From the IMG/VR virus record IMGVR_UViG_3300042196_000163, positions 1-64,000 of that record: DNA of 64,000 nucleotides. The stretch is one strand, 5' to 3'. Positions 1 through 64,000 of the stretch are shown one piece after another. The DNA comes from a virus (Duplodnaviria; Caudoviricetes). A program made the position numbers and the translations under genes. The notes under the pieces were generated by a model, which did no database searches, had not been told where the DNA came from, and saw nothing but the letters and a program-made list of their open reading frames with translations. How positions within the stretch are numbered: position 1 is the first letter of the stretch; each line of letters starts with the position of its first letter.

Positions 1-45
1 GTTTCGTGTGCAGCGCCGCATATTGAATTTTGGAACTGAAATTTA

Positions 46-444
46 ATGGGTATCAGAGGACCAAAGCCCAAGCCGACGCATCTCAAACTCGTCCTCGGCA
101 ATCCCGGCGATCGACCGCTGCCGGAGGGCGAGCCGGATCCCGGCGGCAAACCAGCCAAACCGCACTGGTTGAAGGGCCGCCCAGCGGAACTCTGGGATGA
201 GGTGCTCGGCTTCGCGTTCTGGCTGACCCAGGCCGACAGCTACAAGCTCGCAGCCTGGTGCGACCGCCAGGCCGAATTCGAAAAACCAAAAACGCGCCGC
301 GAATGGACAGCAGCGGATCGGCGCGAGCACCGCTCGCTGGGTTCGGAAATCGGGCTCGATCCGGCGTCCCGCGCGCGACTGGGGCATTCCGCTGGTGGCA
401 AGCTCACGAAAACGCCGACCTCCCGGTTCTTCGGGGACAAGTGA
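46..444 (+). CDS. terS: Terminase small subunit (P27-like)
   Basis: N-terminal GPKPKPTHLKLVLGNPG and C-terminal GLDPASRARL motifs; lies directly upstream of the large terminase. Confidence 0.9.
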   Translation: MGIRGPKPKPTHLKLVLGNPGDRPLPEGEPDPGGKPAKPHWLKGRPAELWDEVLGFAFWLTQADSYKLAAWCDRQAEFEKPKTRREWTAADRREHRSLGSEIGLDPASRARLGHSAGGKLTKTPTSRFFGDK

Positions 445-2149
445 CCGCGCGACTGCCTATGCGAAGGCGGTCGTCGCGAAGCGCATCATTGCCGGGCCCC
501 ATGTCCGCGACGCCTGTAAACGGCACCTCGCCGACCTGAAAGACGGCGCGAAGCGCGGGCTGCGGTGGGATCTAGCCGCGCAGGATCACGTCATCGCGTT
601 TTTCCGCGAGGTCTTACGCCTCGCCGGCGGCGAGCATGAGGGGAAGCCATTCGAAGTTGAGGGCTGGCAGGCCTTCGTCCTGGGCTCGCTCTTCGGTTGG
701 AAGCGAGCCGATGGCCGTCGACGGTTTCGGATGGCGTTCGTTGAAACAGCGAAGGGGTCTGGAAAGTCACCGCTCGCTGCTGGCATTGGCTTGTACATGG
801 AAACCGCCGACGCCGAGCCGCGCGCTGAAATCTACGCCGCGGCCAGCAAGAAAGACCAGGCGCAGATCCTGTTTCGCGACGCCGTCGCTATGGTCGATCA
901 GTCGCCTGACCTTGCCAACCGGATAACAAAATCAGGCGGTCCCGGCAAGGAGTGGAATCTCGCCTATCTGGCGACGGGCTCATTCTTCCGGCCGATTTCG
1001 AGCGATGACAACCAGTCGGGGCCGCGGCCGTCCTGCGCGCTGCTCGACGAGATTCACGAACATCGCGACCCGATGATGGTCGAAATGATGCTGGCGGGCG
1101 TCAAGGGCCGTGCACAGCCGCTGATCTTCATGATCACGAATAGCGGCATCGACCGGAAGTCAGTTTGCTTCCGCTATCACAAATATGGGACAGAGGTCGC
1201 GGCTGGCCACCGCAAGGATGACGGTTTCTTCGCGTACATCTGCGCCCTCGATAAGGCGGATGATCCGTTCAAAAGCAAAAAATGCTGGGTCAAGGCAAAC
1301 CCCAGCCTGGGCATCACGATCCACGCCGATTATCTCGAGACCCAGCTAACGCAGGCGCGCGGGATGCCGGCCAAGGAAAGCATCGTCCGCCGCCTGAATT
1401 TCTGCCAGTGGGTTCAGTCAATCGCGCGCGTCTTCGACCCGGAGAAATGGGACGCCGTCCAAGCCGACGTCGACCTGGAATCTCTTCGCGGCGAGGTCGC
1501 CAATGCGGCGCTCGATTTGTCCGGCAAGAACGATTTGACGGCGCTGACGCTGACGTTCCCTGAAGTGCAGCCGATGCCCGCGGTCACAATCTTCTGGACG
1601 CCGGCGGACACAATGATCCGGCGCAGCGAGCGCGACGGCGTGCCCTATGAGCAGTGGCAAAAGGATGGCGCGATTGAGGCAACCCCGGGCACGTCGATCG
1701 ACTATGCGTTCGTCGCCAAGAAAATCGGCGAACTGGCTTCGATGTTCGATCTTCGCGAGCTCGCTTATGACCGCTACCGCTTCGACGATTTGAAGCGAGA
1801 ATTGGATGCAGAGGGTGTCGATAGTCATTGGGCGGACGAAGACGGAGACGGGATCGCGCTCGTCAAGTACGGCCAGGGCTTCGTGGACATGGCGCCCGCG
1901 GTCGACGCAATCGAGACGGCCATCAACAATTTGACGATCCGGATCGCGCGCAATCCAGCCATGGAGATGTGCGCGGCGAATGTCGTCGCCGAGCAGGATG
2001 CAGCCGGCAATCGCAAATTTACTAAGGCAAAATCCACGGGCCGTATCGATGGCGTCGTGTCCCTCGCGATGGCAACGCGCCGCGCCGCGCTGGTCGGCGA
2101 GCGGTCCGGTAGCATTTACAGCGACGGCCGCGACCTCGTCCTGATCTAA
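395..2149 (+). CDS. terL: Terminase large subunit
   Basis: Walker A-like TAKGSGKS, Walker B LLDEIHEH, nuclease motifs LDLSGKNDLTA and IDGVVSL; start codon uncertain. Confidence 0.97.
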   Translation: MASSRKRRPPGSSGTSDRATAYAKAVVAKRIIAGPHVRDACKRHLADLKDGAKRGLRWDLAAQDHVIAFFREVLRLAGGEHEGKPFEVEGWQAFVLGSLFGWKRADGRRRFRMAFVETAKGSGKSPLAAGIGLYMETADAEPRAEIYAAASKKDQAQILFRDAVAMVDQSPDLANRITKSGGPGKEWNLAYLATGSFFRPISSDDNQSGPRPSCALLDEIHEHRDPMMVEMMLAGVKGRAQPLIFMITNSGIDRKSVCFRYHKYGTEVAAGHRKDDGFFAYICALDKADDPFKSKKCWVKANPSLGITIHADYLETQLTQARGMPAKESIVRRLNFCQWVQSIARVFDPEKWDAVQADVDLESLRGEVANAALDLSGKNDLTALTLTFPEVQPMPAVTIFWTPADTMIRRSERDGVPYEQWQKDGAIEATPGTSIDYAFVAKKIGELASMFDLRELAYDRYRFDDLKRELDAEGVDSHWADEDGDGIALVKYGQGFVDMAPAVDAIETAINNLTIRIARNPAMEMCAANVVAEQDAAGNRKFTKAKSTGRIDGVVSLAMATRRAALVGERSGSIYSDGRDLVLI

Positions 2150-2160
2150 GCGGAGGCGCA

Positions 2161-3471
2161 ATGGGCATTCTGTCGCGCGTCGCCGCATGGCTGCAGCGCT
2201 CGAACGAACCGGAATGGTTTCGCGAGTGGGCGCTACAAAATAAATCCGCCACCGGGATCAATATCTCGCAATGGCGCGCTATGCAGGCCTCCACCGTCAT
2301 GGCGTGTGTTGCGATTCGGTCGATCGACGTCGCCAAGCTGCCGAAACACGTCTACCGCGCTAAGCGCAACGGCGGCCAGGCGGTTGTCAAGGACCACCCG
2401 CTCGAGCTGCTGCTGCGCAAGCCAAATGCATGGCAGACCGGCCTCGAGTTCTTCGAGCAGATGCAGGCCGCGTTTCTGCTGCTTGGCAACGCGTACGCCG
2501 CGATCGCGAGAAACGGGCGCGGCGAGCCACTGGCGCTGATCCCCGTCAATCCAACAAGGGTCCAGCTCTATGAATCGACGGATGGATCGCTTTTTTACGC
2601 AGTTTCACGAACAAACGGACACGAAAATGCAGTTTTGAGCGGGTTTCCGCAGGTAATTCCAGCCGCAGATATCCTGCATCTGCGCTGGATCAGCTTCAAT
2701 GGGCTGCTCGGATTGTCGCGAATCAGCCTGGCGCGTGACGCGATCGGCCTCAGCCTGGCACAAGAGCAACTTGCAGCGATGCTGTTCGACAACGGCGCCA
2801 ACCTCGGCGGCTATCTCCACACCGACAAGACTCTTAAGCCGGACACCCTAGCGCGACTCAAGGTTCAGTGGAACGCAAACTATAGCGGCCTCAACAACGC
2901 CGGCAAAACCGCTGTGCTTGAGGAGGGGCTAAAGCACGCGCGCGCCGGTATGACAGCGGTTGAAGCTGACATGGACAAGCAGCGCCGTTTTCAGGTCGAG
3001 GAGATCGCGCGCGATTTCGATGTGCCGGCGCACCGCCTCGGCATTATGCCCGAGGGCGGCGGGCAAGCCATCCTTCAGGCGCAGCAAGCCTACATCAACA
3101 ATACGGTGACTTCGGATGTCGAGCGTTGGGAGGCTAAGCTCAACGACGCATTCGGTTTGGACGGCGAGAAGCAGTTCGTCGAGTTCGATGTCGACGCCTT
3201 CAACCGCGCCGATATCCAGGCGCGCTATACAGCCTACCGCACCGGCATCGTTGGGACATTCCTAACCCCTAACGACGCCAGACGCATGGAGGGGTTGCCT
3301 AAGGACGAAAATGGCGACGTCTTGCTGCAGCCGATGAATGTAGCGCCTCTCGGCGCCGTTCCTTTGAAGCCATCCGCCGGCGGACCGGGAAGCGACACGA
3401 CGGGCGCGCCGGCCCCTGGCGGCGACGGCGATCCAGCTGCAGTCCCCGAAGACAGCATTCCGGGCGGATAG
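2161..3471 (+). CDS. Portal protein, HK97 family
   Basis: HPLELLLRKPN, LLGNAY, GLSRISLAR, FDNGA, LTPNDARRMEGLP motifs; position after terL. Confidence 0.96.
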   Translation: MGILSRVAAWLQRSNEPEWFREWALQNKSATGINISQWRAMQASTVMACVAIRSIDVAKLPKHVYRAKRNGGQAVVKDHPLELLLRKPNAWQTGLEFFEQMQAAFLLLGNAYAAIARNGRGEPLALIPVNPTRVQLYESTDGSLFYAVSRTNGHENAVLSGFPQVIPAADILHLRWISFNGLLGLSRISLARDAIGLSLAQEQLAAMLFDNGANLGGYLHTDKTLKPDTLARLKVQWNANYSGLNNAGKTAVLEEGLKHARAGMTAVEADMDKQRRFQVEEIARDFDVPAHRLGIMPEGGGQAILQAQQAYINNTVTSDVERWEAKLNDAFGLDGEKQFVEFDVDAFNRADIQARYTAYRTGIVGTFLTPNDARRMEGLPKDENGDVLLQPMNVAPLGAVPLKPSAGGPGSDTTGAPAPGGDGDPAAVPEDSIPGG

Positions 3472-3530
3472 ACCAAACCGACACAGCAAATCCTCGCAGC
3501 CACGAGGATCAGCGCAACTCCGAATCCCGA

Positions 3531-3609
3531 TCTTCATCGGCGCTCGGCGGTTGCTTTACCGCGACCCCTTGCTTTGCGCCATGCGTGGCGGGCCGAGCGC
3601 CGATGAGGA
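3531..3609 (+). promoter_or_regulatory. Long RNA stem sequestering the RBS of the downstream nuclease gene
   Basis: TCTTCATCGGCGCTCGGC (3531-3548) pairs with GCCGAGCGCCGATGAGGA (3592-3609), 17 Watson-Crick pairs plus one G-U; the 3' arm contains GAGGA just before the ATG at 3616. Confidence 0.7.
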
Positions 3610-3615
3610 CACTTC

Positions 3616-4686
3616 ATGGGAAAAGAACTTCGGGCCGATTTCACGATTCCGTCCGCCTTTCCGCACGGCGGAAAAATCTCACGGCTGCCCGACGGGCTCG
3701 TGCACGCGGCGAACGCTGAATATCTTCTCGGGTCCGCGGCCGTCTTGGGCGGCAGCGGCTTAATCAATGGCTTGCAGATTGCGTTACGCACTTATCGCAT
3801 GGAGGCGAATCTCCTCGCACTGATCAATCTCGAAGCCGAGGCGCAGACGTTCCCATCCATCGGGTTGTGGGTCGTCGTCGACAAGGCCCGGCCACAGCTC
3901 AGCAGGCTGATGCACGACGTGCTGCCGCCAACCGGCCTGCAGCCAGGGGTCACGCTACGGATCGACGAGGAAGGCAAGCCGCACCGGACGTTCACGTGCG
4001 ATTTGATGCCGCTGATTTCGACGGCAGCCTCTGTTGTCGGATCTCACGTCGTTTACAGCCACGTTTTCGTGCGTGAGCAGGACGGTCAGAAGGGCGAAGG
4101 ACGTGGGTATGTCGGTGTCACACGCCAAGGCTGGGAGCAGCGCTGGCAACAGCATGTTGCAGCCGCGGAGCGAGGCTCGCCGTATCTGTTTCACAAGGCG
4201 GTCGCCGAGTTTCTTACGGCTGCTGCGCCTGGCGATTGGGAAAGGCACTCGATCATCGGTTGCGGCCTAAGCCATGCCGACGCGATGAATCTGGAAGAGT
4301 TGGTCGTCGACCAATGCTCGCTATATCCGAGGGGCTTGAATATGATTCCCGGCGGCTTCGCCGGAATCAGGTATTTGGCGAAACAGGGTTTCGGGGCCGC
4401 CGTGAAAAATTGGGATCACCGGCACCTAATCATCCGCCGCTTCGCTGAACACTGCGAGCGAGCCCAAAGACCGAACCCGCTCGCGGCTGCTCTGTGGCGC
4501 GACGACGGCTACGCCGCAAATATCATCTGCGCCAATCCAAACAATTTTACCGCTGAAGACGTGGCGCTCGTGCGGCTGCTCGATAGCTACGGCAAAACAC
4601 CAATCGAGATTGCCGCACAGCTTGAATGTCGCGAAGAGCGGGTTCGCAACCTCCTGCGCGGCGAAACCTATTCGCGTGTCCACTAG
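3616..4686 (+). CDS. Free-standing GIY-YIG-like nuclease (homing-endonuclease-like)
   Basis: VVY...GYVGVTRQGWEQRWQQH, a later E, and LNMIPGG match the GIY-YIG pattern; C-terminal HTH-like segment; inserted between portal and protease. Confidence 0.7.
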   Translation: MGKELRADFTIPSAFPHGGKISRLPDGLVHAANAEYLLGSAAVLGGSGLINGLQIALRTYRMEANLLALINLEAEAQTFPSIGLWVVVDKARPQLSRLMHDVLPPTGLQPGVTLRIDEEGKPHRTFTCDLMPLISTAASVVGSHVVYSHVFVREQDGQKGEGRGYVGVTRQGWEQRWQQHVAAAERGSPYLFHKAVAEFLTAAAPGDWERHSIIGCGLSHADAMNLEELVVDQCSLYPRGLNMIPGGFAGIRYLAKQGFGAAVKNWDHRHLIIRRFAEHCERAQRPNPLAAALWRDDGYAANIICANPNNFTAEDVALVRLLDSYGKTPIEIAAQLECREERVRNLLRGETYSRVH

Positions 4687-4699
4687 CGAGAGGCCCGTT

Positions 4700-5668
4700 A
4701 TGCCCCAGAAATTCATAGCGCCCGACGCCTTCCGCGCGATCGCGCGCGCGGGCGGCACGCCGACAGAGGGCGTGCTGCATGCTCTCGCCGCGTCGCCGGA
4801 GAGCGTTGATGAGCAGAGCCGGCGGCTGCGCTACTGCTGCTCCGACAACTCCATCGATCTTGCGGGTGATAACATTGAGCAGGACGGATGGGATCTTAGC
4901 CAGATCAAGCGCAATAACCCCGCGCTCTGGGCGCACATGTCATACGAGCCGCCCATTGGCAAGGTCGTGGATGTCGGGGTGGAGCGCGGCCGCTTGATGG
5001 GGACGATCCAATTCGCCACGGCTGAGGAATATTCATTCGCAGACACAATTTTTCGCCTCGCCAAGGGCGGGTACATCAACGCCGTCTCGGTCGGTTTCAT
5101 CCCCACCGAATGGACCTTCGTCGAAGACAAGGACCGGCCCTACGGGATTACCTTCAAGAAGCAAACCCTGCTCGAAGTGTCTCTGTGTCCAATCCCCTGC
5201 AATAGCAATGCGCTGCAGGAAGGAAAAGCTGCGGGCATTGATATTGCGCCTCTGCGCGAATGGATCGAGCGGCAGCTCGATGGCGAAGGCCAGGCCGTGC
5301 TGCCCCGCAAGCAGCTCGAATCCATCCTCGCACTGCCGGAGAAATTTCGCGGCATCGCGAAGACGCTGCCTGCGGCCGCAAAGGGCGCCCGCGGCCAGCT
5401 ATTGCGGTGCGCCAACATCGCGGAGCGCGAGATCAAGGTCGAGGCCGAAGAGGTCGTCGCAGACGACGATGTCGCCGCTGAGAACGCCGCCGCGCAAGAG
5501 CAGGAATCGCCAGCGACGCCAGCCGGGCCGGAGACCGCCGGCGACGCCCCGGCCACGGCGCCGCCGGAAAGCGCCGCCGCGCCGGAAGCTGCGGAAGCAT
5601 CCGCCGAGACGCCGAATCTCGATATGGCCATGCGTAAGCTGGCCATCATCAAGCACCAGCTACCCTGA
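4700..5668 (+). CDS. Prohead protease, HK97 family, with an Ala/Pro/Glu-rich C-terminal extension
   Basis: NPALWAH, PIGKV, AVSVGFIP, LLEVSLCPIPCN motifs; likely start ATG 4700. Confidence 0.93.
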   Translation: MPQKFIAPDAFRAIARAGGTPTEGVLHALAASPESVDEQSRRLRYCCSDNSIDLAGDNIEQDGWDLSQIKRNNPALWAHMSYEPPIGKVVDVGVERGRLMGTIQFATAEEYSFADTIFRLAKGGYINAVSVGFIPTEWTFVEDKDRPYGITFKKQTLLEVSLCPIPCNSNALQEGKAAGIDIAPLREWIERQLDGEGQAVLPRKQLESILALPEKFRGIAKTLPAAAKGARGQLLRCANIAEREIKVEAEEVVADDDVAAENAAAQEQESPATPAGPETAGDAPATAPPESAAAPEAAEASAETPNLDMAMRKLAIIKHQLP

Positions 5669-5767
5669 TTTCAGCCATCAACCCGTAAGGGTTTCCCGCT
5701 CAGCGAAGGGCGGAGACGTGGGCCGTGCGATTCCGCGCGGCCTTATCCGGACATTTGAGGAAAAACC

Positions 5768-7096
5768 ATGTCCAACCGTCTCAACGGCCTTCGCGAAAAG
5801 CAGGGCCAAACTCACGACACCATGGAGGCCTTGCTGAAAAAGGCTTCCGACGAAAAGCGCGATCTGACGCCGGACGAGCAGCAGGCGTTCGATGAACTCG
5901 AGAAGGAGTTCAAGGAGCGCATCAAGGATATCGCGCGCGAAGAGAGCGTCATTGCCATCAAGGCGGCGCTCGCGAAACCGATCGACATCCCAGGCAACGA
6001 CAAGCCCGCCAAGGTGGCGCCGACCCCCCGCGTCCGCTATGCCCGCCTCAAGGCGTTCAAGGGCGACGATGCCGAGGACAACGCCTATCGCTCCGGCATG
6101 TTCATCCGCGCTACGCTGATGGGCGACGAGGGCGCTCGGGCGTGGTGCAAGGAGCACGGCGTCGCGATCGTCAAGGCGCAGTCGGAAGGCGTCAACACGG
6201 CCGGCGGCTTCCTCGTCCCGACGCAGTTCGAGCAGGCCGTCATCGACTTGCGCGAGGAATACGGCGTCTTCCGCATGCAGTGCAAGGTCGTCCCGATGGG
6301 CTCGGACTCGATGACGATCCCGCGGCGCAGCGGCGGCATCCAGGCCTATTTCGTCGGCGAGAACCAGCAGATCACCGAATCCCAGAAGTCCTGGGATCAG
6401 GTGCAGCTGGTTGCCAAGAAGATCGGCGCGCTCGCGCGCATGTCGACGGAACTCGCCGAGGATGCGGTCATCAACATTGCGGACGATCTGGCGCAGGAAA
6501 TGGCCTACGCCTTCGCCGTCCTCGAGGATGCTTGCGGCTGGAACGGCGATGGCACCGCGACGTATGGCGGAATCGTCGGTGCCCGCACCAAGATCGTCGA
6601 CGGCACGCATACCGCGTCCGCCATCGATGCGATCTCCGGTCACGACACCTTCGCCGAGATCGACGCGGTGGATCTGTCGAACGTGATGGGCGCCCTGCCC
6701 AAGTATGCCGAGCGCGGCGCCAAATGGTACACCTCGCAGCCTGGTTGGGCGGTGGTCTTCCAGCGGCTCATCCAAGCGGCCGGCGGCACCACGATGTCCG
6801 AGCTCACCGGCGGCAAGCCGAAGCGGTCCTACCTCGGCTATGAGGTCGTGATCGACCAGACCCTGCCCACGATCTTGACCGCACAGAACAACGTCGCGAT
6901 GCTGTTCTTCGGCGATCTCTCCCTCGCGGCGCGCCTGGGCGAACGCCGCGGCATCACGGTCAAGACGTCGGGTGAGCGCTGGTTCGAATATGACCAGATG
7001 GGCATCCAGGCGACGGAGCGCGTGGACATCAACGTCCACGATCTCGGCACCAACTCGGTCGCCGGCCCGCTCATCGCGCTCGTCGGCAACACGTAA
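5768..7096 (+). CDS. Major capsid protein, HK97 fold, with N-terminal coiled-coil delta domain
   Basis: GGFLVP, LFFGDL, ERVDINV motifs; strong RBS GAGGAAAAACC; position after protease. Confidence 0.96.
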   Translation: MSNRLNGLREKQGQTHDTMEALLKKASDEKRDLTPDEQQAFDELEKEFKERIKDIAREESVIAIKAALAKPIDIPGNDKPAKVAPTPRVRYARLKAFKGDDAEDNAYRSGMFIRATLMGDEGARAWCKEHGVAIVKAQSEGVNTAGGFLVPTQFEQAVIDLREEYGVFRMQCKVVPMGSDSMTIPRRSGGIQAYFVGENQQITESQKSWDQVQLVAKKIGALARMSTELAEDAVINIADDLAQEMAYAFAVLEDACGWNGDGTATYGGIVGARTKIVDGTHTASAIDAISGHDTFAEIDAVDLSNVMGALPKYAERGAKWYTSQPGWAVVFQRLIQAAGGTTMSELTGGKPKRSYLGYEVVIDQTLPTILTAQNNVAMLFFGDLSLAARLGERRGITVKTSGERWFEYDQMGIQATERVDINVHDLGTNSVAGPLIALVGNT

Positions 7097-7098
7097 GC

Positions 7099-7371
7099 GT
7101 GCGGAAGATCAGCGGGGACGTGAGGCTGGAACCACGCGGCGCAGGCCGCGCGGTTCTCGTCTTGCGGTCCGACACGGGCGAAACGTTCGGCATCGAACGC
7201 TCGCCCGACCAGCTCGCCGATCTGCGTGACGGGATCGACAAGATCCTCACCGCGGAGACCCAGCGCAGACGCGACGAAGCCGCCAAGCACGCGGCCGAGG
7301 AACGGCAGCGCAAGGCGGCGGACCAAGCCGACGAACCCAAAGCCGAGGCCGCCGCGCCGACGCAAAGCTGA
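7099..7371 (+). CDS. Hypothetical head-associated protein
   Basis: Compact ORF immediately after the capsid stop codon. Confidence 0.55.
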   Translation: MRKISGDVRLEPRGAGRAVLVLRSDTGETFGIERSPDQLADLRDGIDKILTAETQRRRDEAAKHAAEERQRKAADQADEPKAEAAAPTQS

Positions 7372-7394
7372 GCCGGGATTTCCGGCGGAAAGGA

Positions 7395-7844
7395 TTGAAC
7401 ATGCTTCCCCAACTGAAAAGCGTCGTCGCGGTCAACGCCGTCTCGGCGACCAACGGCGCCACGACCACCGGCATCATCGACACCCTCGGCTACGATTACG
7501 CGACCGTCGACATCATAGCCGCGACCGCGGATGTCGTCAGCAATGCGCCGTCGGTGCTGAAACTGCAGGAGGCCGACACCACCGATGCGACGAACTTCGC
7601 GGACATCGTCGGGCTGCGCGGCGGGACGGATTTCACGATCCCGAACGCCAACACAGCGGCGACCGCCGTGCTGCAGAATCTCTACAAGTTCAACGTCGAT
7701 ATGCGCGGCCGCAAACGCTATCTGCGGTCGGTCTACTCGCCCCGCACGACTCAGGTCTCGACCGTTCTCGCAAACATGGGCCGCGGCGAGCAGGCGCCGA
7801 TCACGGCCGCGAAGTGCAACGCGATGACGCTGGCCGAGGTCTAA
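7395..7844 (+). CDS. Capsid cement/decoration protein, Bbp16-like
   Basis: LQEADTTDATNFAD and RKRYLRSVY resemble BPP-1 Bbp16-type cement proteins; Thr-rich; located after the capsid gene. Confidence 0.6.
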   Translation: MNMLPQLKSVVAVNAVSATNGATTTGIIDTLGYDYATVDIIAATADVVSNAPSVLKLQEADTTDATNFADIVGLRGGTDFTIPNANTAATAVLQNLYKFNVDMRGRKRYLRSVYSPRTTQVSTVLANMGRGEQAPITAAKCNAMTLAEV

Positions 7845-7928
7845 GCCTCGATCAGCGCATCGACTACAGCCCAAGGCGTGCCGGCCCGCCAGCCGGCACG
7901 CCTCCTCCTCCCGCCAGAGGAAACTGCA

Positions 7929-9092
7929 ATGAAACTCGACCTCGGCGCCGGCCGCCAATCGCCGGACGGCTATATGCCGCTGGGCCGCGACCACGGCTCC
8001 GAAATCTTCCCGCTTCCATTCCCGGATTCGTCGATTGACGCTGTGCGCGCCAGTCACTGCCTGGAACATTTCCCCCACGCGCAGATCCCGGATGTCCTCG
8101 CGGAATGGGTGAGGGTTCTGAAACCCGGCGGCAGGCTCCGCATTGCGGTGCCGGACTTCGCAAAGATCGCCAAGCGCTACCAGGAAGGCGCAGTACAGCC
8201 GACCGAGGCCTACATCATGGGCGGCCAGGTCGACGCCAGCGACTTCCACAAAGCGCTATTCGACGAGCCGACTCTCTCTAAACTGCTCTCCGCCGCGGGC
8301 CTGCTGCTGATCCGCCGTTGGCACTCCGAGATCGAAGGCGACTGCGCGGCGCTGCCGATCAGCCTCAACCTCGAGGGGGCCAAACCACATCGGGCCGGCA
8401 TGTCTGTCTCGATGGTGATGAGCCTGCCGCGGCTGACCTGGACGGCAAACACGGCCTGCAATATGGAGGCCCTGAGCGAGCTGCAGCGCACGCTGCGCAT
8501 CACCCCGAGGTTCTACTCCGGCGCCTATTGGGAGCAATGTCTGGAACGCGCGATTGAGGAATCGATCGAGCAGGACAAGCCCGACGCGATCCTAACGCTG
8601 GATTACGACACCATCTTCACGCCAAACAACGTCCGCCGGCTGGTCTCGCTGATGATGGTCTATCCCGAAGCGGACGCAATCGCCCCAATCCAGGCCGCGC
8701 GTGGAAACGATCTGCCGCTGTTCACGATGGCCGCCTCGCCCGGCGCTGACGGCCCGGTGCCGCGCGAGATATTCGGCGACGATCTGACCCCTGTGCGCAC
8801 CGCGCATTTCGGTCTCACATTGCTGAGCGCTGCAAAGTTGCGTGCGCTGCCGAAGCCCTGGTTTCACAGCGTGCCCGCTCCAGATGGAACCTGGGGCAAC
8901 GGGCGCCGCGATGCGGACATCGCGTTCTGGCAGAAGTGGGCCGCCGCAGGCCACACGCTCTTCCTTGGAAACCGAGTCACGGTTGGCCATCTCGAGCTGA
9001 TGGTCAAATGGCCAGGCGCTGATCAAAGGGCGATTTACCAGGAAGCAACAGACTGGCGCAGCCACGGCGCGCCGGCCGATGCCTGGAAATGA
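7929..9092 (+). CDS. Class I SAM methyltransferase fused to a GT-A (GT2-like) glycosyltransferase domain
   Basis: N-terminal LDLGAG, SHCLEH, RVLKPGG; C-terminal LTLDYD (DxD), HFGLTLL, DADIAF, VTVGH. Confidence 0.8.
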   Translation: MKLDLGAGRQSPDGYMPLGRDHGSEIFPLPFPDSSIDAVRASHCLEHFPHAQIPDVLAEWVRVLKPGGRLRIAVPDFAKIAKRYQEGAVQPTEAYIMGGQVDASDFHKALFDEPTLSKLLSAAGLLLIRRWHSEIEGDCAALPISLNLEGAKPHRAGMSVSMVMSLPRLTWTANTACNMEALSELQRTLRITPRFYSGAYWEQCLERAIEESIEQDKPDAILTLDYDTIFTPNNVRRLVSLMMVYPEADAIAPIQAARGNDLPLFTMAASPGADGPVPREIFGDDLTPVRTAHFGLTLLSAAKLRALPKPWFHSVPAPDGTWGNGRRDADIAFWQKWAAAGHTLFLGNRVTVGHLELMVKWPGADQRAIYQEATDWRSHGAPADAWK

Positions 9093-9688
9093 GTTTCGCG
9101 TGGCTGGAAGAGCGGGCATATAACACCTACTCGCAATTCGGCGAAGACGGAATCATTGAGGCGGTATTCGAGAGGATTGGGATCGCCAACAATTGGTGCG
9201 TGGAATGCGGCGCATCGGACGGGATCTTCTTCAGCAATACCCGCCAGCTGATCGTGAACGGCTGGCGCGCCGTGTTGATCGAGTCCGATAAAGCGGCCTT
9301 TCGAAGGTTGACTGAAAACTGCGCGGCTTTCGGCGGTCGCGTCCACTGCCTCTGTGAAACGGTCGATGCAAAAAACCGGTTGGAGCCAATTCTGGCCGGT
9401 TGCGGCGCGCCAGCCGACATTGACTTGGCCGTTATCGATGTCGACGGACAGGACTACTACCTGTTCAACTCATTGCTGCGCTACCGCCCGCGCGTCGTGA
9501 TCGTCGAATACGATCCCCACGCCGACAGCGACTTCATTCCAGATCTCGGTGGTGCAGGGCAGGCCGGGCTGAGCGCCCTTCATCGGCTCGCATTCGGCAA
9601 ATTCTACACACCCGTTTATCAGAATTTTTGCAACGCCGTGTTCGTCCGGCAGCCACTCTGCCGCTTGCTGAGCAGTGACTCCGACTGA
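9089..9688 (+). CDS. FkbM-like methyltransferase
   Basis: YSQFGEDGII, VECGASDG, SNTR, IDVDGQDY motifs. Confidence 0.8.
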   Translation: MSFAWLEERAYNTYSQFGEDGIIEAVFERIGIANNWCVECGASDGIFFSNTRQLIVNGWRAVLIESDKAAFRRLTENCAAFGGRVHCLCETVDAKNRLEPILAGCGAPADIDLAVIDVDGQDYYLFNSLLRYRPRVVIVEYDPHADSDFIPDLGGAGQAGLSALHRLAFGKFYTPVYQNFCNAVFVRQPLCRLLSSDSD

Positions 9689-9947
9689 CGATGCGTACCA
9701 AAAAAGCCACCCGACAGGAGGCATGGAAATGAGCGTGCGCGCCGAAGTCGTCATCGCCCACGGGCAATACAGCAAGGGCCACATCATCCCGGAGATGCCG
9801 GGGAATGTCTTTCGCACGCTCAAGGCTCGCGGGCTTGTCCGCGAGGCCAATGACTCGACGAAGGCAATAGCAGCGCCGGTCGATCGCATGATTCGCGCTA
9901 ACGATGTTCTCAGCAAGGTGCGGCGCAGACACGGCGGCAACGACTGA
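9675..9947 (+). CDS. Small hypothetical protein
   Basis: ORF fills the gap in a tightly coupled operon; start uncertain. Confidence 0.5.
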   Translation: MTPTDDAYQKSHPTGGMEMSVRAEVVIAHGQYSKGHIIPEMPGNVFRTLKARGLVREANDSTKAIAAPVDRMIRANDVLSKVRRRHGGND

Positions 9948-10819
9948 TGCTCATCGCTGTTCCGGTCTGGGGCGAGTGGTATCACCAGGTTTTCCGTGAC
10001 TACGCTGTAAAATCGCATCGTGCGGCGATCGCGGCGCTCGGCGCGCCGGTGCGCTATCTCGTGCACACCGACGATCCCGATCGCATCCGCGCAACACTCG
10101 GGCAAGTGCCGATCGAGTTTCGTCCTGTCGACACCACCGAACACTATGACGCCTTCGGGGCCGCGCATCGCGACGCCATGGCCTTCGCCCGCAACGACGA
10201 GCCGATCATCTTCCTGTCGGCGGATAGCATCATCTCTTGCGAGGCGATAATCGCTGCGGCCAAACGTTTCGCCGCCGGCTATCGTCTGGTGATGTGTTCT
10301 GGCACCAGGGTCCTCGCTGATCCGACGATGCCAATCGGGGCGACGGCCGCACAGCTCAACGCGTGGGCGATGGAGCACATGCATCCGATCATCGCCGAGA
10401 CGGTGTGGCCCGCAATCTCGAGGATACCGGCGGTCCTGCACTTCCGACATGCCGGCGGCGTCGTTGCCCGGAGCTTTCATCTCCACCCGCTGGCGATGAA
10501 GAACGACCGCAGCTTGGTATTCAAGGGAACCGTCGACGGCGAACTCCCGAGCTGCTTCCGGGAAGAAGATATCCATGTGGTGGTCGATCCCGACGAGTTG
10601 GCCGGGGTCTCGATCACGCCGCCGTCGCGGCGGTTCGGCACGGCAGACGGACTGCGCCTCGACCACATCAGAAATTGGGCGGCCCGCCGCGCCACGCCGC
10701 GGCACTGGTGGTTTTTGAGGCACCGCATCGTCCTGACCGGAGACGGCGCGCAAAGCGAAGAAGAGGGCCGCATCATGAGCGAAATTCTTCGCGATAGCCC
10801 CGCGCGCTCGGCCTTATAG
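9947..10819 (+). CDS. Putative glycosyltransferase-like protein (GT-A-like)
   Basis: IAVPVWG start, LVHTD, FLSADSII (DxD-like region), FHLHP; located in the GT/MTase cluster. Confidence 0.45.
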   Translation: MLIAVPVWGEWYHQVFRDYAVKSHRAAIAALGAPVRYLVHTDDPDRIRATLGQVPIEFRPVDTTEHYDAFGAAHRDAMAFARNDEPIIFLSADSIISCEAIIAAAKRFAAGYRLVMCSGTRVLADPTMPIGATAAQLNAWAMEHMHPIIAETVWPAISRIPAVLHFRHAGGVVARSFHLHPLAMKNDRSLVFKGTVDGELPSCFREEDIHVVVDPDELAGVSITPPSRRFGTADGLRLDHIRNWAARRATPRHWWFLRHRIVLTGDGAQSEEEGRIMSEILRDSPARSAL

Positions 10820-10834
10820 GTCGGCGCGCGTTCA

Positions 10835-11692
10835 ATGCTGACGGCCGTCTACGATCTCGCGGTCTCACCGCCGACCTTCGACTGCGTCGGGTTCCTGGCG
10901 GCCGCGGATCGTTACCGGATCCAACTCGGCGACGAACAATTCAAGGTCGCCATTGTGCCGGGCCCCGATCACGGCTTCCGGGCCGATTGCCTCCCACCGC
11001 GCGCGCCTGAAAAGCGGATGACGATGCGCCGGCAAATCGTCGAGGCCGCCTGCGGGCTATTACCGGCTTGTATCGGCGTCGACATTGTCCAGCGCGCAGC
11101 CCTGCGGCTCACCGGCCCGGTGTTCCCGCTCGCCTATCATCCGGGCAACCCGGAAGCGCATTACGGCGCCGGCAGGATATTGGAGTCTTGTCGCGCCAAG
11201 CATTTTCCGTTCCGCGCCGAGCCGGCACCGCTGGCGCCGCGCACCGTGACGATGACGCTGCGCGAATCGCATTATTGGCCGCAGCGCAACAGCAACCGCT
11301 ACGCATGGCTTGCGGCCGGCGACCGTCTCATCGATTTGGGCTACCAGGTCATCATCATTCCCGACGTCGACAGCGCGCCGCTGCCCGGTCGTTTCGGCAT
11401 CGCCGATTTCGCCACCACCGATCTTCGGGCCCGCGCGGAGCTCTATGCCGGGGCCGCTGCGAACCTATTCATCAACAACGGCCCGGCCTGGCTGGCAACG
11501 CTCATGGACCGCGTGCCGGTCACAATTTTCAAGATGCTGGCCGAAGGCGCACCGGCGTGCTCGGCGCCGTTCTTTGCCGGTCATGGCCTGCATGTCGGCG
11601 CGCAGATCGGCCGGCCAGGGCACCGCATCGCCTGGGAGGACGATACCGCCGACGCGATCGTGCGTTCCTTCGAGGAGCGCGCCGCGGCATGA
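10835..11692 (+). CDS. GT-B glycosyltransferase-like protein (GT9-like)
   Basis: AELYAGAAANLFINNGPAWLA resembles the GT9 motif (A-x-L-x-I-x-x-DSGP-x-HLA). Confidence 0.55.
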   Translation: MLTAVYDLAVSPPTFDCVGFLAAADRYRIQLGDEQFKVAIVPGPDHGFRADCLPPRAPEKRMTMRRQIVEAACGLLPACIGVDIVQRAALRLTGPVFPLAYHPGNPEAHYGAGRILESCRAKHFPFRAEPAPLAPRTVTMTLRESHYWPQRNSNRYAWLAAGDRLIDLGYQVIIIPDVDSAPLPGRFGIADFATTDLRARAELYAGAAANLFINNGPAWLATLMDRVPVTIFKMLAEGAPACSAPFFAGHGLHVGAQIGRPGHRIAWEDDTADAIVRSFEERAAA

Positions 11693-12387
11693 GCCGGGGC
11701 ATCGAGGATCATTTCTGGATTCCGGAACGGCTCTGGGAAGGACAGACCGCGATCCTGTTGGGCGGCGGGGATAGTCTCCGCGAATTCGATCTCGAGCGGC
11801 TGCGCGGAATCAACGCCAAGGTGATGGCGATCAACGCGCTGGAGCTGCGCGCGCCGTGGAGCGCGGCGTGGTATTTCACCGACAATAATATTTTCGAGTG
11901 GTGGCGGCCGCGGATCGAGGCGTTCGAAGGCCTCGTCATCACGGCGTCACGCATCGCCAAGCGCGAGTTGCCCGAGAAAATCCGCCGCGTGCAGCTCGAG
12001 CCCGACAACAAGCCGGTACGCTTCATGCCGCCGGGCTGCCCCACAATCACCCATGGCCGATCGAGCGGGCATCTGGCGATCAGCGTTTCGGTGGCGCTCG
12101 GCGCGGCGCGGGTTCTGCTTTTGGGTTTCGATATGCGGGTCGTCGACGGCCGTTCCAACAGCCACGACGAATATCGCAAGCGCCGGGCCATCGGCTACGG
12201 CGACACCGACCCAGCGGTCTACACCGACGAATTCCTGCCGGCCTTCGCCGGCTGGCAGCGCGCAGCCGAACAGGCCGGCGTCGCGATCCGAAATTGCACC
12301 CCAGGATCCATGCTCTTGGAATTTCCGATGTCAACGATTGAGGTCGAGCTGGCGCGCCTCGGCGCGGCCCCGAGCCAGGCGGCCTGA
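11689..12387 (+). CDS. Maf/DUF115 (MptE-like) fold protein, putative glycosyltransferase
   Basis: ILLGGGDSL, VMAIN, SSGHLAI, LGAARVLLLGFD motifs; ATGA overlap with the previous gene. Confidence 0.6.
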   Translation: MSRGIEDHFWIPERLWEGQTAILLGGGDSLREFDLERLRGINAKVMAINALELRAPWSAAWYFTDNNIFEWWRPRIEAFEGLVITASRIAKRELPEKIRRVQLEPDNKPVRFMPPGCPTITHGRSSGHLAISVSVALGAARVLLLGFDMRVVDGRSNSHDEYRKRRAIGYGDTDPAVYTDEFLPAFAGWQRAAEQAGVAIRNCTPGSMLLEFPMSTIEVELARLGAAPSQAA

Positions 12388-12602
12388 TGACCACGTATGT
12401 GCTCCGGCTGCTGCGGGATTTGTGCATCAAGCCGATGCCGCATCTGCAGCGAAAGATGTTCGGCCGTCCGACCGGCAACGAGCCCGGCCGCGGCGGCTCC
12501 GGCGCCATCTCGTGCCCGGCCACCCCACCGGCCGCCGTCGCGCCAGCACCAAAAGCCGCACCGAAACGTCCATTGCCGGCCACCAAGTTTCGCCGCCACT
12601 GA
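12387..12602 (+). CDS. Small basic Pro-rich hypothetical protein
   Basis: Overlaps the previous stop codon (TGATG). Confidence 0.45.
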   Translation: MTTYVLRLLRDLCIKPMPHLQRKMFGRPTGNEPGRGGSGAISCPATPPAAVAPAPKAAPKRPLPATKFRRH

Positions 12603-12671
12603 CCTGCGGCCCGGCCGCTACCCGCAAATCCCGACACCGCCAACGCGCCTCTAGGCGCGCAAGGAGAGTCC

Positions 12672-15098
12672 ATGGCCAAGGAACCGCATATCGAAGACGC
12701 CAACACCCGGCTGACCGAGACCTTCGATACCACGGTCAGGTATTCGCGCTATTTCTCGAAGGGACGCGAGGCGCGCGCGCGGGGCTATCAGAAGATTCTC
12801 TACGAGGGCAATGCGGACGTCGCTGAGCCCGACCCGACGCGCACCGTCATCCTTGAGGCGCTCGCCGCGACGGCGGAGGAGGGCGCCGCGGCCGGCTTCC
12901 GCTTCCGCTATCGCACGACCGATGGGCCGGTCGCGCTTGGCGCCCGCATCCCGTGGGGCGTGGACTCGGATGGCGCCGATCCCGCAGAGCCCGAGGATTT
13001 CGTCGACGGCGTGTGGCCGGCCGGCGTCGCCGTGATCGCGCCGGGCGCCGAGATTTCCGACGAGTTCGGGTTCGGCGCTGTGGCCGATGATCTCGACGAG
13101 CTCGCGGAAGGCGCAAAGCTGGTCACGCGCGAAGGCATCGAGGGCAATGTCCGTCTCGGTGCGGCGAGCACGGCGCTGCTCGTGATCATGGACACGACAC
13201 CGACGCCAACGCCCCCACCGCCGCCGGAGCCGCTCCCGGACGTGACCGAGGTCATCAAGCTAGGCACGGTCGACGGCGTGCGCGGGCAGACCTTCGATGG
13301 CTCGAAGGCGCCGCAGACCCGCGACGTCGTCAAATACGCCCAGCCCCGCGCGCATTACAAACTCAATCCTGAGAAGGGCGCCCAGATCGTGGTCGAGGGG
13401 CCCGGCTTCATGGACACGCTCAACGACATCGAGCGCATCCGCTTCACGGACGGCGACTATGACTGCCTGACCGGCGCCATGGTCGGTGGTGAGCCGGCGC
13501 CGCAGCCGGAGCCCGAACCTGAGCCGGAACCGGTGCCGGAGCCCCCACCGCCGCCGCCCCCACCGCCGCCGCCAGAGCCGGAACCCGAGCCACCGCCGCC
13601 AGTCCCGCAGCCCGCCGGCAGCGTCAGCGCGCGTCTGAGCAACGGCGTGACGCTGACCGAAGCGGCCCCGCGCAGCGGTGACTGGTCCATGATCGTGCGC
13701 CGCGCCAGCGACCGCACGCAGGTCGACCTCGACTATGCCCGGGCCTTCACCGGGGCCAACGCCAACAGCCCGATCACGGCCTGGTCGGTCTATGACGGCG
13801 ACACGCTGATCGCAACGGTCAAGGTGCCGCGCTTCAACTGGCGGGGCCGCTCGCGCTGGGAGAGTGCGCCGGCGCCGTTCACGCGCTCGGTGGACGAAGC
13901 CACCGCCCAGGGCTTCTTCGCGAAATATTCGACGGCCGGGTTCAACAACGTCAACAAGCCGGGCAAAGTCGTTTTCACGCCGATGGGCAATGCCGGCCTG
14001 CGGATGAACATGGGCGAGACCGGCGGGCGCGCCGATATCGGGTTGCTGACCGGCTGGGCATCGGAGTTCCTGGCGACGCGCTCGGCCGACGCGGAAGCCA
14101 ATATGCGCGCGGTCGCCGAGGCCGCCGGCTCGATGCCGACCCTGGTGCGCGACGAAAGCACCGGCCGGGCCGTCAGCGTCCTGACCTATCCCAACATCAC
14201 GAACCAGGAGCTGCGCTTCAACGGCTCGCCGCGAATGACCTTCGTCGACACCGGCTGGTCGATGGACACCGCGCACTTCCCCGACGTCTCGTACCCGATG
14301 GCGGTGCTGACCGGCGACGAATGGCATATCGAAAACCTGCAGATGCAGGTGATGGCCTTCTTCGTGAACTCGGACCCGTTCTATCGGGAATCCGGCAAGT
14401 GCATCGTGATCCCGCTCCAGGTCCGCCATTGGGCCTGGCTGATCCGCCTGATCGCGCGCTGCGCCAAGATCTCGCCGATCGTCGCCACCGGCAACCTGCT
14501 GCCGCGCCAATACTTCCTGGACATCCTGGAAAACAATCGCAAGTGGATCATCGCGAACTACGTCAACAACCTGAACCGGCAGCAGTCGGTCTTCCACGAC
14601 ATCATGGACATGCCGGGCCAGCCGGCCGAGGGCGGCGCCGACATCCAGGGCTGCTATATCAAGATCTGGCAGGGCTTCTTCTGCGTCCAGGTCTGCGAGG
14701 ATCTGGTGCGCATGGGCTTCGCAGAATGGGCGGCGGTCGCGGATTGGTTCCTCGATCCGGTCCTCAAGCGGCTGCTGCCGAACACCGGCTGGAGCCGCGC
14801 CTATCCAGGCAACTATCAGGACGTCATCGGCGTCCGTAGCGGCTCGATCGTCACGATCGTCGGCAGCTACGCCGAGGCCTGGGCGCTGACGAGCAAGAAG
14901 TTCGGCCTGGTGGCGCCGGCGAACGACGTGCTCGGCAGCGGCTACCAGGATTGGAACTATCTCGCCAACGCGCTCGGCGCCGCGACGCTGGCGTCCTATC
15001 GCAACGCGCAGGCGAAGCAGGCGGCGGAGTGGCTGCGGCCGCAGCTGGCGAACTCGCCCTGGGGCGTCGACATGCAGCTCTGCTTCGCGGCGGCATAA
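12672..15098 (+). CDS. Large modular protein with Pro-rich linkers and a putative helical (toroid/lyase-like) C-terminal domain
   Basis: RBS AAGGAGAG; PEPE/PPPP linkers; DTLNDIERIRFTDG; GETGGRADIGLLTGW. Confidence 0.75.
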   Translation: MAKEPHIEDANTRLTETFDTTVRYSRYFSKGREARARGYQKILYEGNADVAEPDPTRTVILEALAATAEEGAAAGFRFRYRTTDGPVALGARIPWGVDSDGADPAEPEDFVDGVWPAGVAVIAPGAEISDEFGFGAVADDLDELAEGAKLVTREGIEGNVRLGAASTALLVIMDTTPTPTPPPPPEPLPDVTEVIKLGTVDGVRGQTFDGSKAPQTRDVVKYAQPRAHYKLNPEKGAQIVVEGPGFMDTLNDIERIRFTDGDYDCLTGAMVGGEPAPQPEPEPEPEPVPEPPPPPPPPPPPEPEPEPPPPVPQPAGSVSARLSNGVTLTEAAPRSGDWSMIVRRASDRTQVDLDYARAFTGANANSPITAWSVYDGDTLIATVKVPRFNWRGRSRWESAPAPFTRSVDEATAQGFFAKYSTAGFNNVNKPGKVVFTPMGNAGLRMNMGETGGRADIGLLTGWASEFLATRSADAEANMRAVAEAAGSMPTLVRDESTGRAVSVLTYPNITNQELRFNGSPRMTFVDTGWSMDTAHFPDVSYPMAVLTGDEWHIENLQMQVMAFFVNSDPFYRESGKCIVIPLQVRHWAWLIRLIARCAKISPIVATGNLLPRQYFLDILENNRKWIIANYVNNLNRQQSVFHDIMDMPGQPAEGGADIQGCYIKIWQGFFCVQVCEDLVRMGFAEWAAVADWFLDPVLKRLLPNTGWSRAYPGNYQDVIGVRSGSIVTIVGSYAEAWALTSKKFGLVAPANDVLGSGYQDWNYLANALGAATLASYRNAQAKQAAEWLRPQLANSPWGVDMQLCFAAA

Positions 15099-15110
15099 GG
15101 GCGGCCGCTT

Positions 15111-18101
15111 TTGATCCCCTGGCACGGCCGCAGTTTCAAGGAGCGCCTTGACCGGGCGCCGCTCCCGCGCTGCGCGCTGCTGCCGGAGATCAGCATCCTG
15201 GTGGGCTGGGTGGCAACGCAGGGTGGCGCCCCGCCGCCAAACGAAGCGCCAACCGACATACAGATTTCGAGCGCGACAATTGTCTCCGACGCGGCGTCGG
15301 GCACCGTTGTAGGCGCTTTGACTGCAACCGACGTCGATGATTCGTCCTTCACCTGGGAAATCATCAACGGGAATACAAAATTTGAGCTGTCTTCCAGCAC
15401 CGGCCTCACCGTCAATCTTCGCCGCAGCGCGACCGGCACTCTCTCGATCGGGGTCAGTGAAAACGTTCAGATCAGGATCACGGACGGCGGCCTGAACACA
15501 TATCAAGAAACACTGTCGATCGCCGTTACCGATCCTGCGGAGGTCGTGCAGGTCGATACGCTCACTATCACCAATCTGTCCGGCTCGACGCTGGCCACGA
15601 ACTTCGTCACCGATATCTTTGGGCTGGCCTTTAAGAAAGGCGACATCCCGAGCGGCAGTTACCCGCGCATCGAACTCTCGGATGGCACGCTGTGCCCGGC
15701 GACGTTCTCGAACTTTTCCACCTGGTCGGATGGTTCGCTTAAAAACGGATATGGCTTCTGCCGCGTGCCAGAAAGCTTGGCTGGCTCAGGCACCAAGACA
15801 CTCAACATCAAGAACAATGGCACGGCGCCGAGTGCGTCGGGCTTCACCACCGCCAACATCAACGCGTCCGCCAGCCGCGATTTCAAGGTGACGCTGACCG
15901 GCGTTGAGAATCTGTCGGGCGCGTTCACGTCGGCGCTCAACCAAGGCATCACCGACAACGACAAGATCTACAAGGATTGCGACGGCGACGCAGGCGCGAT
16001 CTGGGTCGTAGAGGAAGAATGCTCCGCTCATAGCCATTTGCTTGCCCGCCACTACATCCGTGTCGGCAAGGACGCCAGCGCCGCCGTCTATGACTGGCTG
16101 TGGTGTCCGCTGGTCTTCCAGCCGAAGATGAACACGGCAACGCCCTTGCGCCGCGCTTTCCAAATGGCCGTCTTTGATGGCGCCTCCGAATTCTCGACGG
16201 GCTATCACGGGTCCGGGACGGTCACGTATGCCGGCACGGCGTCTCGCCTCAACTGGACAGCACACGGGATGGCCAGCGGCGAGGGCTTCACTGTTTCGAA
16301 TTCCGGTGGAGCGCTGCCGGCTGGCCTGACCGCAGGCACCGTTTATTTCGCCAGCGTCATAACCGCGAACCAGATTGAGGTCTGGTCGAAGCCCATGCTC
16401 GGCGAGAATGGGTCCGGGGCTCTGGTCGCGTTTTCGACGAGCGGCAGCGGCACGCACACCGGCCAGCGCGTGACGGCCCTGGATCTTCATGGCGGTGTGT
16501 ACGGTATGCAGACCGATGGGAAATGGCAGTGGGTGGCAGGTTCGGCCGCCGCGCGTCCCAACCTTTCAATTCTCCAGAGCGCGGCTTACCAGCACTCAAC
16601 CAAACTGTTCCCGCCGTGGGATTTGACGCTAACGCCCGATGCGACGGCCTCAATCAATTATGCGCCCAACACGGCCGGCGACCAGCGCCGCTTCATCGGC
16701 GCGGGCGGTGGGCATCCACAAATCGGGTTATGGCCGATGTGGTCCATCATTCAGCTTATGCGTCGCGACACGACAAGCGAGCGTGTCGCCCGCGTCAATG
16801 GCCTCGTCAGCGCGCACCTGAACATTTGGGTCTATGACGAGACGACCAGGCAGTTTCCCGTCTACAACAACAAGAGCTATAGCGGGTTGCCGGCGTCGAG
16901 CCTCACCGTTCGATACAACGGCAATGGGGAAAACATCTCGGGGATGAATTGGCCGCCGTCGCAATGGGATCTCTTCAGCCAGTACGACACGTCCCACAAC
17001 TGCTCGGCGCCGACGCACCAGTTTCTCGTGTTCGGGGGCCCCGTCTACCGCGACATCGTCGCGAGCATGGCGGGCATGAGCACGCTTGGACGATATACCG
17101 ATCCTGGCGAGGGCCGGCAGATCACGGTCGGCCCCACCACGTATTACGCCAATGCGCTGTTCTTTCCGTCGCTGCCGCGCGTCGATGCGTGGTCCTTCCG
17201 TGATCAGGTCGGCAGTTTCCTCTTGCCCGATGCGCATCCTGATGGCACGGCGAGCACTGCGCATCTCCAAGATATGGCGACCGGCACAGCGGATTGTTAC
17301 GTCGCTTATCGAAACACCAAATCGGCACAGTATCGCTCAAGCGGCATCTATGAAAGCGCCACCCGCGCCGATGGACAGGGAAGCCCGTGGGCATACCCCG
17401 GGTATTTTGGCTGGGCCCTTGCCTGGGGCGCCGGCATTTCCGAGGATGCGGACATCACGACGGTCGCGCAGCACGTCGCTAACTTCTACGCCGCTATCAC
17501 CACCGCGCAAAGCATGTATGGCCTGACGACAGCGTACATGATGGGCGTCAACAACACCGATCATGGAAGCAACGCCAACGATTTCAGCGAGGCGACGGTC
17601 ATCACCGATCCCACCCTGATCTGTTTCCAGGGCGGGATAACGGCCACGACGGATGCAGGGACGGACGTGGTCACGCTGGTTCTGCCTGCCGGATCGCCGA
17701 CATTGGCCGACAACGACGTGATCGCCGTCAACAGCATCTCTGGCGCGCTGCCGGGCGGCCTCAACGGCTTCCAGCCCTACTACATGCGGGACGTGTCGGG
17801 GAGTACCGGCAAAGTCGCTGCCACGCCGGGCGGCACGGCGATCAATATAACGACGACCGGGTCATTCAATCCGATGATGGCGTTCCCGGGCGAGACGATC
17901 CCCAGCGGGTCGGATGGCATCACGCCGGGCGACAACTACGAGGGCAGCTACAGCGCGCTACACCACGCGACGATGTGCACAATGCTCGCGAACGGACTGA
18001 CGGGCCTGACGACCGCGAAGTCACAAAACGATACGATCATCGCCAATGGCACGCACGACTATCAGGTGAACCCCATTCACGCCTATCAGCCGACCTTCTA
18101 G
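15111..18101 (+). CDS. Large putative virion protein with a cadherin-like N-terminal repeat and a domain paralogous to 12672-15098
   Basis: PTDIQIS...GTVVGALTATDVD (cadherin-like); two GALP(A/G)GL...YY/YF repeats; start uncertain. Confidence 0.75.
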   Translation: MIPWHGRSFKERLDRAPLPRCALLPEISILVGWVATQGGAPPPNEAPTDIQISSATIVSDAASGTVVGALTATDVDDSSFTWEIINGNTKFELSSSTGLTVNLRRSATGTLSIGVSENVQIRITDGGLNTYQETLSIAVTDPAEVVQVDTLTITNLSGSTLATNFVTDIFGLAFKKGDIPSGSYPRIELSDGTLCPATFSNFSTWSDGSLKNGYGFCRVPESLAGSGTKTLNIKNNGTAPSASGFTTANINASASRDFKVTLTGVENLSGAFTSALNQGITDNDKIYKDCDGDAGAIWVVEEECSAHSHLLARHYIRVGKDASAAVYDWLWCPLVFQPKMNTATPLRRAFQMAVFDGASEFSTGYHGSGTVTYAGTASRLNWTAHGMASGEGFTVSNSGGALPAGLTAGTVYFASVITANQIEVWSKPMLGENGSGALVAFSTSGSGTHTGQRVTALDLHGGVYGMQTDGKWQWVAGSAAARPNLSILQSAAYQHSTKLFPPWDLTLTPDATASINYAPNTAGDQRRFIGAGGGHPQIGLWPMWSIIQLMRRDTTSERVARVNGLVSAHLNIWVYDETTRQFPVYNNKSYSGLPASSLTVRYNGNGENISGMNWPPSQWDLFSQYDTSHNCSAPTHQFLVFGGPVYRDIVASMAGMSTLGRYTDPGEGRQITVGPTTYYANALFFPSLPRVDAWSFRDQVGSFLLPDAHPDGTASTAHLQDMATGTADCYVAYRNTKSAQYRSSGIYESATRADGQGSPWAYPGYFGWALAWGAGISEDADITTVAQHVANFYAAITTAQSMYGLTTAYMMGVNNTDHGSNANDFSEATVITDPTLICFQGGITATTDAGTDVVTLVLPAGSPTLADNDVIAVNSISGALPGGLNGFQPYYMRDVSGSTGKVAATPGGTAINITTTGSFNPMMAFPGETIPSGSDGITPGDNYEGSYSALHHATMCTMLANGLTGLTTAKSQNDTIIANGTHDYQVNPIHAYQPTF

Positions 18102-18103
18102 CG

Positions 18104-18973
18104 CTAGGCCGCGGCAACCCGCCGACGGCTCTCCGCTACGGGCACTGCACCCGGTCTGGCAACGATACGCGACGTGATGGCGGCGAGGTCATCGCGCTGA
18201 TAGCCGCGGAAACGACGATCGAGAGATAGGTCGCCGAGCGCAACGCGCGCTCGCTCGCAGATTTCCGACTCTTGGGACGTCACGTCGAACCCCATGTTCT
18301 GGAGCATGGTCAGGTAATCCGAGTGCCGTAGCCGGTTCTGATAGAACAGCGGGTGGAAGTTGATCGCGTTCCAGGTCAGATCGCCGAATTTGAGGAAGTT
18401 GACCCGGCTGATCGACTTGTCCTTGTGCTCCCAATGATCCGAATTATCGACGATGTGCGCCATCACGCCGCCGGGTTTCAGGATGCGGCGGAACTGACGC
18501 AGGATCTTACGAAGGATGCCCGGCGGGATGTGCTCGAGGCACGCGCGCGACCAGATGACGTCGACAGACGCATCGGCGATCTCCGACCAGTCACACGGTG
18601 CCAGATAATCGAATTCTGAGAACTCGGCGCGCACGGCGTGCCCTTGCTTCACGAGCAGCGCCTTGGCGCGATCGAAATAGGCGCCGTCCATCAGCGCCTT
18701 GTCGTCGGTCATGATCACCTTGGCGGCGCCGGCTTCCTTGAACAGAAGCGGGATCAACGGCTGCCAGCCCGAGCCGAGTTCGAGAACCACAGCACCACGG
18801 ATGCGATCGCGACCGATCATCTCGATCAGACGCAGCCCGTCCTCGATGCAGCCGGGTTCATTCGCAGCGTCGCCCTCGATGCCGGAAATGCGGCGCTTCA
18901 ACGCACGAAGCTGAGACTGAAATGGCAGCGAGGCTAAGGCCAGGCTGCGGGCGTACTGAAGTTGCCAGCGCAT
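18104..18973 (-). CDS. Class I SAM methyltransferase (moron, antisense to the late operon)
   Basis: VLELGSGW, SRACLEHIP, RILKPGG motifs. Confidence 0.85.
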   Translation of the reverse strand: MRWQLQYARSLALASLPFQSQLRALKRRISGIEGDAANEPGCIEDGLRLIEMIGRDRIRGAVVLELGSGWQPLIPLLFKEAGAAKVIMTDDKALMDGAYFDRAKALLVKQGHAVRAEFSEFDYLAPCDWSEIADASVDVIWSRACLEHIPPGILRKILRQFRRILKPGGVMAHIVDNSDHWEHKDKSISRVNFLKFGDLTWNAINFHPLFYQNRLRHSDYLTMLQNMGFDVTSQESEICERARVALGDLSLDRRFRGYQRDDLAAITSRIVARPGAVPVAESRRRVAAA

Positions 18974-19087
18974 TGCGGAACTCCCCGGTTATTCGCCTTT
19001 GGAGTGTAGCACGTGCAGCGGCGGCATGGGTTAACGGGCGTCGACAACTAAGCGGCGGAAATCATTACATCTTTGCGGGGGCGCTCA

Positions 19088-19546
19088 ATGCGGAAACTGG
19101 CGGCCGAGTTCAATTCCGGGGAGTTCCACTTCTATCTGAACTCGACCGATGGGCGCGGCGACGGGACTCCGGAGCACCTCCACGACCTTGCTCACACGGT
19201 AATTCCGCTCTCGCCGATCACGCCCGTCCGCGTCGATGCCATCTTGACGACCGGCCCGACATGGCTTGATGCCGATCTATTCGGCTTTCTTCACGATGGA
19301 GTTTCGACGCCGGGTTTTCCCGCGCTGCAAGCCGGCGTCCTTCACCGAATCTCGGTCCCGTATTTCACTGTATGGACCGCCGATCTAGTTCGTGCGCGCG
19401 CCGAAGAAATCGCCGGCGCGCTCAACGCAGTCGAAGGCAAATGGCTCTGCGGCTTCTCGCGCTTCGGGCCTGGCGGAACAGGCCCGGATCTCTATCGCGC
19501 GGACCCGAAGGCGTGGACCGGCAACCCGAAGCCCTGCCGGGTCTGA
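19088..19546 (+). CDS. Hypothetical protein
   Basis: Open frame with phage-like codon usage; no motif recognised. Confidence 0.5.
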   Translation: MRKLAAEFNSGEFHFYLNSTDGRGDGTPEHLHDLAHTVIPLSPITPVRVDAILTTGPTWLDADLFGFLHDGVSTPGFPALQAGVLHRISVPYFTVWTADLVRARAEEIAGALNAVEGKWLCGFSRFGPGGTGPDLYRADPKAWTGNPKPCRV

Positions 19547-19547
19547 C

Positions 19548-19940
19548 GTGGCGCGACTTATCTTCATCTCGGAAACCGACAGGCACGCCGATCCTCGGTT
19601 CGATTACGAGGTCATGTTTCCAGGCGACTGCGTTGAAGTTTTCAAGAGCGGAACATTTCCCGGAACGAAGGTTGTCAACAACCCGCGGTTTCGCATTGTC
19701 GACGATGATTCGGTCGGCGTCGCGCCCTACCTTTTCCTTCTCGAGCGCGAGCCTTACGAGCCAGGCGTCGGACGGCATCAGCGACGCTGGAACGTTGACC
19801 TGCCGCGCCTCGTCAAAATCACGGCGCAACGATTTGGACGACGCATTGATCGCGTCGAAATCATTCAAGCGACACTGCCCATCATCACTTCGTTGGCCAG
19901 CGTCAAGCGGCTGGTTGGCAATCGGAGAATGATCGGATGA
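19548..19940 (+). CDS. Hypothetical protein
   Basis: GTG one base after the previous stop; ATGA overlap with the next gene. Confidence 0.5.
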   Translation: MARLIFISETDRHADPRFDYEVMFPGDCVEVFKSGTFPGTKVVNNPRFRIVDDDSVGVAPYLFLLEREPYEPGVGRHQRRWNVDLPRLVKITAQRFGRRIDRVEIIQATLPIITSLASVKRLVGNRRMIG

Positions 19941-20917
19941 GCACAGATCTGATCGGCTCCGGTGAGGCGTATACGACCCCGGCGCTGTGGTGGGCGGATA
20001 TCCCCGCCACCTTGCTGGAGGCTGAAATTGGCCGCGGCACCAACACCGCCGAGATTGTGACTTCGGCAGCGACGGACTTTTCCGGCAAGACAGTCGGTGC
20101 TTTCTCGATCGTCCTTGAAACCGAAACTGGCGACAGTTTCCGCGACCACGCCAATAAGCTCACCAACGCGCTGCGCTATAACGAAGCCAATGGGACCGCG
20201 TGGTCGAATAGCGGCAACGTTGACATGATCACCGTCGGGTCAAACCCGATGACATTCCGCCATTGGCAGTTCGAGATGGCGGCCGGTTACGGTTACATGG
20301 TTAACAGAACGGACGCAGCGCCCGTTGTATTCGACTCATGCATCTTCGATGGCCATACCCTCACCGGAACTCAGCAGCTTCTGAAACTCAGAGGCACGAC
20401 GCTGCAAAACAGCCTAATCATTGATCGGTCGACAGATGGTGCTGGCGACGCCGTGTTCTTCGACGGCGACGGATCGATCGTCAGCTGCAGCATAGTTCGC
20501 ATAGCTGCGGCGACTGCTCGGCGCGGCATCGAGCAGTACGTCGGGACCGTCAACGTCCTTAACACGGCTGTCTTTGGCTTCTTCGACTCCGATTTCGGAA
20601 CATTTACGGGGTCGAACAACGCATCTGATCTGACTTTGGGCTTCGGCTCTGCCAACCAGAACGCGCTCAGCTACGCCGCGCAATTCGAGAACATCTCGGG
20701 TGGGACAGAGGATTTCCGCGCCAAGGCCGCGGGTGGATTGCTTGCCAACGGCACGTCGTCCGGCACGCCGACGACCGACATTCTCGGCCAGACCCGCGAT
20801 ACCAGCCGCGACATCGGCGCGCACGAGCAGATCGCCGGCGGTGGCGGCACCGACGTCGGCGCCAAGATTAACGCGGGCCTCATCGGGGCCGGCAAGTTAC
20901 GAGGGCTCGCGGCATGA
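19937..20917 (+). CDS. Putative virion protein with beta-helix-like core
   Basis: Repetitive beta-strand pattern and a C-terminal TDILGQTR...DIGAHE motif. Confidence 0.6.
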   Translation: MSTDLIGSGEAYTTPALWWADIPATLLEAEIGRGTNTAEIVTSAATDFSGKTVGAFSIVLETETGDSFRDHANKLTNALRYNEANGTAWSNSGNVDMITVGSNPMTFRHWQFEMAAGYGYMVNRTDAAPVVFDSCIFDGHTLTGTQQLLKLRGTTLQNSLIIDRSTDGAGDAVFFDGDGSIVSCSIVRIAAATARRGIEQYVGTVNVLNTAVFGFFDSDFGTFTGSNNASDLTLGFGSANQNALSYAAQFENISGGTEDFRAKAAGGLLANGTSSGTPTTDILGQTRDTSRDIGAHEQIAGGGGTDVGAKINAGLIGAGKLRGLAA

Positions 20918-22596
20918 ATCATCTCGGCGATTTCCCAGTCGGTGCCACCGTCGACCTGATGTGGAATTCCAACGGGGCCAATGGCGCGAGCATCACGCGC
21001 GCCACGGACGGCACCATCAAAATCTACAAGAACAACTCCGTCACCGAGCGCTCCTCGGCGGCCGGCATCACCGATACCGAGGATTTCGACGCCAACACGG
21101 GCGTTCACCATCTCCGCATCAGCCTCTCCGACAACACCGATTCCGGCTTCTATTCTGCCGGTAGCGAATATCATGTCGTGCTGACCGCTGCGACCATCGA
21201 CGGTCAGACCGTCAACGCGCATCTGGCGTCGTTCTCGATCGAGCGGGCCTCCGGCATCCTCGCCGAGATCAAACGCCGCCTCCCGGATGCCGCCTTCAAC
21301 GCCGCCGGCGGCCTCTCGTCGATGGTTCATCGCGCCAGCACGCTGCCGGCGCAGACCGGCGCCAACCCGGCCGTCGGTACCGTCAATCTCGCCGCCGCCG
21401 GCATTGGCGCCACGGACGAACTCGTCGGCCAGTTGCTGGTCATGTTCTCGACCGGCATCACGGTGCGCGGCGTCGGCATCATCACGGCCGCGGACAACGC
21501 CAATGATCGCGTCACGCTGAACGGCGGGACCGCGCTCACGTTCACGCCCACCGCTGGCGATATCTATGTCGTCCGCACGGATCCCGGCCTGGCCGGCCTC
21601 GCCAGCGCCGACGTCGCCTCGGCCGTGCTCGATGCCGTCGCCGCCAGCTACAACGCGGCCGGCTCGATCGGCGAGGCGATCAACAACGCCGCGGTCGGCG
21701 GCGAAGATCCGTCGATCCTGGTGTCGACGACGATCGCCACCCTCGCCAGCCAGACATCGTTCACACTGACGGCGGGCAGCGCCGACAATAACGCCTATGT
21801 CGATGCGATCGCGGTCGTCACGGATTCGGTGACGGCGGTGCAGAAGGCGGTCGGCTGGGTCAGCGCCTATACCGGCTCGACCAAGACCGTCACGCTCGCG
21901 TTCGATCCCGCGATCTTCACAATGGCCGTGGGCGACTCCATCAGCATCATCTCGGCCCCCAAGCGCTTGGCGGCCAGCGCCATCGCGGCGGCGAGTTTCC
22001 AGGCCAGCGCGATCGATGCCAACGCCATCGCTTCGAACGCGATCGCCGCGGCCAAGATTGCGACCGGCGCGATCACGAATGCCAAGTTTGCCGCTGGTGC
22101 CATCGACAATACCGCCATTGCGGCCAACGCCATCGCCGCCACCAACATCGCCACTGGTGCCATCACCGCGGCGAAGTTCGCGGCGGGGGCGATTGACGCC
22201 GCCGCGATCGCGGACAATGCGATCGATGCGGGCGCGATTGCCACTGGTGCCATCACCGCGGCGAAGTTCGCCGCCGGCGCCATCGATGCCGCCGCGATTG
22301 CAACCGACGCCATCACGGCGGCCAAGATTGCGGCCGACGCGATCGGCGCCTCGGAATTGGCGGCAGATGCGGCAACCGAGATCGTCACGGCGGTCTTCGC
22401 CCGCGCGTTCTCGGCGGCATATGGCAGCTACACGTTCGATCAGATGATCGGCATGTTCTCGTCGGTGCTGATCAGCAAGGTCTCCGGCATGGAGACCGGG
22501 CTGCCGGTCTTCCGCAACCCCGCTGACAGCGGCAACGTTGTTTCGGCCGTCACCGATGCCGACGGCAACCGCACGTCGGTCACCCGCACGCCGTAA
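20914..22596 (+). CDS. Putative fibre/virion protein with Ala-Ile repeats
   Basis: Tandem IATGAITAAKFAAGAIDAAAIA-like repeats at about 21960-22380. Confidence 0.7.
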   Translation: MNHLGDFPVGATVDLMWNSNGANGASITRATDGTIKIYKNNSVTERSSAAGITDTEDFDANTGVHHLRISLSDNTDSGFYSAGSEYHVVLTAATIDGQTVNAHLASFSIERASGILAEIKRRLPDAAFNAAGGLSSMVHRASTLPAQTGANPAVGTVNLAAAGIGATDELVGQLLVMFSTGITVRGVGIITAADNANDRVTLNGGTALTFTPTAGDIYVVRTDPGLAGLASADVASAVLDAVAASYNAAGSIGEAINNAAVGGEDPSILVSTTIATLASQTSFTLTAGSADNNAYVDAIAVVTDSVTAVQKAVGWVSAYTGSTKTVTLAFDPAIFTMAVGDSISIISAPKRLAASAIAAASFQASAIDANAIASNAIAAAKIATGAITNAKFAAGAIDNTAIAANAIAATNIATGAITAAKFAAGAIDAAAIADNAIDAGAIATGAITAAKFAAGAIDAAAIATDAITAAKIAADAIGASELAADAATEIVTAVFARAFSAAYGSYTFDQMIGMFSSVLISKVSGMETGLPVFRNPADSGNVVSAVTDADGNRTSVTRTP

Positions 22597-22812
22597 ATGT
22601 TCGGTCACCGGTACTTCGCGGCCTCATTCTTTGGCGACCGCTTCTTCGGCGACGGACCGGATGACGGGGCCTTCGTCCCCGAGAATCCTGCCGTGGCGCG
22701 TACCGGCGGCGCGGTGACAGCCGGCGGCGGCTCTGTCGGCGTCGCTGCAGCACGAATTGCCGCCGCAGCCGCCGTGGCCCGCGCAGCGGGAACACCGGCA
22801 ATTCCGAGGTAG
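22597..22812 (+). CDS. Small protein with an N-terminal FG/YF motif
   Basis: MFGHRYFAASFFGDRFFG; abuts both neighbouring genes. Confidence 0.55.
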   Translation: MFGHRYFAASFFGDRFFGDGPDDGAFVPENPAVARTGGAVTAGGGSVGVAAARIAAAAAVARAAGTPAIPR

Positions 22813-22815
22813 ACA

Positions 22816-23445
22816 ATGGCGCTGTTGCCGTACAAAAGCATCGTCACCGTGCCGGCTGCGTCAAAGGACATGACGCTTCTGGCGACGGTTAAGACCGAGC
22901 TCGGCATCACAGACGCCGCTTCCGATGCCAAGCTCTCGGCGCTGATCCAGCAGGCCTCGGCCGCGATCGTCTCGTTCTGCAAGCGAGAGTTCGCGCAGGA
23001 AACGCTGGCCGATACCTTCCGCACGGATTGCGGCGATTCGGTCCTCCAACTATCCCGCAGGCCGATCGTATCGGTGACGTCGATCGTCGAGGACGATGTC
23101 TCGCTGACGGCAGCCGACTACGAGATCATCGCTGCCAACGGCTGGATACAGCGCATCGATTCCGAGGAGAGGCCGATCGGCTGGGCCTGGGGGAAAACGG
23201 TTGTAACCTACGTTGCCGGTTGGATCATGCTCACAAATTTGCCATCGGATCTCGAGCGAGCGTGCATCGATCTGATCAAGGGAAAATGGTTTGCGCTTGA
23301 GCGCGATCCGCTTGTGAAATCAGAATCGACTCCAGGAGTCTACTCGGTCGATTATTGGGTCCAGAGCGGGGAGTCCGTGCGAGGTCTGCCAGCCGATGTC
23401 GCGCGCCAGCTCGAGGAACTCGGCTACGTCGAGGTCATCGCGTGA
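22816..23445 (+). CDS. Head-tail connector (gp6/phiE125 gp8-like)
   Basis: TLLATVKTELGI, LIQQASAAIVSFC, TYVAGW, LPSDLERAC motifs. Confidence 0.85.
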   Translation: MALLPYKSIVTVPAASKDMTLLATVKTELGITDAASDAKLSALIQQASAAIVSFCKREFAQETLADTFRTDCGDSVLQLSRRPIVSVTSIVEDDVSLTAADYEIIAANGWIQRIDSEERPIGWAWGKTVVTYVAGWIMLTNLPSDLERACIDLIKGKWFALERDPLVKSESTPGVYSVDYWVQSGESVRGLPADVARQLEELGYVEVIA

Positions 23446-23777
23446 GCGTTGCCCGCATCCGCGCCCTGGTCGAGCGCGCCGGCGAGACGGTCACGCTGCG
23501 GCGCATCACCGGCACGACGTCGCAGACCAATACGGACGTCTCGCTGAAGGCCAGCATCAGGGGTTATGCGCCGGACCAAATCGACGGAACGAGCATTAAA
23601 CAGGGCGACAGCGAAGTCATCATCTCAACGCGCGAAATTGTCGCGGCTGGTTGGCCGGCACCGCCACAGCAAAACGATAGAATTCTGCGCGACGGCAAGC
23701 CGCTCATAGTACATATCTGCGAGACCCGGAATTTCCGCGAAGAGGTTGGGCTCTACATCTTGCAGTGTCGCGGCTAG
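23442..23777 (+). CDS. Head closure/adaptor protein
   Basis: GETVTLRR...PQQNDRI; GTGA overlap; canonical gene order. Confidence 0.7.
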   Translation: MSVARIRALVERAGETVTLRRITGTTSQTNTDVSLKASIRGYAPDQIDGTSIKQGDSEVIISTREIVAAGWPAPPQQNDRILRDGKPLIVHICETRNFREEVGLYILQCRG

Positions 23778-23962
23778 CGCCTGATCGGCGTCGAGCACGA
23801 CCACAGTAGCGCCGCCACCCAGCCCGCCCCGGTCCAGCCAAGCAGGATGTTCAGCCAGGTGATCGCCGGTCGCTCCGGATGCCCGCGCTGCGCCGCGATG
23901 AACGCCGGCAGGAAATAGCAGGCGATGATGGCGATGAGAATTGCGACGGCGAGCGGGTCCAT
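23774..23962 (-). CDS. imm: Superinfection immunity protein (T4 Imm-like membrane protein)
   Basis: YFLPAFIA...WLNILLGWTGAGWVAALLWS matches the Imm_superinfect pattern. Confidence 0.85.
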   Translation of the reverse strand: MDPLAVAILIAIIACYFLPAFIAAQRGHPERPAITWLNILLGWTGAGWVAALLWSCSTPIRR

Positions 23963-24016
23963 GGCGGGTCTCCTTCAGCGTAGTCATAGCAACAACCCGG
24001 CGTTGAGGGCAAATCT

Positions 24017-24730
24017 ATGACCCGCACATCCCTCGATGCCCTGAAGCAGACGGTCACTGTGACGTGGCCCACGCGCGACAAGGCGCGCGCCAAGGAATTC
24101 CTTGTTCGGTTCGCACGCGAAAATACCGCGCGGATCGTCAACGAGCAGCAGGCCCGCGCCGGCGTTAAACCGGGCGTCGACATGTATGCGAACCAGAAGG
24201 GCAACTCGAACCTGCAGAGCGTCGTCCTGCCGGGTCCGATCATCAGCGACTTCCAATATTTGGGTGAAATCATTCTGGTGACTCTAGGCGCGTTGCGCGC
24301 AGCGAGCCCGGTCCGTTCCGGCGCTTATCGCGATGGGCATCAGATTTTTATCAACGGCGCGCCGGTAGCGACGCTGCCGAATCCGTTGCCGCCTGGGTCA
24401 GAAATAATGATCTCAAACACCGTGCCGTACGCCAGACGTATCGAGATCGGCAAGACCGCCGCCGGCCGCGCCTTCGTCATCCAGGTTCCGAACCGCATCT
24501 ATGAGCGCGTCGCCAAGAACATCATCGGCAAGCGCTACGGAAATATCGCAAAAATTTCGTTCGGTTATGTGACCTTGGGCAGTTCCGGCATTCGTCGCCA
24601 GCAACTCTCCAGCCACTACCGGACCGGCAAGGCGGCCGGCAAGCGCGGCGGCGGCGTTCTCCGCAAACGCCAGCAGCATATCGGCGAGAAAATCCAGGCG
24701 CCGGCGATCTTCTTTGAGGCCTTCCGGTGA
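24017..24730 (+). CDS. Tail completion/neck protein (HK97 gp10-like)
   Basis: SPVRSGAYR and NTVPYARRIEIG motifs; position. Confidence 0.65.
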   Translation: MTRTSLDALKQTVTVTWPTRDKARAKEFLVRFARENTARIVNEQQARAGVKPGVDMYANQKGNSNLQSVVLPGPIISDFQYLGEIILVTLGALRAASPVRSGAYRDGHQIFINGAPVATLPNPLPPGSEIMISNTVPYARRIEIGKTAAGRAFVIQVPNRIYERVAKNIIGKRYGNIAKISFGYVTLGSSGIRRQQLSSHYRTGKAAGKRGGGVLRKRQQHIGEKIQAPAIFFEAFR

Positions 24731-25152
24731 GCGTCACGACGGTCGAAGCCCTGGCATCAATACGCGCACGGCTGACGGCGAACTTCAGCACCATCACGGT
24801 CCTGTGGGATGGCGACAATAACCTCGCCGCGGTGCCGACGCCGCCGACGCCATGGGCCTTCATGCGCTTCGTCGTCGATCCCGAATCCTTCCTGGCCCAT
24901 GGCGGCGGTGCCACCAACAACGACTGGCTCAACGAGGGTTATATCGAGGCGGCCGTGATGACCGACGTGATCGGTGGCGCCGCGGCGGGCATGACGTATG
25001 CAGAATCAATCGCCGCCGTCTTCCGCGGCCAGATATTCGATGGCGTGACCTGCATGGCGGCGACTATCTCATCCGACGGCGAGAAGGATGAGGAAGGTCT
25101 GTACCGGATAACTTTTCTCATGATCGACCTCAAGTTCCACCGCCGCGCCTGA
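24727..25152 (+). CDS. Tail terminator-like protein
   Basis: Size, position before the tail tube gene, PWAFMRF motif. Confidence 0.65.
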   Translation: MSVTTVEALASIRARLTANFSTITVLWDGDNNLAAVPTPPTPWAFMRFVVDPESFLAHGGGATNNDWLNEGYIEAAVMTDVIGGAAAGMTYAESIAAVFRGQIFDGVTCMAATISSDGEKDEEGLYRITFLMIDLKFHRRA

Positions 25153-25297
25153 TCCATCGCCCGCGTGAGGCCCGCGCGGGAGTTTTCAAAGTCGACCTTG
25201 GGCAAGTCGCGCTGCCGCGCGCAAAGCGGCAATCCACAACCTGAGCCCAACCTGAGCGCCGCGGCGACGCGCGCGCTCTTGTTTATGGAGACATATC

Positions 25298-26545
25298 ATG
25301 AGCTTGGCCGAGAGTTTTGCCGAAAGGCTGTCGTTCAAAAAATATTCCTCGGGCGTCATCACCGCCGGCAGCGAGCCCGTCGCATCGGTGTCGCCTGGAG
25401 CCTCTGGCGGCCAGGTCCTGCGCCACGTCAGCCACAACATCACGCTGGCGAAGGACGCTTATGCCTCGACCGAGAAGCGCACCGATCGTCAGCGCCCGAT
25501 GGGCCGGCACGGCACCAAGCGCGCGCCCGGCACCATCAACGGTCTGCTGAGCCCACTCACCTATGAGTCGCTGTTCGAGGCGGCGCTGCGCGGCACCTGG
25601 TCAACAGCGGCGATCTCGCACAGCCAATCGTCGCTGACCTCCGTCTCGGCGAGCAATGTGGCGGCGACCTTCACCTTCACTGGCGGCGATCCGGTCGCGC
25701 TCGGGTTCCGTGTCGGCGACATCATCCGATTCACCGGCATGCTGGACACCGACAACAACTCGAAGAACTTCCTGATTCTCGGGTTCAGCGGCGCGAGCAA
25801 TCGCGTCGTCAATGTCTACCCCGCACCCGATACGCAGACCGGCGATACCAGCTTCACGGTTGCCACCGCCGGCCGCAGCCTCTTCATTCCCTCCTCGGCC
25901 CATGTCAGCCGCCTCTACGCCTTCGAGGCCAACAACCCCGATATCGACCTCGCTACATTGTTCACCGAATGCCGCATCGGCGGCTTCAATCTGGCCGTGA
26001 CGCCCAACAACAACATCACTGTCGCCTTCCCGGTGCTGGGCCGCAATCGCACGACGCTGGTCAATACGAATGCGCCGTTCTTCACGGCGCCAACGGCGGA
26101 GACGACGACCGATCTCTGCGCCGCGGTCGACGGCGTCCTGCGGCTCAATGGCGAGGTCCGCGGCGTCGTCACGGACCTTTCGATCAACCTCACGCTCAAT
26201 CCGCAGGGCCCGCCGGTCATCGGCACCAATCTCGTCCCGGAAATCTTTCTCTCCGATGCCGCGATCACCGGGCAGTTCTCGGTGTTCCTCGAGGATGGCG
26301 ATTTCCTCGACGCCCTCGATCTTGAAAGCGAGTTCGACATCAACGCGCTCTACAAGACGAGTTCCGCCGCCGCATCGCCGGCGATGAGCTTCCATCTGCC
26401 ACGCGTGAAGATCAACACCAACGAAATGCAGGACGATCCGTCGGGCGGCAAGTTGATTCGCTGCTCCTACGATGCCGCGCGATATTTCGGCGCGCTGCCT
26501 GGGGTGGAATCGACGGCACTTCGAATTTCAGATTCCGAGAAATAG
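25298..26545 (+). CDS. Major tail tube protein
   Basis: Strong RBS GGAGA; STEKRTDRQ, GTINGLLSP, ITGQFSVFLED motifs; has an insertion domain. Confidence 0.85.
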   Translation: MSLAESFAERLSFKKYSSGVITAGSEPVASVSPGASGGQVLRHVSHNITLAKDAYASTEKRTDRQRPMGRHGTKRAPGTINGLLSPLTYESLFEAALRGTWSTAAISHSQSSLTSVSASNVAATFTFTGGDPVALGFRVGDIIRFTGMLDTDNNSKNFLILGFSGASNRVVNVYPAPDTQTGDTSFTVATAGRSLFIPSSAHVSRLYAFEANNPDIDLATLFTECRIGGFNLAVTPNNNITVAFPVLGRNRTTLVNTNAPFFTAPTAETTTDLCAAVDGVLRLNGEVRGVVTDLSINLTLNPQGPPVIGTNLVPEIFLSDAAITGQFSVFLEDGDFLDALDLESEFDINALYKTSSAAASPAMSFHLPRVKINTNEMQDDPSGGKLIRCSYDAARYFGALPGVESTALRISDSEK

Positions 26546-26663
26546 CCCTAATCCGCGCCGCCAGCGCGGAAACGAGCCGCCGCGCTTGCGTGGCGGTGGT
26601 TGCAACCGGGGGTCGGGCTGCTGGCGGCGGGCCGACCCCCAACCCTTCCGCCAAAGGTGAATC

Positions 26664-27086
26664 ATGGACAAGTTCGACGCCCTCGGGCTCGACGTTGAAG
26701 AACCGTCGCGCCTCATCCTCCTCAACCCTGCCGACAACAAGCCCATCCTCGATCTGGAAGGCAAAGAGGCCTATATCGATCTGCTGTCGACCGACAGCGA
26801 TGTTGCAAGGCGACATGAGCGGGCGAACGGCAACCGCCGCATGAGCCGCCGCGGCAAGACCAAGATCGAAGAGCTGGAAGACGAGAACAACAGCTTGCTC
26901 GCGGCGCTGACCAAGGGCTGGCATCTCGTCAACCCGAAGGACGGCAGCGTGATCGATGTCCCGCTGACCGCGCAGGACGCCTATCGCCTCTACAGCTCGG
27001 GCAAGACGGCCTGGATCCGGGACCAGGCGTGGGCGCACGCGGGCGAACGCGCAAATTTTTCCGGGAGCTCGTCGAAGACCTCTTAG
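26664..27086 (+). CDS. Tail assembly chaperone (G-like)
   Basis: Lies between tail tube and tape measure; ends AWIRDQAWAHAGERANF. Confidence 0.8.
   Translation: MDKFDALGLDVEEPSRLILLNPADNKPILDLEGKEAYIDLLSTDSDVARRHERANGNRRMSRRGKTKIEELEDENNSLLAALTKGWHLVNPKDGSVIDVPLTAQDAYRLYSSGKTAWIRDQAWAHAGERANFSGSSSKTS
27053..27059 (+). promoter_or_regulatory. -1 ribosomal frameshift slippery site A AAT TTT
   Basis: In-frame X XXY YYZ heptamer near the end of the chaperone gene; the downstream ORF is in the -1 frame. Confidence 0.8.
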
Positions 27087-27508
27087 GCTTCGCCGGGCAT
27101 CAGTTCCGCCTCGACGTTCCAGATGACAGCGGCAAGAGCATGCGCTGGCATCTGGAGCAGCGGGAATTCAATTCCGGTAAACGACCCAAAGGTCTCGATG
27201 GCCCGCCGCTGCCTGACGAGATCGCCTATCTCTGGGCCTGGTTCTGCGAGATGCATGCTGGCCGCAGCCGAAACGCTCTGGGGCCGTCGCCGGCGACGCA
27301 TCTCGACCTGCTGGCCTGGCGGCAAAACCTCGACATCGAAGTCAAGCCTGCGGAAGTCCGCGCGCTCATCCTGCTGGGGCAGCGCTGGATGGAGGCGATG
27401 AGTGGTGGCGGCGAAAAAGCGTCGGCTCCGGCCAGCGATGAGCCAGAGAAACCGCCGGCCAAAGGCAAGCCCGCGCGCGCACCGCGTGGGCGAGAAAGGG
27501 GACGCTAA
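27056..27508 (+). CDS. Tail assembly chaperone frameshift extension (T-like)
   Basis: -1 frame ORF (...YLWAWFCEM...DLLAW...) running to the tape measure start. Confidence 0.75.
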   Translation, partial: FFRELVEDLLGFAGHQFRLDVPDDSGKSMRWHLEQREFNSGKRPKGLDGPPLPDEIAYLWAWFCEMHAGRSRNALGPSPATHLDLLAWRQNLDIEVKPAEVRALILLGQRWMEAMSGGGEKASAPASDEPEKPPAKGKPARAPRGRERGR

Positions 27509-30500
27509 TGGCTGACGCCGTCGAACGCGCAATTCACGTCCTGGACGGCGATAGCCTTGGCTATCAGCGGTCGATGGATGAGGCCGCGCGCGCCGGGCAG
27601 CGTCTAGTCGATTCTGCGGGCAAGGTCGAGACATCGACCGAGCGTCTTGGCAAAGCACACAAGAGCGCGGCGGATCAGGTCTCAGGCCTTGAGCGGCGGC
27701 TTGAGCCGCTCATTCGCGCGGAGCAGCAGCGCACGCGGGATATGGCGCTCCTGAATCGCGCCTATCGCGAGGGCGATATTCTGGTCGGGCGCTATACGGA
27801 GAACGTGCGGCGCGTCGAATCTGCCTACCAGCGTGCCGCCGAACGATCGAAGGCGCTCACGACTGCGGCCAACGACAACGTCTCGGCCTTTAGCGGATTC
27901 AGTGGCGTTCTAGGTAGGGTCAATACGCTGCTGGGCGGCTTTGGCGTCGCGATATCTGCAGTCGCACTGATCGCCTTCGCCCGCAACACGATCAACACGA
28001 TCGGCGGGCTGGGAGAATTGGCGGACCAGGTCGGGCTCACGACCGATCAGTTGCAGGCCTATCAATTCGCCGCGGCGCAATCGGGGGTCAGCGCCGAGCA
28101 GCTACAGGGCGGCATCTCCCGGTTGACGCGTACCATCGGCGATGCGGCGCGCGGCGAGGACGCGGCAATCATCACATTCCGCCGCGCCGGTGTCGGCATC
28201 CTGGATTTTGCCGGCAATGTCCGCACGACGGATGAAGTGTTAGGCGACATCGCCGAGCGCATCAAAGCCGCGAGCACAGAAGCGGAGCGCGGCGCTATTG
28301 CCTACGACATTTTCGGCAAGAGCGGCCAGCGCCTGATCCCGATGCTGAAGGATGGTCGCGAAGGCCTGGAGCGCTGGCGGGAAGAGGCGATCAAGGCCGG
28401 CGATGTCGCGTCGCGCGAGCTCATCGATCGCTTCGACAAAATGGCCGACCGGCTTGCCGTTGTCGGCATGCGCATGACGATCTGGTTCGGCGAGACACTC
28501 GACAGCCTGCTGACCAAGCTACAGGACCCAAAATACAAAGCCCTCGCAGCAGTCCTTGGCGGCGCGGCGGCCGGCGGATTTCTGGCTGGGCCTCTGGGTG
28601 CCGCTGCCGGCGCTGGTGTTGGTCTTGGCATGACGATTACCGATCTGTTCCCCGACAAGGAAATCGAGGAAGCCGCAGCGCGCGTCGAACGTCTGCGCGT
28701 TGAAATGGAGAAATTGACCGCAACCTATCTCGACGCACAGGCGGCCGGCGCCGGCGGCGGGATGTTCGCGTTGCTCGGCGGCCAGCTCGCGGCCAAGCAG
28801 AAGGAATTCACTGTCGCTTTCCAAGCATTGCAGATCGCCCGCCAGCCCGGCGGTCCCGGCAATCTAGGAGGCGGCGGCGGCTCGCCCGAACTCGGCTTTG
28901 GCGCCGGCGGTCCTGGCGGCGGCAGCGGGGCCGGCACAGGGCAAATGTTGACGGTGGCCGCAAAGGCGATCGCCGAGCTCAACGATGAAGGTTCGAAGCT
29001 TCGTGAGCTGACCGACGCGCTCGACAAGGGCGACGTCGCAATCCAGCGCGTGACCGATCATTACGCCGCGTTGGTTGCCGTCCGCAAGCTCGGCAAGGAC
29101 GCCAGTGATGACGAACGCAAGTCCGTTTACAACCTGACGCGTGACAATGCCGAGCTGGCGCGCTCCTATGAGCTCGTAACGGCCGCGCGCAAGCAAGACA
29201 TCGCGATCATCGACAAATACGTCGACGCCTTCGATCGCCAGGAAGAGGCTGACCGCAAGCGCACGGAGTCCTTCAACGCCTCGCGCGATTCCTTCAAGCA
29301 GGGCCTCGACGACCAGATCAAGGACAACGAGCAGCTCGCAACCGCCGCCGAAAAAACGACCATCGTCTATAACCAGCTGACCGGCGCATTCGAGTTAAAC
29401 ACGAACGAGCTGATCCGCCGCCGGGCGATCCTCGAGGCCGAGCGCAAGGGCCTCGACCCCGAAGAGGCCAAGCGCTACGCCGACGAGCTGGTCCGGCAGA
29501 GCGAGCGCATCAAGGCGATCAACGACGGGCAGCAGCGGGCACTGGAGCGGCAGCAGGCCACGTTCAACGAGCTCGCCAACTTCGCCGATCGCGCCTTCGA
29601 CCGCATCGGGTCAGCCATCACCGAGGCCTTCGTCCAGGGCAAGGACGCGGCGATCAACTTCGGCTCGATCGCGAAAGGGGTGATGTCCGAGCTTCTGCAG
29701 GAGATGCTCAAGCTCGCGATCCTCAACCCGCTGAAAAACAACCTGTTCGGCCAGAACAACCCGACGCTGGGCAACGTCACCAGCATGCTCAGCGGGGGGT
29801 CGACGTCGGGCATCAGCGGCGGCGGCTTCAACCCGCTGTCGATGTTCTCCGGCGGCGGCGGGACCGGCGGCAGCACGTTCGGCGGTATCGGCGACATCTT
29901 CGGGGGCCTCTTCGGCAGCGCTGCGGGGCCATCGACCGCGGCGGCTGCCACATCCTCCGCTATTGGCCCAGGCGGCCTCTTAGCCGGCGGCGGGGCTACC
30001 TCCCTTGCCGGCGGTGCCTCTGGGGGCCTCAGCGCCGGCCTTAGCGGCGCCATGGCGGCCATCCCGGTCTGGGGCTGGATCGCACTCGCCGCGAGCACGG
30101 CGAAGAAATTCACGACCGGCAAAGACCCGAAGTCGGTAATGGGCGGGCTCAATACCTTCCTGCTGCCGTCGATCGACGAGTGGATGCAGAACCCGGTCCG
30201 CTCGTTTGGCAACGTCATCGACCCGATGGGCACGTTCCTCGCCGACCACCTGGGAGAGGACAACCCGCTTCGCTATCTCAGCCCGGGTGGGCTCTTTGCA
30301 TTTGCAGAGGGCGACGTGCCGAAACCCTACGCCAGCGCCGGCGGCGTGCTCACGCGCGGCAAGTTCAACATGACGCAGACCACGCAGCTCGACGACATGC
30401 CGCTCGAGGGCGTGACCGGGAGCGTGCAGTCGATCGCGAACGCGCTGCAAAGCTTGAGCGAGGCCGGTGGCGGCCGCCTGGTCGGCGATCTCCATCTACT

Positions 30501-31356
30501 GGCGGCGACCGGGAAAGAGGCCGGCGGGTTTTCGCTCGCGGCCCGCGCCTTCGGCGGATCCGGCTGGAACACGGACACCAATCAGGTTGCGCCGTTCATG
30601 CCCGGCTCGCCCGAGCAATTGACGCTCGCGGTCTTCAAGCAATTGGTCAATATCGGGGCCGTCAGCGGCCTGTCGCCGAGCGCCAAGCAAGTCGCACTCA
30701 CGTCGACATCGACCGACCTCAATGAATTCGCCAAGGACATCGATCTCGCGCAATTGCTGTCGGCTGGGTCGGTCGCCGCGCGCGAGCTCACCAAGAATTT
30801 CGAGGCGCTCAACGATCAGTTCGGAGATATGAGCTCGCGCGCGCAGCGCCTGGGCCTCGATCTCTCCGTCGTTCAAAAGATGCAGACCGAGCAGTTCGAC
30901 GCCCTGATCGGGCAGGAGCTCGATTCCCGTTACGGCGGCCTGTCAGCCCTGGTCGACAGCTTGAAAATCGGGGCTGGTTCGGCCTTGTCGCCGCAATCGC
31001 AGCTCGACGAAGCGCAGCGCCAATTCGATGAGCTTTTTGCCAAATCGCAAAGCGGCGATGCCGGCGCCCTGTCCGGGCTGGGCCAAGCCGGCCGCAACCT
31101 GATCGATCTCGGCCGCGACTATTTCGCGACGACCGATCCGTTCGCGAAGATCTACGAATCGGTCCTCAGCAAGACGCAAGAGATTCTGGGCGCCGCCCAG
31201 AGCAGCGATCCGATCGTGAAGATCATCGCGGAGAGCGGCGCAATGGGTCGCGCGTCGACCGAGAAATATTTCACGGCGCTGATTGAGGAAGTCCGGCAGC
31301 TCCGCGCCGAGGTCCGCCGCGGCAACGACACGCCATCCATAGGGGCACAGATCTAA
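27508..31356 (+). CDS. Tape measure protein
   Basis: 1282 aa, Ala/Gly-rich and helical; LADQVGLTTDQLQAYQFAA and FGKSG motifs. Confidence 0.93.
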   Translation: MADAVERAIHVLDGDSLGYQRSMDEAARAGQRLVDSAGKVETSTERLGKAHKSAADQVSGLERRLEPLIRAEQQRTRDMALLNRAYREGDILVGRYTENVRRVESAYQRAAERSKALTTAANDNVSAFSGFSGVLGRVNTLLGGFGVAISAVALIAFARNTINTIGGLGELADQVGLTTDQLQAYQFAAAQSGVSAEQLQGGISRLTRTIGDAARGEDAAIITFRRAGVGILDFAGNVRTTDEVLGDIAERIKAASTEAERGAIAYDIFGKSGQRLIPMLKDGREGLERWREEAIKAGDVASRELIDRFDKMADRLAVVGMRMTIWFGETLDSLLTKLQDPKYKALAAVLGGAAAGGFLAGPLGAAAGAGVGLGMTITDLFPDKEIEEAAARVERLRVEMEKLTATYLDAQAAGAGGGMFALLGGQLAAKQKEFTVAFQALQIARQPGGPGNLGGGGGSPELGFGAGGPGGGSGAGTGQMLTVAAKAIAELNDEGSKLRELTDALDKGDVAIQRVTDHYAALVAVRKLGKDASDDERKSVYNLTRDNAELARSYELVTAARKQDIAIIDKYVDAFDRQEEADRKRTESFNASRDSFKQGLDDQIKDNEQLATAAEKTTIVYNQLTGAFELNTNELIRRRAILEAERKGLDPEEAKRYADELVRQSERIKAINDGQQRALERQQATFNELANFADRAFDRIGSAITEAFVQGKDAAINFGSIAKGVMSELLQEMLKLAILNPLKNNLFGQNNPTLGNVTSMLSGGSTSGISGGGFNPLSMFSGGGGTGGSTFGGIGDIFGGLFGSAAGPSTAAAATSSAIGPGGLLAGGGATSLAGGASGGLSAGLSGAMAAIPVWGWIALAASTAKKFTTGKDPKSVMGGLNTFLLPSIDEWMQNPVRSFGNVIDPMGTFLADHLGEDNPLRYLSPGGLFAFAEGDVPKPYASAGGVLTRGKFNMTQTTQLDDMPLEGVTGSVQSIANALQSLSEAGGGRLVGDLHLLAATGKEAGGFSLAARAFGGSGWNTDTNQVAPFMPGSPEQLTLAVFKQLVNIGAVSGLSPSAKQVALTSTSTDLNEFAKDIDLAQLLSAGSVAARELTKNFEALNDQFGDMSSRAQRLGLDLSVVQKMQTEQFDALIGQELDSRYGGLSALVDSLKIGAGSALSPQSQLDEAQRQFDELFAKSQSGDAGALSGLGQAGRNLIDLGRDYFATTDPFAKIYESVLSKTQEILGAAQSSDPIVKIIAESGAMGRASTEKYFTALIEEVRQLRAEVRRGNDTPSIGAQI

Positions 31357-31357
31357 C

Positions 31358-32524
31358 ATGCTCAATCTGTCGCGCGTCAAAGCCCTGACCTCGACTCCAG
31401 GGCTCAGCACATATGAGCTGGTCGCCGCCGGCGCGTTGTATCGGTCTTGGGATACCGACATGCCGACGGGGGCGGTTGTCCGGTATTTCGTCACCGACCT
31501 GACGCAGTTCGAGCGCGGCGTCGGCGTCTTCACCGTGGGATCGCCGTCGACGATCTCGCGCGACACAATTCTTGAGAGCTCCACCGGCGGCAAGATCAAC
31601 TGGGCGGCCGGCAACCGCGACATCTTCTTAGATCCGGAGGCCGGGTGCGAGCCATCGCTGGCGGTTGCCGGTGCTCTCACAATCGCCATCAAGCATATCG
31701 GTGCACGGCTCGTCTACAGCGGGTCAGGCCATACCTGGACCGTGCCCTCGGCGGCGACTCTCGGCAACGGCTTCAGGGTCCTCATCGATAACCAGGGGAC
31801 GGGTTCGATCACGCTGAGCGGGCCGACTTTGTCGGTGCCTCCCGGCGCCGTGGCGCTTCTCACGAATGACGGCAGCGCTTGGCGCCTGATGCCGGGCATC
31901 GGCGACACGCATCGCGGGCTGCGCGGCATCGACATCACAGCGGCCTCCTCCATCGCGATCCCGGATGTCGGCGATTTCTTCGTGGTCACCGGCGCCACGG
32001 GGATCGCCGGCATGACCTTCGGCGCCGCGGCACGGCCTGGGCGCGAATTCGAATTGTATTTTTCCGGGGCGCCGACGCTGACGAATAGCGCCGGGCTGCT
32101 TCTATTCGGCGGCGTGAATTTAAAGGCCGTTGCCGCCGACACAATCCGGTTCCGCAAGGGCACTGGAAACAACGTTCAGATGGTCGGCGCGCCGACGCCG
32201 CCGCATCACTCGTCGATGTGCAAGGGCTGGGCGAAACTCAACTATAACGGCACGTTCCAAGCGGCCTACAACGTATCGAGCGTGGGCGATTTGTCGGCGG
32301 GGCTGATGGAGGTGAATTGGGCCCAGGATTTCGCATCGGCGGAATATGCGGCTTTTGCCAATGCTGTGCTCGATCCAGGCGGAGCGGCCGCGTCGACAAT
32401 TACAACGATAATCGGCAATACCTCCTTGGCGGCCGGCACGACGCGCCTCTATTGCATTGTTTTGAGCACATTCGCCGGGGCCGATACCAATTTCATGATG
32501 GTGGGAGCGTTCGGCGATCAATGA
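31358..32524 (+). CDS. Tail fibre-like protein
   Basis: RVKALTSTPG N-terminus; C-terminal KGWAKLN...YNVSSVGD...VNW motif typical of fibre ends. Confidence 0.65.
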   Translation: MLNLSRVKALTSTPGLSTYELVAAGALYRSWDTDMPTGAVVRYFVTDLTQFERGVGVFTVGSPSTISRDTILESSTGGKINWAAGNRDIFLDPEAGCEPSLAVAGALTIAIKHIGARLVYSGSGHTWTVPSAATLGNGFRVLIDNQGTGSITLSGPTLSVPPGAVALLTNDGSAWRLMPGIGDTHRGLRGIDITAASSIAIPDVGDFFVVTGATGIAGMTFGAAARPGREFELYFSGAPTLTNSAGLLLFGGVNLKAVAADTIRFRKGTGNNVQMVGAPTPPHHSSMCKGWAKLNYNGTFQAAYNVSSVGDLSAGLMEVNWAQDFASAEYAAFANAVLDPGGAAASTITTIIGNTSLAAGTTRLYCIVLSTFAGADTNFMMVGAFGDQ

Positions 32525-33111
32525 TTAGGCCCATCCTCTGCACCATGCCGGACAGGTCGGTCGCCATTTACACGCCCAGCCTTGAGTGCATGAAGGCGTT
32601 GACACATGGCGGCGGTCTGATCAAGCCGTGGATGCGGCAGCGCGCCACAGACAATATGATTCGCAATGGCCGCCGGCCGCAATTTGCTCGCCTGTGGATT
32701 GAGGCGGCTATCAATGGCGGGATGACCGACGCTGAGTTCTACGAAGCGCTCATCGAAAAAGACGCGACGCCGAAAGGGGCTGCCGCGCCGGAGCTGATCG
32801 ACGAAACGCCCAGGGACAGATGGTTCCGCGACGCCTGGCGGCGCTCGCACAACGGCGGACCGATCGATATCGATCTGGAGGTGGCTCGGCGCGTGCACGC
32901 CAAGCACATCTTAAGCGCGAAGGACGCCGTTGAGGGCAGCGAAAAAGCGCGGATCGACGAGATCTTGCTTGGAAAATCGAAAGTCGCCGCCATCGATATG
33001 AGGGCGGTCGGCGTTCGCATCAACCGCGCGCGCGACATCGGTGAATTGCGGCAGATATGGCCGCGCGCGCTGCAAAAACCGGCGCTCTATCCGATTGGCC
33101 TCGGCGCGTGA
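32521..33111 (+). CDS. Tail fibre assembly chaperone-like protein
   Basis: DRWFRDAWR motif and C-terminal ELRQIWP; follows the fibre gene. Confidence 0.6.
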   Translation: MIRPILCTMPDRSVAIYTPSLECMKALTHGGGLIKPWMRQRATDNMIRNGRRPQFARLWIEAAINGGMTDAEFYEALIEKDATPKGAAAPELIDETPRDRWFRDAWRRSHNGGPIDIDLEVARRVHAKHILSAKDAVEGSEKARIDEILLGKSKVAAIDMRAVGVRINRARDIGELRQIWPRALQKPALYPIGLGA

Positions 33112-33275
33112 GCGGGTTCGCGCCACACGGAGAGTTGCCGCACGGCGTCCTGCCGGCCGCAGACCAGGACGCAGAGATCGCGGTCGCTCCGCCGCTGGTG
33201 AAGGGTGCGGCCGGCCGTGACTGGATCATCCTTCTCGAGATCGATGCCATACAGAAAACGGTGACCGACACATGA
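33108..33275 (+). CDS. Small ORF, possibly the N-terminus of the next tail protein
   Basis: GFAPHGELPHGVLP...IILLEIDA; overlaps both neighbours. Confidence 0.5.
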   Translation: MSGFAPHGELPHGVLPAADQDAEIAVAPPLVKGAAGRDWIILLEIDAIQKTVTDT

Positions 33276-34813
33276 CCGGTTTCGGTCCGCACGGTACGCT
33301 TCCCCATGGCGTCCTCCCGGACTCCGCAGCGGTCGTCACGACGACCGCGACACTGCGCTATTCGACCCATGGCTATACATCAAAGCCCACCGATACGCCG
33401 GCAAACATCGGATTCGATCCCCGCATTGTCGACGGCCCCGTCTTCGAGCAATCGGTTCCCCTGATCGGCACCGCCGGCCGCGCCGCGTTAGGCTTCGGCG
33501 ACATCGCGTTATGGAATGGCGATTATGCGCTCACGCCGCTGCTGGATCAGTATGCGATCGACGGCCGATCGGTAACGCTGCTGGCTGGTGACGGCACCCG
33601 GGCCTATATCGGCACCTGGCCAGCGGTTTCCACGTTCTCGACGCTATTCGCTGGCACCTCGCTCGGCTGGCGCCCCGACGGCGATCTCATCCGGATTCGC
33701 CTGCGCGACATTGTCTCCCGCCTCGACATCCCGGCGCAGGCCGAGATCTATGGCGGCACCGGCGGCATCGAAGGCACGTCCGACCACGCCGGCAAGCCAA
33801 AGCCGATCGCGCTGGGGGCATCCTTCAACGTCGCCCCTGTGCCGCTGGGTCCGGTCGATCTCGGCGATGGCCTGCTCTATACATTTCATGTCCATTTCAG
33901 GGCCATCCAAGACGTGACCTCGGTGCGCGAGCGGGGCGCCGAGATCACACGGACAGCGGCCGCGCCAGGCCTCGCCGAATATAAGGTTTGGCCGTCGTTG
34001 GGAGTCTTCCAGCTCGGCTTCACGCCCAACGGTGAAATCAAGTGCGATATCCAAGGCGACGCCGTGCCCTATTATCTGGCATCGCCGAGCCGACTGGTGC
34101 GGCGCCTCGTCGAGGATCTCGGCACGCTGACGCTCGCCGATATCGATACGGTCGCGTTCGACACCTTTGAGTATCTGCGTCCTGGTAACACCGGTCTTTG
34201 GGTCGGCGCCGAAACCGTCACCGTCCGCGCCCTTGTCGAATATCTTGTTGGCGGCGTCGGGGGATTCGCGACCCAGACCAGGGCCGGCTTGCTGCGCATC
34301 GCGGTTCTCGACGCGCCCACGCTGGTCGCCGACGCGACGCTCGACGAAGTCGATATCCAGGCATTGGAGCCCCTCGAACTCCCGGCTGGGCTCAACCCGC
34401 CGCCGAAGCGTTTCCGGGTCGGGTGGAAGCGTAACTGGGCGCCGTCGGCCGATCTCGCGCCCGTCGTGGCACAGGATTTCGGCGCCACCTTGATCGAGGA
34501 ATGGCGGTTCGTGCAGGAGTTCGTTGGGTCGGTGGCGCTCAGCCATGCCCAGGCCGGCGAGCTCACCATCACCAGCGCTTATGCCGACGCGGTCTACGCG
34601 CAGATGGAGGTCGAGCGGCTGGCGAACCTCTATACGCCGGCGCGGCGCGCCTTCCGGATCGTGACCGGCGCCTATCTCGGTCAGATCGAGCTCGCTCACA
34701 CCGTTCGATTTACGTGGCCCTTTCACGGGCTGTCTGCCGGCCGCAATGGCGTCGTCTATGGCTGGCGGGAAAACCGGCCCGCCGGCCAGATCGAACTCTA
34801 TGTCTACGGGTGA
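33272..34813 (+). CDS. Minor tail/hub protein
   Basis: LRYSTHGY...DTPAN, GTSDHAGKPKPIALG, NVAPV motifs. Confidence 0.75.
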   Translation: MTGFGPHGTLPHGVLPDSAAVVTTTATLRYSTHGYTSKPTDTPANIGFDPRIVDGPVFEQSVPLIGTAGRAALGFGDIALWNGDYALTPLLDQYAIDGRSVTLLAGDGTRAYIGTWPAVSTFSTLFAGTSLGWRPDGDLIRIRLRDIVSRLDIPAQAEIYGGTGGIEGTSDHAGKPKPIALGASFNVAPVPLGPVDLGDGLLYTFHVHFRAIQDVTSVRERGAEITRTAAAPGLAEYKVWPSLGVFQLGFTPNGEIKCDIQGDAVPYYLASPSRLVRRLVEDLGTLTLADIDTVAFDTFEYLRPGNTGLWVGAETVTVRALVEYLVGGVGGFATQTRAGLLRIAVLDAPTLVADATLDEVDIQALEPLELPAGLNPPPKRFRVGWKRNWAPSADLAPVVAQDFGATLIEEWRFVQEFVGSVALSHAQAGELTITSAYADAVYAQMEVERLANLYTPARRAFRIVTGAYLGQIELAHTVRFTWPFHGLSAGRNGVVYGWRENRPAGQIELYVYG

Positions 34814-34819
34814 GGCCTG

Positions 34820-35713
34820 ATGTTCGGCGCAACGTATTTCGCCCCCCCGTATTTCGGCCCTCCATACTTCGGCGGTGAAGGCGGCGACATCATCGTCGTG
34901 CCGCCGCCGGCGCCGGCGGCCGAGCTGGGCTCCGGCGTCATCCTGTATAACGACCGCATTGCATCCGCGATTCTTTCAGGGTCGACCACGCCCTCGACGC
35001 TGACGCTCGACCGTCTGCAGGACCCGCAGCCGACCAACGTCGCCCGCATCCTGGCCTCTTCCGGATTCATCATCGGGGATTTCGGCTCAGCCGTCGCCAT
35101 CGGCGCGAGCGTGTTCCATGGCACCAGCCTGGGGGTGACCGCCACCGTTCGCCTGCGTCTATCCAGCGCCGACCCAACGGGCGTTGCCGGCGATATCTAC
35201 GACAGCGGCGTCGTCCTCGCCGGTGCCGACCAGCGCTACCGCGGCAGCTTCTATCAAGTTCTCGATGAGGATCTGTCGGCGCGTTTCGTCCGCGTCGATA
35301 TCGTCGACCCCGCCGCATCAACCATCGACCTCGGCATCTGGCTTGCCGGTCCGGTGCTGCGCCCGGAAATCAACTTCTCGCCGCCGCGCCCGTTGGGGTA
35401 TGTCGATTATGGCTCGGCCATCCCGAGTGCCGCCGGCATCACGCATGTCATGGAGCGTCGGCGCGCGCGCAACACCGAGCTGCGCTTCGAATGGGCCGAC
35501 CAGGACGAGGCCTTCGGCGACCTCTCGTTCTTCGACATGCAGCGGATGTGCGGGATCGTGCAGAACGTCGCCATTATTTCCGACCCGCTGTCGTCCTATC
35601 GGGCGGCTGAGCTCGTGGTCGGAACGGTGACGCAGCTCATCCCGATCCAGTTTCCGGCGGTGATGGATCCGCAGCCATTCGTTTGCGTCGTCAACGTCAT
35701 CGAGCGATTGTAG
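34820..35713 (+). CDS. Minor tail protein
   Basis: Position; DLGIWLAGP...INFS motif; FG/YF N-terminus. Confidence 0.65.
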   Translation: MFGATYFAPPYFGPPYFGGEGGDIIVVPPPAPAAELGSGVILYNDRIASAILSGSTTPSTLTLDRLQDPQPTNVARILASSGFIIGDFGSAVAIGASVFHGTSLGVTATVRLRLSSADPTGVAGDIYDSGVVLAGADQRYRGSFYQVLDEDLSARFVRVDIVDPAASTIDLGIWLAGPVLRPEINFSPPRPLGYVDYGSAIPSAAGITHVMERRRARNTELRFEWADQDEAFGDLSFFDMQRMCGIVQNVAIISDPLSSYRAAELVVGTVTQLIPIQFPAVMDPQPFVCVVNVIERL

Positions 35714-35837
35714 CCGAACATAGATAGGCCGTGCATTTGGCGCGCATTATGACAGAATAATTTGAGAGCGCCCCCCGACCGCTGGTTGCACAACGGCCGG
35801 GAGGACTACCACAGAGTACCTGTATGAGAGGTGCCCC

Positions 35838-36149
35838 ATGGGTCGGCGTAAGGTATCGATTTTCTTCGCGCTCGCAACAAGCCTGGGGATAACTCCGGTC
35901 CTGGGGCATGGTTCCGCCGATTGGATCCGGCAGCATCCGGACTTCTCGTACTGCTGTAACGAGCGCGACTGCCACGCCATCAGCCCGGCGACCGTGACGC
36001 TGAATGGCGACACCTACAGCTTCGCTCATGACGGCAAGGCTTATCTCGCGAGCGAATCCGAAGCCAAGCCATCGATCGATCATCGGTTCTGGGCCTGCAT
36101 CTGGGATGGCAAGGTGCGGTGTTTCTTCCGCCCGTTGCTCGGGTCATGA
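35838..36149 (+). CDS. Secreted Cys-rich small protein
   Basis: Signal-peptide-like N-terminus; CCNERDC...WAC...RCFF. Confidence 0.65.
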   Translation: MGRRKVSIFFALATSLGITPVLGHGSADWIRQHPDFSYCCNERDCHAISPATVTLNGDTYSFAHDGKAYLASESEAKPSIDHRFWACIWDGKVRCFFRPLLGS

Positions 36150-36475
36150 CCCGCCTGGTCGCCTTCCTCGTCCTGGTGTCGGCCTTGGGCCTGCTGGTGA
36201 TGCGATACGCGGAAGGCCAGACGCCCGATGCTGCCCCACAAACCGCGCCTCCGTGTGTGAAGCGCGCCACGCTGGTCGCGCACCTGGCGAACAAATTCGA
36301 GGAGCGCGTGCGCGTCATCGGCATCGCCGAGAACGGCACCGCTTTTGAACTTTTCGAATCCCCGGGCGGCGAGACGTGGACCGCCTTCATCACGATGGCC
36401 AACGGTGTGTCATGTCTAGTCGCGACCGGAACCGATCTCACGATCCTTCCGCGCAACTCGGGCAGGGGCACGTGA
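36146..36475 (+). CDS. Secreted small protein of a family seen in alphaproteobacteria
   Basis: Signal peptide; CVKR...FEE...ETWTAFIT...SCLVATG. Confidence 0.65.
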   Translation: MTRLVAFLVLVSALGLLVMRYAEGQTPDAAPQTAPPCVKRATLVAHLANKFEERVRVIGIAENGTAFELFESPGGETWTAFITMANGVSCLVATGTDLTILPRNSGRGT

Positions 36476-36717
36476 CGCGCCGCGGCGTGATCAGCTTCGT
36501 CGACTGGTCGCACAAGCTGGTGAGCCTGTTCCTGGCACCGCTGATCCTCGGGATGCTTTATTGGGCCGGCGGCACGTTCATCGAAGTGCGCGATGCAGTC
36601 CGGGACCTGCGCAAGACCGTCGAGATCGAGGTCCCGCATCTGCAGCGCGCCGACCGGCAGATCGATGAGCGCGTCGTGCGCCTCGAAGGTTGGGTGTTCG
36701 GGCGCAGAGAACGATGA
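36472..36717 (+). CDS. Single-TM protein, holin-like
   Basis: One TM helix followed by a coiled coil, directly before the endolysin. Confidence 0.5.
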   Translation: MTRRGVISFVDWSHKLVSLFLAPLILGMLYWAGGTFIEVRDAVRDLRKTVEIEVPHLQRADRQIDERVVRLEGWVFGRRER

Positions 36718-37205
36718 TGGGCCTCGACGCCCGCCATCTCCGCCTTCACATCGTCCGGCCGACGCTGGCATATCTCAATCCAGCGTGGCGCTACAGCCTC
36801 GCCGCCGAGAACTTATTGATGGGGACAGCCGCCCATGAAAGCGGCGGGTTCAAATGGCTGGTGCAGCGCGATGGTGGGCCGGCGCGCGGCCTTTGGCAGA
36901 TCGAGCCGGCGACGCTCAAGGACATCATCGACCGATATCTGCACAAGCCGAAACACGTCGAGCGTTTCAGCCATGTGATGGCGCTCACCGGGACGGCGCC
37001 GACGCGCGAAGAGCAGCTCGTCACCAATCTTGCTTTTGCCTGTGCGATCGCGCGGGTGCGCTACGCGATGTCGCCGGACCCGCTGCCCGCGGTCGCCGAT
37101 GACATCGAGTCGTTGGCCCGAATATGGAAACGAGTCTACAACACCCATATCGGGGCCGGCAGCATCAGCGAGTTCCGCGCGGCATACGAGACCTATTGCC
37201 GATGA
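36714..37205 (+). CDS. Endolysin, lysozyme/transglycosylase-like
   Basis: LLMGTAAHESG, GPARGLWQIEPAT, WKRVYNT motifs. Confidence 0.85.
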   Translation: MMGLDARHLRLHIVRPTLAYLNPAWRYSLAAENLLMGTAAHESGGFKWLVQRDGGPARGLWQIEPATLKDIIDRYLHKPKHVERFSHVMALTGTAPTREEQLVTNLAFACAIARVRYAMSPDPLPAVADDIESLARIWKRVYNTHIGAGSISEFRAAYETYCR

Positions 37206-37531
37206 GCGTGCCGATCACCTTCGTCGAGCGCATCAAGAACGGCGCCGATCGCGACGACACCGATCGCCTCTTGCGCAAGGATCTCCCGGCCGGCGCCGTC
37301 AGCTGGTCTGTGGACCTCGACGGTCGCATCGCCATCCTCAATTTCGTCTGCCCCTGCGGCTGCGGTGTGGTCGGATCACTGCCGGTACGCGCCGGTTTCG
37401 GCCAGGCCGACAAGCATTGGACCTGGGACGGCAGACGCGACAAGCCGACGCTGACGCCCTCAATCGAGCGGACCAGCCCGTGCAAGTGGCGCGGCTATCT
37501 GACATCGGGCGAGTTCCTGGCCATCAACTGA
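37202..37531 (+). CDS. Cys/His metal-binding protein (DUF6527-like)
   Basis: CPCGCG, WTWDG, PTLTPSI, CKWRGYLTSG. Confidence 0.65.
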   Translation: MSVPITFVERIKNGADRDDTDRLLRKDLPAGAVSWSVDLDGRIAILNFVCPCGCGVVGSLPVRAGFGQADKHWTWDGRRDKPTLTPSIERTSPCKWRGYLTSGEFLAIN

Positions 37532-37556
37532 CTGCGCCGGCGCTGGAGGCGGACTC

Positions 37557-37802
37557 ATGATTCGCGACTGGTTTATCGCCATCATTCAGGGCCTCGCCTG
37601 CCTCAAGGGGATCGAGCGCTATTGCAGCATCGCCGCCGGGGCGATCTGGATCGACCGCCCCGAACTCAGTTGGCTCGGCACCTACATCTTCATCTTCGGC
37701 GCGGTGTTCGGCCTGCTCGGCGCGATTGCGGACAAATTCAACCAGCGTTTTTTCCATCGCATGATCGAACGGTTACGCGCGCCGCATCCGAATGGCCTCT
37801 AA
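37557..37802 (+). CDS. Small membrane protein
   Basis: Hydrophobic GTYIFIFGAVFGLLGAIA segment. Confidence 0.5.
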   Translation: MIRDWFIAIIQGLACLKGIERYCSIAAGAIWIDRPELSWLGTYIFIFGAVFGLLGAIADKFNQRFFHRMIERLRAPHPNGL

Positions 37803-37810
37803 CGAAGACC

Positions 37811-38074
37811 ATGCAATTCACCTTTGAACAAGTCGCGACGCTCCTGGGAATGCTCGCCGCCCTCGGCGTCTCGTGCTGGCGGATCGTCGAATATGTGAAC
37901 AGAGAAATTAAGGAGACCCGCGCCGCGCTGCACGAAGAAATCGAATTCGTGCGGGCGCGCTACCACGATCTCGCCAACGAAATCCAGAAGACCTATGCCG
38001 AGAAAGACGACGTCGAGCGGCTGGAGCGCTTGGTGCTCGGCGCGCGCAATCAAAAGAAGGGTGGCGACGAATGA
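37811..38074 (+). CDS. Single-TM coiled-coil protein (holin/spanin-like)
   Basis: N-terminal TM followed by a charged helix. Confidence 0.55.
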   Translation: MQFTFEQVATLLGMLAALGVSCWRIVEYVNREIKETRAALHEEIEFVRARYHDLANEIQKTYAEKDDVERLERLVLGARNQKKGGDE

Positions 38075-38289
38075 AAGGGATTGTCATGGCCGCCGCCCTG
38101 TTGGCGCTGCTCGCCGGCTGCGAAGCGGGACCGTTCACCGAACGCTGCCGCGACGCGCGCAATCTCAACAGCCTCGACCGGCGCTTCGCGAGCGCGGACC
38201 CCGCCGTGCGCGCGGCGGCCGAGCGGTCCTATCAGGTCAACACCGGCTACTACTGCGACCCCTTCGCCGACCCGCATTGGCCGAATTAA
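38071..38289 (+). CDS. Lipoprotein (o-spanin-like)
   Basis: Lipobox LLAGC at residues 13-17. Confidence 0.6.
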   Translation: MKGIVMAAALLALLAGCEAGPFTERCRDARNLNSLDRRFASADPAVRAAAERSYQVNTGYYCDPFADPHWPN

Positions 38290-38298
38290 GGAGTCATC

Positions 38299-38511
38299 AT
38301 GCTTGCGCAAACGCTTGCCAAATATGCCGCCGCCGGCGTGCTGCTGGCCTCGGTGTTCTATCTCGTGCTCGAGGGCAAGGTCGAGGCCAGCGAATACGTG
38401 ATCCTCGTCATCGCCGGTCTTGCCGCGCTCGGCGTGACGCGCCCGGGCTTGCCAGCGGCATCGCCGCCATCGCCGACAGCCCCGACAACCACCGAAGGAG
38501 TCAAGTCGTGA
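38299..38511 (+). CDS. Two-TM holin-like protein
   Basis: RBS TAAGGAG; two hydrophobic helices. Confidence 0.6.
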   Translation: MLAQTLAKYAAAGVLLASVFYLVLEGKVEASEYVILVIAGLAALGVTRPGLPAASPPSPTAPTTTEGVKS

Positions 38512-39014
38512 TAAAGTTGCTTCGCTATATCCCCATCCTCTGCGCTCTGTTCCTGCTGCCCGCCTGCGGCACGATCAGCGGCGACCTCAAGCAGGACATC
38601 GTTGGCGGCCTATCGACCGGCGGCGAACGGCCGGCGCCCCTCGAGGCCATCGGCACGGATCTGGTGAATGTGGATTTCAACCTGACCAAGGCCGTTGAGG
38701 TCGGCGCGCTTCTCCCAGATGATCCGGCCCAGGCCTGCGTGCATGGCGTCGTCACCGACCTCGGACTCAATCCCGAAGCGCCGAAGGAGCCGGCGCCATC
38801 CTTCACGCCACGCTCGGAAGGCGTGCTGGCGAAAGGCTCGATCGCCTATATCCGCGTTCAACAGGCCCGTCGCGCCGCCCGCCAGCCCGATTATGAATTA
38901 AGCGCCGATTGCGAGCGACTACTCGGTCGCATCGTGCTGGACGCAGCAAGAGCGGCCCGGCGCATCGGATCCAATCTTCCCGGCGCTGGAGTGATCGGCC
39001 GTATTCTCGACTGA
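38508..39014 (+). CDS. Lipoprotein
   Basis: Lipobox LLPAC after a basic/hydrophobic leader; GTG start. Confidence 0.65.
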   Translation: MIKLLRYIPILCALFLLPACGTISGDLKQDIVGGLSTGGERPAPLEAIGTDLVNVDFNLTKAVEVGALLPDDPAQACVHGVVTDLGLNPEAPKEPAPSFTPRSEGVLAKGSIAYIRVQQARRAARQPDYELSADCERLLGRIVLDAARAARRIGSNLPGAGVIGRILD

Positions 39015-39040
39015 CCGCAGGCACTACACCGACAAGCGAA

Positions 39041-39071
39041 AGGCCCGGTGCCGAAAGGTGCCGGGCTTTTT
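39041..39071 (+). terminator. Rho-independent terminator ending the late operon
   Basis: GCCCGGTGCC-GAAA-GGTGCCGGGC followed by TTTTT. Confidence 0.8.
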
Positions 39072-39099
39072 GTTTATCGCGGGTTGAGTTATTGAAGGT

Positions 39100-39915
39100 A
39101 TGGCGAACCCTCACTGGAGACCGGTCCGATCGATGGCAATGAAATTTACAACCGACCAGATCTTCGCGCTTTATGAAGCGGAAGCGAAGAAGCACGGCGA
39201 ATCCGGCGCCTCGACGATCCAGGACATACGCACACGCAAGTTGGAGATGGACGCGCTATTTCCCTATCTGCGCGACGGTCTGAAAGTGCTTGAGGTCGGC
39301 TGCGGCAACGGCTTCGTCGCTCGTGCCATGGTCGACCGGTTCAATATCGATCTTGACGCCATCGACTTCTCGCCCGATCTGATGGCGCTGGCCAAGCAGC
39401 GCTCATCGGCAGGCGGGTGCGGTCGCGTTAGCTTCAATCGGGGCAATATCCTCGCCTATCGCAAGCCGGGTATTTACGATCTCGTCTATAGCGAACGCTG
39501 CATTCAAAATCTCGTCTCGTGGGAGGAGCAGCAAAAGGGTCTGCGCAATATCGCGGCTTCGCTCAAATCAGGCGGCACCTTCGTGATGCTGGAATCGTTC
39601 TGGACCGGCCTCAACAACCTCAATGCCGCGCGCGCCGAACTCGGACTCGAGCCGATTCCCGAATCCTGGCACAACGTGTTCTTTCACGAAGATCGGACCA
39701 AGGAATACATGGAGCAAATCGGCTGTCGCTATGTCGATCAGAACTGCTTCCTGAGCGGCTATTATTTCGGCTCGCGCGTCCTACTGCCGGCGATGCTGCC
39801 TGCGGGTAAAAAGGCATCGTCAACATCGATCCTGAACGAATTCTTCTGTGCGCTTCCCGCCGCAGGCGATTTCTGCCCGATGAAAATCGTGCGCTTCGAG
39901 AAGCGCGGGGCTTGA
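39100..39915 (+). CDS. Class I SAM methyltransferase
   Basis: VLEVGCGNG, AIDFSPDL, SERCIQNL motifs. Confidence 0.88.
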   Translation: MANPHWRPVRSMAMKFTTDQIFALYEAEAKKHGESGASTIQDIRTRKLEMDALFPYLRDGLKVLEVGCGNGFVARAMVDRFNIDLDAIDFSPDLMALAKQRSSAGGCGRVSFNRGNILAYRKPGIYDLVYSERCIQNLVSWEEQQKGLRNIAASLKSGGTFVMLESFWTGLNNLNAARAELGLEPIPESWHNVFFHEDRTKEYMEQIGCRYVDQNCFLSGYYFGSRVLLPAMLPAGKKASSTSILNEFFCALPAAGDFCPMKIVRFEKRGA

Positions 39916-39925
39916 CCAAGAAGCT

Positions 39926-41035
39926 TCAGGCACTGCGGCGTATCTCGAAGAATCGCCGGACGGCGGCGATGACGTAGTCGACCTGCGCTTGCGTCAACTT
40001 CTCGTGGATTGGCAGGCACAGTATGCGCTGCACCACCTCGCGTCCGATCGGGCATGGCCCCTGCGCCGCACCGGCATATATGGGATGCTCGGGCATCAGG
40101 TGCGCATGATAGATCTTAGTTTCGATGCCCTGGCCGTCGAGCGCGGCCTTGAGCGCATCGCGCTGCGGCGTCTGGATTGTGTAGGTGTAGTACACATTGC
40201 GCGTCCCCGGCGGCTCCGGCGGCACCTGAACGATGTCGCCCAGCCCGCGGGTATAAGCGCTCGCCACGGCGCGGCGGCGCGCGATCGCGTCTTCGATGCG
40301 GCTTAACCGCTGCAGCAGCACGGCCGCCTGGATCGTGTCCATGCGGCCGTTGAACGTGACCGTCCGGCAGAACTCCTTGTCGAACATGCCGTGATAGCGT
40401 AATTCCTCCAGCGCCTGGCGCGTCTTGGCGTCGTGGCACAGCACGATTCCCGCCTCACCGAATGCGTTGAGCACCTTCATCGGGTTCATGCTGATGCAAC
40501 CGACCGGCCCGAACGAGCCCGCCTTGCGGCCATCACGCATAGCGCCGAAGGCGGGGGCGGCATCCTCGATCAGCACCAGGCCGCGTTTGCGCGTGATCGC
40601 CTCGATCTGCGCCATCCGGCACATTGCACCCGTGAAATGCACCGGCATGATCGCCTTAGTCCGCGCGGTGATCGCGCACTCGGCCGCCGCCGGGTCGATC
40701 AACATGTCGTCGCCGATATCGACGAAGACCGGCTTTGCGCCGGTCAGGGCCACGCCGCTCGCGGACCCAACGAAAGAGAGCGCTGGCAAGATCACTTCGT
40801 CGCCGGCTCCGATGCCGAGGCTGCGCAGGGCCAGAAACAACGCCGCCGTGCCTGAGCTGACACCGACAGCATAAGGGGTGCCGCAGTAGCGCGCGACCGC
40901 CGCCTCGAACTGCGCAAGTTCCGGCCCGTTGAGGATTCTTCCATGCTGTAGGATGCGATCAATTGCCGCCAGATAGGCGCCGCGCTCCTCCGCCGAATCG
41001 ACCCGGAGGTCGAGGAAGGGCACGATTATCTGCAC
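39926..41035 (-). CDS. DegT/DnrJ/EryC1/StrS family PLP-dependent sugar aminotransferase
   Basis: SSGTAAL, IEDAA, SMNPMK (PLP lysine), NGRMDTIQAA, LCLPIH. Confidence 0.95.
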   Translation of the reverse strand: MQIIVPFLDLRVDSAEERGAYLAAIDRILQHGRILNGPELAQFEAAVARYCGTPYAVGVSSGTAALFLALRSLGIGAGDEVILPALSFVGSASGVALTGAKPVFVDIGDDMLIDPAAAECAITARTKAIMPVHFTGAMCRMAQIEAITRKRGLVLIEDAAPAFGAMRDGRKAGSFGPVGCISMNPMKVLNAFGEAGIVLCHDAKTRQALEELRYHGMFDKEFCRTVTFNGRMDTIQAAVLLQRLSRIEDAIARRRAVASAYTRGLGDIVQVPPEPPGTRNVYYTYTIQTPQRDALKAALDGQGIETKIYHAHLMPEHPIYAGAAQGPCPIGREVVQRILCLPIHEKLTQAQVDYVIAAVRRFFEIRRSA

Positions 41036-41242
41036 ATGTGGCCCTTTTGCGTTTCGGATGGCGAGGGTTCCGACTTTCCGTCACCCACAACCCGCCAGCC
41101 TGCATCGCGCGCGGATCATGGCCGTCCGCAACGGCTCTTGCCAGGTTAAGCCGTCAACACCCTACCCAGATTCACCCGTTGAAGCGGTCGGTACGCTGGG
41201 CGCGCTGTCACTCCGCCTCGTTGGCCAGGCGGTGGGCCTTTA

Positions 41243-41431
41243 CTAGACGGTTGCGGCGAGGGCTTTGATCGCCTCTTCGCCGATGCTCTGGAAAATCTCA
41301 CACCAAATCTCGTCATCGTGAATGCCGAGCTGGTCATACCGGAAGCCGCGGCGATCATCGAGCGCGCCAAGGTAGATGGCCTTGCCAATGCGGCCCTCGC
41401 GCGTCTCGGGCGTGAAATCGTGATAACTCAT
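41243..41431 (-). CDS. Small hypothetical cassette gene
   Basis: Bounded by junction motifs on both sides. Confidence 0.6.
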   Translation of the reverse strand: MSYHDFTPETREGRIGKAIYLGALDDRRGFRYDQLGIHDDEIWCEIFQSIGEEAIKALAATV

Positions 41432-41446
41432 CCTTCTCGGCCTTTC

Positions 41447-41684
41447 CTAGATCTTGAACGTTGCTTTGTGGGATGCGACGACATCGGCCGGCGGAACAAC
41501 TGACCGCGGGTGGTCGTTCCAGCGCCACCATTGCCACCACCGGGGCGGCGTCCAGCCACTCAGCAGCGCCAGCCGAAGCACCTGAAACCATCCCTCATGC
41601 AGCCGGTCCTCTGGCACGGCATCGCCGACGATCTTCGTGTCACCGCTGCGGCTGGACCATCGGAATGAATAGCTGGTGAGCACG
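41447..41684 (-). CDS. Small Trp-rich hypothetical cassette gene
   Basis: GTG start after AGGAAAGGCCGCGCC; the stop lies within the next junction motif. Confidence 0.6.
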
Positions 41685-41702
41685 GCGCGGCCTTTCCTGT
41701 AA

Positions 41703-41954
41703 TTACTCCGGCACCTTGCCGGTTCGTTCAAAAATCCACTGCTTTGCGGACCAAGCGAATTGAACCCAATAGGCGCTGTGCTTGAGGCCGCCGAGCGAGG
41801 CCGCCCCACCAGATTTGATCCTTTCAGCCGGCGGCACAGGGAAGGGCCCCCAGTCCCAATCGTGGGGAAACGTGGCGTCCGGATCGATGTCGACCGCGGC
41901 GCACATGGCACGCGCCAGATCTTCGATCTTCTTGGGAATGTTCCACTGTTCCAC
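41703..41954 (-). CDS. Small hypothetical cassette gene
   Basis: GTG start after CTAGGAAAGGCCGCGCC. Confidence 0.6.
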   Translation of the reverse strand: MEQWNIPKKIEDLARAMCAAVDIDPDATFPHDWDWGPFPVPPAERIKSGGAASLGGLKHSAYWVQFAWSAKQWIFERTGKVPE

Positions 41955-41967
41955 GGCGCGGCCTTTC

Positions 41968-42150
41968 CTAGGGCTTCAGGATGCGGTCGAGGTGGGCGGC
42001 CGCCTCGTCATGGGTGACATAGCGAGCCACCACCTTATTGCCGTGCAACACCTGATATTCCAAACCGCGCTTGGTCTGGCGCGTATAGAGCATATAGGTC
42101 CGGGGCGGGCGGCGGGTCTTGGCGGGCCCGGCTGCAATTTGAGTTTCCAT
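41968..42150 (-). CDS. Small hypothetical gene, first of the leftward arm
   Basis: ATG 42150 (METQIAAG...); the stop TAG is part of a junction motif. Confidence 0.55.
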   Translation of the reverse strand: METQIAAGPAKTRRPPRTYMLYTRQTKRGLEYQVLHGNKVVARYVTHDEAAAHLDRILKP

Positions 42151-42200
42151 GCAACTTACGATACTCCCGGCTTGCATCTTGTCAATAGCGATGTCACACT

Positions 42201-42224
42201 GTGCCACCCAATCAGTTATGGCAC
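42201..42224. promoter_or_regulatory. Candidate serine-recombinase binding site
   Basis: GTGCCA-N12-TGGCAC inverted repeat in the divergent intergenic region just before the recombinase ATG. Confidence 0.45.
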
Positions 42225-42233
42225 TTAATTCCT

Positions 42234-42785
42234 ATGCGTCGTGGCTATATCCGTGAGAGCCCCCGTCATCCAGCCCGTTACCAGCGCGAAGCCCTTGAGG
42301 CGGCTGGCTGTCGGGCTATCTACGAGCAGAACGGGGAGGCGCTATCCGCGTTCGTCCGTGGCCTGCGCAAGGGCGATATCGTTGTCGTCGACGGGCTGCA
42401 TCGCCTGGCGGCCACTCGGCCAGACTTCCACCGCGCAATACACGCCATCGAAAGGAAGGGCGCGCAGGTGATGGACGCCAGGTCCGGCCAGATCGTTGAT
42501 TCCAAGTGCGTGGCGCTGGTTGCTGAGGCCTTTAGCAACATCGCCGGCGAGGCCCGCATCAAGGACGCCGCGGCGCTTGGCGAGCAGGGCGGGCGCCCCA
42601 AGATCAAGCTTAAGCGGGATCAGCGCGAGATCTGGCGCGATCTCACAATCCCCTCGAATGCGGAGGCGGCTGACATTATCGGCGTCTCGACACGGACGCT
42701 CTACCGCCGCTACGGACCATCGGGTCGCCCGGCCGGTTGGCCGGAGCGGCTGACGACCGGCCGTAAACCCAAACCCTCTAAATAA
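42234..42785 (+). CDS. Small serine recombinase (resolvase/invertase family)
   Basis: GYIRES (catalytic Ser), GDIVVVDGLHRLA, C-terminal HTH GVSTRTLYR. Confidence 0.88.
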   Translation: MRRGYIRESPRHPARYQREALEAAGCRAIYEQNGEALSAFVRGLRKGDIVVVDGLHRLAATRPDFHRAIHAIERKGAQVMDARSGQIVDSKCVALVAEAFSNIAGEARIKDAAALGEQGGRPKIKLKRDQREIWRDLTIPSNAEAADIIGVSTRTLYRRYGPSGRPAGWPERLTTGRKPKPSK

Positions 42786-42795
42786 GGCGCGGCTG

Positions 42796-43059
42796 ATGGA
42801 CCTCGAACAGAAAAAGCAGCTGCTGCAGAACTGGCGCGGTCGGCGCTTGCTGGCGTGCCGCGCAGCTGACGACTTGTGTGCCGTCGTCGCCGCCCTTGGC
42901 ATCGAGGATGCGTCCGAGCTGCCGCCAGAGGGTGGTCCGCGCCCGAAGCCATCCGAGGGCATGATCGCGGAGCTGCAGAACTCGGTTGTCAATGTTAAGC
43001 GGCTGATCCTGCTGATCAATGATGGCCACGTTTCACGATCGAAGCTCAACGGCTTCTAG
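42796..43059 (+). CDS. Small hypothetical cassette gene
   Basis: Flanked by junction motifs. Confidence 0.65.
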   Translation: MDLEQKKQLLQNWRGRRLLACRAADDLCAVVAALGIEDASELPPEGGPRPKPSEGMIAELQNSVVNVKRLILLINDGHVSRSKLNGF

Positions 43060-43073
43060 GAAAGGCGCGATTC

Positions 43074-43292
43074 ATGAGCACGAGTGCAGCCCCAAATCAG
43101 AACTGCCAATGGTGCGGCCAGCTGCACCCGGGCGTTGTCTGCTCGCGGATCGCGGCAATTGAGTATCAGCCTGACGGCGTGACGGTGAAGCGGATCGAGT
43201 TTCATCCGCCAGCGGCGAATTTCGATCTCGGCCGCGTTCTCGTCGGTGGACATCAGCGCGTGGTTGGCTTCACCCCCGAATCAGACCTGTAG
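43074..43292 (+). CDS. Small Cys/His protein (CxxC...H...C)
   Basis: Flanked by junction motifs. Confidence 0.65.
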   Translation: MSTSAAPNQNCQWCGQLHPGVVCSRIAAIEYQPDGVTVKRIEFHPPAANFDLGRVLVGGHQRVVGFTPESDL

Positions 43293-43307
43293 GAAAGGCG
43301 CACTTCG

Positions 43308-43544
43308 ATGACTACTTCCGTCACGATCAAGAACAATGGCCCTTATCGCGTCAACGTGAATGAGGTCGAGCCGGTCGAAGGCCGCCGCCTGGAAGGTGCG
43401 GAGCAAACGGTCAACTCGCATTGCCTCGCCGTCGGCGAGGAGATCACGTTGAATCTCTGGGGTGCTAATCACTATCTATGCGTCATCGAGACAAATGACG
43501 TGGATACGCCGGCCGAAAAGCTGGCAGCAGCGGGCATCCCTTAA
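43308..43544 (+). CDS. Small hypothetical cassette gene
   Basis: Flanked by junction motifs. Confidence 0.65.
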   Translation: MTTSVTIKNNGPYRVNVNEVEPVEGRRLEGAEQTVNSHCLAVGEEITLNLWGANHYLCVIETNDVDTPAEKLAAAGIP

Positions 43545-43566
43545 TCTCTAGATAAGGCGCGATCCC

Positions 43567-43752
43567 ATGAAAGACATGGCAAAGAATGACTGGCCGCCAA
43601 GGGCGAGTGCATCGCGTTTTAGAGATGGAACGCAAAGGCGCGGATCGACTGGACAGCTTTGGGAGGCCCGAAACGGTCAATGGCATAGGGTTGACGATCC
43701 TGAGCGCGGTCGCCTCGTTCCGCTGCACGGATCTGGGCCGGATAACATCTAG
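43567..43752 (+). CDS. Small hypothetical cassette gene
   Basis: Flanked by junction motifs. Confidence 0.6.
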   Translation: MKDMAKNDWPPRASASRFRDGTQRRGSTGQLWEARNGQWHRVDDPERGRLVPLHGSGPDNI

Positions 43753-43765
43753 GAAAGGCGCGCCC

Positions 43766-44023
43766 ATGATCGATATGGCAAAACATCGGCTCGAGCACGG
43801 GGATGAGTTCCCCTACGACGCGCCCGACTTGTGGTGGGGTAGCGACAAGGCCGCGCCCCCGCCGCCGAAGGATTGGGCGCATCGTGCCGCGCGCGGCATC
43901 CTGGCCGATCTCGGTGATCGCCACACTATCAAGCAGGGCTTCCGCGAGATCGACGAGGAAGTCCGCGCGGAGCTCGTTGAATCGCTGGCGGATATCATCC
44001 GCGCAGCTGCACCCTCTAACTAA
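43766..44023 (+). CDS. Small hypothetical cassette gene
   Basis: ATG 43766 after a junction motif. Confidence 0.65.
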   Translation: MIDMAKHRLEHGDEFPYDAPDLWWGSDKAAPPPPKDWAHRAARGILADLGDRHTIKQGFREIDEEVRAELVESLADIIRAAAPSN

Positions 44024-44031
44024 GGCGCGCC

Positions 44032-44169
44032 GTGGGCTACCTCATTCTCCTCGCAACACCGTTGATCGTGTGGCTGGCGGTCTACGTTGTCTTGGTGCTG
44101 CCGGCGCGCGAGGATTTCAAGCGCGTCACCGGCCGCACGGCTCCGAAGCACTGGCTGTTCCCGTTCTAG
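44032..44169 (+). CDS. 45-aa membrane peptide, absent from the ORF track
   Basis: GTG...TAG between two junction motifs; MGYLILLATPLIVWLAVYVVLVLPAR... Confidence 0.6.
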   Translation: MGYLILLATPLIVWLAVYVVLVLPAREDFKRVTGRTAPKHWLFPF

Positions 44170-44181
44170 GAAAGGCACGAT

Positions 44182-44376
44182 ATGCCGAGCTGCCTCCGAA
44201 ACAAGGAATGCTCCTGGTGCGGCCAGCCTTTGACGCAGGCCGCCAAGGGACATTGCGGCGCGATCTATGATCGCTCGGTGTGTTACTGGGTGCCGGCGAT
44301 CAAAGAGCACGGGCCGCGCGAGGCTATTAAGCGGGCGCGGAAAACCGTGCCAGTGCCCGCCGCTCAACCCTCATAG
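44182..44376 (+). CDS. Small Zn-finger-like protein
   Basis: CSWC...HC...C; flanked by junction motifs. Confidence 0.6.
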   Translation: MPSCLRNKECSWCGQPLTQAAKGHCGAIYDRSVCYWVPAIKEHGPREAIKRARKTVPVPAAQPS

Positions 44377-44387
44377 AAAAGGGACCA

Positions 44388-44555
44388 ATGGCGAAGTGCT
44401 GCGATTGCGAGCGGGAAAGGCTGGAGGATGGCTCGCTCCTCGGCCGCGTGCATTGCTGCTGGCGCTGCTACCAGGCAGTCGAGCAGGGTGCCGCGCCGCA
44501 GCACACCCCTGAGTGCGACGCCCGCCACGCTGCTCGCCAGCAACCCTCTAGGTAA
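44388..44555 (+). CDS. 55-aa Cys-rich protein, absent from the ORF track
   Basis: MAKCCDC...HCCWRCY; flanked by junction motifs. Confidence 0.55.
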   Translation: MAKCCDCERERLEDGSLLGRVHCCWRCYQAVEQGAAPQHTPECDARHAARQQPSR

Positions 44556-44562
44556 GGAACCA

Positions 44563-45075
44563 ATGCTGGCCGGCTTCAAAACGAAGAACCATCCGCAGCA
44601 GGTAAAGACCCGCGGCGCGGATGACGAGGTCGACCAGCGGATCACGCCGGACTGGCTGTTCCGCGACTATCATGCGCGCTTCAATTTCACGATCGACGTG
44701 GCCGCCAACGAGGCCAATAGAAAGCTCGATCGACACTACGACCTCGCGGCCAATGGCCTCCGGCAACCGTGGGCGCCTGAGCGCGTCTGGTGCAATCCTC
44801 CGTACAGCAATGTGCCGGCGTGGATGTTCAAGGCTCACCAGGAATTCGAGCGCGGGTGTCCGGTGATCGTCATGCTGCTGCCGTCGAACCGGACCGAACA
44901 GAAGTGGTGGCAGCAATTTGTCGAGCCGCATCGCGATCGCGCCGGCGGGTTCATGCGCACCGAGTTCCTGTCCAAGCGCATCAACTTCGGCGCGCCCGGC
45001 AACGAGGGCGCGGTCTACAACAGCAGCCCACCGTTCGGCTTGGTAGCCGTCATCTTCGAAACACCTTCAAGGTAA
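44563..45075 (+). CDS. Phage DNA N6-adenine methyltransferase (Dam-like)
   Basis: TPDWLF, FTIDVAA, WCNPPYS motifs; ATG 44563. Confidence 0.9.
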   Translation: MLAGFKTKNHPQQVKTRGADDEVDQRITPDWLFRDYHARFNFTIDVAANEANRKLDRHYDLAANGLRQPWAPERVWCNPPYSNVPAWMFKAHQEFERGCPVIVMLLPSNRTEQKWWQQFVEPHRDRAGGFMRTEFLSKRINFGAPGNEGAVYNSSPPFGLVAVIFETPSR

Positions 45076-45082
45076 GGAACCG

Positions 45083-46489
45083 ATGATCTACGGCTCAGTC
45101 TGCAGCGGCATCGAGGCGGCAACTGCCGCTTGGCATCCGCTGGGCTGGCGGCCGGCGTTCTTCAGCGAGATCGACAAATTCCCGCGCGCCGTGCTGGCGC
45201 ACCACTACCCGACCGTGCCGCTGCACGGCGACTTCACCACGATCGAGGCCGGACAATATGCAGCTATCGATGTTCTCGTCGGAGGCACGCCCTGCCAGTC
45301 GTTCAGCATCGCCGGACTCCGCGGCGGACTGGCCGATGATCGTGGCAACCTGGCACTCGAATACCTTCGCCTTGCTCAACGCCTTCGGCCCCGCTGGTTG
45401 GTTTGGGAGAATGTCCCCGGCGTTCTATCAAGCCTATCCCATGAAGCGCCCGATCCATGTGCGCCGCCGCCACCAGTGGATATGGAGCTCGACGGACAAG
45501 AAGTGGCAACTGAAGACGACTACGGAAGCGAAGAGCTACACGCCCTCCAGTGCTTCCTGGCCGGAGTTTCAGAACTCGGGTATGGGTGGTCCTACCGGGT
45601 ATTTGACGCTCAGTTCGCCGGAGTTCCACAGCGCCGCCGTCGCGTCTTCGTTGTCGGATATCTTGGAGACTGGCGACCTGCCGCAGCGGTTCTATTTGAG
45701 CCCGAAAGCCTGCGCGGGGATCCTGCGCCTCGCCGAGAAGCGGGGGAAGGAATTGCCGACCCGCTTGCGGCTGGCACTCGCAGCAACGGCGGGTATCGGA
45801 ACGACGCCGACACCGCAGCGAGCCTTGTCGCCAGCAATGGCGGACTGAGCGGCAAGGACGATCCCGCCGGCCGCGCCGACGCCGACGGCGGCAATAACAG
45901 CTCTGGGCCGATTGATGTCGCGACCGCGCGCAACGCCCATGCGGGACCGCATGGGCGGCTGGATTTCGAGAGCGAGACGTTCGTGACACATGCGCCGCGC
46001 GCCGACGGATTCGATGCGAGCGAGGACGGGACGGGACGGGGAACGCCACTGTGGCCCGTGTGCTACTCGATCATGCCCATGAACAGCGGCACCGATTACA
46101 AGGCGCGCGAGGTTGATGTTGCCCAGCCCGTGATGGCCGGCGGACCTGTCGGCGGGAATCAGGGCGGCGACTACATCGTGTTCTCGGCCAAGGACCACGG
46201 CGCCGATGCGGGCGAGATGTCGCCAACGCTGCGCGCCGGACCGCACCACAAGTCGCACGCGAATGCCGGGGTCATGCCGGCAGTGCTGTCGCCCGGGATG
46301 GCCGTGCGGCGCTTGACGCCACGGGAGTGCGAGCGCCTGCAGGGCTTCCCCGATGACTACACGCTGATCCCCTATCGCGGCAAGCCGGCGCAGGACTGGC
46401 CGCGCTATAAGGCGCTGGGCAACTCGATGGCGGTGCCGGTCATGCGCTGGATCGGCCAGCGCATCGATCTGGTCAACCGCTGCCTATAA
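45083..46489 (+). CDS. DNA cytosine-C5 methyltransferase
   Basis: SVCSGIEA, GGTPCQSFS, WENVPG, PQRRRRVF, LTPRECERLQGFPD, GNSMAVPV. Confidence 0.96.
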   Translation: MIYGSVCSGIEAATAAWHPLGWRPAFFSEIDKFPRAVLAHHYPTVPLHGDFTTIEAGQYAAIDVLVGGTPCQSFSIAGLRGGLADDRGNLALEYLRLAQRLRPRWLVWENVPGVLSSLSHEAPDPCAPPPPVDMELDGQEVATEDDYGSEELHALQCFLAGVSELGYGWSYRVFDAQFAGVPQRRRRVFVVGYLGDWRPAAAVLFEPESLRGDPAPRREAGEGIADPLAAGTRSNGGYRNDADTAASLVASNGGLSGKDDPAGRADADGGNNSSGPIDVATARNAHAGPHGRLDFESETFVTHAPRADGFDASEDGTGRGTPLWPVCYSIMPMNSGTDYKAREVDVAQPVMAGGPVGGNQGGDYIVFSAKDHGADAGEMSPTLRAGPHHKSHANAGVMPAVLSPGMAVRRLTPRECERLQGFPDDYTLIPYRGKPAQDWPRYKALGNSMAVPVMRWIGQRIDLVNRCL

Positions 46490-46501
46490 TTAAGGAGTTC
46501 C

Positions 46502-46846
46502 ATGCGCCTCGCTGATCTCGATCCCCGATGGCTCCTGCGCGGCGAGGAACGCTGCGGCCTGATCTTCCGTTGCCCGCACTGCCGGAATGTCTGGCTGACC
46601 TGCTTCTTTGCGACCTTGCCCAGGGAGGAGCAGTTCCGCATCTGGGGGAACAACGGCGGCGAGCTCGACGAAGATGGCTGGCCGGAGAAGGGCGACACCG
46701 TGGTGTTCTGCAGCCCCAAGGCGAAGTGGTCGATCATCGCCGGCTCGACGTTCGAGGATCTGAGCGTGACGCCCTCGGTTGATGCCAGCGCATCGGGACA
46801 CTGGCATGGTCACCTCACTGCCGGCGCGATCACCGGCGGGCTATAA
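46502..46846 (+). CDS. Second DUF6527-like metal-binding protein
   Basis: FRCPHC...LSVTPSVDAS...HWHGHLTAG. Confidence 0.6.
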   Translation: MRLADLDPRWLLRGEERCGLIFRCPHCRNVWLTCFFATLPREEQFRIWGNNGGELDEDGWPEKGDTVVFCSPKAKWSIIAGSTFEDLSVTPSVDASASGHWHGHLTAGAITGGL

Positions 46847-46860
46847 TTAAGGAGCGTCAG

Positions 46861-47112
46861 GTGACCGACATGATTCAGCGGATCGCGCGGGCGCTTGCTG
46901 CCTTACGAAAAGAGGAAGATCGGGCCGCTGGATTTCCAATCGTTGAGAGCCGATATGCCCCGCCGTTGGCGATGGATATCGGTGCCGCTGAGTGGGCCAT
47001 TGCAGCGCTCGATCAAGGCGGCTATGTCATCGTGCATCGGGACATCAGCCCGTTTAAGACGACAGAGGCCGCAGCGGCGGTCTATGAATCATATCTTAAG
47101 ATTCGTCGATAG
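46861..47112 (+). CDS. Small hypothetical gene, last of the rightward arm
   Basis: GTG after a junction motif; followed by a terminator. Confidence 0.55.
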   Translation: MTDMIQRIARALAALRKEEDRAAGFPIVESRYAPPLAMDIGAAEWAIAALDQGGYVIVHRDISPFKTTEAAAAVYESYLKIRR

Positions 47113-47166
47113 GCAGCCCGCGCGCCGAGGAAAGTCGTTTCCCGAATTCGCCGTCTCAGGTCAAGC

Positions 47167-47209
47167 GAAGGCCGCCGATCCCGGAAGGGGCCGGTGGCCT
47201 TTTCGTTTT
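47167..47209 (+). terminator. Rho-independent terminator
   Basis: AAGGCCGCCGATCCC-GGAA-GGGGCCGGTGGCCTT followed by TTCGTTTT. Confidence 0.7.
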
Positions 47210-47340
47210 CCGGCCCCGTGGGCGCCGCTGCCGCCGCCACCGGTGGGCACTAGGGGCCAGCGCATGGCCCGCGCCAGCGCCCCCGGCGCGGGGCGACGTG
47301 GGGCGGTTCAGCGGCACCGGTGCCCGGTCCCGGAAATCCA

Positions 47341-47522
47341 TCCAACTCCGGGCGGGTTTCGGCCGCTTTTATGGGCTGGAAAGTTGGACGGAATGGCGGT
47401 TTCCCGCGGGGTAGCAGCGAATTACAAAACCGCTGCTCTACCGCTGAGCTAATCCGGCATTTCAAGGACTTAGCATATTTTCGTCCAACTCACTTGGCGG
47501 CCGCCAGTTGGATGCGTCCAAC
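47341..47522. other. attP with a symmetric core and candidate arm-type sites
   Basis: Core (minus strand) AGCAGCG-GT-TTTGTAA-TT-CGCTGCT at 47413-47437; GTTGGA/TCCAAC at 47341, 47383, 47484, 47507, 47517; adjacent to the integrase 3' end. Confidence 0.8.
47422..47458 (-). tRNA. 5' half only of tRNA-Thr(UGU); a fragment within attP, not a full tRNA
   Basis: GCCGGATTAGCTCAGCGGTAGAGCAGCGGTTTTGTAA gives the acceptor 5' strand, D-arm and anticodon loop; no T-arm or acceptor 3' strand follows. Confidence 0.85.
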
Positions 47523-48593
47523 TTTGTCCCGCGCGCGGGAGCGTTTTAGCTTGCCCATTGCCGTCTTGGCAAACCGGTCATCGGGCAGGACGTAGACCGA
47601 CACCACGCCGCGGGTCTTGTGGCCGGTGATGGCCCGGATCTCGTCGTCGGTGCAGCCGGCCCGGCCGAGCGCGGTCGCCACGGTGCGGCGCAGATCCGCG
47701 AAATGCAGATCCTTGGGCAGCTCGGCCTGTTCCCGGATCCAGGCGAACCAGTGCTGGAAGTCGCTTTCCTGATAGGCCCGGCCGGTGACCTCGCTGACCA
47801 CGATCTGGACGGCCGCGGCCTTGGGCGCGGCGTCGATCGCCTGGCGCAGATCGGGCAGGATCGGAATCAGCATCTCCTTTGCCGTCTTGGCCTGCGTCAG
47901 CGCAATGTGCCGGCCTCGGTCGGCCGAGCGTGGCATGGTGAGAATGTCGCCGGGCCTTTGCCCGGTGCACCACGCCAGCATGACCGCCAGCGCGATCGAG
48001 CGGCGGCCCTCCTTTTCGGCCTGGCGACAGAACGTCACGCGCTCGTTGTCGGTCCACATCCGCGCCCTTGGTTTCGGCGCCTTGATGCGCAGCTTGCGCG
48101 CGGGATGGATGTCGATCCAGCCTTCATCCTCAGCGACGCTCAGCAGCTTGCTCAGCGTGGCGGCGCAGTGCCGTGCCACGTTGGCCCCGCGCTTATTCTT
48201 CATCTCCCGCAGCCACGTCTTGACCGATTTGCGCGTGATCTCCGCGATCGGGATGTCACCGACCCAAGCCTCGACGATAGCCGCATAATATTTATGGTCG
48301 CGCTGCGTGCGCGGCTTAAGCGCGTTAAAGGCTTCGTTTTCCGGGCTCTCGTAAAGTCGCCGGAGCGCCTTGAGCGAGCCCTCCGGTGCCAGCGCCTCGG
48401 CCGGTTGGCCGGCGTACCAGCGGTCGAGGCCGTCGTTCAGATCCTCGGCTTCCTTGATGGCCGCAGCGGGGCTGTCCGACAGGCGCCTGACAAGGAAGCC
48501 CGCGGCGACCAGCTTCTCTGTCGGCTGCCAGTAAAAGGCCGGGCCGCGCCTACGCGGTTTTTCGACCAGGTATCGGACCTTGATTTTTCCCAC
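47490..48593 (-). CDS. int: Tyrosine integrase
   Basis: TGQRPGD (R), FADLRRT, ITGHK, terminal Y; likely GTG start at 48593. Confidence 0.92.
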   Translation of the reverse strand: MGKIKVRYLVEKPRRRGPAFYWQPTEKLVAAGFLVRRLSDSPAAAIKEAEDLNDGLDRWYAGQPAEALAPEGSLKALRRLYESPENEAFNALKPRTQRDHKYYAAIVEAWVGDIPIAEITRKSVKTWLREMKNKRGANVARHCAATLSKLLSVAEDEGWIDIHPARKLRIKAPKPRARMWTDNERVTFCRQAEKEGRRSIALAVMLAWCTGQRPGDILTMPRSADRGRHIALTQAKTAKEMLIPILPDLRQAIDAAPKAAAVQIVVSEVTGRAYQESDFQHWFAWIREQAELPKDLHFADLRRTVATALGRAGCTDDEIRAITGHKTRGVVSVYVLPDDRFAKTAMGKLKRSRARDKVGRIQLAAAK

Positions 48594-48849
48594 GCGCGCG
48601 CTCCAGCAGCTCGGCCTCGAAGTCGCGCTTTTCCCCGGGAGGGCATTCCAGCCCGTAGCGGCGCGCGAGCCACGCGTCAACCTGTGCTTTCGAAAACGTG
48701 TTGTAAACGGCGTCGGGCCTGGGGAAATCGGGGATAGCGGGGATATGTCCACGCAACCAGGACTCGCTGCGCCGAAATGCGTATTCCGCCGCCTCGGCCC
48801 ACGTCATGGTGGCCGGCTCGAAACGGTGGCGGTGGCGGCGCGCAGTCAT
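48550..48849 (-). CDS. Excisionase-like wHTH protein
   Basis: MTWAEAAEY...FPRP...VDAWL; overlaps the int start. Confidence 0.65.
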   Translation of the reverse strand: MTARRHRHRFEPATMTWAEAAEYAFRRSESWLRGHIPAIPDFPRPDAVYNTFSKAQVDAWLARRYGLECPPGEKRDFEAELLERARGKNQGPIPGRKTA

Positions 48850-49677
48850 GCTACGGCCCGTGTCAGGTCCGGATACCGCCCAAGGGCGGCGCGGAAGAAA
48901 CAGAAGGCGCGCCGGTCAAGTCGGCGATCGTCTTGCGTACCACGTTGCCGACGACCTGCGCGGCCGCACCCGCGGCGCCGTTCTCCGCAGCGATGCGATC
49001 GGCGACCGCCGCTGCCCATGTCAGCCCCCGCTCGTAATAGAGAATCTCGGACGGCGTCGGCAGGCAGGCGTGATGATGCGCGCCAACATGGGCGACGAAA
49101 TAGAGATCGAACGGATGGCTGATCGGCTTGCCGCAGCGCACGCAGTTGCATATCGGCTTTTCGTGGTCACCCATTGACGACAGCACTCCCCTAACCCTCA
49201 GACTTCACGATCTTTAGTTTTGGCTGCATTCCGGCGGGGGCCATGTGCCAGCGAGGAACGGGGCGGGTGCGGAACTCGCAGAACACCATCCCGTCCTGGA
49301 TCGACCGCGAAATGGGCACGTAGAAGCGAAACCCCATTTCCTCGTGCTCAAGATCGCCTTCCATCATGCCGCGCGTTACCTCGTGGCGGAGTTCGTGAAG
49401 CAGCCGCTCAATGCGCTCTTGGCGGTATTTGTCGCTCATCGGCTCTGTTCCTTGATCTCGGCTTCGATCTTAGTGGCAATCTCGGCGGCGGCCTCTCGCG
49501 CGGCATTGAGATTGTCGTGTTGCCCCCAAACGCCGCTCCAGTCGTCATAAGCCCGCGCGATCTCCGCACCCCGGCGGAGGCCAAGGTTGTAAGCTTCCAA
49601 CGAAAGCGTCACGTAATTAACAACGCCAGCATGGCGCAGAACGAATTGGCAGAAGAATTCGATTGGCTTGAATTCGC

Positions 49678-50322
49678 TCATACCCCACCCCCAGCGAGAT
49701 GGGCGCGCAAAGCATAAGCGCTGGCGTCAAGCACAAGCCGCGCGCCCCCACAAATTTTCCGCTGCTGCTCGTCGAGCGACACGCCCTGAGCAATATTGAA
49801 AAGGATGTTGGCCGCCGGACCGATGGCATTGAGGGCAGCGGCGATATCTTGGCGAACCGCCTCCGGCAGCCCGTCCTTGTCCTTCTTGCCCTCGGTGTAG
49901 CCTTGGGCGTGGGCGGCTTGGGCGACCTTCGCGATGAACTTGTAATCTTCCAAGCTGCCTTGCCACGCGAAGTTACGACCAAACCACGTCATCGCATCCC
50001 AAGGCGCCCCCTTGTCTCCCGTGGATGGAGAGGAGGTGGTGGGGGCATCATCGAAGTTGAACGGCGGAGGCGGTGCGCCCTTGATGATCTTCGCGTAACC
50101 GATCACGTCACCGGGTTTCGCCTCTGCGGGTGTGGCGCGCTCCCGCTGGGCGGAAAGTTCGGCCAGCATGGCATCGGCATACTCGTATGCCTTCGCTGCC
50201 AGCAGGTCCGGCCTGTTGTGATAGGCCTGGCCAAGCGCGGGGATTGCTAGCGCCTGCCCGGCGAAATAGTCTCGCAACTGCCCCGGCGTCAGAGCGGCAT
50301 CCGGTCCTGGGGTGGGGATCAT
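49678..50322 (-). CDS. Hypothetical early protein
   Basis: LRDYFAGQAL...AYEYADAMLAE motif common in phage small proteins. Confidence 0.6.
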   Translation of the reverse strand: MIPTPGPDAALTPGQLRDYFAGQALAIPALGQAYHNRPDLLAAKAYEYADAMLAELSAQRERATPAEAKPGDVIGYAKIIKGAPPPPFNFDDAPTTSSPSTGDKGAPWDAMTWFGRNFAWQGSLEDYKFIAKVAQAAHAQGYTEGKKDKDGLPEAVRQDIAAALNAIGPAANILFNIAQGVSLDEQQRKICGGARLVLDASAYALRAHLAGGGV

Positions 50323-52635
50323 TGCTTCACGTTCTCCAAAGAAAAGCCGCGCCCGGTTAAGAGCGCGGCAGTAACTAAGCGGCTTCGTAAAAGTCTTCCT
50401 TCGCGGCGTGCGCCGGGTTCAGCTCGCGGCATTTGTTGTTGATCTCTCTAATGCCGTCATCGGCTACCAAAGAATTTGTCGGCTCCGAACGGCCGTACCA
50501 AAGTTTCATCCCCGGCTTGCATGAACCATCTTTTGAGTGTTCGGCGTATTCAGCCGTGACATGCCAAATACTGACCCGCTCAACTTCGACAGTCTGTTTT
50601 GTGCGGCGCGGTTCCGAGTAGTGCCACTTGATTTCACCGCGTCGCTGTTCGATCCAGACCGGGATTAGGTCGGCAGACAGCAGGTTGACGCGCACGCCCC
50701 ATCGTGTGTAAATCGCCATGTTCATCTCCACATTGTCAAAGAGCATTGCCGGCCGTTTCCCCGACCGGCAATGTTGATTCTACCATAGCGGGTTTCGCGT
50801 TTTCGGCCGCGCGCGACAAGATCAATGAGTTAGCGTCGGCCTCACATTGAATTTGTTGCGAAACAAAATTTGAGATTTTGCTTTTTCGCATTTTCATCGC
50901 CATCACGTCTTCTCCTTCTGGCTCACCTCAGCCGCGATAGACGAGGGGTTGAGGGCGCGCGTCATTGGCGGATTGAATGGGGCTTCTTCGTGTGGTCGGA
51001 TCATCCAACCGGCGAGCCAAAAGCCTCCATCGACCTGCGTTAAGCGATGCCATGTCGAGCCGTTCGCCTTCATCTTGACAAGCGCTTCTTCAATAGGTGG
51101 CGGGTGCCCTGGCCCGTCGATGTAACTCCAGAAATCAGGCTCAACAGGTTCCCGGCTCAACTGCGGTTTCTCTTCCATCGTCATCGATCCTTATTTCCCT
51201 GCAGAACTTGCACCCGGCTTGTTGCGCCGTCACAGCCTCGTCGCCCTCCAAATCGCAGCGCGGCGGGCCTTGGCAAACCCATATCGAAACGTATTTCTTC
51301 GCCGCCGCCTCGATGCCCGCCTTGACGCCCTGGAGGGTGGAGGGGGATGTCATTGCTTAAGCACCCCATTGAAGCGCGCGACAGCAGCCTTGTACTCATC
51401 GGAGTCAGGCAGCGGGCCGGTATATGCGTAGAAGCATTCTGCCCTCGGATCGACTTCCGTAATCAGAATGTCCACCGGATCGCGACCATTGCATTCTTTG
51501 TTGAACGGCGCGTAAAGATGCAGCCAAGGCCCGATCTTGCCGTCAATAATGTCGATCTTGATGTGGTCTAGCGGATTTGCCCACTTCGGATCATAGACGC
51601 GCTGGATGCCACGACGGGCTGCCTCAATGGCCGAAAACATCGGCACTGGCTTTTGCTTTGGCATCTACTTCCCCTCCAGTGGAACAGAGAGAAGGCCAGC
51701 CGCGCGCGCTTCGGCCAGAAGGTCAGCCCTCTTAGCGTAGGCATGCGCGGATGATGAGGTGCCAGCAAGGAACCCGATTGACGATTCCTCCAACATGCGC
51801 GCCAACCGCTGCGCCAGATCGCGGAGCTTGGCGGTGTCGGATTGGGCCGCAAGTAAGCGGTTGATATCTTCGCGCTGCGCCTTTATCTGCGAGTAGGCTT
51901 CCGCCAATTGGTCCTCTGTGGACGGCCACGGCACTGCTTTGTCGCTCACGGCTTCGACCCCTTCATGGCTCTGATGATCGTGGCGATGTCCTTTTGCGTG
52001 ACGATTGCGCCGGCTGCCATCGTGCAACTCGCGCCCTCGCCAATCACGTACACGTCCGCCACCTTCGCGCACGCTTCGATCTGGTCGTGGAGCGCCTTCT
52101 CGATGGCGTCGGCCACAGCTTGCTCATCAGGCCCGATCTGGAAAAGAACGCAGTGCGCAATCTCCTCCGCCACACGTCGCGGCGTCATCTCTGGGGCCTT
52201 CAATCCGGGGCTTGGCATCGGCCTTCTCCAAATCGAGAGTTGTTTCGTTCCGCCCACCCAGCATTGTGTTCTTCGAGGCTCTCGCTGTAGGCGTACACGC
52301 CAGCCCATGAAAGCAGCCAGTTGTGCGCGCGGTAGTACCAGCGGGGCCAATCCCACAGCGGCGTGAATCTCCAAACCCAGTAGGCGAGATGGCAGAGATG
52401 CCAGCCGGTGCGGGTCACCGCCGTTCCCCCGCGTCGAAAAGGATGTCGCTGGCATGCTTCTCAAAATACCAGCGCGGCGTTCTGCGAAGCTCTTTACTCA
52501 GGCGGATGATGTTCTTGCGGAGATTGCCTTTCCAAACCTCTCGCCAGATGATCGTTTCCGCCGTCTGCTCGACGACAAACGCCTTTGCTTTGTTGAACTG
52601 ATATGTCGCGCCGGCCTGAATGGATTCGGGCGGCA

Positions 52636-53250
52636 TCATGGCGCTCCACCGAGTTCCTTGCGCGCCTCAGCAATCGCGGCGTTGAGTTCAGACATCTGCT
52701 GGTGGTTGCCGCCGTTGTCCGGGTGGCGCTCCCGCGCGAGAGTGCGATAGGACGCCTCGGCGCCAGCTAGCGCGACGGCGGGGATGCTGCAGGATAGGCC
52801 TTCGACTAGCAGCACTTGGCGCCAAGGTCTGCGGTTGTCGGCGCCGGGCGGCGGCAATGCCTGAAATCCGCTGAACGCTGTGTCGAGCATGTCGCCGGAA
52901 CCCCAGCGTTCGATGCCGCGCATGGCCTCGATGGTCTTGGCAATCGCCCAGATGTTGTCCTCAGCGCGGTCCCACCGGTCGCAGGCGAAGACCATCGGCC
53001 GGTCCTTGTAGCGGAAATACACGGCCACGCCGGGATCATCGACGCGCTTCGCGCTCGCCAGCGGCAGGCCGTCGCGACGCTGCGGGACGTTCGTCGAAAC
53101 AACCTGATTGCGCGCGCCGAGGAGGCGCAGATTGCTGACGACCGCGCGGATGGCCACGCCGAAGCCGGTTTTGAATCGGGAGCGCTGCCGGCGGTTTGGC
53201 GCGGTACGCTGGTGGTTCTCTGGCCAGTGAAGCGGAAATGATTCGGTCAC
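52636..53250 (-). CDS. Phage DnaJ-domain protein
   Basis: DPGVAVYF, ACDRW, ERWG and a C-terminal J-like HPDNGG...LNAA. Confidence 0.85.
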   Translation of the reverse strand: MTESFPLHWPENHQRTAPNRRQRSRFKTGFGVAIRAVVSNLRLLGARNQVVSTNVPQRRDGLPLASAKRVDDPGVAVYFRYKDRPMVFACDRWDRAEDNIWAIAKTIEAMRGIERWGSGDMLDTAFSGFQALPPPGADNRRPWRQVLLVEGLSCSIPAVALAGAEASYRTLARERHPDNGGNHQQMSELNAAIAEARKELGGAP

Positions 53251-53915
53251 GCCGGTCTCCCCCTCATCACGGCCGCCATGCACGCGTTCCAGAATTCCTG
53301 CCGCCATGATCGATCAGCTTGACCGCGACCAGCTCATCCATATCGACGCTGGTCAGAATGCGGAGCAAGTTACTGAATTCGGCTCGCGTCATGGGCTCGC
53401 GACCTGCGGCGCCATCTTGTCGACCACATCCGAGAACCGCTGCAGCCAGTCGTCGAGGAAGCGGCGATGCTGTTCAAGCGATGCATCGATACTCGCCGCC
53501 GCGCGCTGCATGTCCGCCGCGGCACCCCGCATGGTGCTCGCCGCGCTGGCAACCTGTTCGGCGCCGAGAAGGGTCATGTACTCAGCCATTCGTCGTTTGC
53601 TCCGCCTTAGCAATCACGAAAAGATGCGGCGCGAACTCGCCGACCATGTCGTGAAGCGTAACCATGCCGGTGAAGCCGACCGTTTGGACGCGATGCTTCG
53701 GACCGTCCGGCTCATCATTGAAACGGACGTCCTTGCCGATGAGATTCAGCGCTAGATCCTTCTGCGCCAAATCTTCTGCCGACATGATCCTCTCATGCGG
53801 GCACACCGTCGTGCGCCGGGCATCGTCAAAGCTCAGCCGGCATTTCTGACAGGTCACTTTCATTCGGCGGCTTCCTTCTGCGGGTGCGCCTTCGTGCCTA
53901 TCCGGTTGCCGCCCA

Positions 53916-54992
53916 TTATGCGGCACTCCGGCTTTCCTCAACAGGACGCTCGACACTGAGCGCAAGCGCGAGAATATTCCGGGCCGCATTCACGTCGCGG
54001 TCGTGGCTGGCGCCACAGGCGGAGCATTCCCACGCTCTTATTCCAAGCCCTGCGATACCTTTCGGCCGCTCCGGCGGCAGCGCGCCGCACGAAGAACAGG
54101 TTTGGGTCGTGAACTTCTCATCGACCTCCACGAACTGCGCCGCCTTGTAGCGGAGCATGCCGCGGAAAGCCGACCACCCGGCGTCGAGGACGGACTTCGC
54201 CATCTTCGTTTTCGTGAGGGCTGCTGCGTTGACGTTTCCCACCGCGATGAACGCGTATTCGCGGGAGAGACGGGTAGAGAGCTTGTGATGGAAGTCGCGG
54301 CGGGAGTTGCCGATCTTCACGTGAATGGTCCTGGCGCGCCGAACGTTGCCCGCTCGCTGCGCGGTGGCGAGAGCCTGGGCGCGCCGCAACAGATGACGCG
54401 GGTTCTCGATGACCTCGCCGGTGGACAGAGTTGCGAGCGACTTCAGCCCAAGATCGACGCCGACTTCGGTGTTCGGTTTCGCCTGAGCTTCGGCGGCCAC
54501 TTCAACGTGGAGGCACACGAACCAGCGTCCGAGCGCGTCCTCGACGAAGAAACCGCCATTGGCGTTCTCCGGCAGCGGGCGACGCTTGCTCCCAAAAAGG
54601 CGATAGCGGTGGCCGAGATAGGTGATGCTGCCGCCGTTGATCTGGCGGCTTTGGCGCTGGAACGGCACCCACCCGAGCGCGCGTTTGGAGCCGAAGCTTG
54701 ACCGGAATCGCGGGCAGCGTTTGTGCTGGTCGCGGCTCCGGACGAATTGCTCGCAGATGGCCTGCACCGTCTGCTGATGAATGCCGAGATCCTTGCCGAC
54801 CCCCTTGCATTGCTTGGCCAGATCGAAGTGCGACGCCCACTTGCGCTTCTTCGCGCCGGACCGATAGCGGGCCTCGACATCGCGCTGATGCGCAACGCAC
54901 CAATTCCAGACTTGATTGCAGGCGTAGGCATGGGCGTTCAACGCCTTGCGGGCAGAACGGTCTTTGAGCCGGTATTTGTAGGTCTTAATCAT
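53916..54992 (-). CDS. tnpB: TnpB-family RNA-guided endonuclease, stand-alone
   Basis: TYKYRL, VGVDLG (RuvC-I), CSSC...WECSAC zinc finger, HDRDVNAARNI (RuvC-III); no tnpA nearby. Confidence 0.93.
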   Translation of the reverse strand: MIKTYKYRLKDRSARKALNAHAYACNQVWNWCVAHQRDVEARYRSGAKKRKWASHFDLAKQCKGVGKDLGIHQQTVQAICEQFVRSRDQHKRCPRFRSSFGSKRALGWVPFQRQSRQINGGSITYLGHRYRLFGSKRRPLPENANGGFFVEDALGRWFVCLHVEVAAEAQAKPNTEVGVDLGLKSLATLSTGEVIENPRHLLRRAQALATAQRAGNVRRARTIHVKIGNSRRDFHHKLSTRLSREYAFIAVGNVNAAALTKTKMAKSVLDAGWSAFRGMLRYKAAQFVEVDEKFTTQTCSSCGALPPERPKGIAGLGIRAWECSACGASHDRDVNAARNILALALSVERPVEESRSAA

Positions 54993-55022
54993 TGGGTGAA
55001 TACCGGATAAGCATTGTTCGTG

Positions 55023-55199
55023 TCATGCCGCCTCCGTGCAGTCAGGGCATGGCACGCGAACATCCGTCTGTTGCGGGCCCCGCGGCCCCTTCACCGGCCG
55101 TTGGCGCTTCACCATGATCCAGCGCTTGCCGCCGCAGGTCTTGCAGGGACCTGGGCGGGGCGGGGCTTGCGAGCGGCGCAAGGGGTAGATGCGACGCAT
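55023..55199 (-). CDS. 58-aa Zn-finger protein, absent from the ORF track
   Basis: CKTCGG...CPDC; TGATG overlap with the upstream gene. Confidence 0.55.
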   Translation of the reverse strand: MRRIYPLRRSQAPPRPGPCKTCGGKRWIMVKRQRPVKGPRGPQQTDVRVPCPDCTEAA

Positions 55200-55525
55200 C
55201 AGGTAGCATCCCGCGGCGCCTGGTCGCCGTTGATGTCGATCGGAAACAGTCGGCCGATCATCCGCGCCTCATCGAAGTCACGGGCGATGATCAGCTCGCG
55301 GCCGTCCGCCAGCGTGATCAATCCGGATCGGTGACCATGGCCGCAGCAAGACGCGACGGTCGGAATACCGGCATCATTGAGCGCTTTGACCAGCGGCACG
55401 ATGCAGGGGTCGCACCAGACGCCGCCGCGCGGGCGGCCGGTTTCGTCGGGCACGCCAGGCTTGACCACGACCATCTTGATCTCGCGGTCCTGGTTGCAAT
55501 CGACGTGGCCGCATGGGGCGATCAT
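55199..55525 (-). CDS. Hypothetical protein
   Basis: CDPCIVPLVKALNDAGIPTVASCCGHG motif; ATGA overlap with bet. Confidence 0.65.
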   Translation of the reverse strand: MIAPCGHVDCNQDREIKMVVVKPGVPDETGRPRGGVWCDPCIVPLVKALNDAGIPTVASCCGHGHRSGLITLADGRELIIARDFDEARMIGRLFPIDINGDQAPRDAT

Positions 55526-56895
55526 GTCCCGCCACCCTCCGCCGCCTTCTTGGCGATATCCGCCTTGCGCTGCGCGGCCTGCATCACCAGCCCGTTCTTG
55601 CCGCGGTCGATCTTGTCGAGATTTGCCGCCTCGATCGCCATCAGCGCGTCGACCTCCGCCTCGGTCGTGCACATCGACAGTTCCTCGCGGACCGCCTCAA
55701 CGTACTTGTTGACGTCGGGCTTCTTGTCCTTCATCGGCATGACGATCGCGCGCAGACCCTCTCCCTGCGGCTGGGAGGGTTGGTCGCTCTCGGCCTTGGC
55801 GGGCGCATCGCTGGCGGCAGGGGCGGAAGACGCGTGCGGCGGCGTTCCGTTCCCTGCCGCCTCACCGGCGCCTGTTGTGGACGGGGCCGGCGGTTCCTTC
55901 TTGGCGTAGAGCGCTGCCAGGGCTTCGGCAGCGCCGTCGTCCTCGATACCTTCCCAGGCCGCGCGAGCGGTCTCCTTGTTGTTCTCGAGAATGGCGGCGC
56001 CGCGCGTCTTGTCGCGGCCGAGCTCGACCAGTTTTGCAGCGAAGCCATCGGCGGTATCGAAGCGATCAATCTCGCCGCCAGCCTCATCCACCAGGATGAA
56101 GGCGTCCTCGTCCGCGGGCGGTTCCTTCTTCTCGAAGTCCTTGCGCTCCGGTCGCGCCGGCGCGTCTTCGGCAACCGCCTCGATGACATTGCCGGGGCGC
56201 TGATAGATGCCGGCCTCTTCGGCGACCGGCTGGTCCCCAAATTCTTCCGGGAAGGCGCGGCGAAGCGCGGCGGCCTCGGCGCATTTCTCCAGCATCTGCG
56301 ACGGCGCGCGGCACCAGCGGTCATTCGGTACGTCGGCGCGGCCGCGCTTCGAATACGTCTCCAGCCAGTAGACGCGTGGGCCGGGGTAGGCATGGCGCTG
56401 GTCGCCGAGCATCCGGAACACGGTGATCTGCGCCCACTCCGGGAAGCTGACGGTGGCGCCGAGGTTCTCGCCCTTGTGGTTCTTGCCGGTGAAAGTTTGC
56501 TTGACCACCGGCCCGAACGCGGTCGGCTCCTGGCCGGCGAATTGCTTCGTGCGATGCGCCGTGATGCGGTGGTCCGCTATGCCTGGCCAAACCGTCTCGA
56601 CCTCTCGGCGCTGAACGCTGTCATAGATAGGCACGATATGTACGACGCGCTTGAAGGGGTCGAGATTGCGCGACCGGCAGTAGGACAGCGCCAACATGAT
56701 GGCCTCGGGCGTCTTCGCCGTCGGGAAGATCGCATCGCTGAGCGCGCGCCAAGTTGCTTGGTCGATGCCGAAATCCTGCTGCGCGGCGAGCGGGTAGGGC
56801 AGGCGAGGCGGCGCGATCGTGGACAGCGCGCCCTTGCTCGCGGCTTCCTGCGGTGGGGCCTGGGTCGTGCGCTCGGCGGTGGCTTGCTGATTCAC
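55522..56895 (-). CDS. bet: Single-strand annealing recombinase (Bet/RecT-like)
   Basis: LDPFKRVVHIV, ETVWPGIAD, MLEKCAEAAALRRAFPE motifs; GTG start at 56895. Confidence 0.88.
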   Translation of the reverse strand: MNQQATAERTTQAPPQEAASKGALSTIAPPRLPYPLAAQQDFGIDQATWRALSDAIFPTAKTPEAIMLALSYCRSRNLDPFKRVVHIVPIYDSVQRREVETVWPGIADHRITAHRTKQFAGQEPTAFGPVVKQTFTGKNHKGENLGATVSFPEWAQITVFRMLGDQRHAYPGPRVYWLETYSKRGRADVPNDRWCRAPSQMLEKCAEAAALRRAFPEEFGDQPVAEEAGIYQRPGNVIEAVAEDAPARPERKDFEKKEPPADEDAFILVDEAGGEIDRFDTADGFAAKLVELGRDKTRGAAILENNKETARAAWEGIEDDGAAEALAALYAKKEPPAPSTTGAGEAAGNGTPPHASSAPAASDAPAKAESDQPSQPQGEGLRAIVMPMKDKKPDVNKYVEAVREELSMCTTEAEVDALMAIEAANLDKIDRGKNGLVMQAAQRKADIAKKAAEGGGT

Positions 56896-57087
56896 GGATG
56901 ATTCCTTTCGAAGCGGGTTAAACGGTCTTCTGCGCCTTGCCGGCGCGCCAGCGGTCGTAATCGGAGCGAGACAGCCCGAGCAGCTTGCGGTGGCGCTTGA
57001 GCTGTGCCGCGCGACTGCCGCGGCCAACGTTGCGGCGGGCACCGCGATAAGTCGAAGCGGAGCGGGCGGTCGATTTCGATTTGGCGC

Positions 57088-58455
57088 TCATCGGATGTGC
57101 GTCTCCCGGTCCTCGATGATCAAAGTGCCGCGAAGCGTGCGCCCGCCGGCTTCAATGAACGACCGTACCGCCTGTTCGAGAGCATCCATCGGCAGGTGCG
57201 AGCGCAAGGCTTCGAGATCGAGCGCCTGGCGATCGATCGGCGTGAACACCCATGCGCGCTGGCTGACCGCCAGAGAGTTGAATTCGCCATGGACGTTGGA
57301 GAGCTCCGACGGCTTCGCCATGTAGCGGCGGGCGGCTCGATCGCCGGCGGCCTCCTCGCGATCGGCCTCACCGTCGGTCTTGATGGCATCTTTGAGACCG
57401 CGGGCGGCGGCCTTCTCGTTGAGCGTGGCAACGACGCCGTGCGCTTTGGCGGAGTCCGCGGCGGCATCGACGGCCGTCTCGGCGGTGTCGGCACTCTGCT
57501 GCGCCAGGCCGGCGGTCTCGCGGGCGGCGTCAGCGGCGGCGCGCGCGCGGGCGGCCTCCTCTTCGCGGGCCTTCTCTTCTTGACGGAGGCGCTCGGCTTC
57601 GGCCTCCCGCTCCTTGGCTTTCCGTTCGCGCTCTTCGGCCTCGGCCTGAGCCTTCTCTGCGGCCTTGCGCTTGCGGTCGCTCTCCTCGGCCTCGGCCTGC
57701 GCCGCCTCGGCCTTCTTGCGCTGCTCATCCGCGCGCGCCTGCTCCTCGGCGGCCTTCTTCTCGGCGCGTTCCCGCTCCTCGCGGGCTTCATCCGCCTTGC
57801 GTTTTTCCTCTTTGGCGACGCGCTCGGCTTCCTTGCGGGCGACCTCGGCCTCGGCGGCCTTGCGCTGTTCGTCCTTGGCGCGCACCTCGGCTTCATCCCG
57901 CTCGCGCTTTGCCTTGGCCTCGGCCTCGCGCGCAACCCGCGCCTTCTCCTCGGCTTCGGCGGCTTCGCGGGCTTTGCGATCTGCCTCGTCGCGGAGTTCC
58001 TTCTCCTTCGCCTCGCGCTTCCGCTGCTCCTCGAGCGCCCGCTGCCGGGCAGCCTCCTCCTTCACCTTCTGGTAGGCGGTCAGCCGCGGCTTCAGATCTT
58101 CGATCGACTGGTCGAGTGGATTGATCAGCTTGAGGAAGAACGTCTGCACCGTCTTCGCCAGATCGTCGAAGGGGCGCTTGCGGCTCTTGCGGCGCTCGTC
58201 CAGGGCTGAGACGACGCCCTTCGCCTTGCGAAGCCAATCAGTCAGCTTCGCGGCCTGTGCCTCATCCTCGATCACATCAGGGATGTGTTTGATCTCGGCC
58301 TCGCACTCGATCTTCTTCGCCAGCAGGTCGAGGTTCTCCTCGTCGAGCTTGGTGCTGAGGATTTCGATGTCGGATGGCGGCGCGTTCCCGCCGATGGCGA
58401 GGCGGGGATCCTCGACCATGTCTTCGGAGGTGATGGCGATGGCGGCGTCGGTCAT
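57088..58455 (-). CDS. Phage protein with a long charged coiled-coil insertion
   Basis: IGGNAPP N-terminus, RKSRKRPF, and a central E/A/K/R-rich region of roughly 200 aa. Confidence 0.7.
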   Translation of the reverse strand: MTDAAIAITSEDMVEDPRLAIGGNAPPSDIEILSTKLDEENLDLLAKKIECEAEIKHIPDVIEDEAQAAKLTDWLRKAKGVVSALDERRKSRKRPFDDLAKTVQTFFLKLINPLDQSIEDLKPRLTAYQKVKEEAARQRALEEQRKREAKEKELRDEADRKAREAAEAEEKARVAREAEAKAKRERDEAEVRAKDEQRKAAEAEVARKEAERVAKEEKRKADEAREERERAEKKAAEEQARADEQRKKAEAAQAEAEESDRKRKAAEKAQAEAEERERKAKEREAEAERLRQEEKAREEEAARARAAADAARETAGLAQQSADTAETAVDAAADSAKAHGVVATLNEKAAARGLKDAIKTDGEADREEAAGDRAARRYMAKPSELSNVHGEFNSLAVSQRAWVFTPIDRQALDLEALRSHLPMDALEQAVRSFIEAGGRTLRGTLIIEDRETHIR

Positions 58456-58895
58456 GATTGCGCTCCTTGGTCGGGCGGTGCAGGCTCAGCCGGCTTCGCG
58501 GCACCGGCAGCCGCGGCCTGCGCGGCACTGGCGCGGGCGGTGCGGACCTGGCTCATCGCCGTTAGATGGGCCATCAGTTCCATGACGGCCTGGCGCCGGA
58601 AGGCGATTATCCTATCCAGCTCCGCGAGCTCGGAACGAATGCTGGCGGCGCGATCGACGTGCTCCGCAAGGTCCCGGACATTCTGCTTGAGCGCGTTCTC
58701 AATGACCCTCTCACCAGGCGCCAGGGCATCCGGGGCGCCGAGCGGTATCCTTCGTGGCGCCAAGAATCCGCGGACGTGGACCAGCAGGGCGTCGGATTCG
58801 CTCGGCGTATCGATCGGGTCGAAGTCGGGGTCGGTCATTGAACTCTCTTCTGTCGGCGATGTAGTGGGCGAAGCTACGGCTCCGCCCACTGCTGG

Positions 58896-59528
58896 CTATT
58901 TCGTGGCGGCCTGTTGCTTCTGTTCGTCGGTGTAGTTCATCGCCGCGCCGGTCGTGTCGTAGGCAGCGCGCATATCCGCGGTCGCTGCCATCGTCGCGCG
59001 AAGATTTCCGACCGAGGATTTGATGGTCTGGCTTGCCGCCACGCCATAACTTGCGGCCTGCGCCGCGTTGTCGAAATCAGCGCCGAGGAAAATGACCTGC
59101 CAGCCCTTGCCACGGCACTCGTCGAGCATGGCCTTGGCTGCCGCGTGAGTGAGCTCCTTGCTGGAGTTCTCCTGGCCATCGGTCACGATGATGATTGCCA
59201 CCTTCTCGTATTGCTCGCCGCCGCCGTTGATGCCGGCTTTGGCCATCGTGACGATCTGGCCGATCGCGTCGTTGAGCGGAGTCCAGCCCCGCGGCTGCGC
59301 ATCCTCGTTGGATACGGCCTTCCATGTCGACGGCGTGATTCGGGAGCGGATGATCTCGAACTTCAGGTCGCCGGCCGGCTTGTCGAAGGTGGCGAGCGTC
59401 ACGCCAGTATCGACGTTGTTCTTCGCCAGCTTCTCCACGTAGGCGTTGATCGCGGCAAGCGCTTCCGGCCATTTGCCGGCCTCGCTCATGGATTGCGAGC
59501 GATCGAGCAGGATGAAATCGTGTTGCAT
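58896..59528 (-). CDS. vWA domain protein
   Basis: MIDAS motif LLDRSQSM, TPLNDA, IVTDGQEN. Confidence 0.9.
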   Translation of the reverse strand: MQHDFILLDRSQSMSEAGKWPEALAAINAYVEKLAKNNVDTGVTLATFDKPAGDLKFEIIRSRITPSTWKAVSNEDAQPRGWTPLNDAIGQIVTMAKAGINGGGEQYEKVAIIIVTDGQENSSKELTHAAAKAMLDECRGKGWQVIFLGADFDNAAQAASYGVAASQTIKSSVGNLRATMAATADMRAAYDTTGAAMNYTDEQKQQAATK

Positions 59529-59552
59529 TGCTTCGTCCTTTCTTGGGTTAGC

Positions 59553-59957
59553 TCATACGAAGAGCCGAGGGATATTCAACGGATCGATCTTCTTGCGGGG
59601 GTTTGCCTTCGGATCGGCAGGGCTGTAGCGATGCGCCCAGCGGGATTCGGCCAGCAGAAATTCGAACTCGCTCGCAGTGATCGGCTCGCCGAAATGCCAG
59701 ACCCTATGCGCCTCGACGTCTTCGCCGTTGATCTCGGCGCAGATCAGGCGCGGGCGTTCGGTCGGCTCGCCGGTGAAGGGGTCCATCGGGCAGGGGATGT
59801 ATATGCGCGCGCAAACCCACGGGCCCCCGCGCACCAGGCGCAGGCGGAAAAAGCCGGGCTGCGGCTGGTCAACGATACGCGCGGCCTCGGTCAAGCGATC
59901 CTCCGCAACGCAGGCGCTGGCGCCACGCTCGGGATCAGCGGCGACGCCTTGCGGCAC
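59553..59957 (-). CDS. Hypothetical phage protein
   Basis: QPGFFRLRLVRGGPWV...NPRKKIDPL. Confidence 0.6.
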   Translation of the reverse strand: MPQGVAADPERGASACVAEDRLTEAARIVDQPQPGFFRLRLVRGGPWVCARIYIPCPMDPFTGEPTERPRLICAEINGEDVEAHRVWHFGEPITASEFEFLLAESRWAHRYSPADPKANPRKKIDPLNIPRLFV

Positions 59958-60126
59958 TCGTCGGCCTTCTGCTCATATTCGGCCGCCAGGCGCAGATGCT
60001 CATCGGCGTGCGGACTGTAGATGCCGAGATCGCGCGCATGGTCGAGGCGGGCTTGCGCTTTGCCGCGCCACCAGCCTTCGAGGCGTTCGAGGAATTCGAG
60101 GCATATCTTGCAGTCTCGCATCGGTT

Positions 60127-60351
60127 TCACGGCGCGATCTCCCATAAGTTCCGCGCGAACCCCGTCGGCCCGGACACGACGCCGGCGACGCGGATCACAC
60201 CTTCGTTCTTCAATTCGCTCAGCGTCCGACCGAGGTTGCTGTCGCGCTTATCGAGCGGCAACCCGATGGATTCTGCGATCTCATGCGTCTGCATCGGCAG
60301 GCGGCCTTGCATCGCGGCGAGAATGGCGGCGCGGTAGTTCATCGGTGTCAC
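60127..60351 (-). CDS. Small winged-HTH protein
   Basis: THEIAESIGL...LSELKNEGVI. Confidence 0.55.
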   Translation of the reverse strand: MTPMNYRAAILAAMQGRLPMQTHEIAESIGLPLDKRDSNLGRTLSELKNEGVIRVAGVVSGPTGFARNLWEIAP

Positions 60352-62760
60352 CTCAGCGAACGATGAAGGTTGCGACGACGCCCGCGATCAGCGCGAACGT
60401 CAGACCGATCCCGGTTGTGTGCCGGTTGATGCCGATGAGGGCGACGGCGATCCAGATGCCCGCGACAGCGATGCCGGCTCCGTCGGTCATGGCGCCGGCC
60501 CGCCGAGCGCCGCCGCCAGCATGGCGATCGAGACGATGGCGATCATCACCGCGAGCTCGCCCCAGGACCACGGCCGCGTGCCGAGAAAGCCAGTCATGTC
60601 GGCACCCGCTCACGCTGCTTCGGCGCGACCAGCTCGTGCGCCCACGCAATATCTGTCTTGCGCTCCTGGACGGGGCGGAAGCGATGCGCGCGATAGCCGG
60701 CATCGCCGCCATCGGTCGCCCGGCAAATCGGGCCGCGCGCCAACTCGAAAAACTGAAGATAGGGATATCCATCATGGGTTCGATAGGCGCGTGAAACAGT
60801 ATAAATTGCCCCTTCCGTTGGGCCGTCATTGTCGACCCAGGAACCGACACCGCTGGATGCATCCACGCAAACCACTTTCTGCCCGATGTAAAACGCCATC
60901 TCCATGTCTCCCTGTGTCACGCCAGCCGTACCCGCGCGATGGTCTCGAGCTGGTGCCGAGTCAGCCAGTGCGCGATCATGCTGTCGCAGAGTGCCCGCCA
61001 GACCAGCGCCTCGACGTTGCCGCTGACGCGGAGAAAATGCGCCATCATCGCGAGCGCGACCTGCGCCGACCTCTCGGTCTTCTCCTCGCGCCAGAGCTGC
61101 ATGGCGAAGTCGCAATCCTCCCATGCGCGCGCGGCGCGGTCGTCGATTGCGCTCGGGACGACGACCAGGAACGGGCGCGGGGCGCGCGTCGGGAGCGGCA
61201 GCGGGGTGACGCTAGCCATTGGCGGCCCGCTTCATCTGGCGCTGCGCCTTGAACAGCCGATTGAGGTTGCCAAGGTTGTCCGAGATGCCGATCGGCCGCT
61301 TGCGGCCATACTTGTCGCGCACGATCAGCGGCGACGTCCTCGGCTGCTTCCAGCCCTTGGGTTTCTTGCTAGCCATGGTTGACCTCTTTCAAAATCGCTT
61401 CGTCCAATTGCCGCTGCGCGGCCAGCCATTCGGCGCCGGTGAGGCGGCGGGACTTATGCCCGTTGCCCTTGGCGACGCCCTCAAACTCCATCATCCGGGC
61501 GTCGGCGGAGGTCTTGGCGGTGTCGCGGATCGCAAAAAGGGAAACCACGCTGCAGTGATCGCGGACCGCGAGGAACCGCATCGCCGGATCGGCGGCGATC
61601 TCTTCCATCGTGCGGGTCGTGGTGTCGGGCGCGGTCATGACATCCCCCATTTCGCGAGCATGTAGGCGACGGCGAGGACCGCGGCGATGAGCAGCGCAGT
61701 GCGCATGACCTTGCGGTCCATCGCGCGGATCGCGGCGAGTTCTTCGGGGGTGTTGGCGCGCTCAACAGCCATGGCTCAGCCCTCCCCGCGCGCGGCGATG
61801 AACAGCTTCGCCAGCGCCATCTTCTGATCGGGCTTGCCCCAAAGCGACGCCAGCTTCTTGCCGTCGGCGTCGACGAGATAGACATGGCCGTTCCCGTCGG
61901 GCGTGCCGGGCGCAGCCGTGGTCAGGTAGGACCAGGGGCCAGCGGGCAGCGTGTCGTTGGTGGCGGCCATGGGCTAGGACTCCTCCGCCGCGGCGGCAAC
62001 GTCGAGCTTTGCGTTCAGGCGCGCGGCGATGTCGTAGGCCTGATCGATGTCGTCGACGATCGCCAGCACGTGGCCGCTGGCATTGCGCGGCAGCACCGGC
62101 CGGATATCGGCGTCCAGGGAGAAGCGATTGCCGTAGCGGCCGACGCGGATGAACCCGTAAGTCCAATCTCGAGTGCACATCTCGGTGTAGGCGGCTTCGG
62201 AAAACCCGGCCATGGCTCACTCCGCCGTCAGCGCGGCGAAGGCGGCCATCTCGACCGGGTCGAGCAGGTCGAGCGCCACGATGCCGCAGGCGAAGGCGAT
62301 CGGCGCGGCGGCGAAGGGCGCTGCCGCCGCGATCAATGCGGCGAGCGCGACCCGGCGGGCGATGATGCGCATGGCCGGCCTCACGCGAAATGACCGGCTG
62401 CCGCCGTGAGCTGGCGGAACCGACGCGCGACGTCCGGCCCCAGGCGCTGGTCGCGCGCGATATTGCGTGTCATCGCGACGATGATCCGCCCGCGATATTC
62501 GGGCTTGGCCACGAACTCTTGGGCCATGGCGGTGTAGCCGGCGGCGCGAATGGCCTCGGCGATGGCGTCAACGGTGGTGGTGATCGGGGAGGTCTGGTTG
62601 GGCACGGCGTCCACTCCATGCGAGGTTGTGGACGTCACCTTAAATCAAATTTGATATCAGTCAAGTTAAATTTGAGACCGGACTCAAAAGAGAGGCCCGG
62701 TCCTTGCGAACCGAGCCTTTATCCCCCCTCATCTTGGCTTGGCGGGAAAAGGTACGACCT

Positions 62761-63156
62761 TTATGCCCGCTTCGAAGGGCTTAAGGGGTCAACCTCATCT
62801 TTGGGAGTGGTCGCCTCCAAAACCTGATCCAGCGCTGAAATTGCCGCTGGTGAGAGCCGTCTCTCCCTAATTTTCTTTATTAACAGGGCCTTATCCGCAG
62901 TCATTGGCTCCCCCTGTTCGGCGTCGGGGTATTTCGGTCCACTTCCGTATAATAGCCACTGCTCTAAAACCTTCAACTCTCGTGCGAGCGCACCCCAGAT
63001 TGCGGGCTCTGGCGTGTTCTTCCCGCGCTCCCAGCTCGATACTGCGGCCCCTGTACGTCGGATGGCGACACCCAACGCATCCTGGCTAAACCCGCGTTCG
63101 CGCCGGGCTTCACGGAGACGTGAAGCAAATCCGTTGAAAATTATTACATCCGCCAT
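62761..63156 (-). CDS. CI-like XRE repressor lacking a peptidase domain
   Basis: RLREARRERGFSQDALG...VSSWERG...WLLYG; divergent from cro. Confidence 0.85.
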   Translation of the reverse strand: MADVIIFNGFASRLREARRERGFSQDALGVAIRRTGAAVSSWERGKNTPEPAIWGALARELKVLEQWLLYGSGPKYPDAEQGEPMTADKALLIKKIRERRLSPAAISALDQVLEATTPKDEVDPLSPSKRA

Positions 63157-63204
63157 AGGGACATCAAGCCGCGCTTGAGCCGGATTCGTCATCTAAAAAG
63201 GCGC

Positions 63205-63232
63205 TTGACAAAAAACAAATTAGATTTGAGAG
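63205..63232 (+). promoter_or_regulatory. Candidate PR promoter/operator
   Basis: TTGACA at 63205 in an AT-rich divergent intergenic region containing TAGATTTGAGA. Confidence 0.55.
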
Positions 63233-63240
63233 TGGCACCT

Positions 63241-63441
63241 ATGGATGACGGACTTTCTAAGGCGGTCGAGGCGGTCAAGACAAAGGCCAAACTCGCCGAG
63301 TTACTCGGACTCACCCCGCAGGCCATCTCGTATTGGGATCGCGTGCCGCTCGAGCGGCTGCTGGATGTCGAGCGGGTGACCGGCGTGTCGCGAGCCGTGT
63401 TGCGGCCGGACATCTTCGGGCCGGTGCGTGAAAGCGCCTGA
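63241..63441 (+). CDS. Cro/YdaS-like regulator
   Basis: LAELLGLTPQAISYW...VERVTGVSRAVLRPDIF. Confidence 0.88.
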   Translation: MDDGLSKAVEAVKTKAKLAELLGLTPQAISYWDRVPLERLLDVERVTGVSRAVLRPDIFGPVRESA

Positions 63442-63912
63442 TGGCCGCACAGGGTGAGGCCTGGCAAACGATGGATTAGGGGCTGGAATCGCTACGGCGC
63501 GCGGCAGGGGCCTGCAGCGCCGAGACTGAAGCGGGGTCTGGGTTATGAGGGTGGTAGGTCTATCCGAGCAGCGCGAGAAGCGCATCGGCCGCGGCGAGGC
63601 CGAAGACGAACCCGGCTGGGACGCGGTGATTCCTAACAGCCGTTGCCAGATTACACCGTTTCCAAAGCCCGAAATCGCCGACGCCCCCGGGGCCGCGCGC
63701 TCCGAGGACATCGCTCTCTCCGCCGCCAAGCTGGAAAGCGTTGCCCTCACCATCGCGCTGCTGCCCGCCGTCATGTCGCTGCATTTCTTCGCTCTCGGTT
63801 GTGCGTCGTTGCTGCACGTCACGAACTATGGAGGTTCGACGTGCAGCGATCATCAGGGAAGAACGGGCGGGATTTCCTCCGTGCCCAAGGGCCAAAACCC
63901 GGCAGGCAGAAC

Positions 63913-64000
63913 ATGAGCGGTGTCATCACGAACGATGTTGTCGTGGAGACGTTCGCGCAGGCGCTGCGGCGTGAGTACGGCGGCGACGCGAAGCGCGTCG
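63913..64000 (+). CDS. Partial ORF, possibly CII-like, truncated by the window end
   Basis: ATG 63913, open to the end; position after cro. Confidence 0.35.
   Translation, partial: MSGVITNDVVVETFAQALRREYGGDAKRV

Follow-up and report, generated by a model that had tools for sequence, protein, structure and literature searches.

The genome of a temperate phage, recovered from a sediment metagenome, contains a two-armed island of about 16 small accessory genes, most of them unknown; one reused linker of 12 to 16 bases joins these genes. The window, which is the stretch of 64,000 nucleotides that was analysed, belongs to a record of 74,029 bp; the G+C content of the genome is 63%. The island is located between the late genes and the attP-int region, and its transcription runs outward on both sides of a single divergent control region (Table 1). 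The linker is more than a stop codon plus a Shine-Dalgarno site. The explanation that we prefer, with a probability of about one half, is that this element, which resembles the start-associated sequences (SAS) of mycobacteriophages, couples the translation of neighbouring genes and also serves as a seam for homology-assisted gene swapping.

Table 1. Features of the island and of its right boundary (positions in the window).
Feature	Position	Strand	Remarks
Left arm, four small ORFs	41243-42150	-	ORF calls and translations
L1	41968-42150	-	60 aa, first gene of left arm
L2	41703-41954	-	83 aa
L3	41447-41683	-	78 aa
L4	41243-41431	-	62 aa
Terminal left-arm linker	41233-41248	-	Vestigial; no gene behind; no start codon at usual spacing
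L3/L4 linker	41437-41452	-	GGCCG; repeat family D16
L2/L3 linker	41687-41702	-	GGCCGCGCC + GTG; D11; L2 stop TAA abuts linker
L1/L2 linker	41958-41973	-	GGCCGCGCC + GTG; 18-nt stretch perfectly repeated at next junction (D11)
Divergent control region, L1/resolvase-like gene	42151-42233	.	No linker copy inside (weight-matrix scan)
Resolvase-like helix-turn-helix (HTH) protein	42234-42785	+	183 aa; first gene of right arm
Right arm, 12 genes R1-R12	42796-47112	+	ORF calls, translations, profile matches
J1, resolvase-like gene/R1	42776-42791	+	GGCGCG; stop is TAA overlapping AAGG; encodes C-terminus PSK
R1	42796-43059	+	
J2	43054-43069	+	GGCGCG; repeat family D1; stop is linker TAG
R2	43074-43292	+	
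J3	43287-43302	+	GGCGCA
R3	43308-43544	+	
J4	43546-43561	+	GGCGCG; R3 stop TAA 2 nt before linker; linker TAG unused as stop
R4	43567-43752	+	
J5	43747-43762	+	GGCGCG
R5	43766-44023	+	
J6	44014-44029	+	GGCGCG; encodes R5 C-terminus PSN, right after conserved R5-family core
R6	44032-44169	+	
J7	44164-44179	+	GGCACG
R7	44182-44376	+	
J8	44371-44386	+	GGGACC
R8	44388-44555	+	
J9, 5' of Dam gene	44546-44561	+	GGAACC; repeat family D2; encodes C-terminus PSR
R9	44563-45075	+	Dam-type N6-adenine methyltransferase
J10, 3' of Dam gene	45066-45081	+	GGAACC; repeat family D2; encodes C-terminus PSR
R10	45083-46489	+	C5-cytosine methyltransferase
J11, 5' of R11	46484-46499	+	GGAG; repeat family D3; first 14 nt as in J12
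R11	46502-46846	+	PF20137/DUF6527
J12, 3' of R11	46841-46856	+	GGAG; repeat family D3; kept in L041 with 4-codon remnant of next gene
R12	46861-47112	+	
Right boundary of island	47380-48752	-	tRNA-like attP core, ~47380-47460; tyrosine integrase, 47490-48752
RecT-family single-strand annealing protein	55522-57042	-	506 aa; Pfam RecT, E = 1.7e-18

Layout of the island and its control region

The four ORFs of the left arm have no Pfam or PHROG match, and their base composition (GC1>GC2<GC3) is coding-like. The stop-to-start gaps are 13-19 nt in this arm and 7-22 nt in the right arm, where no overlaps occur. The preliminary description had the two arms diverging from the resolvase gene itself; the point of divergence is instead the promoter region between L1 and the resolvase-like gene. 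In this region a leftward sigma-70-like promoter (TTGACA-16-TATCGT, from 42185 to 42158) ends about 7 nt from the ATG of L1, and L1 is therefore probably leaderless. An inverted repeat, GTGCCA-N12-TGGCAC, is seen in the same region on reading the sequence, and ATTCCTATG, which is shared with two relatives (L041 and L048), precedes the start of the resolvase-like gene. Neither the linker motif nor a Shine-Dalgarno site is present at the first gene of each arm. The right boundary is formed by an attP core, whose tRNA-likeness is seen on reading the sequence and at which ARAGORN calls no tRNA, and by the tyrosine integrase gene (Pfam Phage_integrase).

Geometry and conservation of the linker

The linker consists of TCTAG or TCTAA, two variable bases, AAGG and a tail that is specific for the arm and the position. 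All 16 motif sequences quoted in the preliminary description are present at junctions, and its placement of the motif at successive gene junctions holds for all copies, with the reservation that the leftmost one has no gene behind it. The strict pattern NTMTARNWAAGG has 11 matches, versus 0.05 expected from shuffled sequences, and TARNWAAGG occurs 16 times in the whole record, with 14 of these occurrences inside 41.2-46.9 kb; the preliminary description had seen no copy at junctions elsewhere in the window. With a 16-nt weight matrix, 18 sites reach at least 12 bits and 16 of these are inside the island, an enrichment that is partly circular because the matrix was trained on island sites. When the same matrix is applied to the relatives, independently of the island sites, 9 sites of at least 11 bits are found in the equivalent 4-kb module of L041, versus 3 in the other 12 kb of this locus, and 3 sites are found in L048.

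All copies are oriented with transcription, and the linkers of the two arms are mutually inverted (repeat pairs I7, I8 and I14). AAGG is positioned 5-9 nt 5' of the start codon at each of the 15 genes that follow the first gene of an arm. The upstream stop is contained in, or abuts, the motif as described earlier, being the TAG or TAA of the motif in 10 cases, a TAA overlapping AAGG in four cases and a codon 0-2 nt before the motif in two cases. TGA, the majority stop codon elsewhere in the phage (46 of 79), ends none of the 17 genes of the island (Fisher P = 4e-6). Neighbouring junctions, as had been noticed, share subtypes, and they resemble each other more than when their order is permuted (P = 0.006).

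The T-C-T-A sequence is kept in three registers of the upstream frame, whose stop is the TAG, the later TAA or a codon preceding the motif, and therefore four unrelated proteins end in Pro-Ser-Lys/Asn/Arg. The conserved TCT before the stop is at positions that do not pair with 16S rRNA. The duplex energy of the linkers, calculated with an assumed 16S tail that may not be that of the host, has a mean of -7.3 kcal/mol, versus -6.1 kcal/mol for the other phage genes (one-sided P = 0.06) or -8.1 kcal/mol when the best start is chosen for these genes. The pairing of the linker to this assumed rRNA tail is thus predicted to be no stronger than at other phage genes, and the predicted mRNA accessibility of the motif is only modestly above average.

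The central resolvase-like protein

The central protein matches the Pfam Resolvase profile with 25.2 bits (cut-off 23.3) and a PHROG DNA invertase family with 38.5 bits, and its AlphaFold model (mean pLDDT 77.8) is matched by Foldseek to Sin, the gamma-delta and Tn3 resolvases and Gin. The architecture is that of the small serine recombinases (gamma-delta/Tn3 resolvases and Gin/Hin invertases), with a catalytic-domain fold, a long E-helix and a C-terminal HTH, and the sequence matches are weak but significant. The residues crucial for serine recombinase catalysis are Y6, R8, S10, D36, R68 and R71 (PMC2794168). In the central protein the Y, R and S of the GYxRxS motif are retained, but, different from the small serine recombinases, R71 and D36 are missing, the DRLGR motif is HRLAA and the D36-R45 loop is shortened. 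Across the eight-member family the nucleophile position is Ser or Thr (Thr in three of the six full-length members), and in the nearest homologue R8 is replaced by Asp. Judged from its sequence, the protein is probably a degenerate, catalytically inactive serine recombinase, and it is most likely an HTH regulator of the divergent promoters and not a gene mover.

The preliminary description had proposed a platform for the capture and shuffling of gene cassettes, driven either by the recombinase or by microhomology. In the recombinase-driven version the central serine recombinase would cut and rejoin DNA at the linker so as to capture, excise or invert cassettes, as in integrons. The serine-recombinase fold with its HTH, the conservation of this one gene of the island, the GYxRxS residues retained in the copy of the window and the inversion of the linkers between the arms agree with such a platform. 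However, the linker has no dyad symmetry and no dyad-symmetric partner half-site, paired crossover sites are not recognisable here, and, since crucial catalytic residues are missing and the nucleophile varies between Ser and Thr, capture driven by the recombinase is unlikely; this recombinase-driven platform is considered highly improbable.

Relatives and gene turnover

Two relatives, L041 and L048, with central proteins 65% and 53% identical to that of the window, have the same linker; these are the only ones with this linker type in the collections searched, so that the seam statistics concern very few events. In both relatives the tails are GGCC on the left arm and GGCGCG-type on the right arm. 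In L041, the longer relative, the order of the subtypes (GGCGCG, GGCACG, GGGACC/GGAACC, GGAG) is the order of the window. Only the resolvase-like gene (70% nucleotide identity) and R11 (96% nucleotide identity) are common to the window and these relatives, the rest of the cargo being entirely different. The motif is confined to the two-armed array, and the linker is kept in the relatives while the gene content has changed almost completely, two observations which agree with what the preliminary description had expected of a shuffled array. That two diverged phages have their subtypes in the same order shows the linkers to be old and weakens the case for identical flanking repeats as marks of recent insertion.

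The R11 block of 96% identity starts 2 nt 5' of the ATG, immediately behind linkers that differ in subtype, and its 3' edge is a few codons inside the next gene. Illegitimate recombination with subsequent selection would explain this 3' edge just as well. More distant relatives each have their own uniform junction type (AATAGGAGC; TGAGGCCGGGAC), always with a stop codon adjoining a ribosome-binding site, and the resolvase-like HTH protein is the sole gene common to all seven arrays.

Proposed coupling and gene swapping, and other explanations

The geometry of the junctions suggests the following mode of action. The first gene of each arm would be translated without a ribosome-binding site, and every later gene would be attached by the linker, which closes the upstream frame and sets an AAGG-type Shine-Dalgarno sequence 5-9 nt before the next start, so that a ribosome terminating there could reinitiate on the small gene that follows. 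Inheritance of the linker also appears to be that of a DNA unit, as it extends into the final codons of unrelated genes, and its subtype and position persist when genes are replaced; it may therefore also be a seam for gene gain, loss and swapping among related phages. Swapping would most likely proceed via general or short-homology recombination, for which the RecT protein encoded by the phage is a candidate engine. Short-homology or microhomology shuffling at the linkers is plausible from the RecT gene, the mosaic seam and the direct repeats that flank single genes, which are perfect over 14 nt around R11 and 18 nt around L2; J9 and J10, flanking R9, have 85% identity over 20 aligned nt. The only clear recent exchange, that of R11, begins after the linker and not within a shared linker, which counts against a seam.

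It is possible, but unlikely, that a trans-acting factor regulates the island by recognising the linker, with gene swapping there as a by-product. The factor could be a resolvase-derived HTH protein bound to single asymmetric DNA sites (stoperator-like), an RNA-binding translational repressor or an mRNA nuclease. Such a factor would agree with the conserved positions that do not pair with 16S rRNA, with the ordinary pairing strength, with the orientation of every copy along transcription in both arms, with the presence of the HTH protein in all seven arrays, and with the fact that each phage has one type of junction and other phage lineages have another, as for co-evolution with a phage-encoded factor; stoperators and SAS are precedents (PMC3029335, PMC3203893). 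However, a DNA-binding site does not need the tight spacing to the starts, no copy is present in the divergent promoter region, where a repressor is expected to act, proteins of the serine-recombinase type bind dyad-symmetric sites as dimers whereas the linker is lone and asymmetric, and the recognition-helix sequences of the family show no clear change with linker type.

The linker could also be an ordinary stop codon and ribosome-binding site with no further role, its copies being alike through shared descent (local duplications and block acquisitions) and the same constraint, an A-rich unstructured start in a genome of 63% G+C; the cargo would then turn over by illegitimate recombination, filtered by selection for intact genes, as in the standard model of phage mosaicism (PMC3029335). 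Both the AAGG/GGAG core and its fixed spacing suit a Shine-Dalgarno sequence, the more distant relatives have more canonical AGGAG junctions, and the edges of the R11 block are outside the shared linker sequence. This explanation is nevertheless doubtful, as it does not account for the T-C-T conservation before the stop in three registers. It also leaves unexplained why TGA and overlapping stop-start junctions never occur in the island, why the other ~80 phage genes lack the motif and why the subtypes keep the same order though every gene between them changes.

Comparison with known systems

Among described elements, the closest analogue of the linker is the alternative that the preliminary description had named, the SAS of Cluster K mycobacteriophages (Pope et al. 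2011, PMC3203893; survey of 188 genomes, PMC12699233), whose function is itself putative. Both are short asymmetric repeats in 11-19 copies, present only among non-structural genes and before genes of unrelated families, in one orientation relative to transcription and a few nucleotides before start codons, often including the upstream stop, and both combine a Shine-Dalgarno core with conserved positions that cannot pair with 16S rRNA. The sequences differ (TCTAGGAAAGGCGCG-like here, GGGATAGGAGCCC in SAS), as do the phage and host groups. Moreover, the linker is found strictly at junctions and does not precede the first gene of either operon. Its copies are distributed over two divergent arms, each arm with tails of its own, and reading of the sequence revealed no extended inverted-repeat partner (ESAS) next to them.

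The promoter-early stem-loop (PeSL) cassettes of T4-type phages are likewise repeated regulatory junction elements in a hyperplastic region of small ORFan genes, and recombination between PeSL copies explains how relatives come to differ by genes that are gained, lost or replaced (Arbiol et al. 2010, PMC2839356). However, PeSLs are promoter-plus-terminator transcription units, whereas the linker, 12-16 nt in a gap of 7-22 nt, has no promoter hexamers or stem-loop and would act, if at all, in translation; mini-circles and exchange are shown for PeSLs, whereas exchange at the linkers is inferred only. The boundary sequences of the modular theory are also conserved at gene boundaries, where they could guide homologous module exchange, and the C-terminal codons repeated in unrelated genes resemble the case of gp67/gp68 of Island3 (PMC3029335). 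Most mosaic boundaries are reported to lack short conserved sequences of this kind (PMC3029335), whereas linkers are present here at every junction of one island, with exchange suggested by two relatives only. The stoperators of Cluster A mycobacteriophages are many asymmetric copies on the 13-nt scale, in short intergenic gaps and oriented with transcription (PMC3029335, PMC9283540). They are, however, found genome-wide, with the operator at the early promoter among them, and their distance to starts is not fixed, whereas the linker occurs in one island only, outside the promoter region of that island and at a fixed distance from starts.

Cargo of the right arm

The cargo includes two orphan DNA methyltransferases (R9 and R10) and a PF20137 protein (R11), and the accessory genes of the island are probably of counter-defence type. 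The coding status of R4 and R12 is less sure, in view of weak GC3 values of 0.55 and 0.58, respectively. R5 is a member of a conserved unnamed family of 43 clusters, its start at 43766 agrees with the homologues, and these homologues are found in arrays with Acb2/Tad1, AcrF8, Lar and DUF551 genes.

Genome setting of the island

The IMG/VR virus record has a length of 74,029 bp, of which the window covers the initial 64 kb, and a G+C content of about 63%; the single run that contains this DNA is a sediment metagenome. In DNA searches none of the sequenced phage isolates is similar to the island region, the best match being a stretch of 187 bp of methyltransferase sequence.

Features of the window in the order of the sequence
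Feature	Position	Strand	Remarks
Late genes	~0-39 kb	+	
Class-I SAM methyltransferase and DegT/DnrJ/EryC1-type aminotransferase	39.1-41.0 kb (39100-41035)	+ and -, respectively	Between late genes (lysis region) and left arm of island
Left arm, four small genes L1-L4	41243-42150	-	
Control region	42151-42233		Between the arms
Resolvase-like gene	42234-42785	+	
Right arm, twelve further genes R1-R12	up to 47112	+	
tRNA-like attP core, then tyrosine integrase	47490-48752 (integrase)		After the island; Pfam assignment
Early genes, including RecT-family protein	55522-57042 (RecT-family protein)	leftward	Beyond the integrase

The leftward promoter found by the promoter scan (TTGACA-16-TATCGT) ends about 7 nt ahead of the ATG of the left-arm gene L1, and L1 is therefore probably leaderless. 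The sequence AAAAGGGCC, which is similar to the tail of the left-arm linkers, precedes the start of the aminotransferase gene, and it is possible that the leftward operon continues into this gene. At the other end, 3' of R12 (positions 47117-47210), a GC-rich imperfect hairpin is followed by a T-rich run; this possible terminator of the right arm is not called by the consensus terminator scan. The tRNA search calls no tRNA at the tRNA-like attP core. The RecT-family protein is long for its kind (506 aa), its RecT domain being limited to residues 94-278 and the remainder being without a match.

The linker and the rules of the gene junctions

Each of the junction sequences quoted in the preliminary description is found in the sequence, and the proposed clustering in the island holds when it is analyzed with explicit patterns. 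The strict linker pattern has 11 matches, compared with 0.05 expected, and 14 of the 16 copies of the core TARNWAAGG in the whole record are located within 41.2-46.9 kb. In the scan with a 16-nt weight matrix, 16 of the 18 sites of at least 12 bits are inside the island, which spans 5.7 kb; its promoter region has no strong site. Outside the island there is a single strong site resembling the linker (15629-15644; 17 bits); it is within the late-region ORF of 996 aa and probably matches by chance.

The junctions follow strict rules. In all 15 genes that are not the first of their arm the motif is present, with AAGG 5-9 nt ahead of the start; the two arm-leading genes lack both the motif and any Shine-Dalgarno site. 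The gaps between stop and start are 7-22 nt, overlaps do not occur, and none of the 17 island genes (15 of them linker-joined) ends with TGA, whereas 46 of the 79 other phage genes do (P = 4e-6). The stop of the upstream frame is the TAG/TAA of the motif at 10 junctions, a TAA overlapping with AAGG at four junctions and a codon 0-2 nt before the motif at two. The positions with the highest information are T(-7), T(-5), A(-4) and AAGG, together about 17 bits. The T-C-T-A is retained in all three registers of the upstream frame, such that four unrelated proteins end with Pro-Ser-Lys/Asn/Arg; in R5 the Pro-Ser-type tail starts right at the end of the conserved core of the R5 family. Because the registers differ and unrelated C termini coincide, the conservation of the linker is at the nucleotide level.

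For the pairing calculations the 3' end of the 16S rRNA is assumed to be ...CCUCCUUUCU-3', from which the tail of the actual host may differ. With this assumed tail, the mean duplex energy is -7.3 kcal/mol for the linkers versus -6.1 kcal/mol for the other genes (one-sided P = 0.06), and it is -8.1 kcal/mol for the other genes when the best start is chosen. Two copies with TAAGGCGCG are among those that pair poorly. These unexceptional energies argue against the linker being just a strong Shine-Dalgarno site; the conservation of the linker is not accounted for by rRNA pairing. As to predicted accessibility in the mRNA, the motif ranks only near the 90th percentile and its absolute values are low, which is weak evidence.

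Conservation of the linker in related phages

Among 5.8 billion clustered proteins, only seven are related to the resolvase-like protein. Searches of viral and genome collections with this protein or its alignment give marginal matches only, and among isolate phages it is matched only by canonical invertases of about 30% identity. The linker is present in the loci of two relatives, L041 and L048, the central proteins of which are 65% and 53% identical, respectively. In these loci the left-arm linkers have GGCC-type tails, commonly with a GTG start, and the right-arm linkers have GGCGCG-type tails. The order of the right-arm tails of L041 (GGCGCG, GGCACG, GGGACC, GGGACC, GGGAACC, GGAG) is the same as in the window, where the successive tail types are present in seven, three and two copies; this common order in two diverged phages shows the linkers to be old. 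The same island architecture is found in more distant relatives (33-52% identical), each with its own uniform junctions: L043 and L049 have a stop followed by AATAGGAGC, the left arm of L042 has AAGGCCCGAA and L051 has TGAGGCCGGGAC. The linker is not found in five phages that have homologues of R11 or R5 and lack the resolvase-like island (L045, L047, L054, L057 and L060), and it therefore belongs to this island and not to the cargo.

In the all-against-all comparison of proteins, only the resolvase-like gene and R11 are in common. Comparison of the window with L041 shows a DNA identity of 70% for the resolvase-like gene and of 96% for R11. The block of 96% identity sets in 2 nt ahead of the R11 ATG, directly after linkers that differ in subtype; it includes the linker that follows and ends within the initial codons of R12, a gene reduced to a stump of four codons in L041. 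The edges of this single datable exchange are not within shared linker sequence. A 20-nt word of the divergent promoter region (window 42181-42200), shared with L041, is also present as an exact copy in L052 (2760-2779) and L053 (1312-1331); searching metagenome and viral contigs with this word finds one unrelated sequence, twice, with about one match being expected by chance.

Signs that the linker is a unit of DNA

Perfect direct repeats flank R11 (14 nt) and L2 (18 nt, including the GTG start), and the linkers before and after the Dam gene have 85% identity in an alignment of 20 nt. Neighboring linkers are more similar to each other than when their order is permuted (P = 0.006), and gene-less vestigial linkers occur at the ends of the arrays, one in the window (41233-41248) and two in L041. 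The repeats, the likeness of neighbors and the vestigial copies are consistent with exchange or unequal crossing-over at the linkers. For one DNA run, which may be the source of this DNA and is available as assembled contigs, a small number of joints is listed; they are short-sided and none is at a linker, which is uninformative either way. The exact 14-nt linker is found in 35 contigs of IMG/VR with one match each, as is consistent with chance, and further multi-copy arrays are absent from this collection.

Properties of the resolvase-like protein

The 183-aa resolvase-like protein has the fold of a catalytic domain with an E-helix and a C-terminal HTH, the N-terminal domain being modeled with a pLDDT of about 90. 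Foldseek matches it with the Sin, gamma-delta and Tn3 resolvases (E = 1e-7 to 1e-5) and with Gin (6.6e-4); the sequence scores are marginal (Pfam Resolvase, 25.2 bits for a cutoff of 23.3). The residues crucial for catalysis by Tn3 resolvase are Y6, R8, S10, D36, R68 and R71 (PMC2794168). The window protein retains the tyrosine, R8, S10 and R68, and it has an alanine at the position of R71 (DRLGR being changed into HRLAA), a glutamine at the position of D36 and a shortened D36-R45 loop. Within the family, the S10 position is S/T/T/S/T/S, with serine and threonine equally often, the nearest homologue has an aspartate for R8 and the residue at R71 is variable; the conserved parts are the HTH, the GGRP arm and R68. 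This residue pattern is that of a recombinase-derived DNA-binding protein rather than of an enzyme selected for catalysis. The gene leads the right arm in all seven arrays, and the only 6-N12-6 inverted repeat is ahead of it; the simplest inference is that the protein is a regulator of the divergent promoters.

Possible functions of the linker

Of the features described so far, the start-associated sequence (SAS) of Cluster K mycobacteriophages comes closest. It is a 13-nt asymmetric repeat present in 11-19 copies, only at non-structural genes and 3-7 nt before their starts, which sometimes contains the upstream stop, has conserved positions unable to pair with rRNA and is still without an assigned function (PMC3203893; PMC12699233). 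When compared with the SAS consensus (GGGATAGGAGCCC, at most two mismatches), the linker has a different consensus and is not a member. Nevertheless, the SAS-like alternative of the preliminary description holds, as the linker is likewise asymmetric, a few nucleotides before starts, in one orientation, at non-structural genes and conserved beyond rRNA pairing (PMC3203893). Unlike the SAS, it is strictly a junction element with a two-armed arrangement and position-specific tails, and it differs in sequence and phage group.

The best explanation, with a probability of about 0.5, is that the linker is a translational coupling element that doubles as the seam of homology-assisted gene exchange; it would then couple translation and also serve as the place where genes are exchanged. 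A plain stop and ribosome-binding site conserved by descent, with which the fixed distance to the start would fit, has a low probability; it does not explain the retained order of the tails. A similarly low probability is assigned to the linker being the binding site of a trans-acting factor, as are the stoperators bound by the immunity repressor: their orientation rule is common with the linker (PMC3029335), but they are spread genome-wide and include the early-promoter operator, whereas the linker is limited to one island, is not found in the promoter and has a fixed start distance. Far less probable still is a site for site-specific recombination, notwithstanding the resolvase fold. Here the recombinase-driven capture of the preliminary description is not supported, since R71 and D36 are missing, the nucleophile position is Ser/Thr in the family and paired dyad-symmetric crossover sites are absent, the linker being asymmetric and solitary; its variable cassette-like array and SAS-like alternative are retained. 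Nor does the island qualify as an integron (IntI, attI, attC), as apart from the phage integrase next to attP there is no tyrosine recombinase and no attC-type hairpin arms are visible in the gaps of 7-22 nt, with linkers of 12-16 nt.

The best-documented repeated junction elements mediating gene shuffling are the PeSL cassettes of T4-type phages (PMC2839356). The PeSL repeat consists of a strong sigma-70 promoter and a terminator stem-loop, and the scan finds no such units at the island junctions, but reshuffling between copies in the PeSL style, including via mini-circles, would be compatible with linker retention during cargo turnover and with the flanking perfect repeats, although the assembled contigs of the one run show no joined forms. 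The phage encodes a RecT-family annealing protein; according to one report, relaxed homologous recombination among temperate phages has been linked to enzymes of this kind (PMC3945230). It is conceivable, albeit quite doubtful, that the linkers are annealed over 14-18 nt by a RecT-type protein, maybe via PeSL-like mini-circles, the dead resolvase being kept as a linker- or promoter-binding organizer. If so, the island would be a cassette exchanger needing no site-specific recombinase, and a concrete, testable case of the conserved boundary sequences that the modular theory of phage evolution postulates.

The accessory and counter-defence genes of phages have a very fast turnover, which is usually ascribed to random illegitimate recombination. 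Islands having the same linker and changing genes are a tractable test of whether conserved boundary sequences guide gene exchange, and also of what the SAS do, 14 years after their first description. What is added here is a strict junction grammar (first genes without the motif, no TGA stops, no overlaps), arm- and position-specific subtypes that outlast their genes, and, as the sole fixed gene of the island, one for a protein derived from a recombinase and apparently no longer catalytic. As a search handle, the linker could also help to find undescribed accessory genes in metagenomes.

Cargo genes

The cargo with assignments comprises Dam-type and C5 DNA methyltransferases and a PF20137/DUF6527 protein; R5 belongs to a conserved unnamed family, and the remaining island genes are ORFans without profile matches. 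The matching slots of L041 have a DUF551 protein, an HTH protein and an N6/N4 methyltransferase. Homologues of R5 occur in early-region arrays, adjoining Acb2/Tad1-, AcrF8-, Lar- and DUF551-type genes. This is seen, for example, in L057 (a logan contig of SRR16308652; 2639-8216), where the neighbors in a long array have Acb2/Tad1-hairpin, Lar restriction-alleviation, AcrF8 and DUF551 domains and include a PF20137 gene, and the R5 family may thus mark counter-defence islands. A putative counter-defence or accessory role of the island cargo is a reasonable inference.

A public gene call predicts a 132-aa product (43586-44023) that overlaps with R4 (43567-43752) in another frame. The R5 homologues are 85-97 aa long and favor an R5 start at 43766; the coding status of R4, left as a 61-aa ORF with a weak GC3 (0.55), is uncertain. 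R2 and R7 have a common N-terminal Cys-x-Trp-Cys-Gly-Gln stretch (at 43091-43122 and 44196-44227, respectively), with 75% nucleotide identity over 32 nt; inside the array, the two may represent paralogues of a small zinc-ribbon protein that have diverged.
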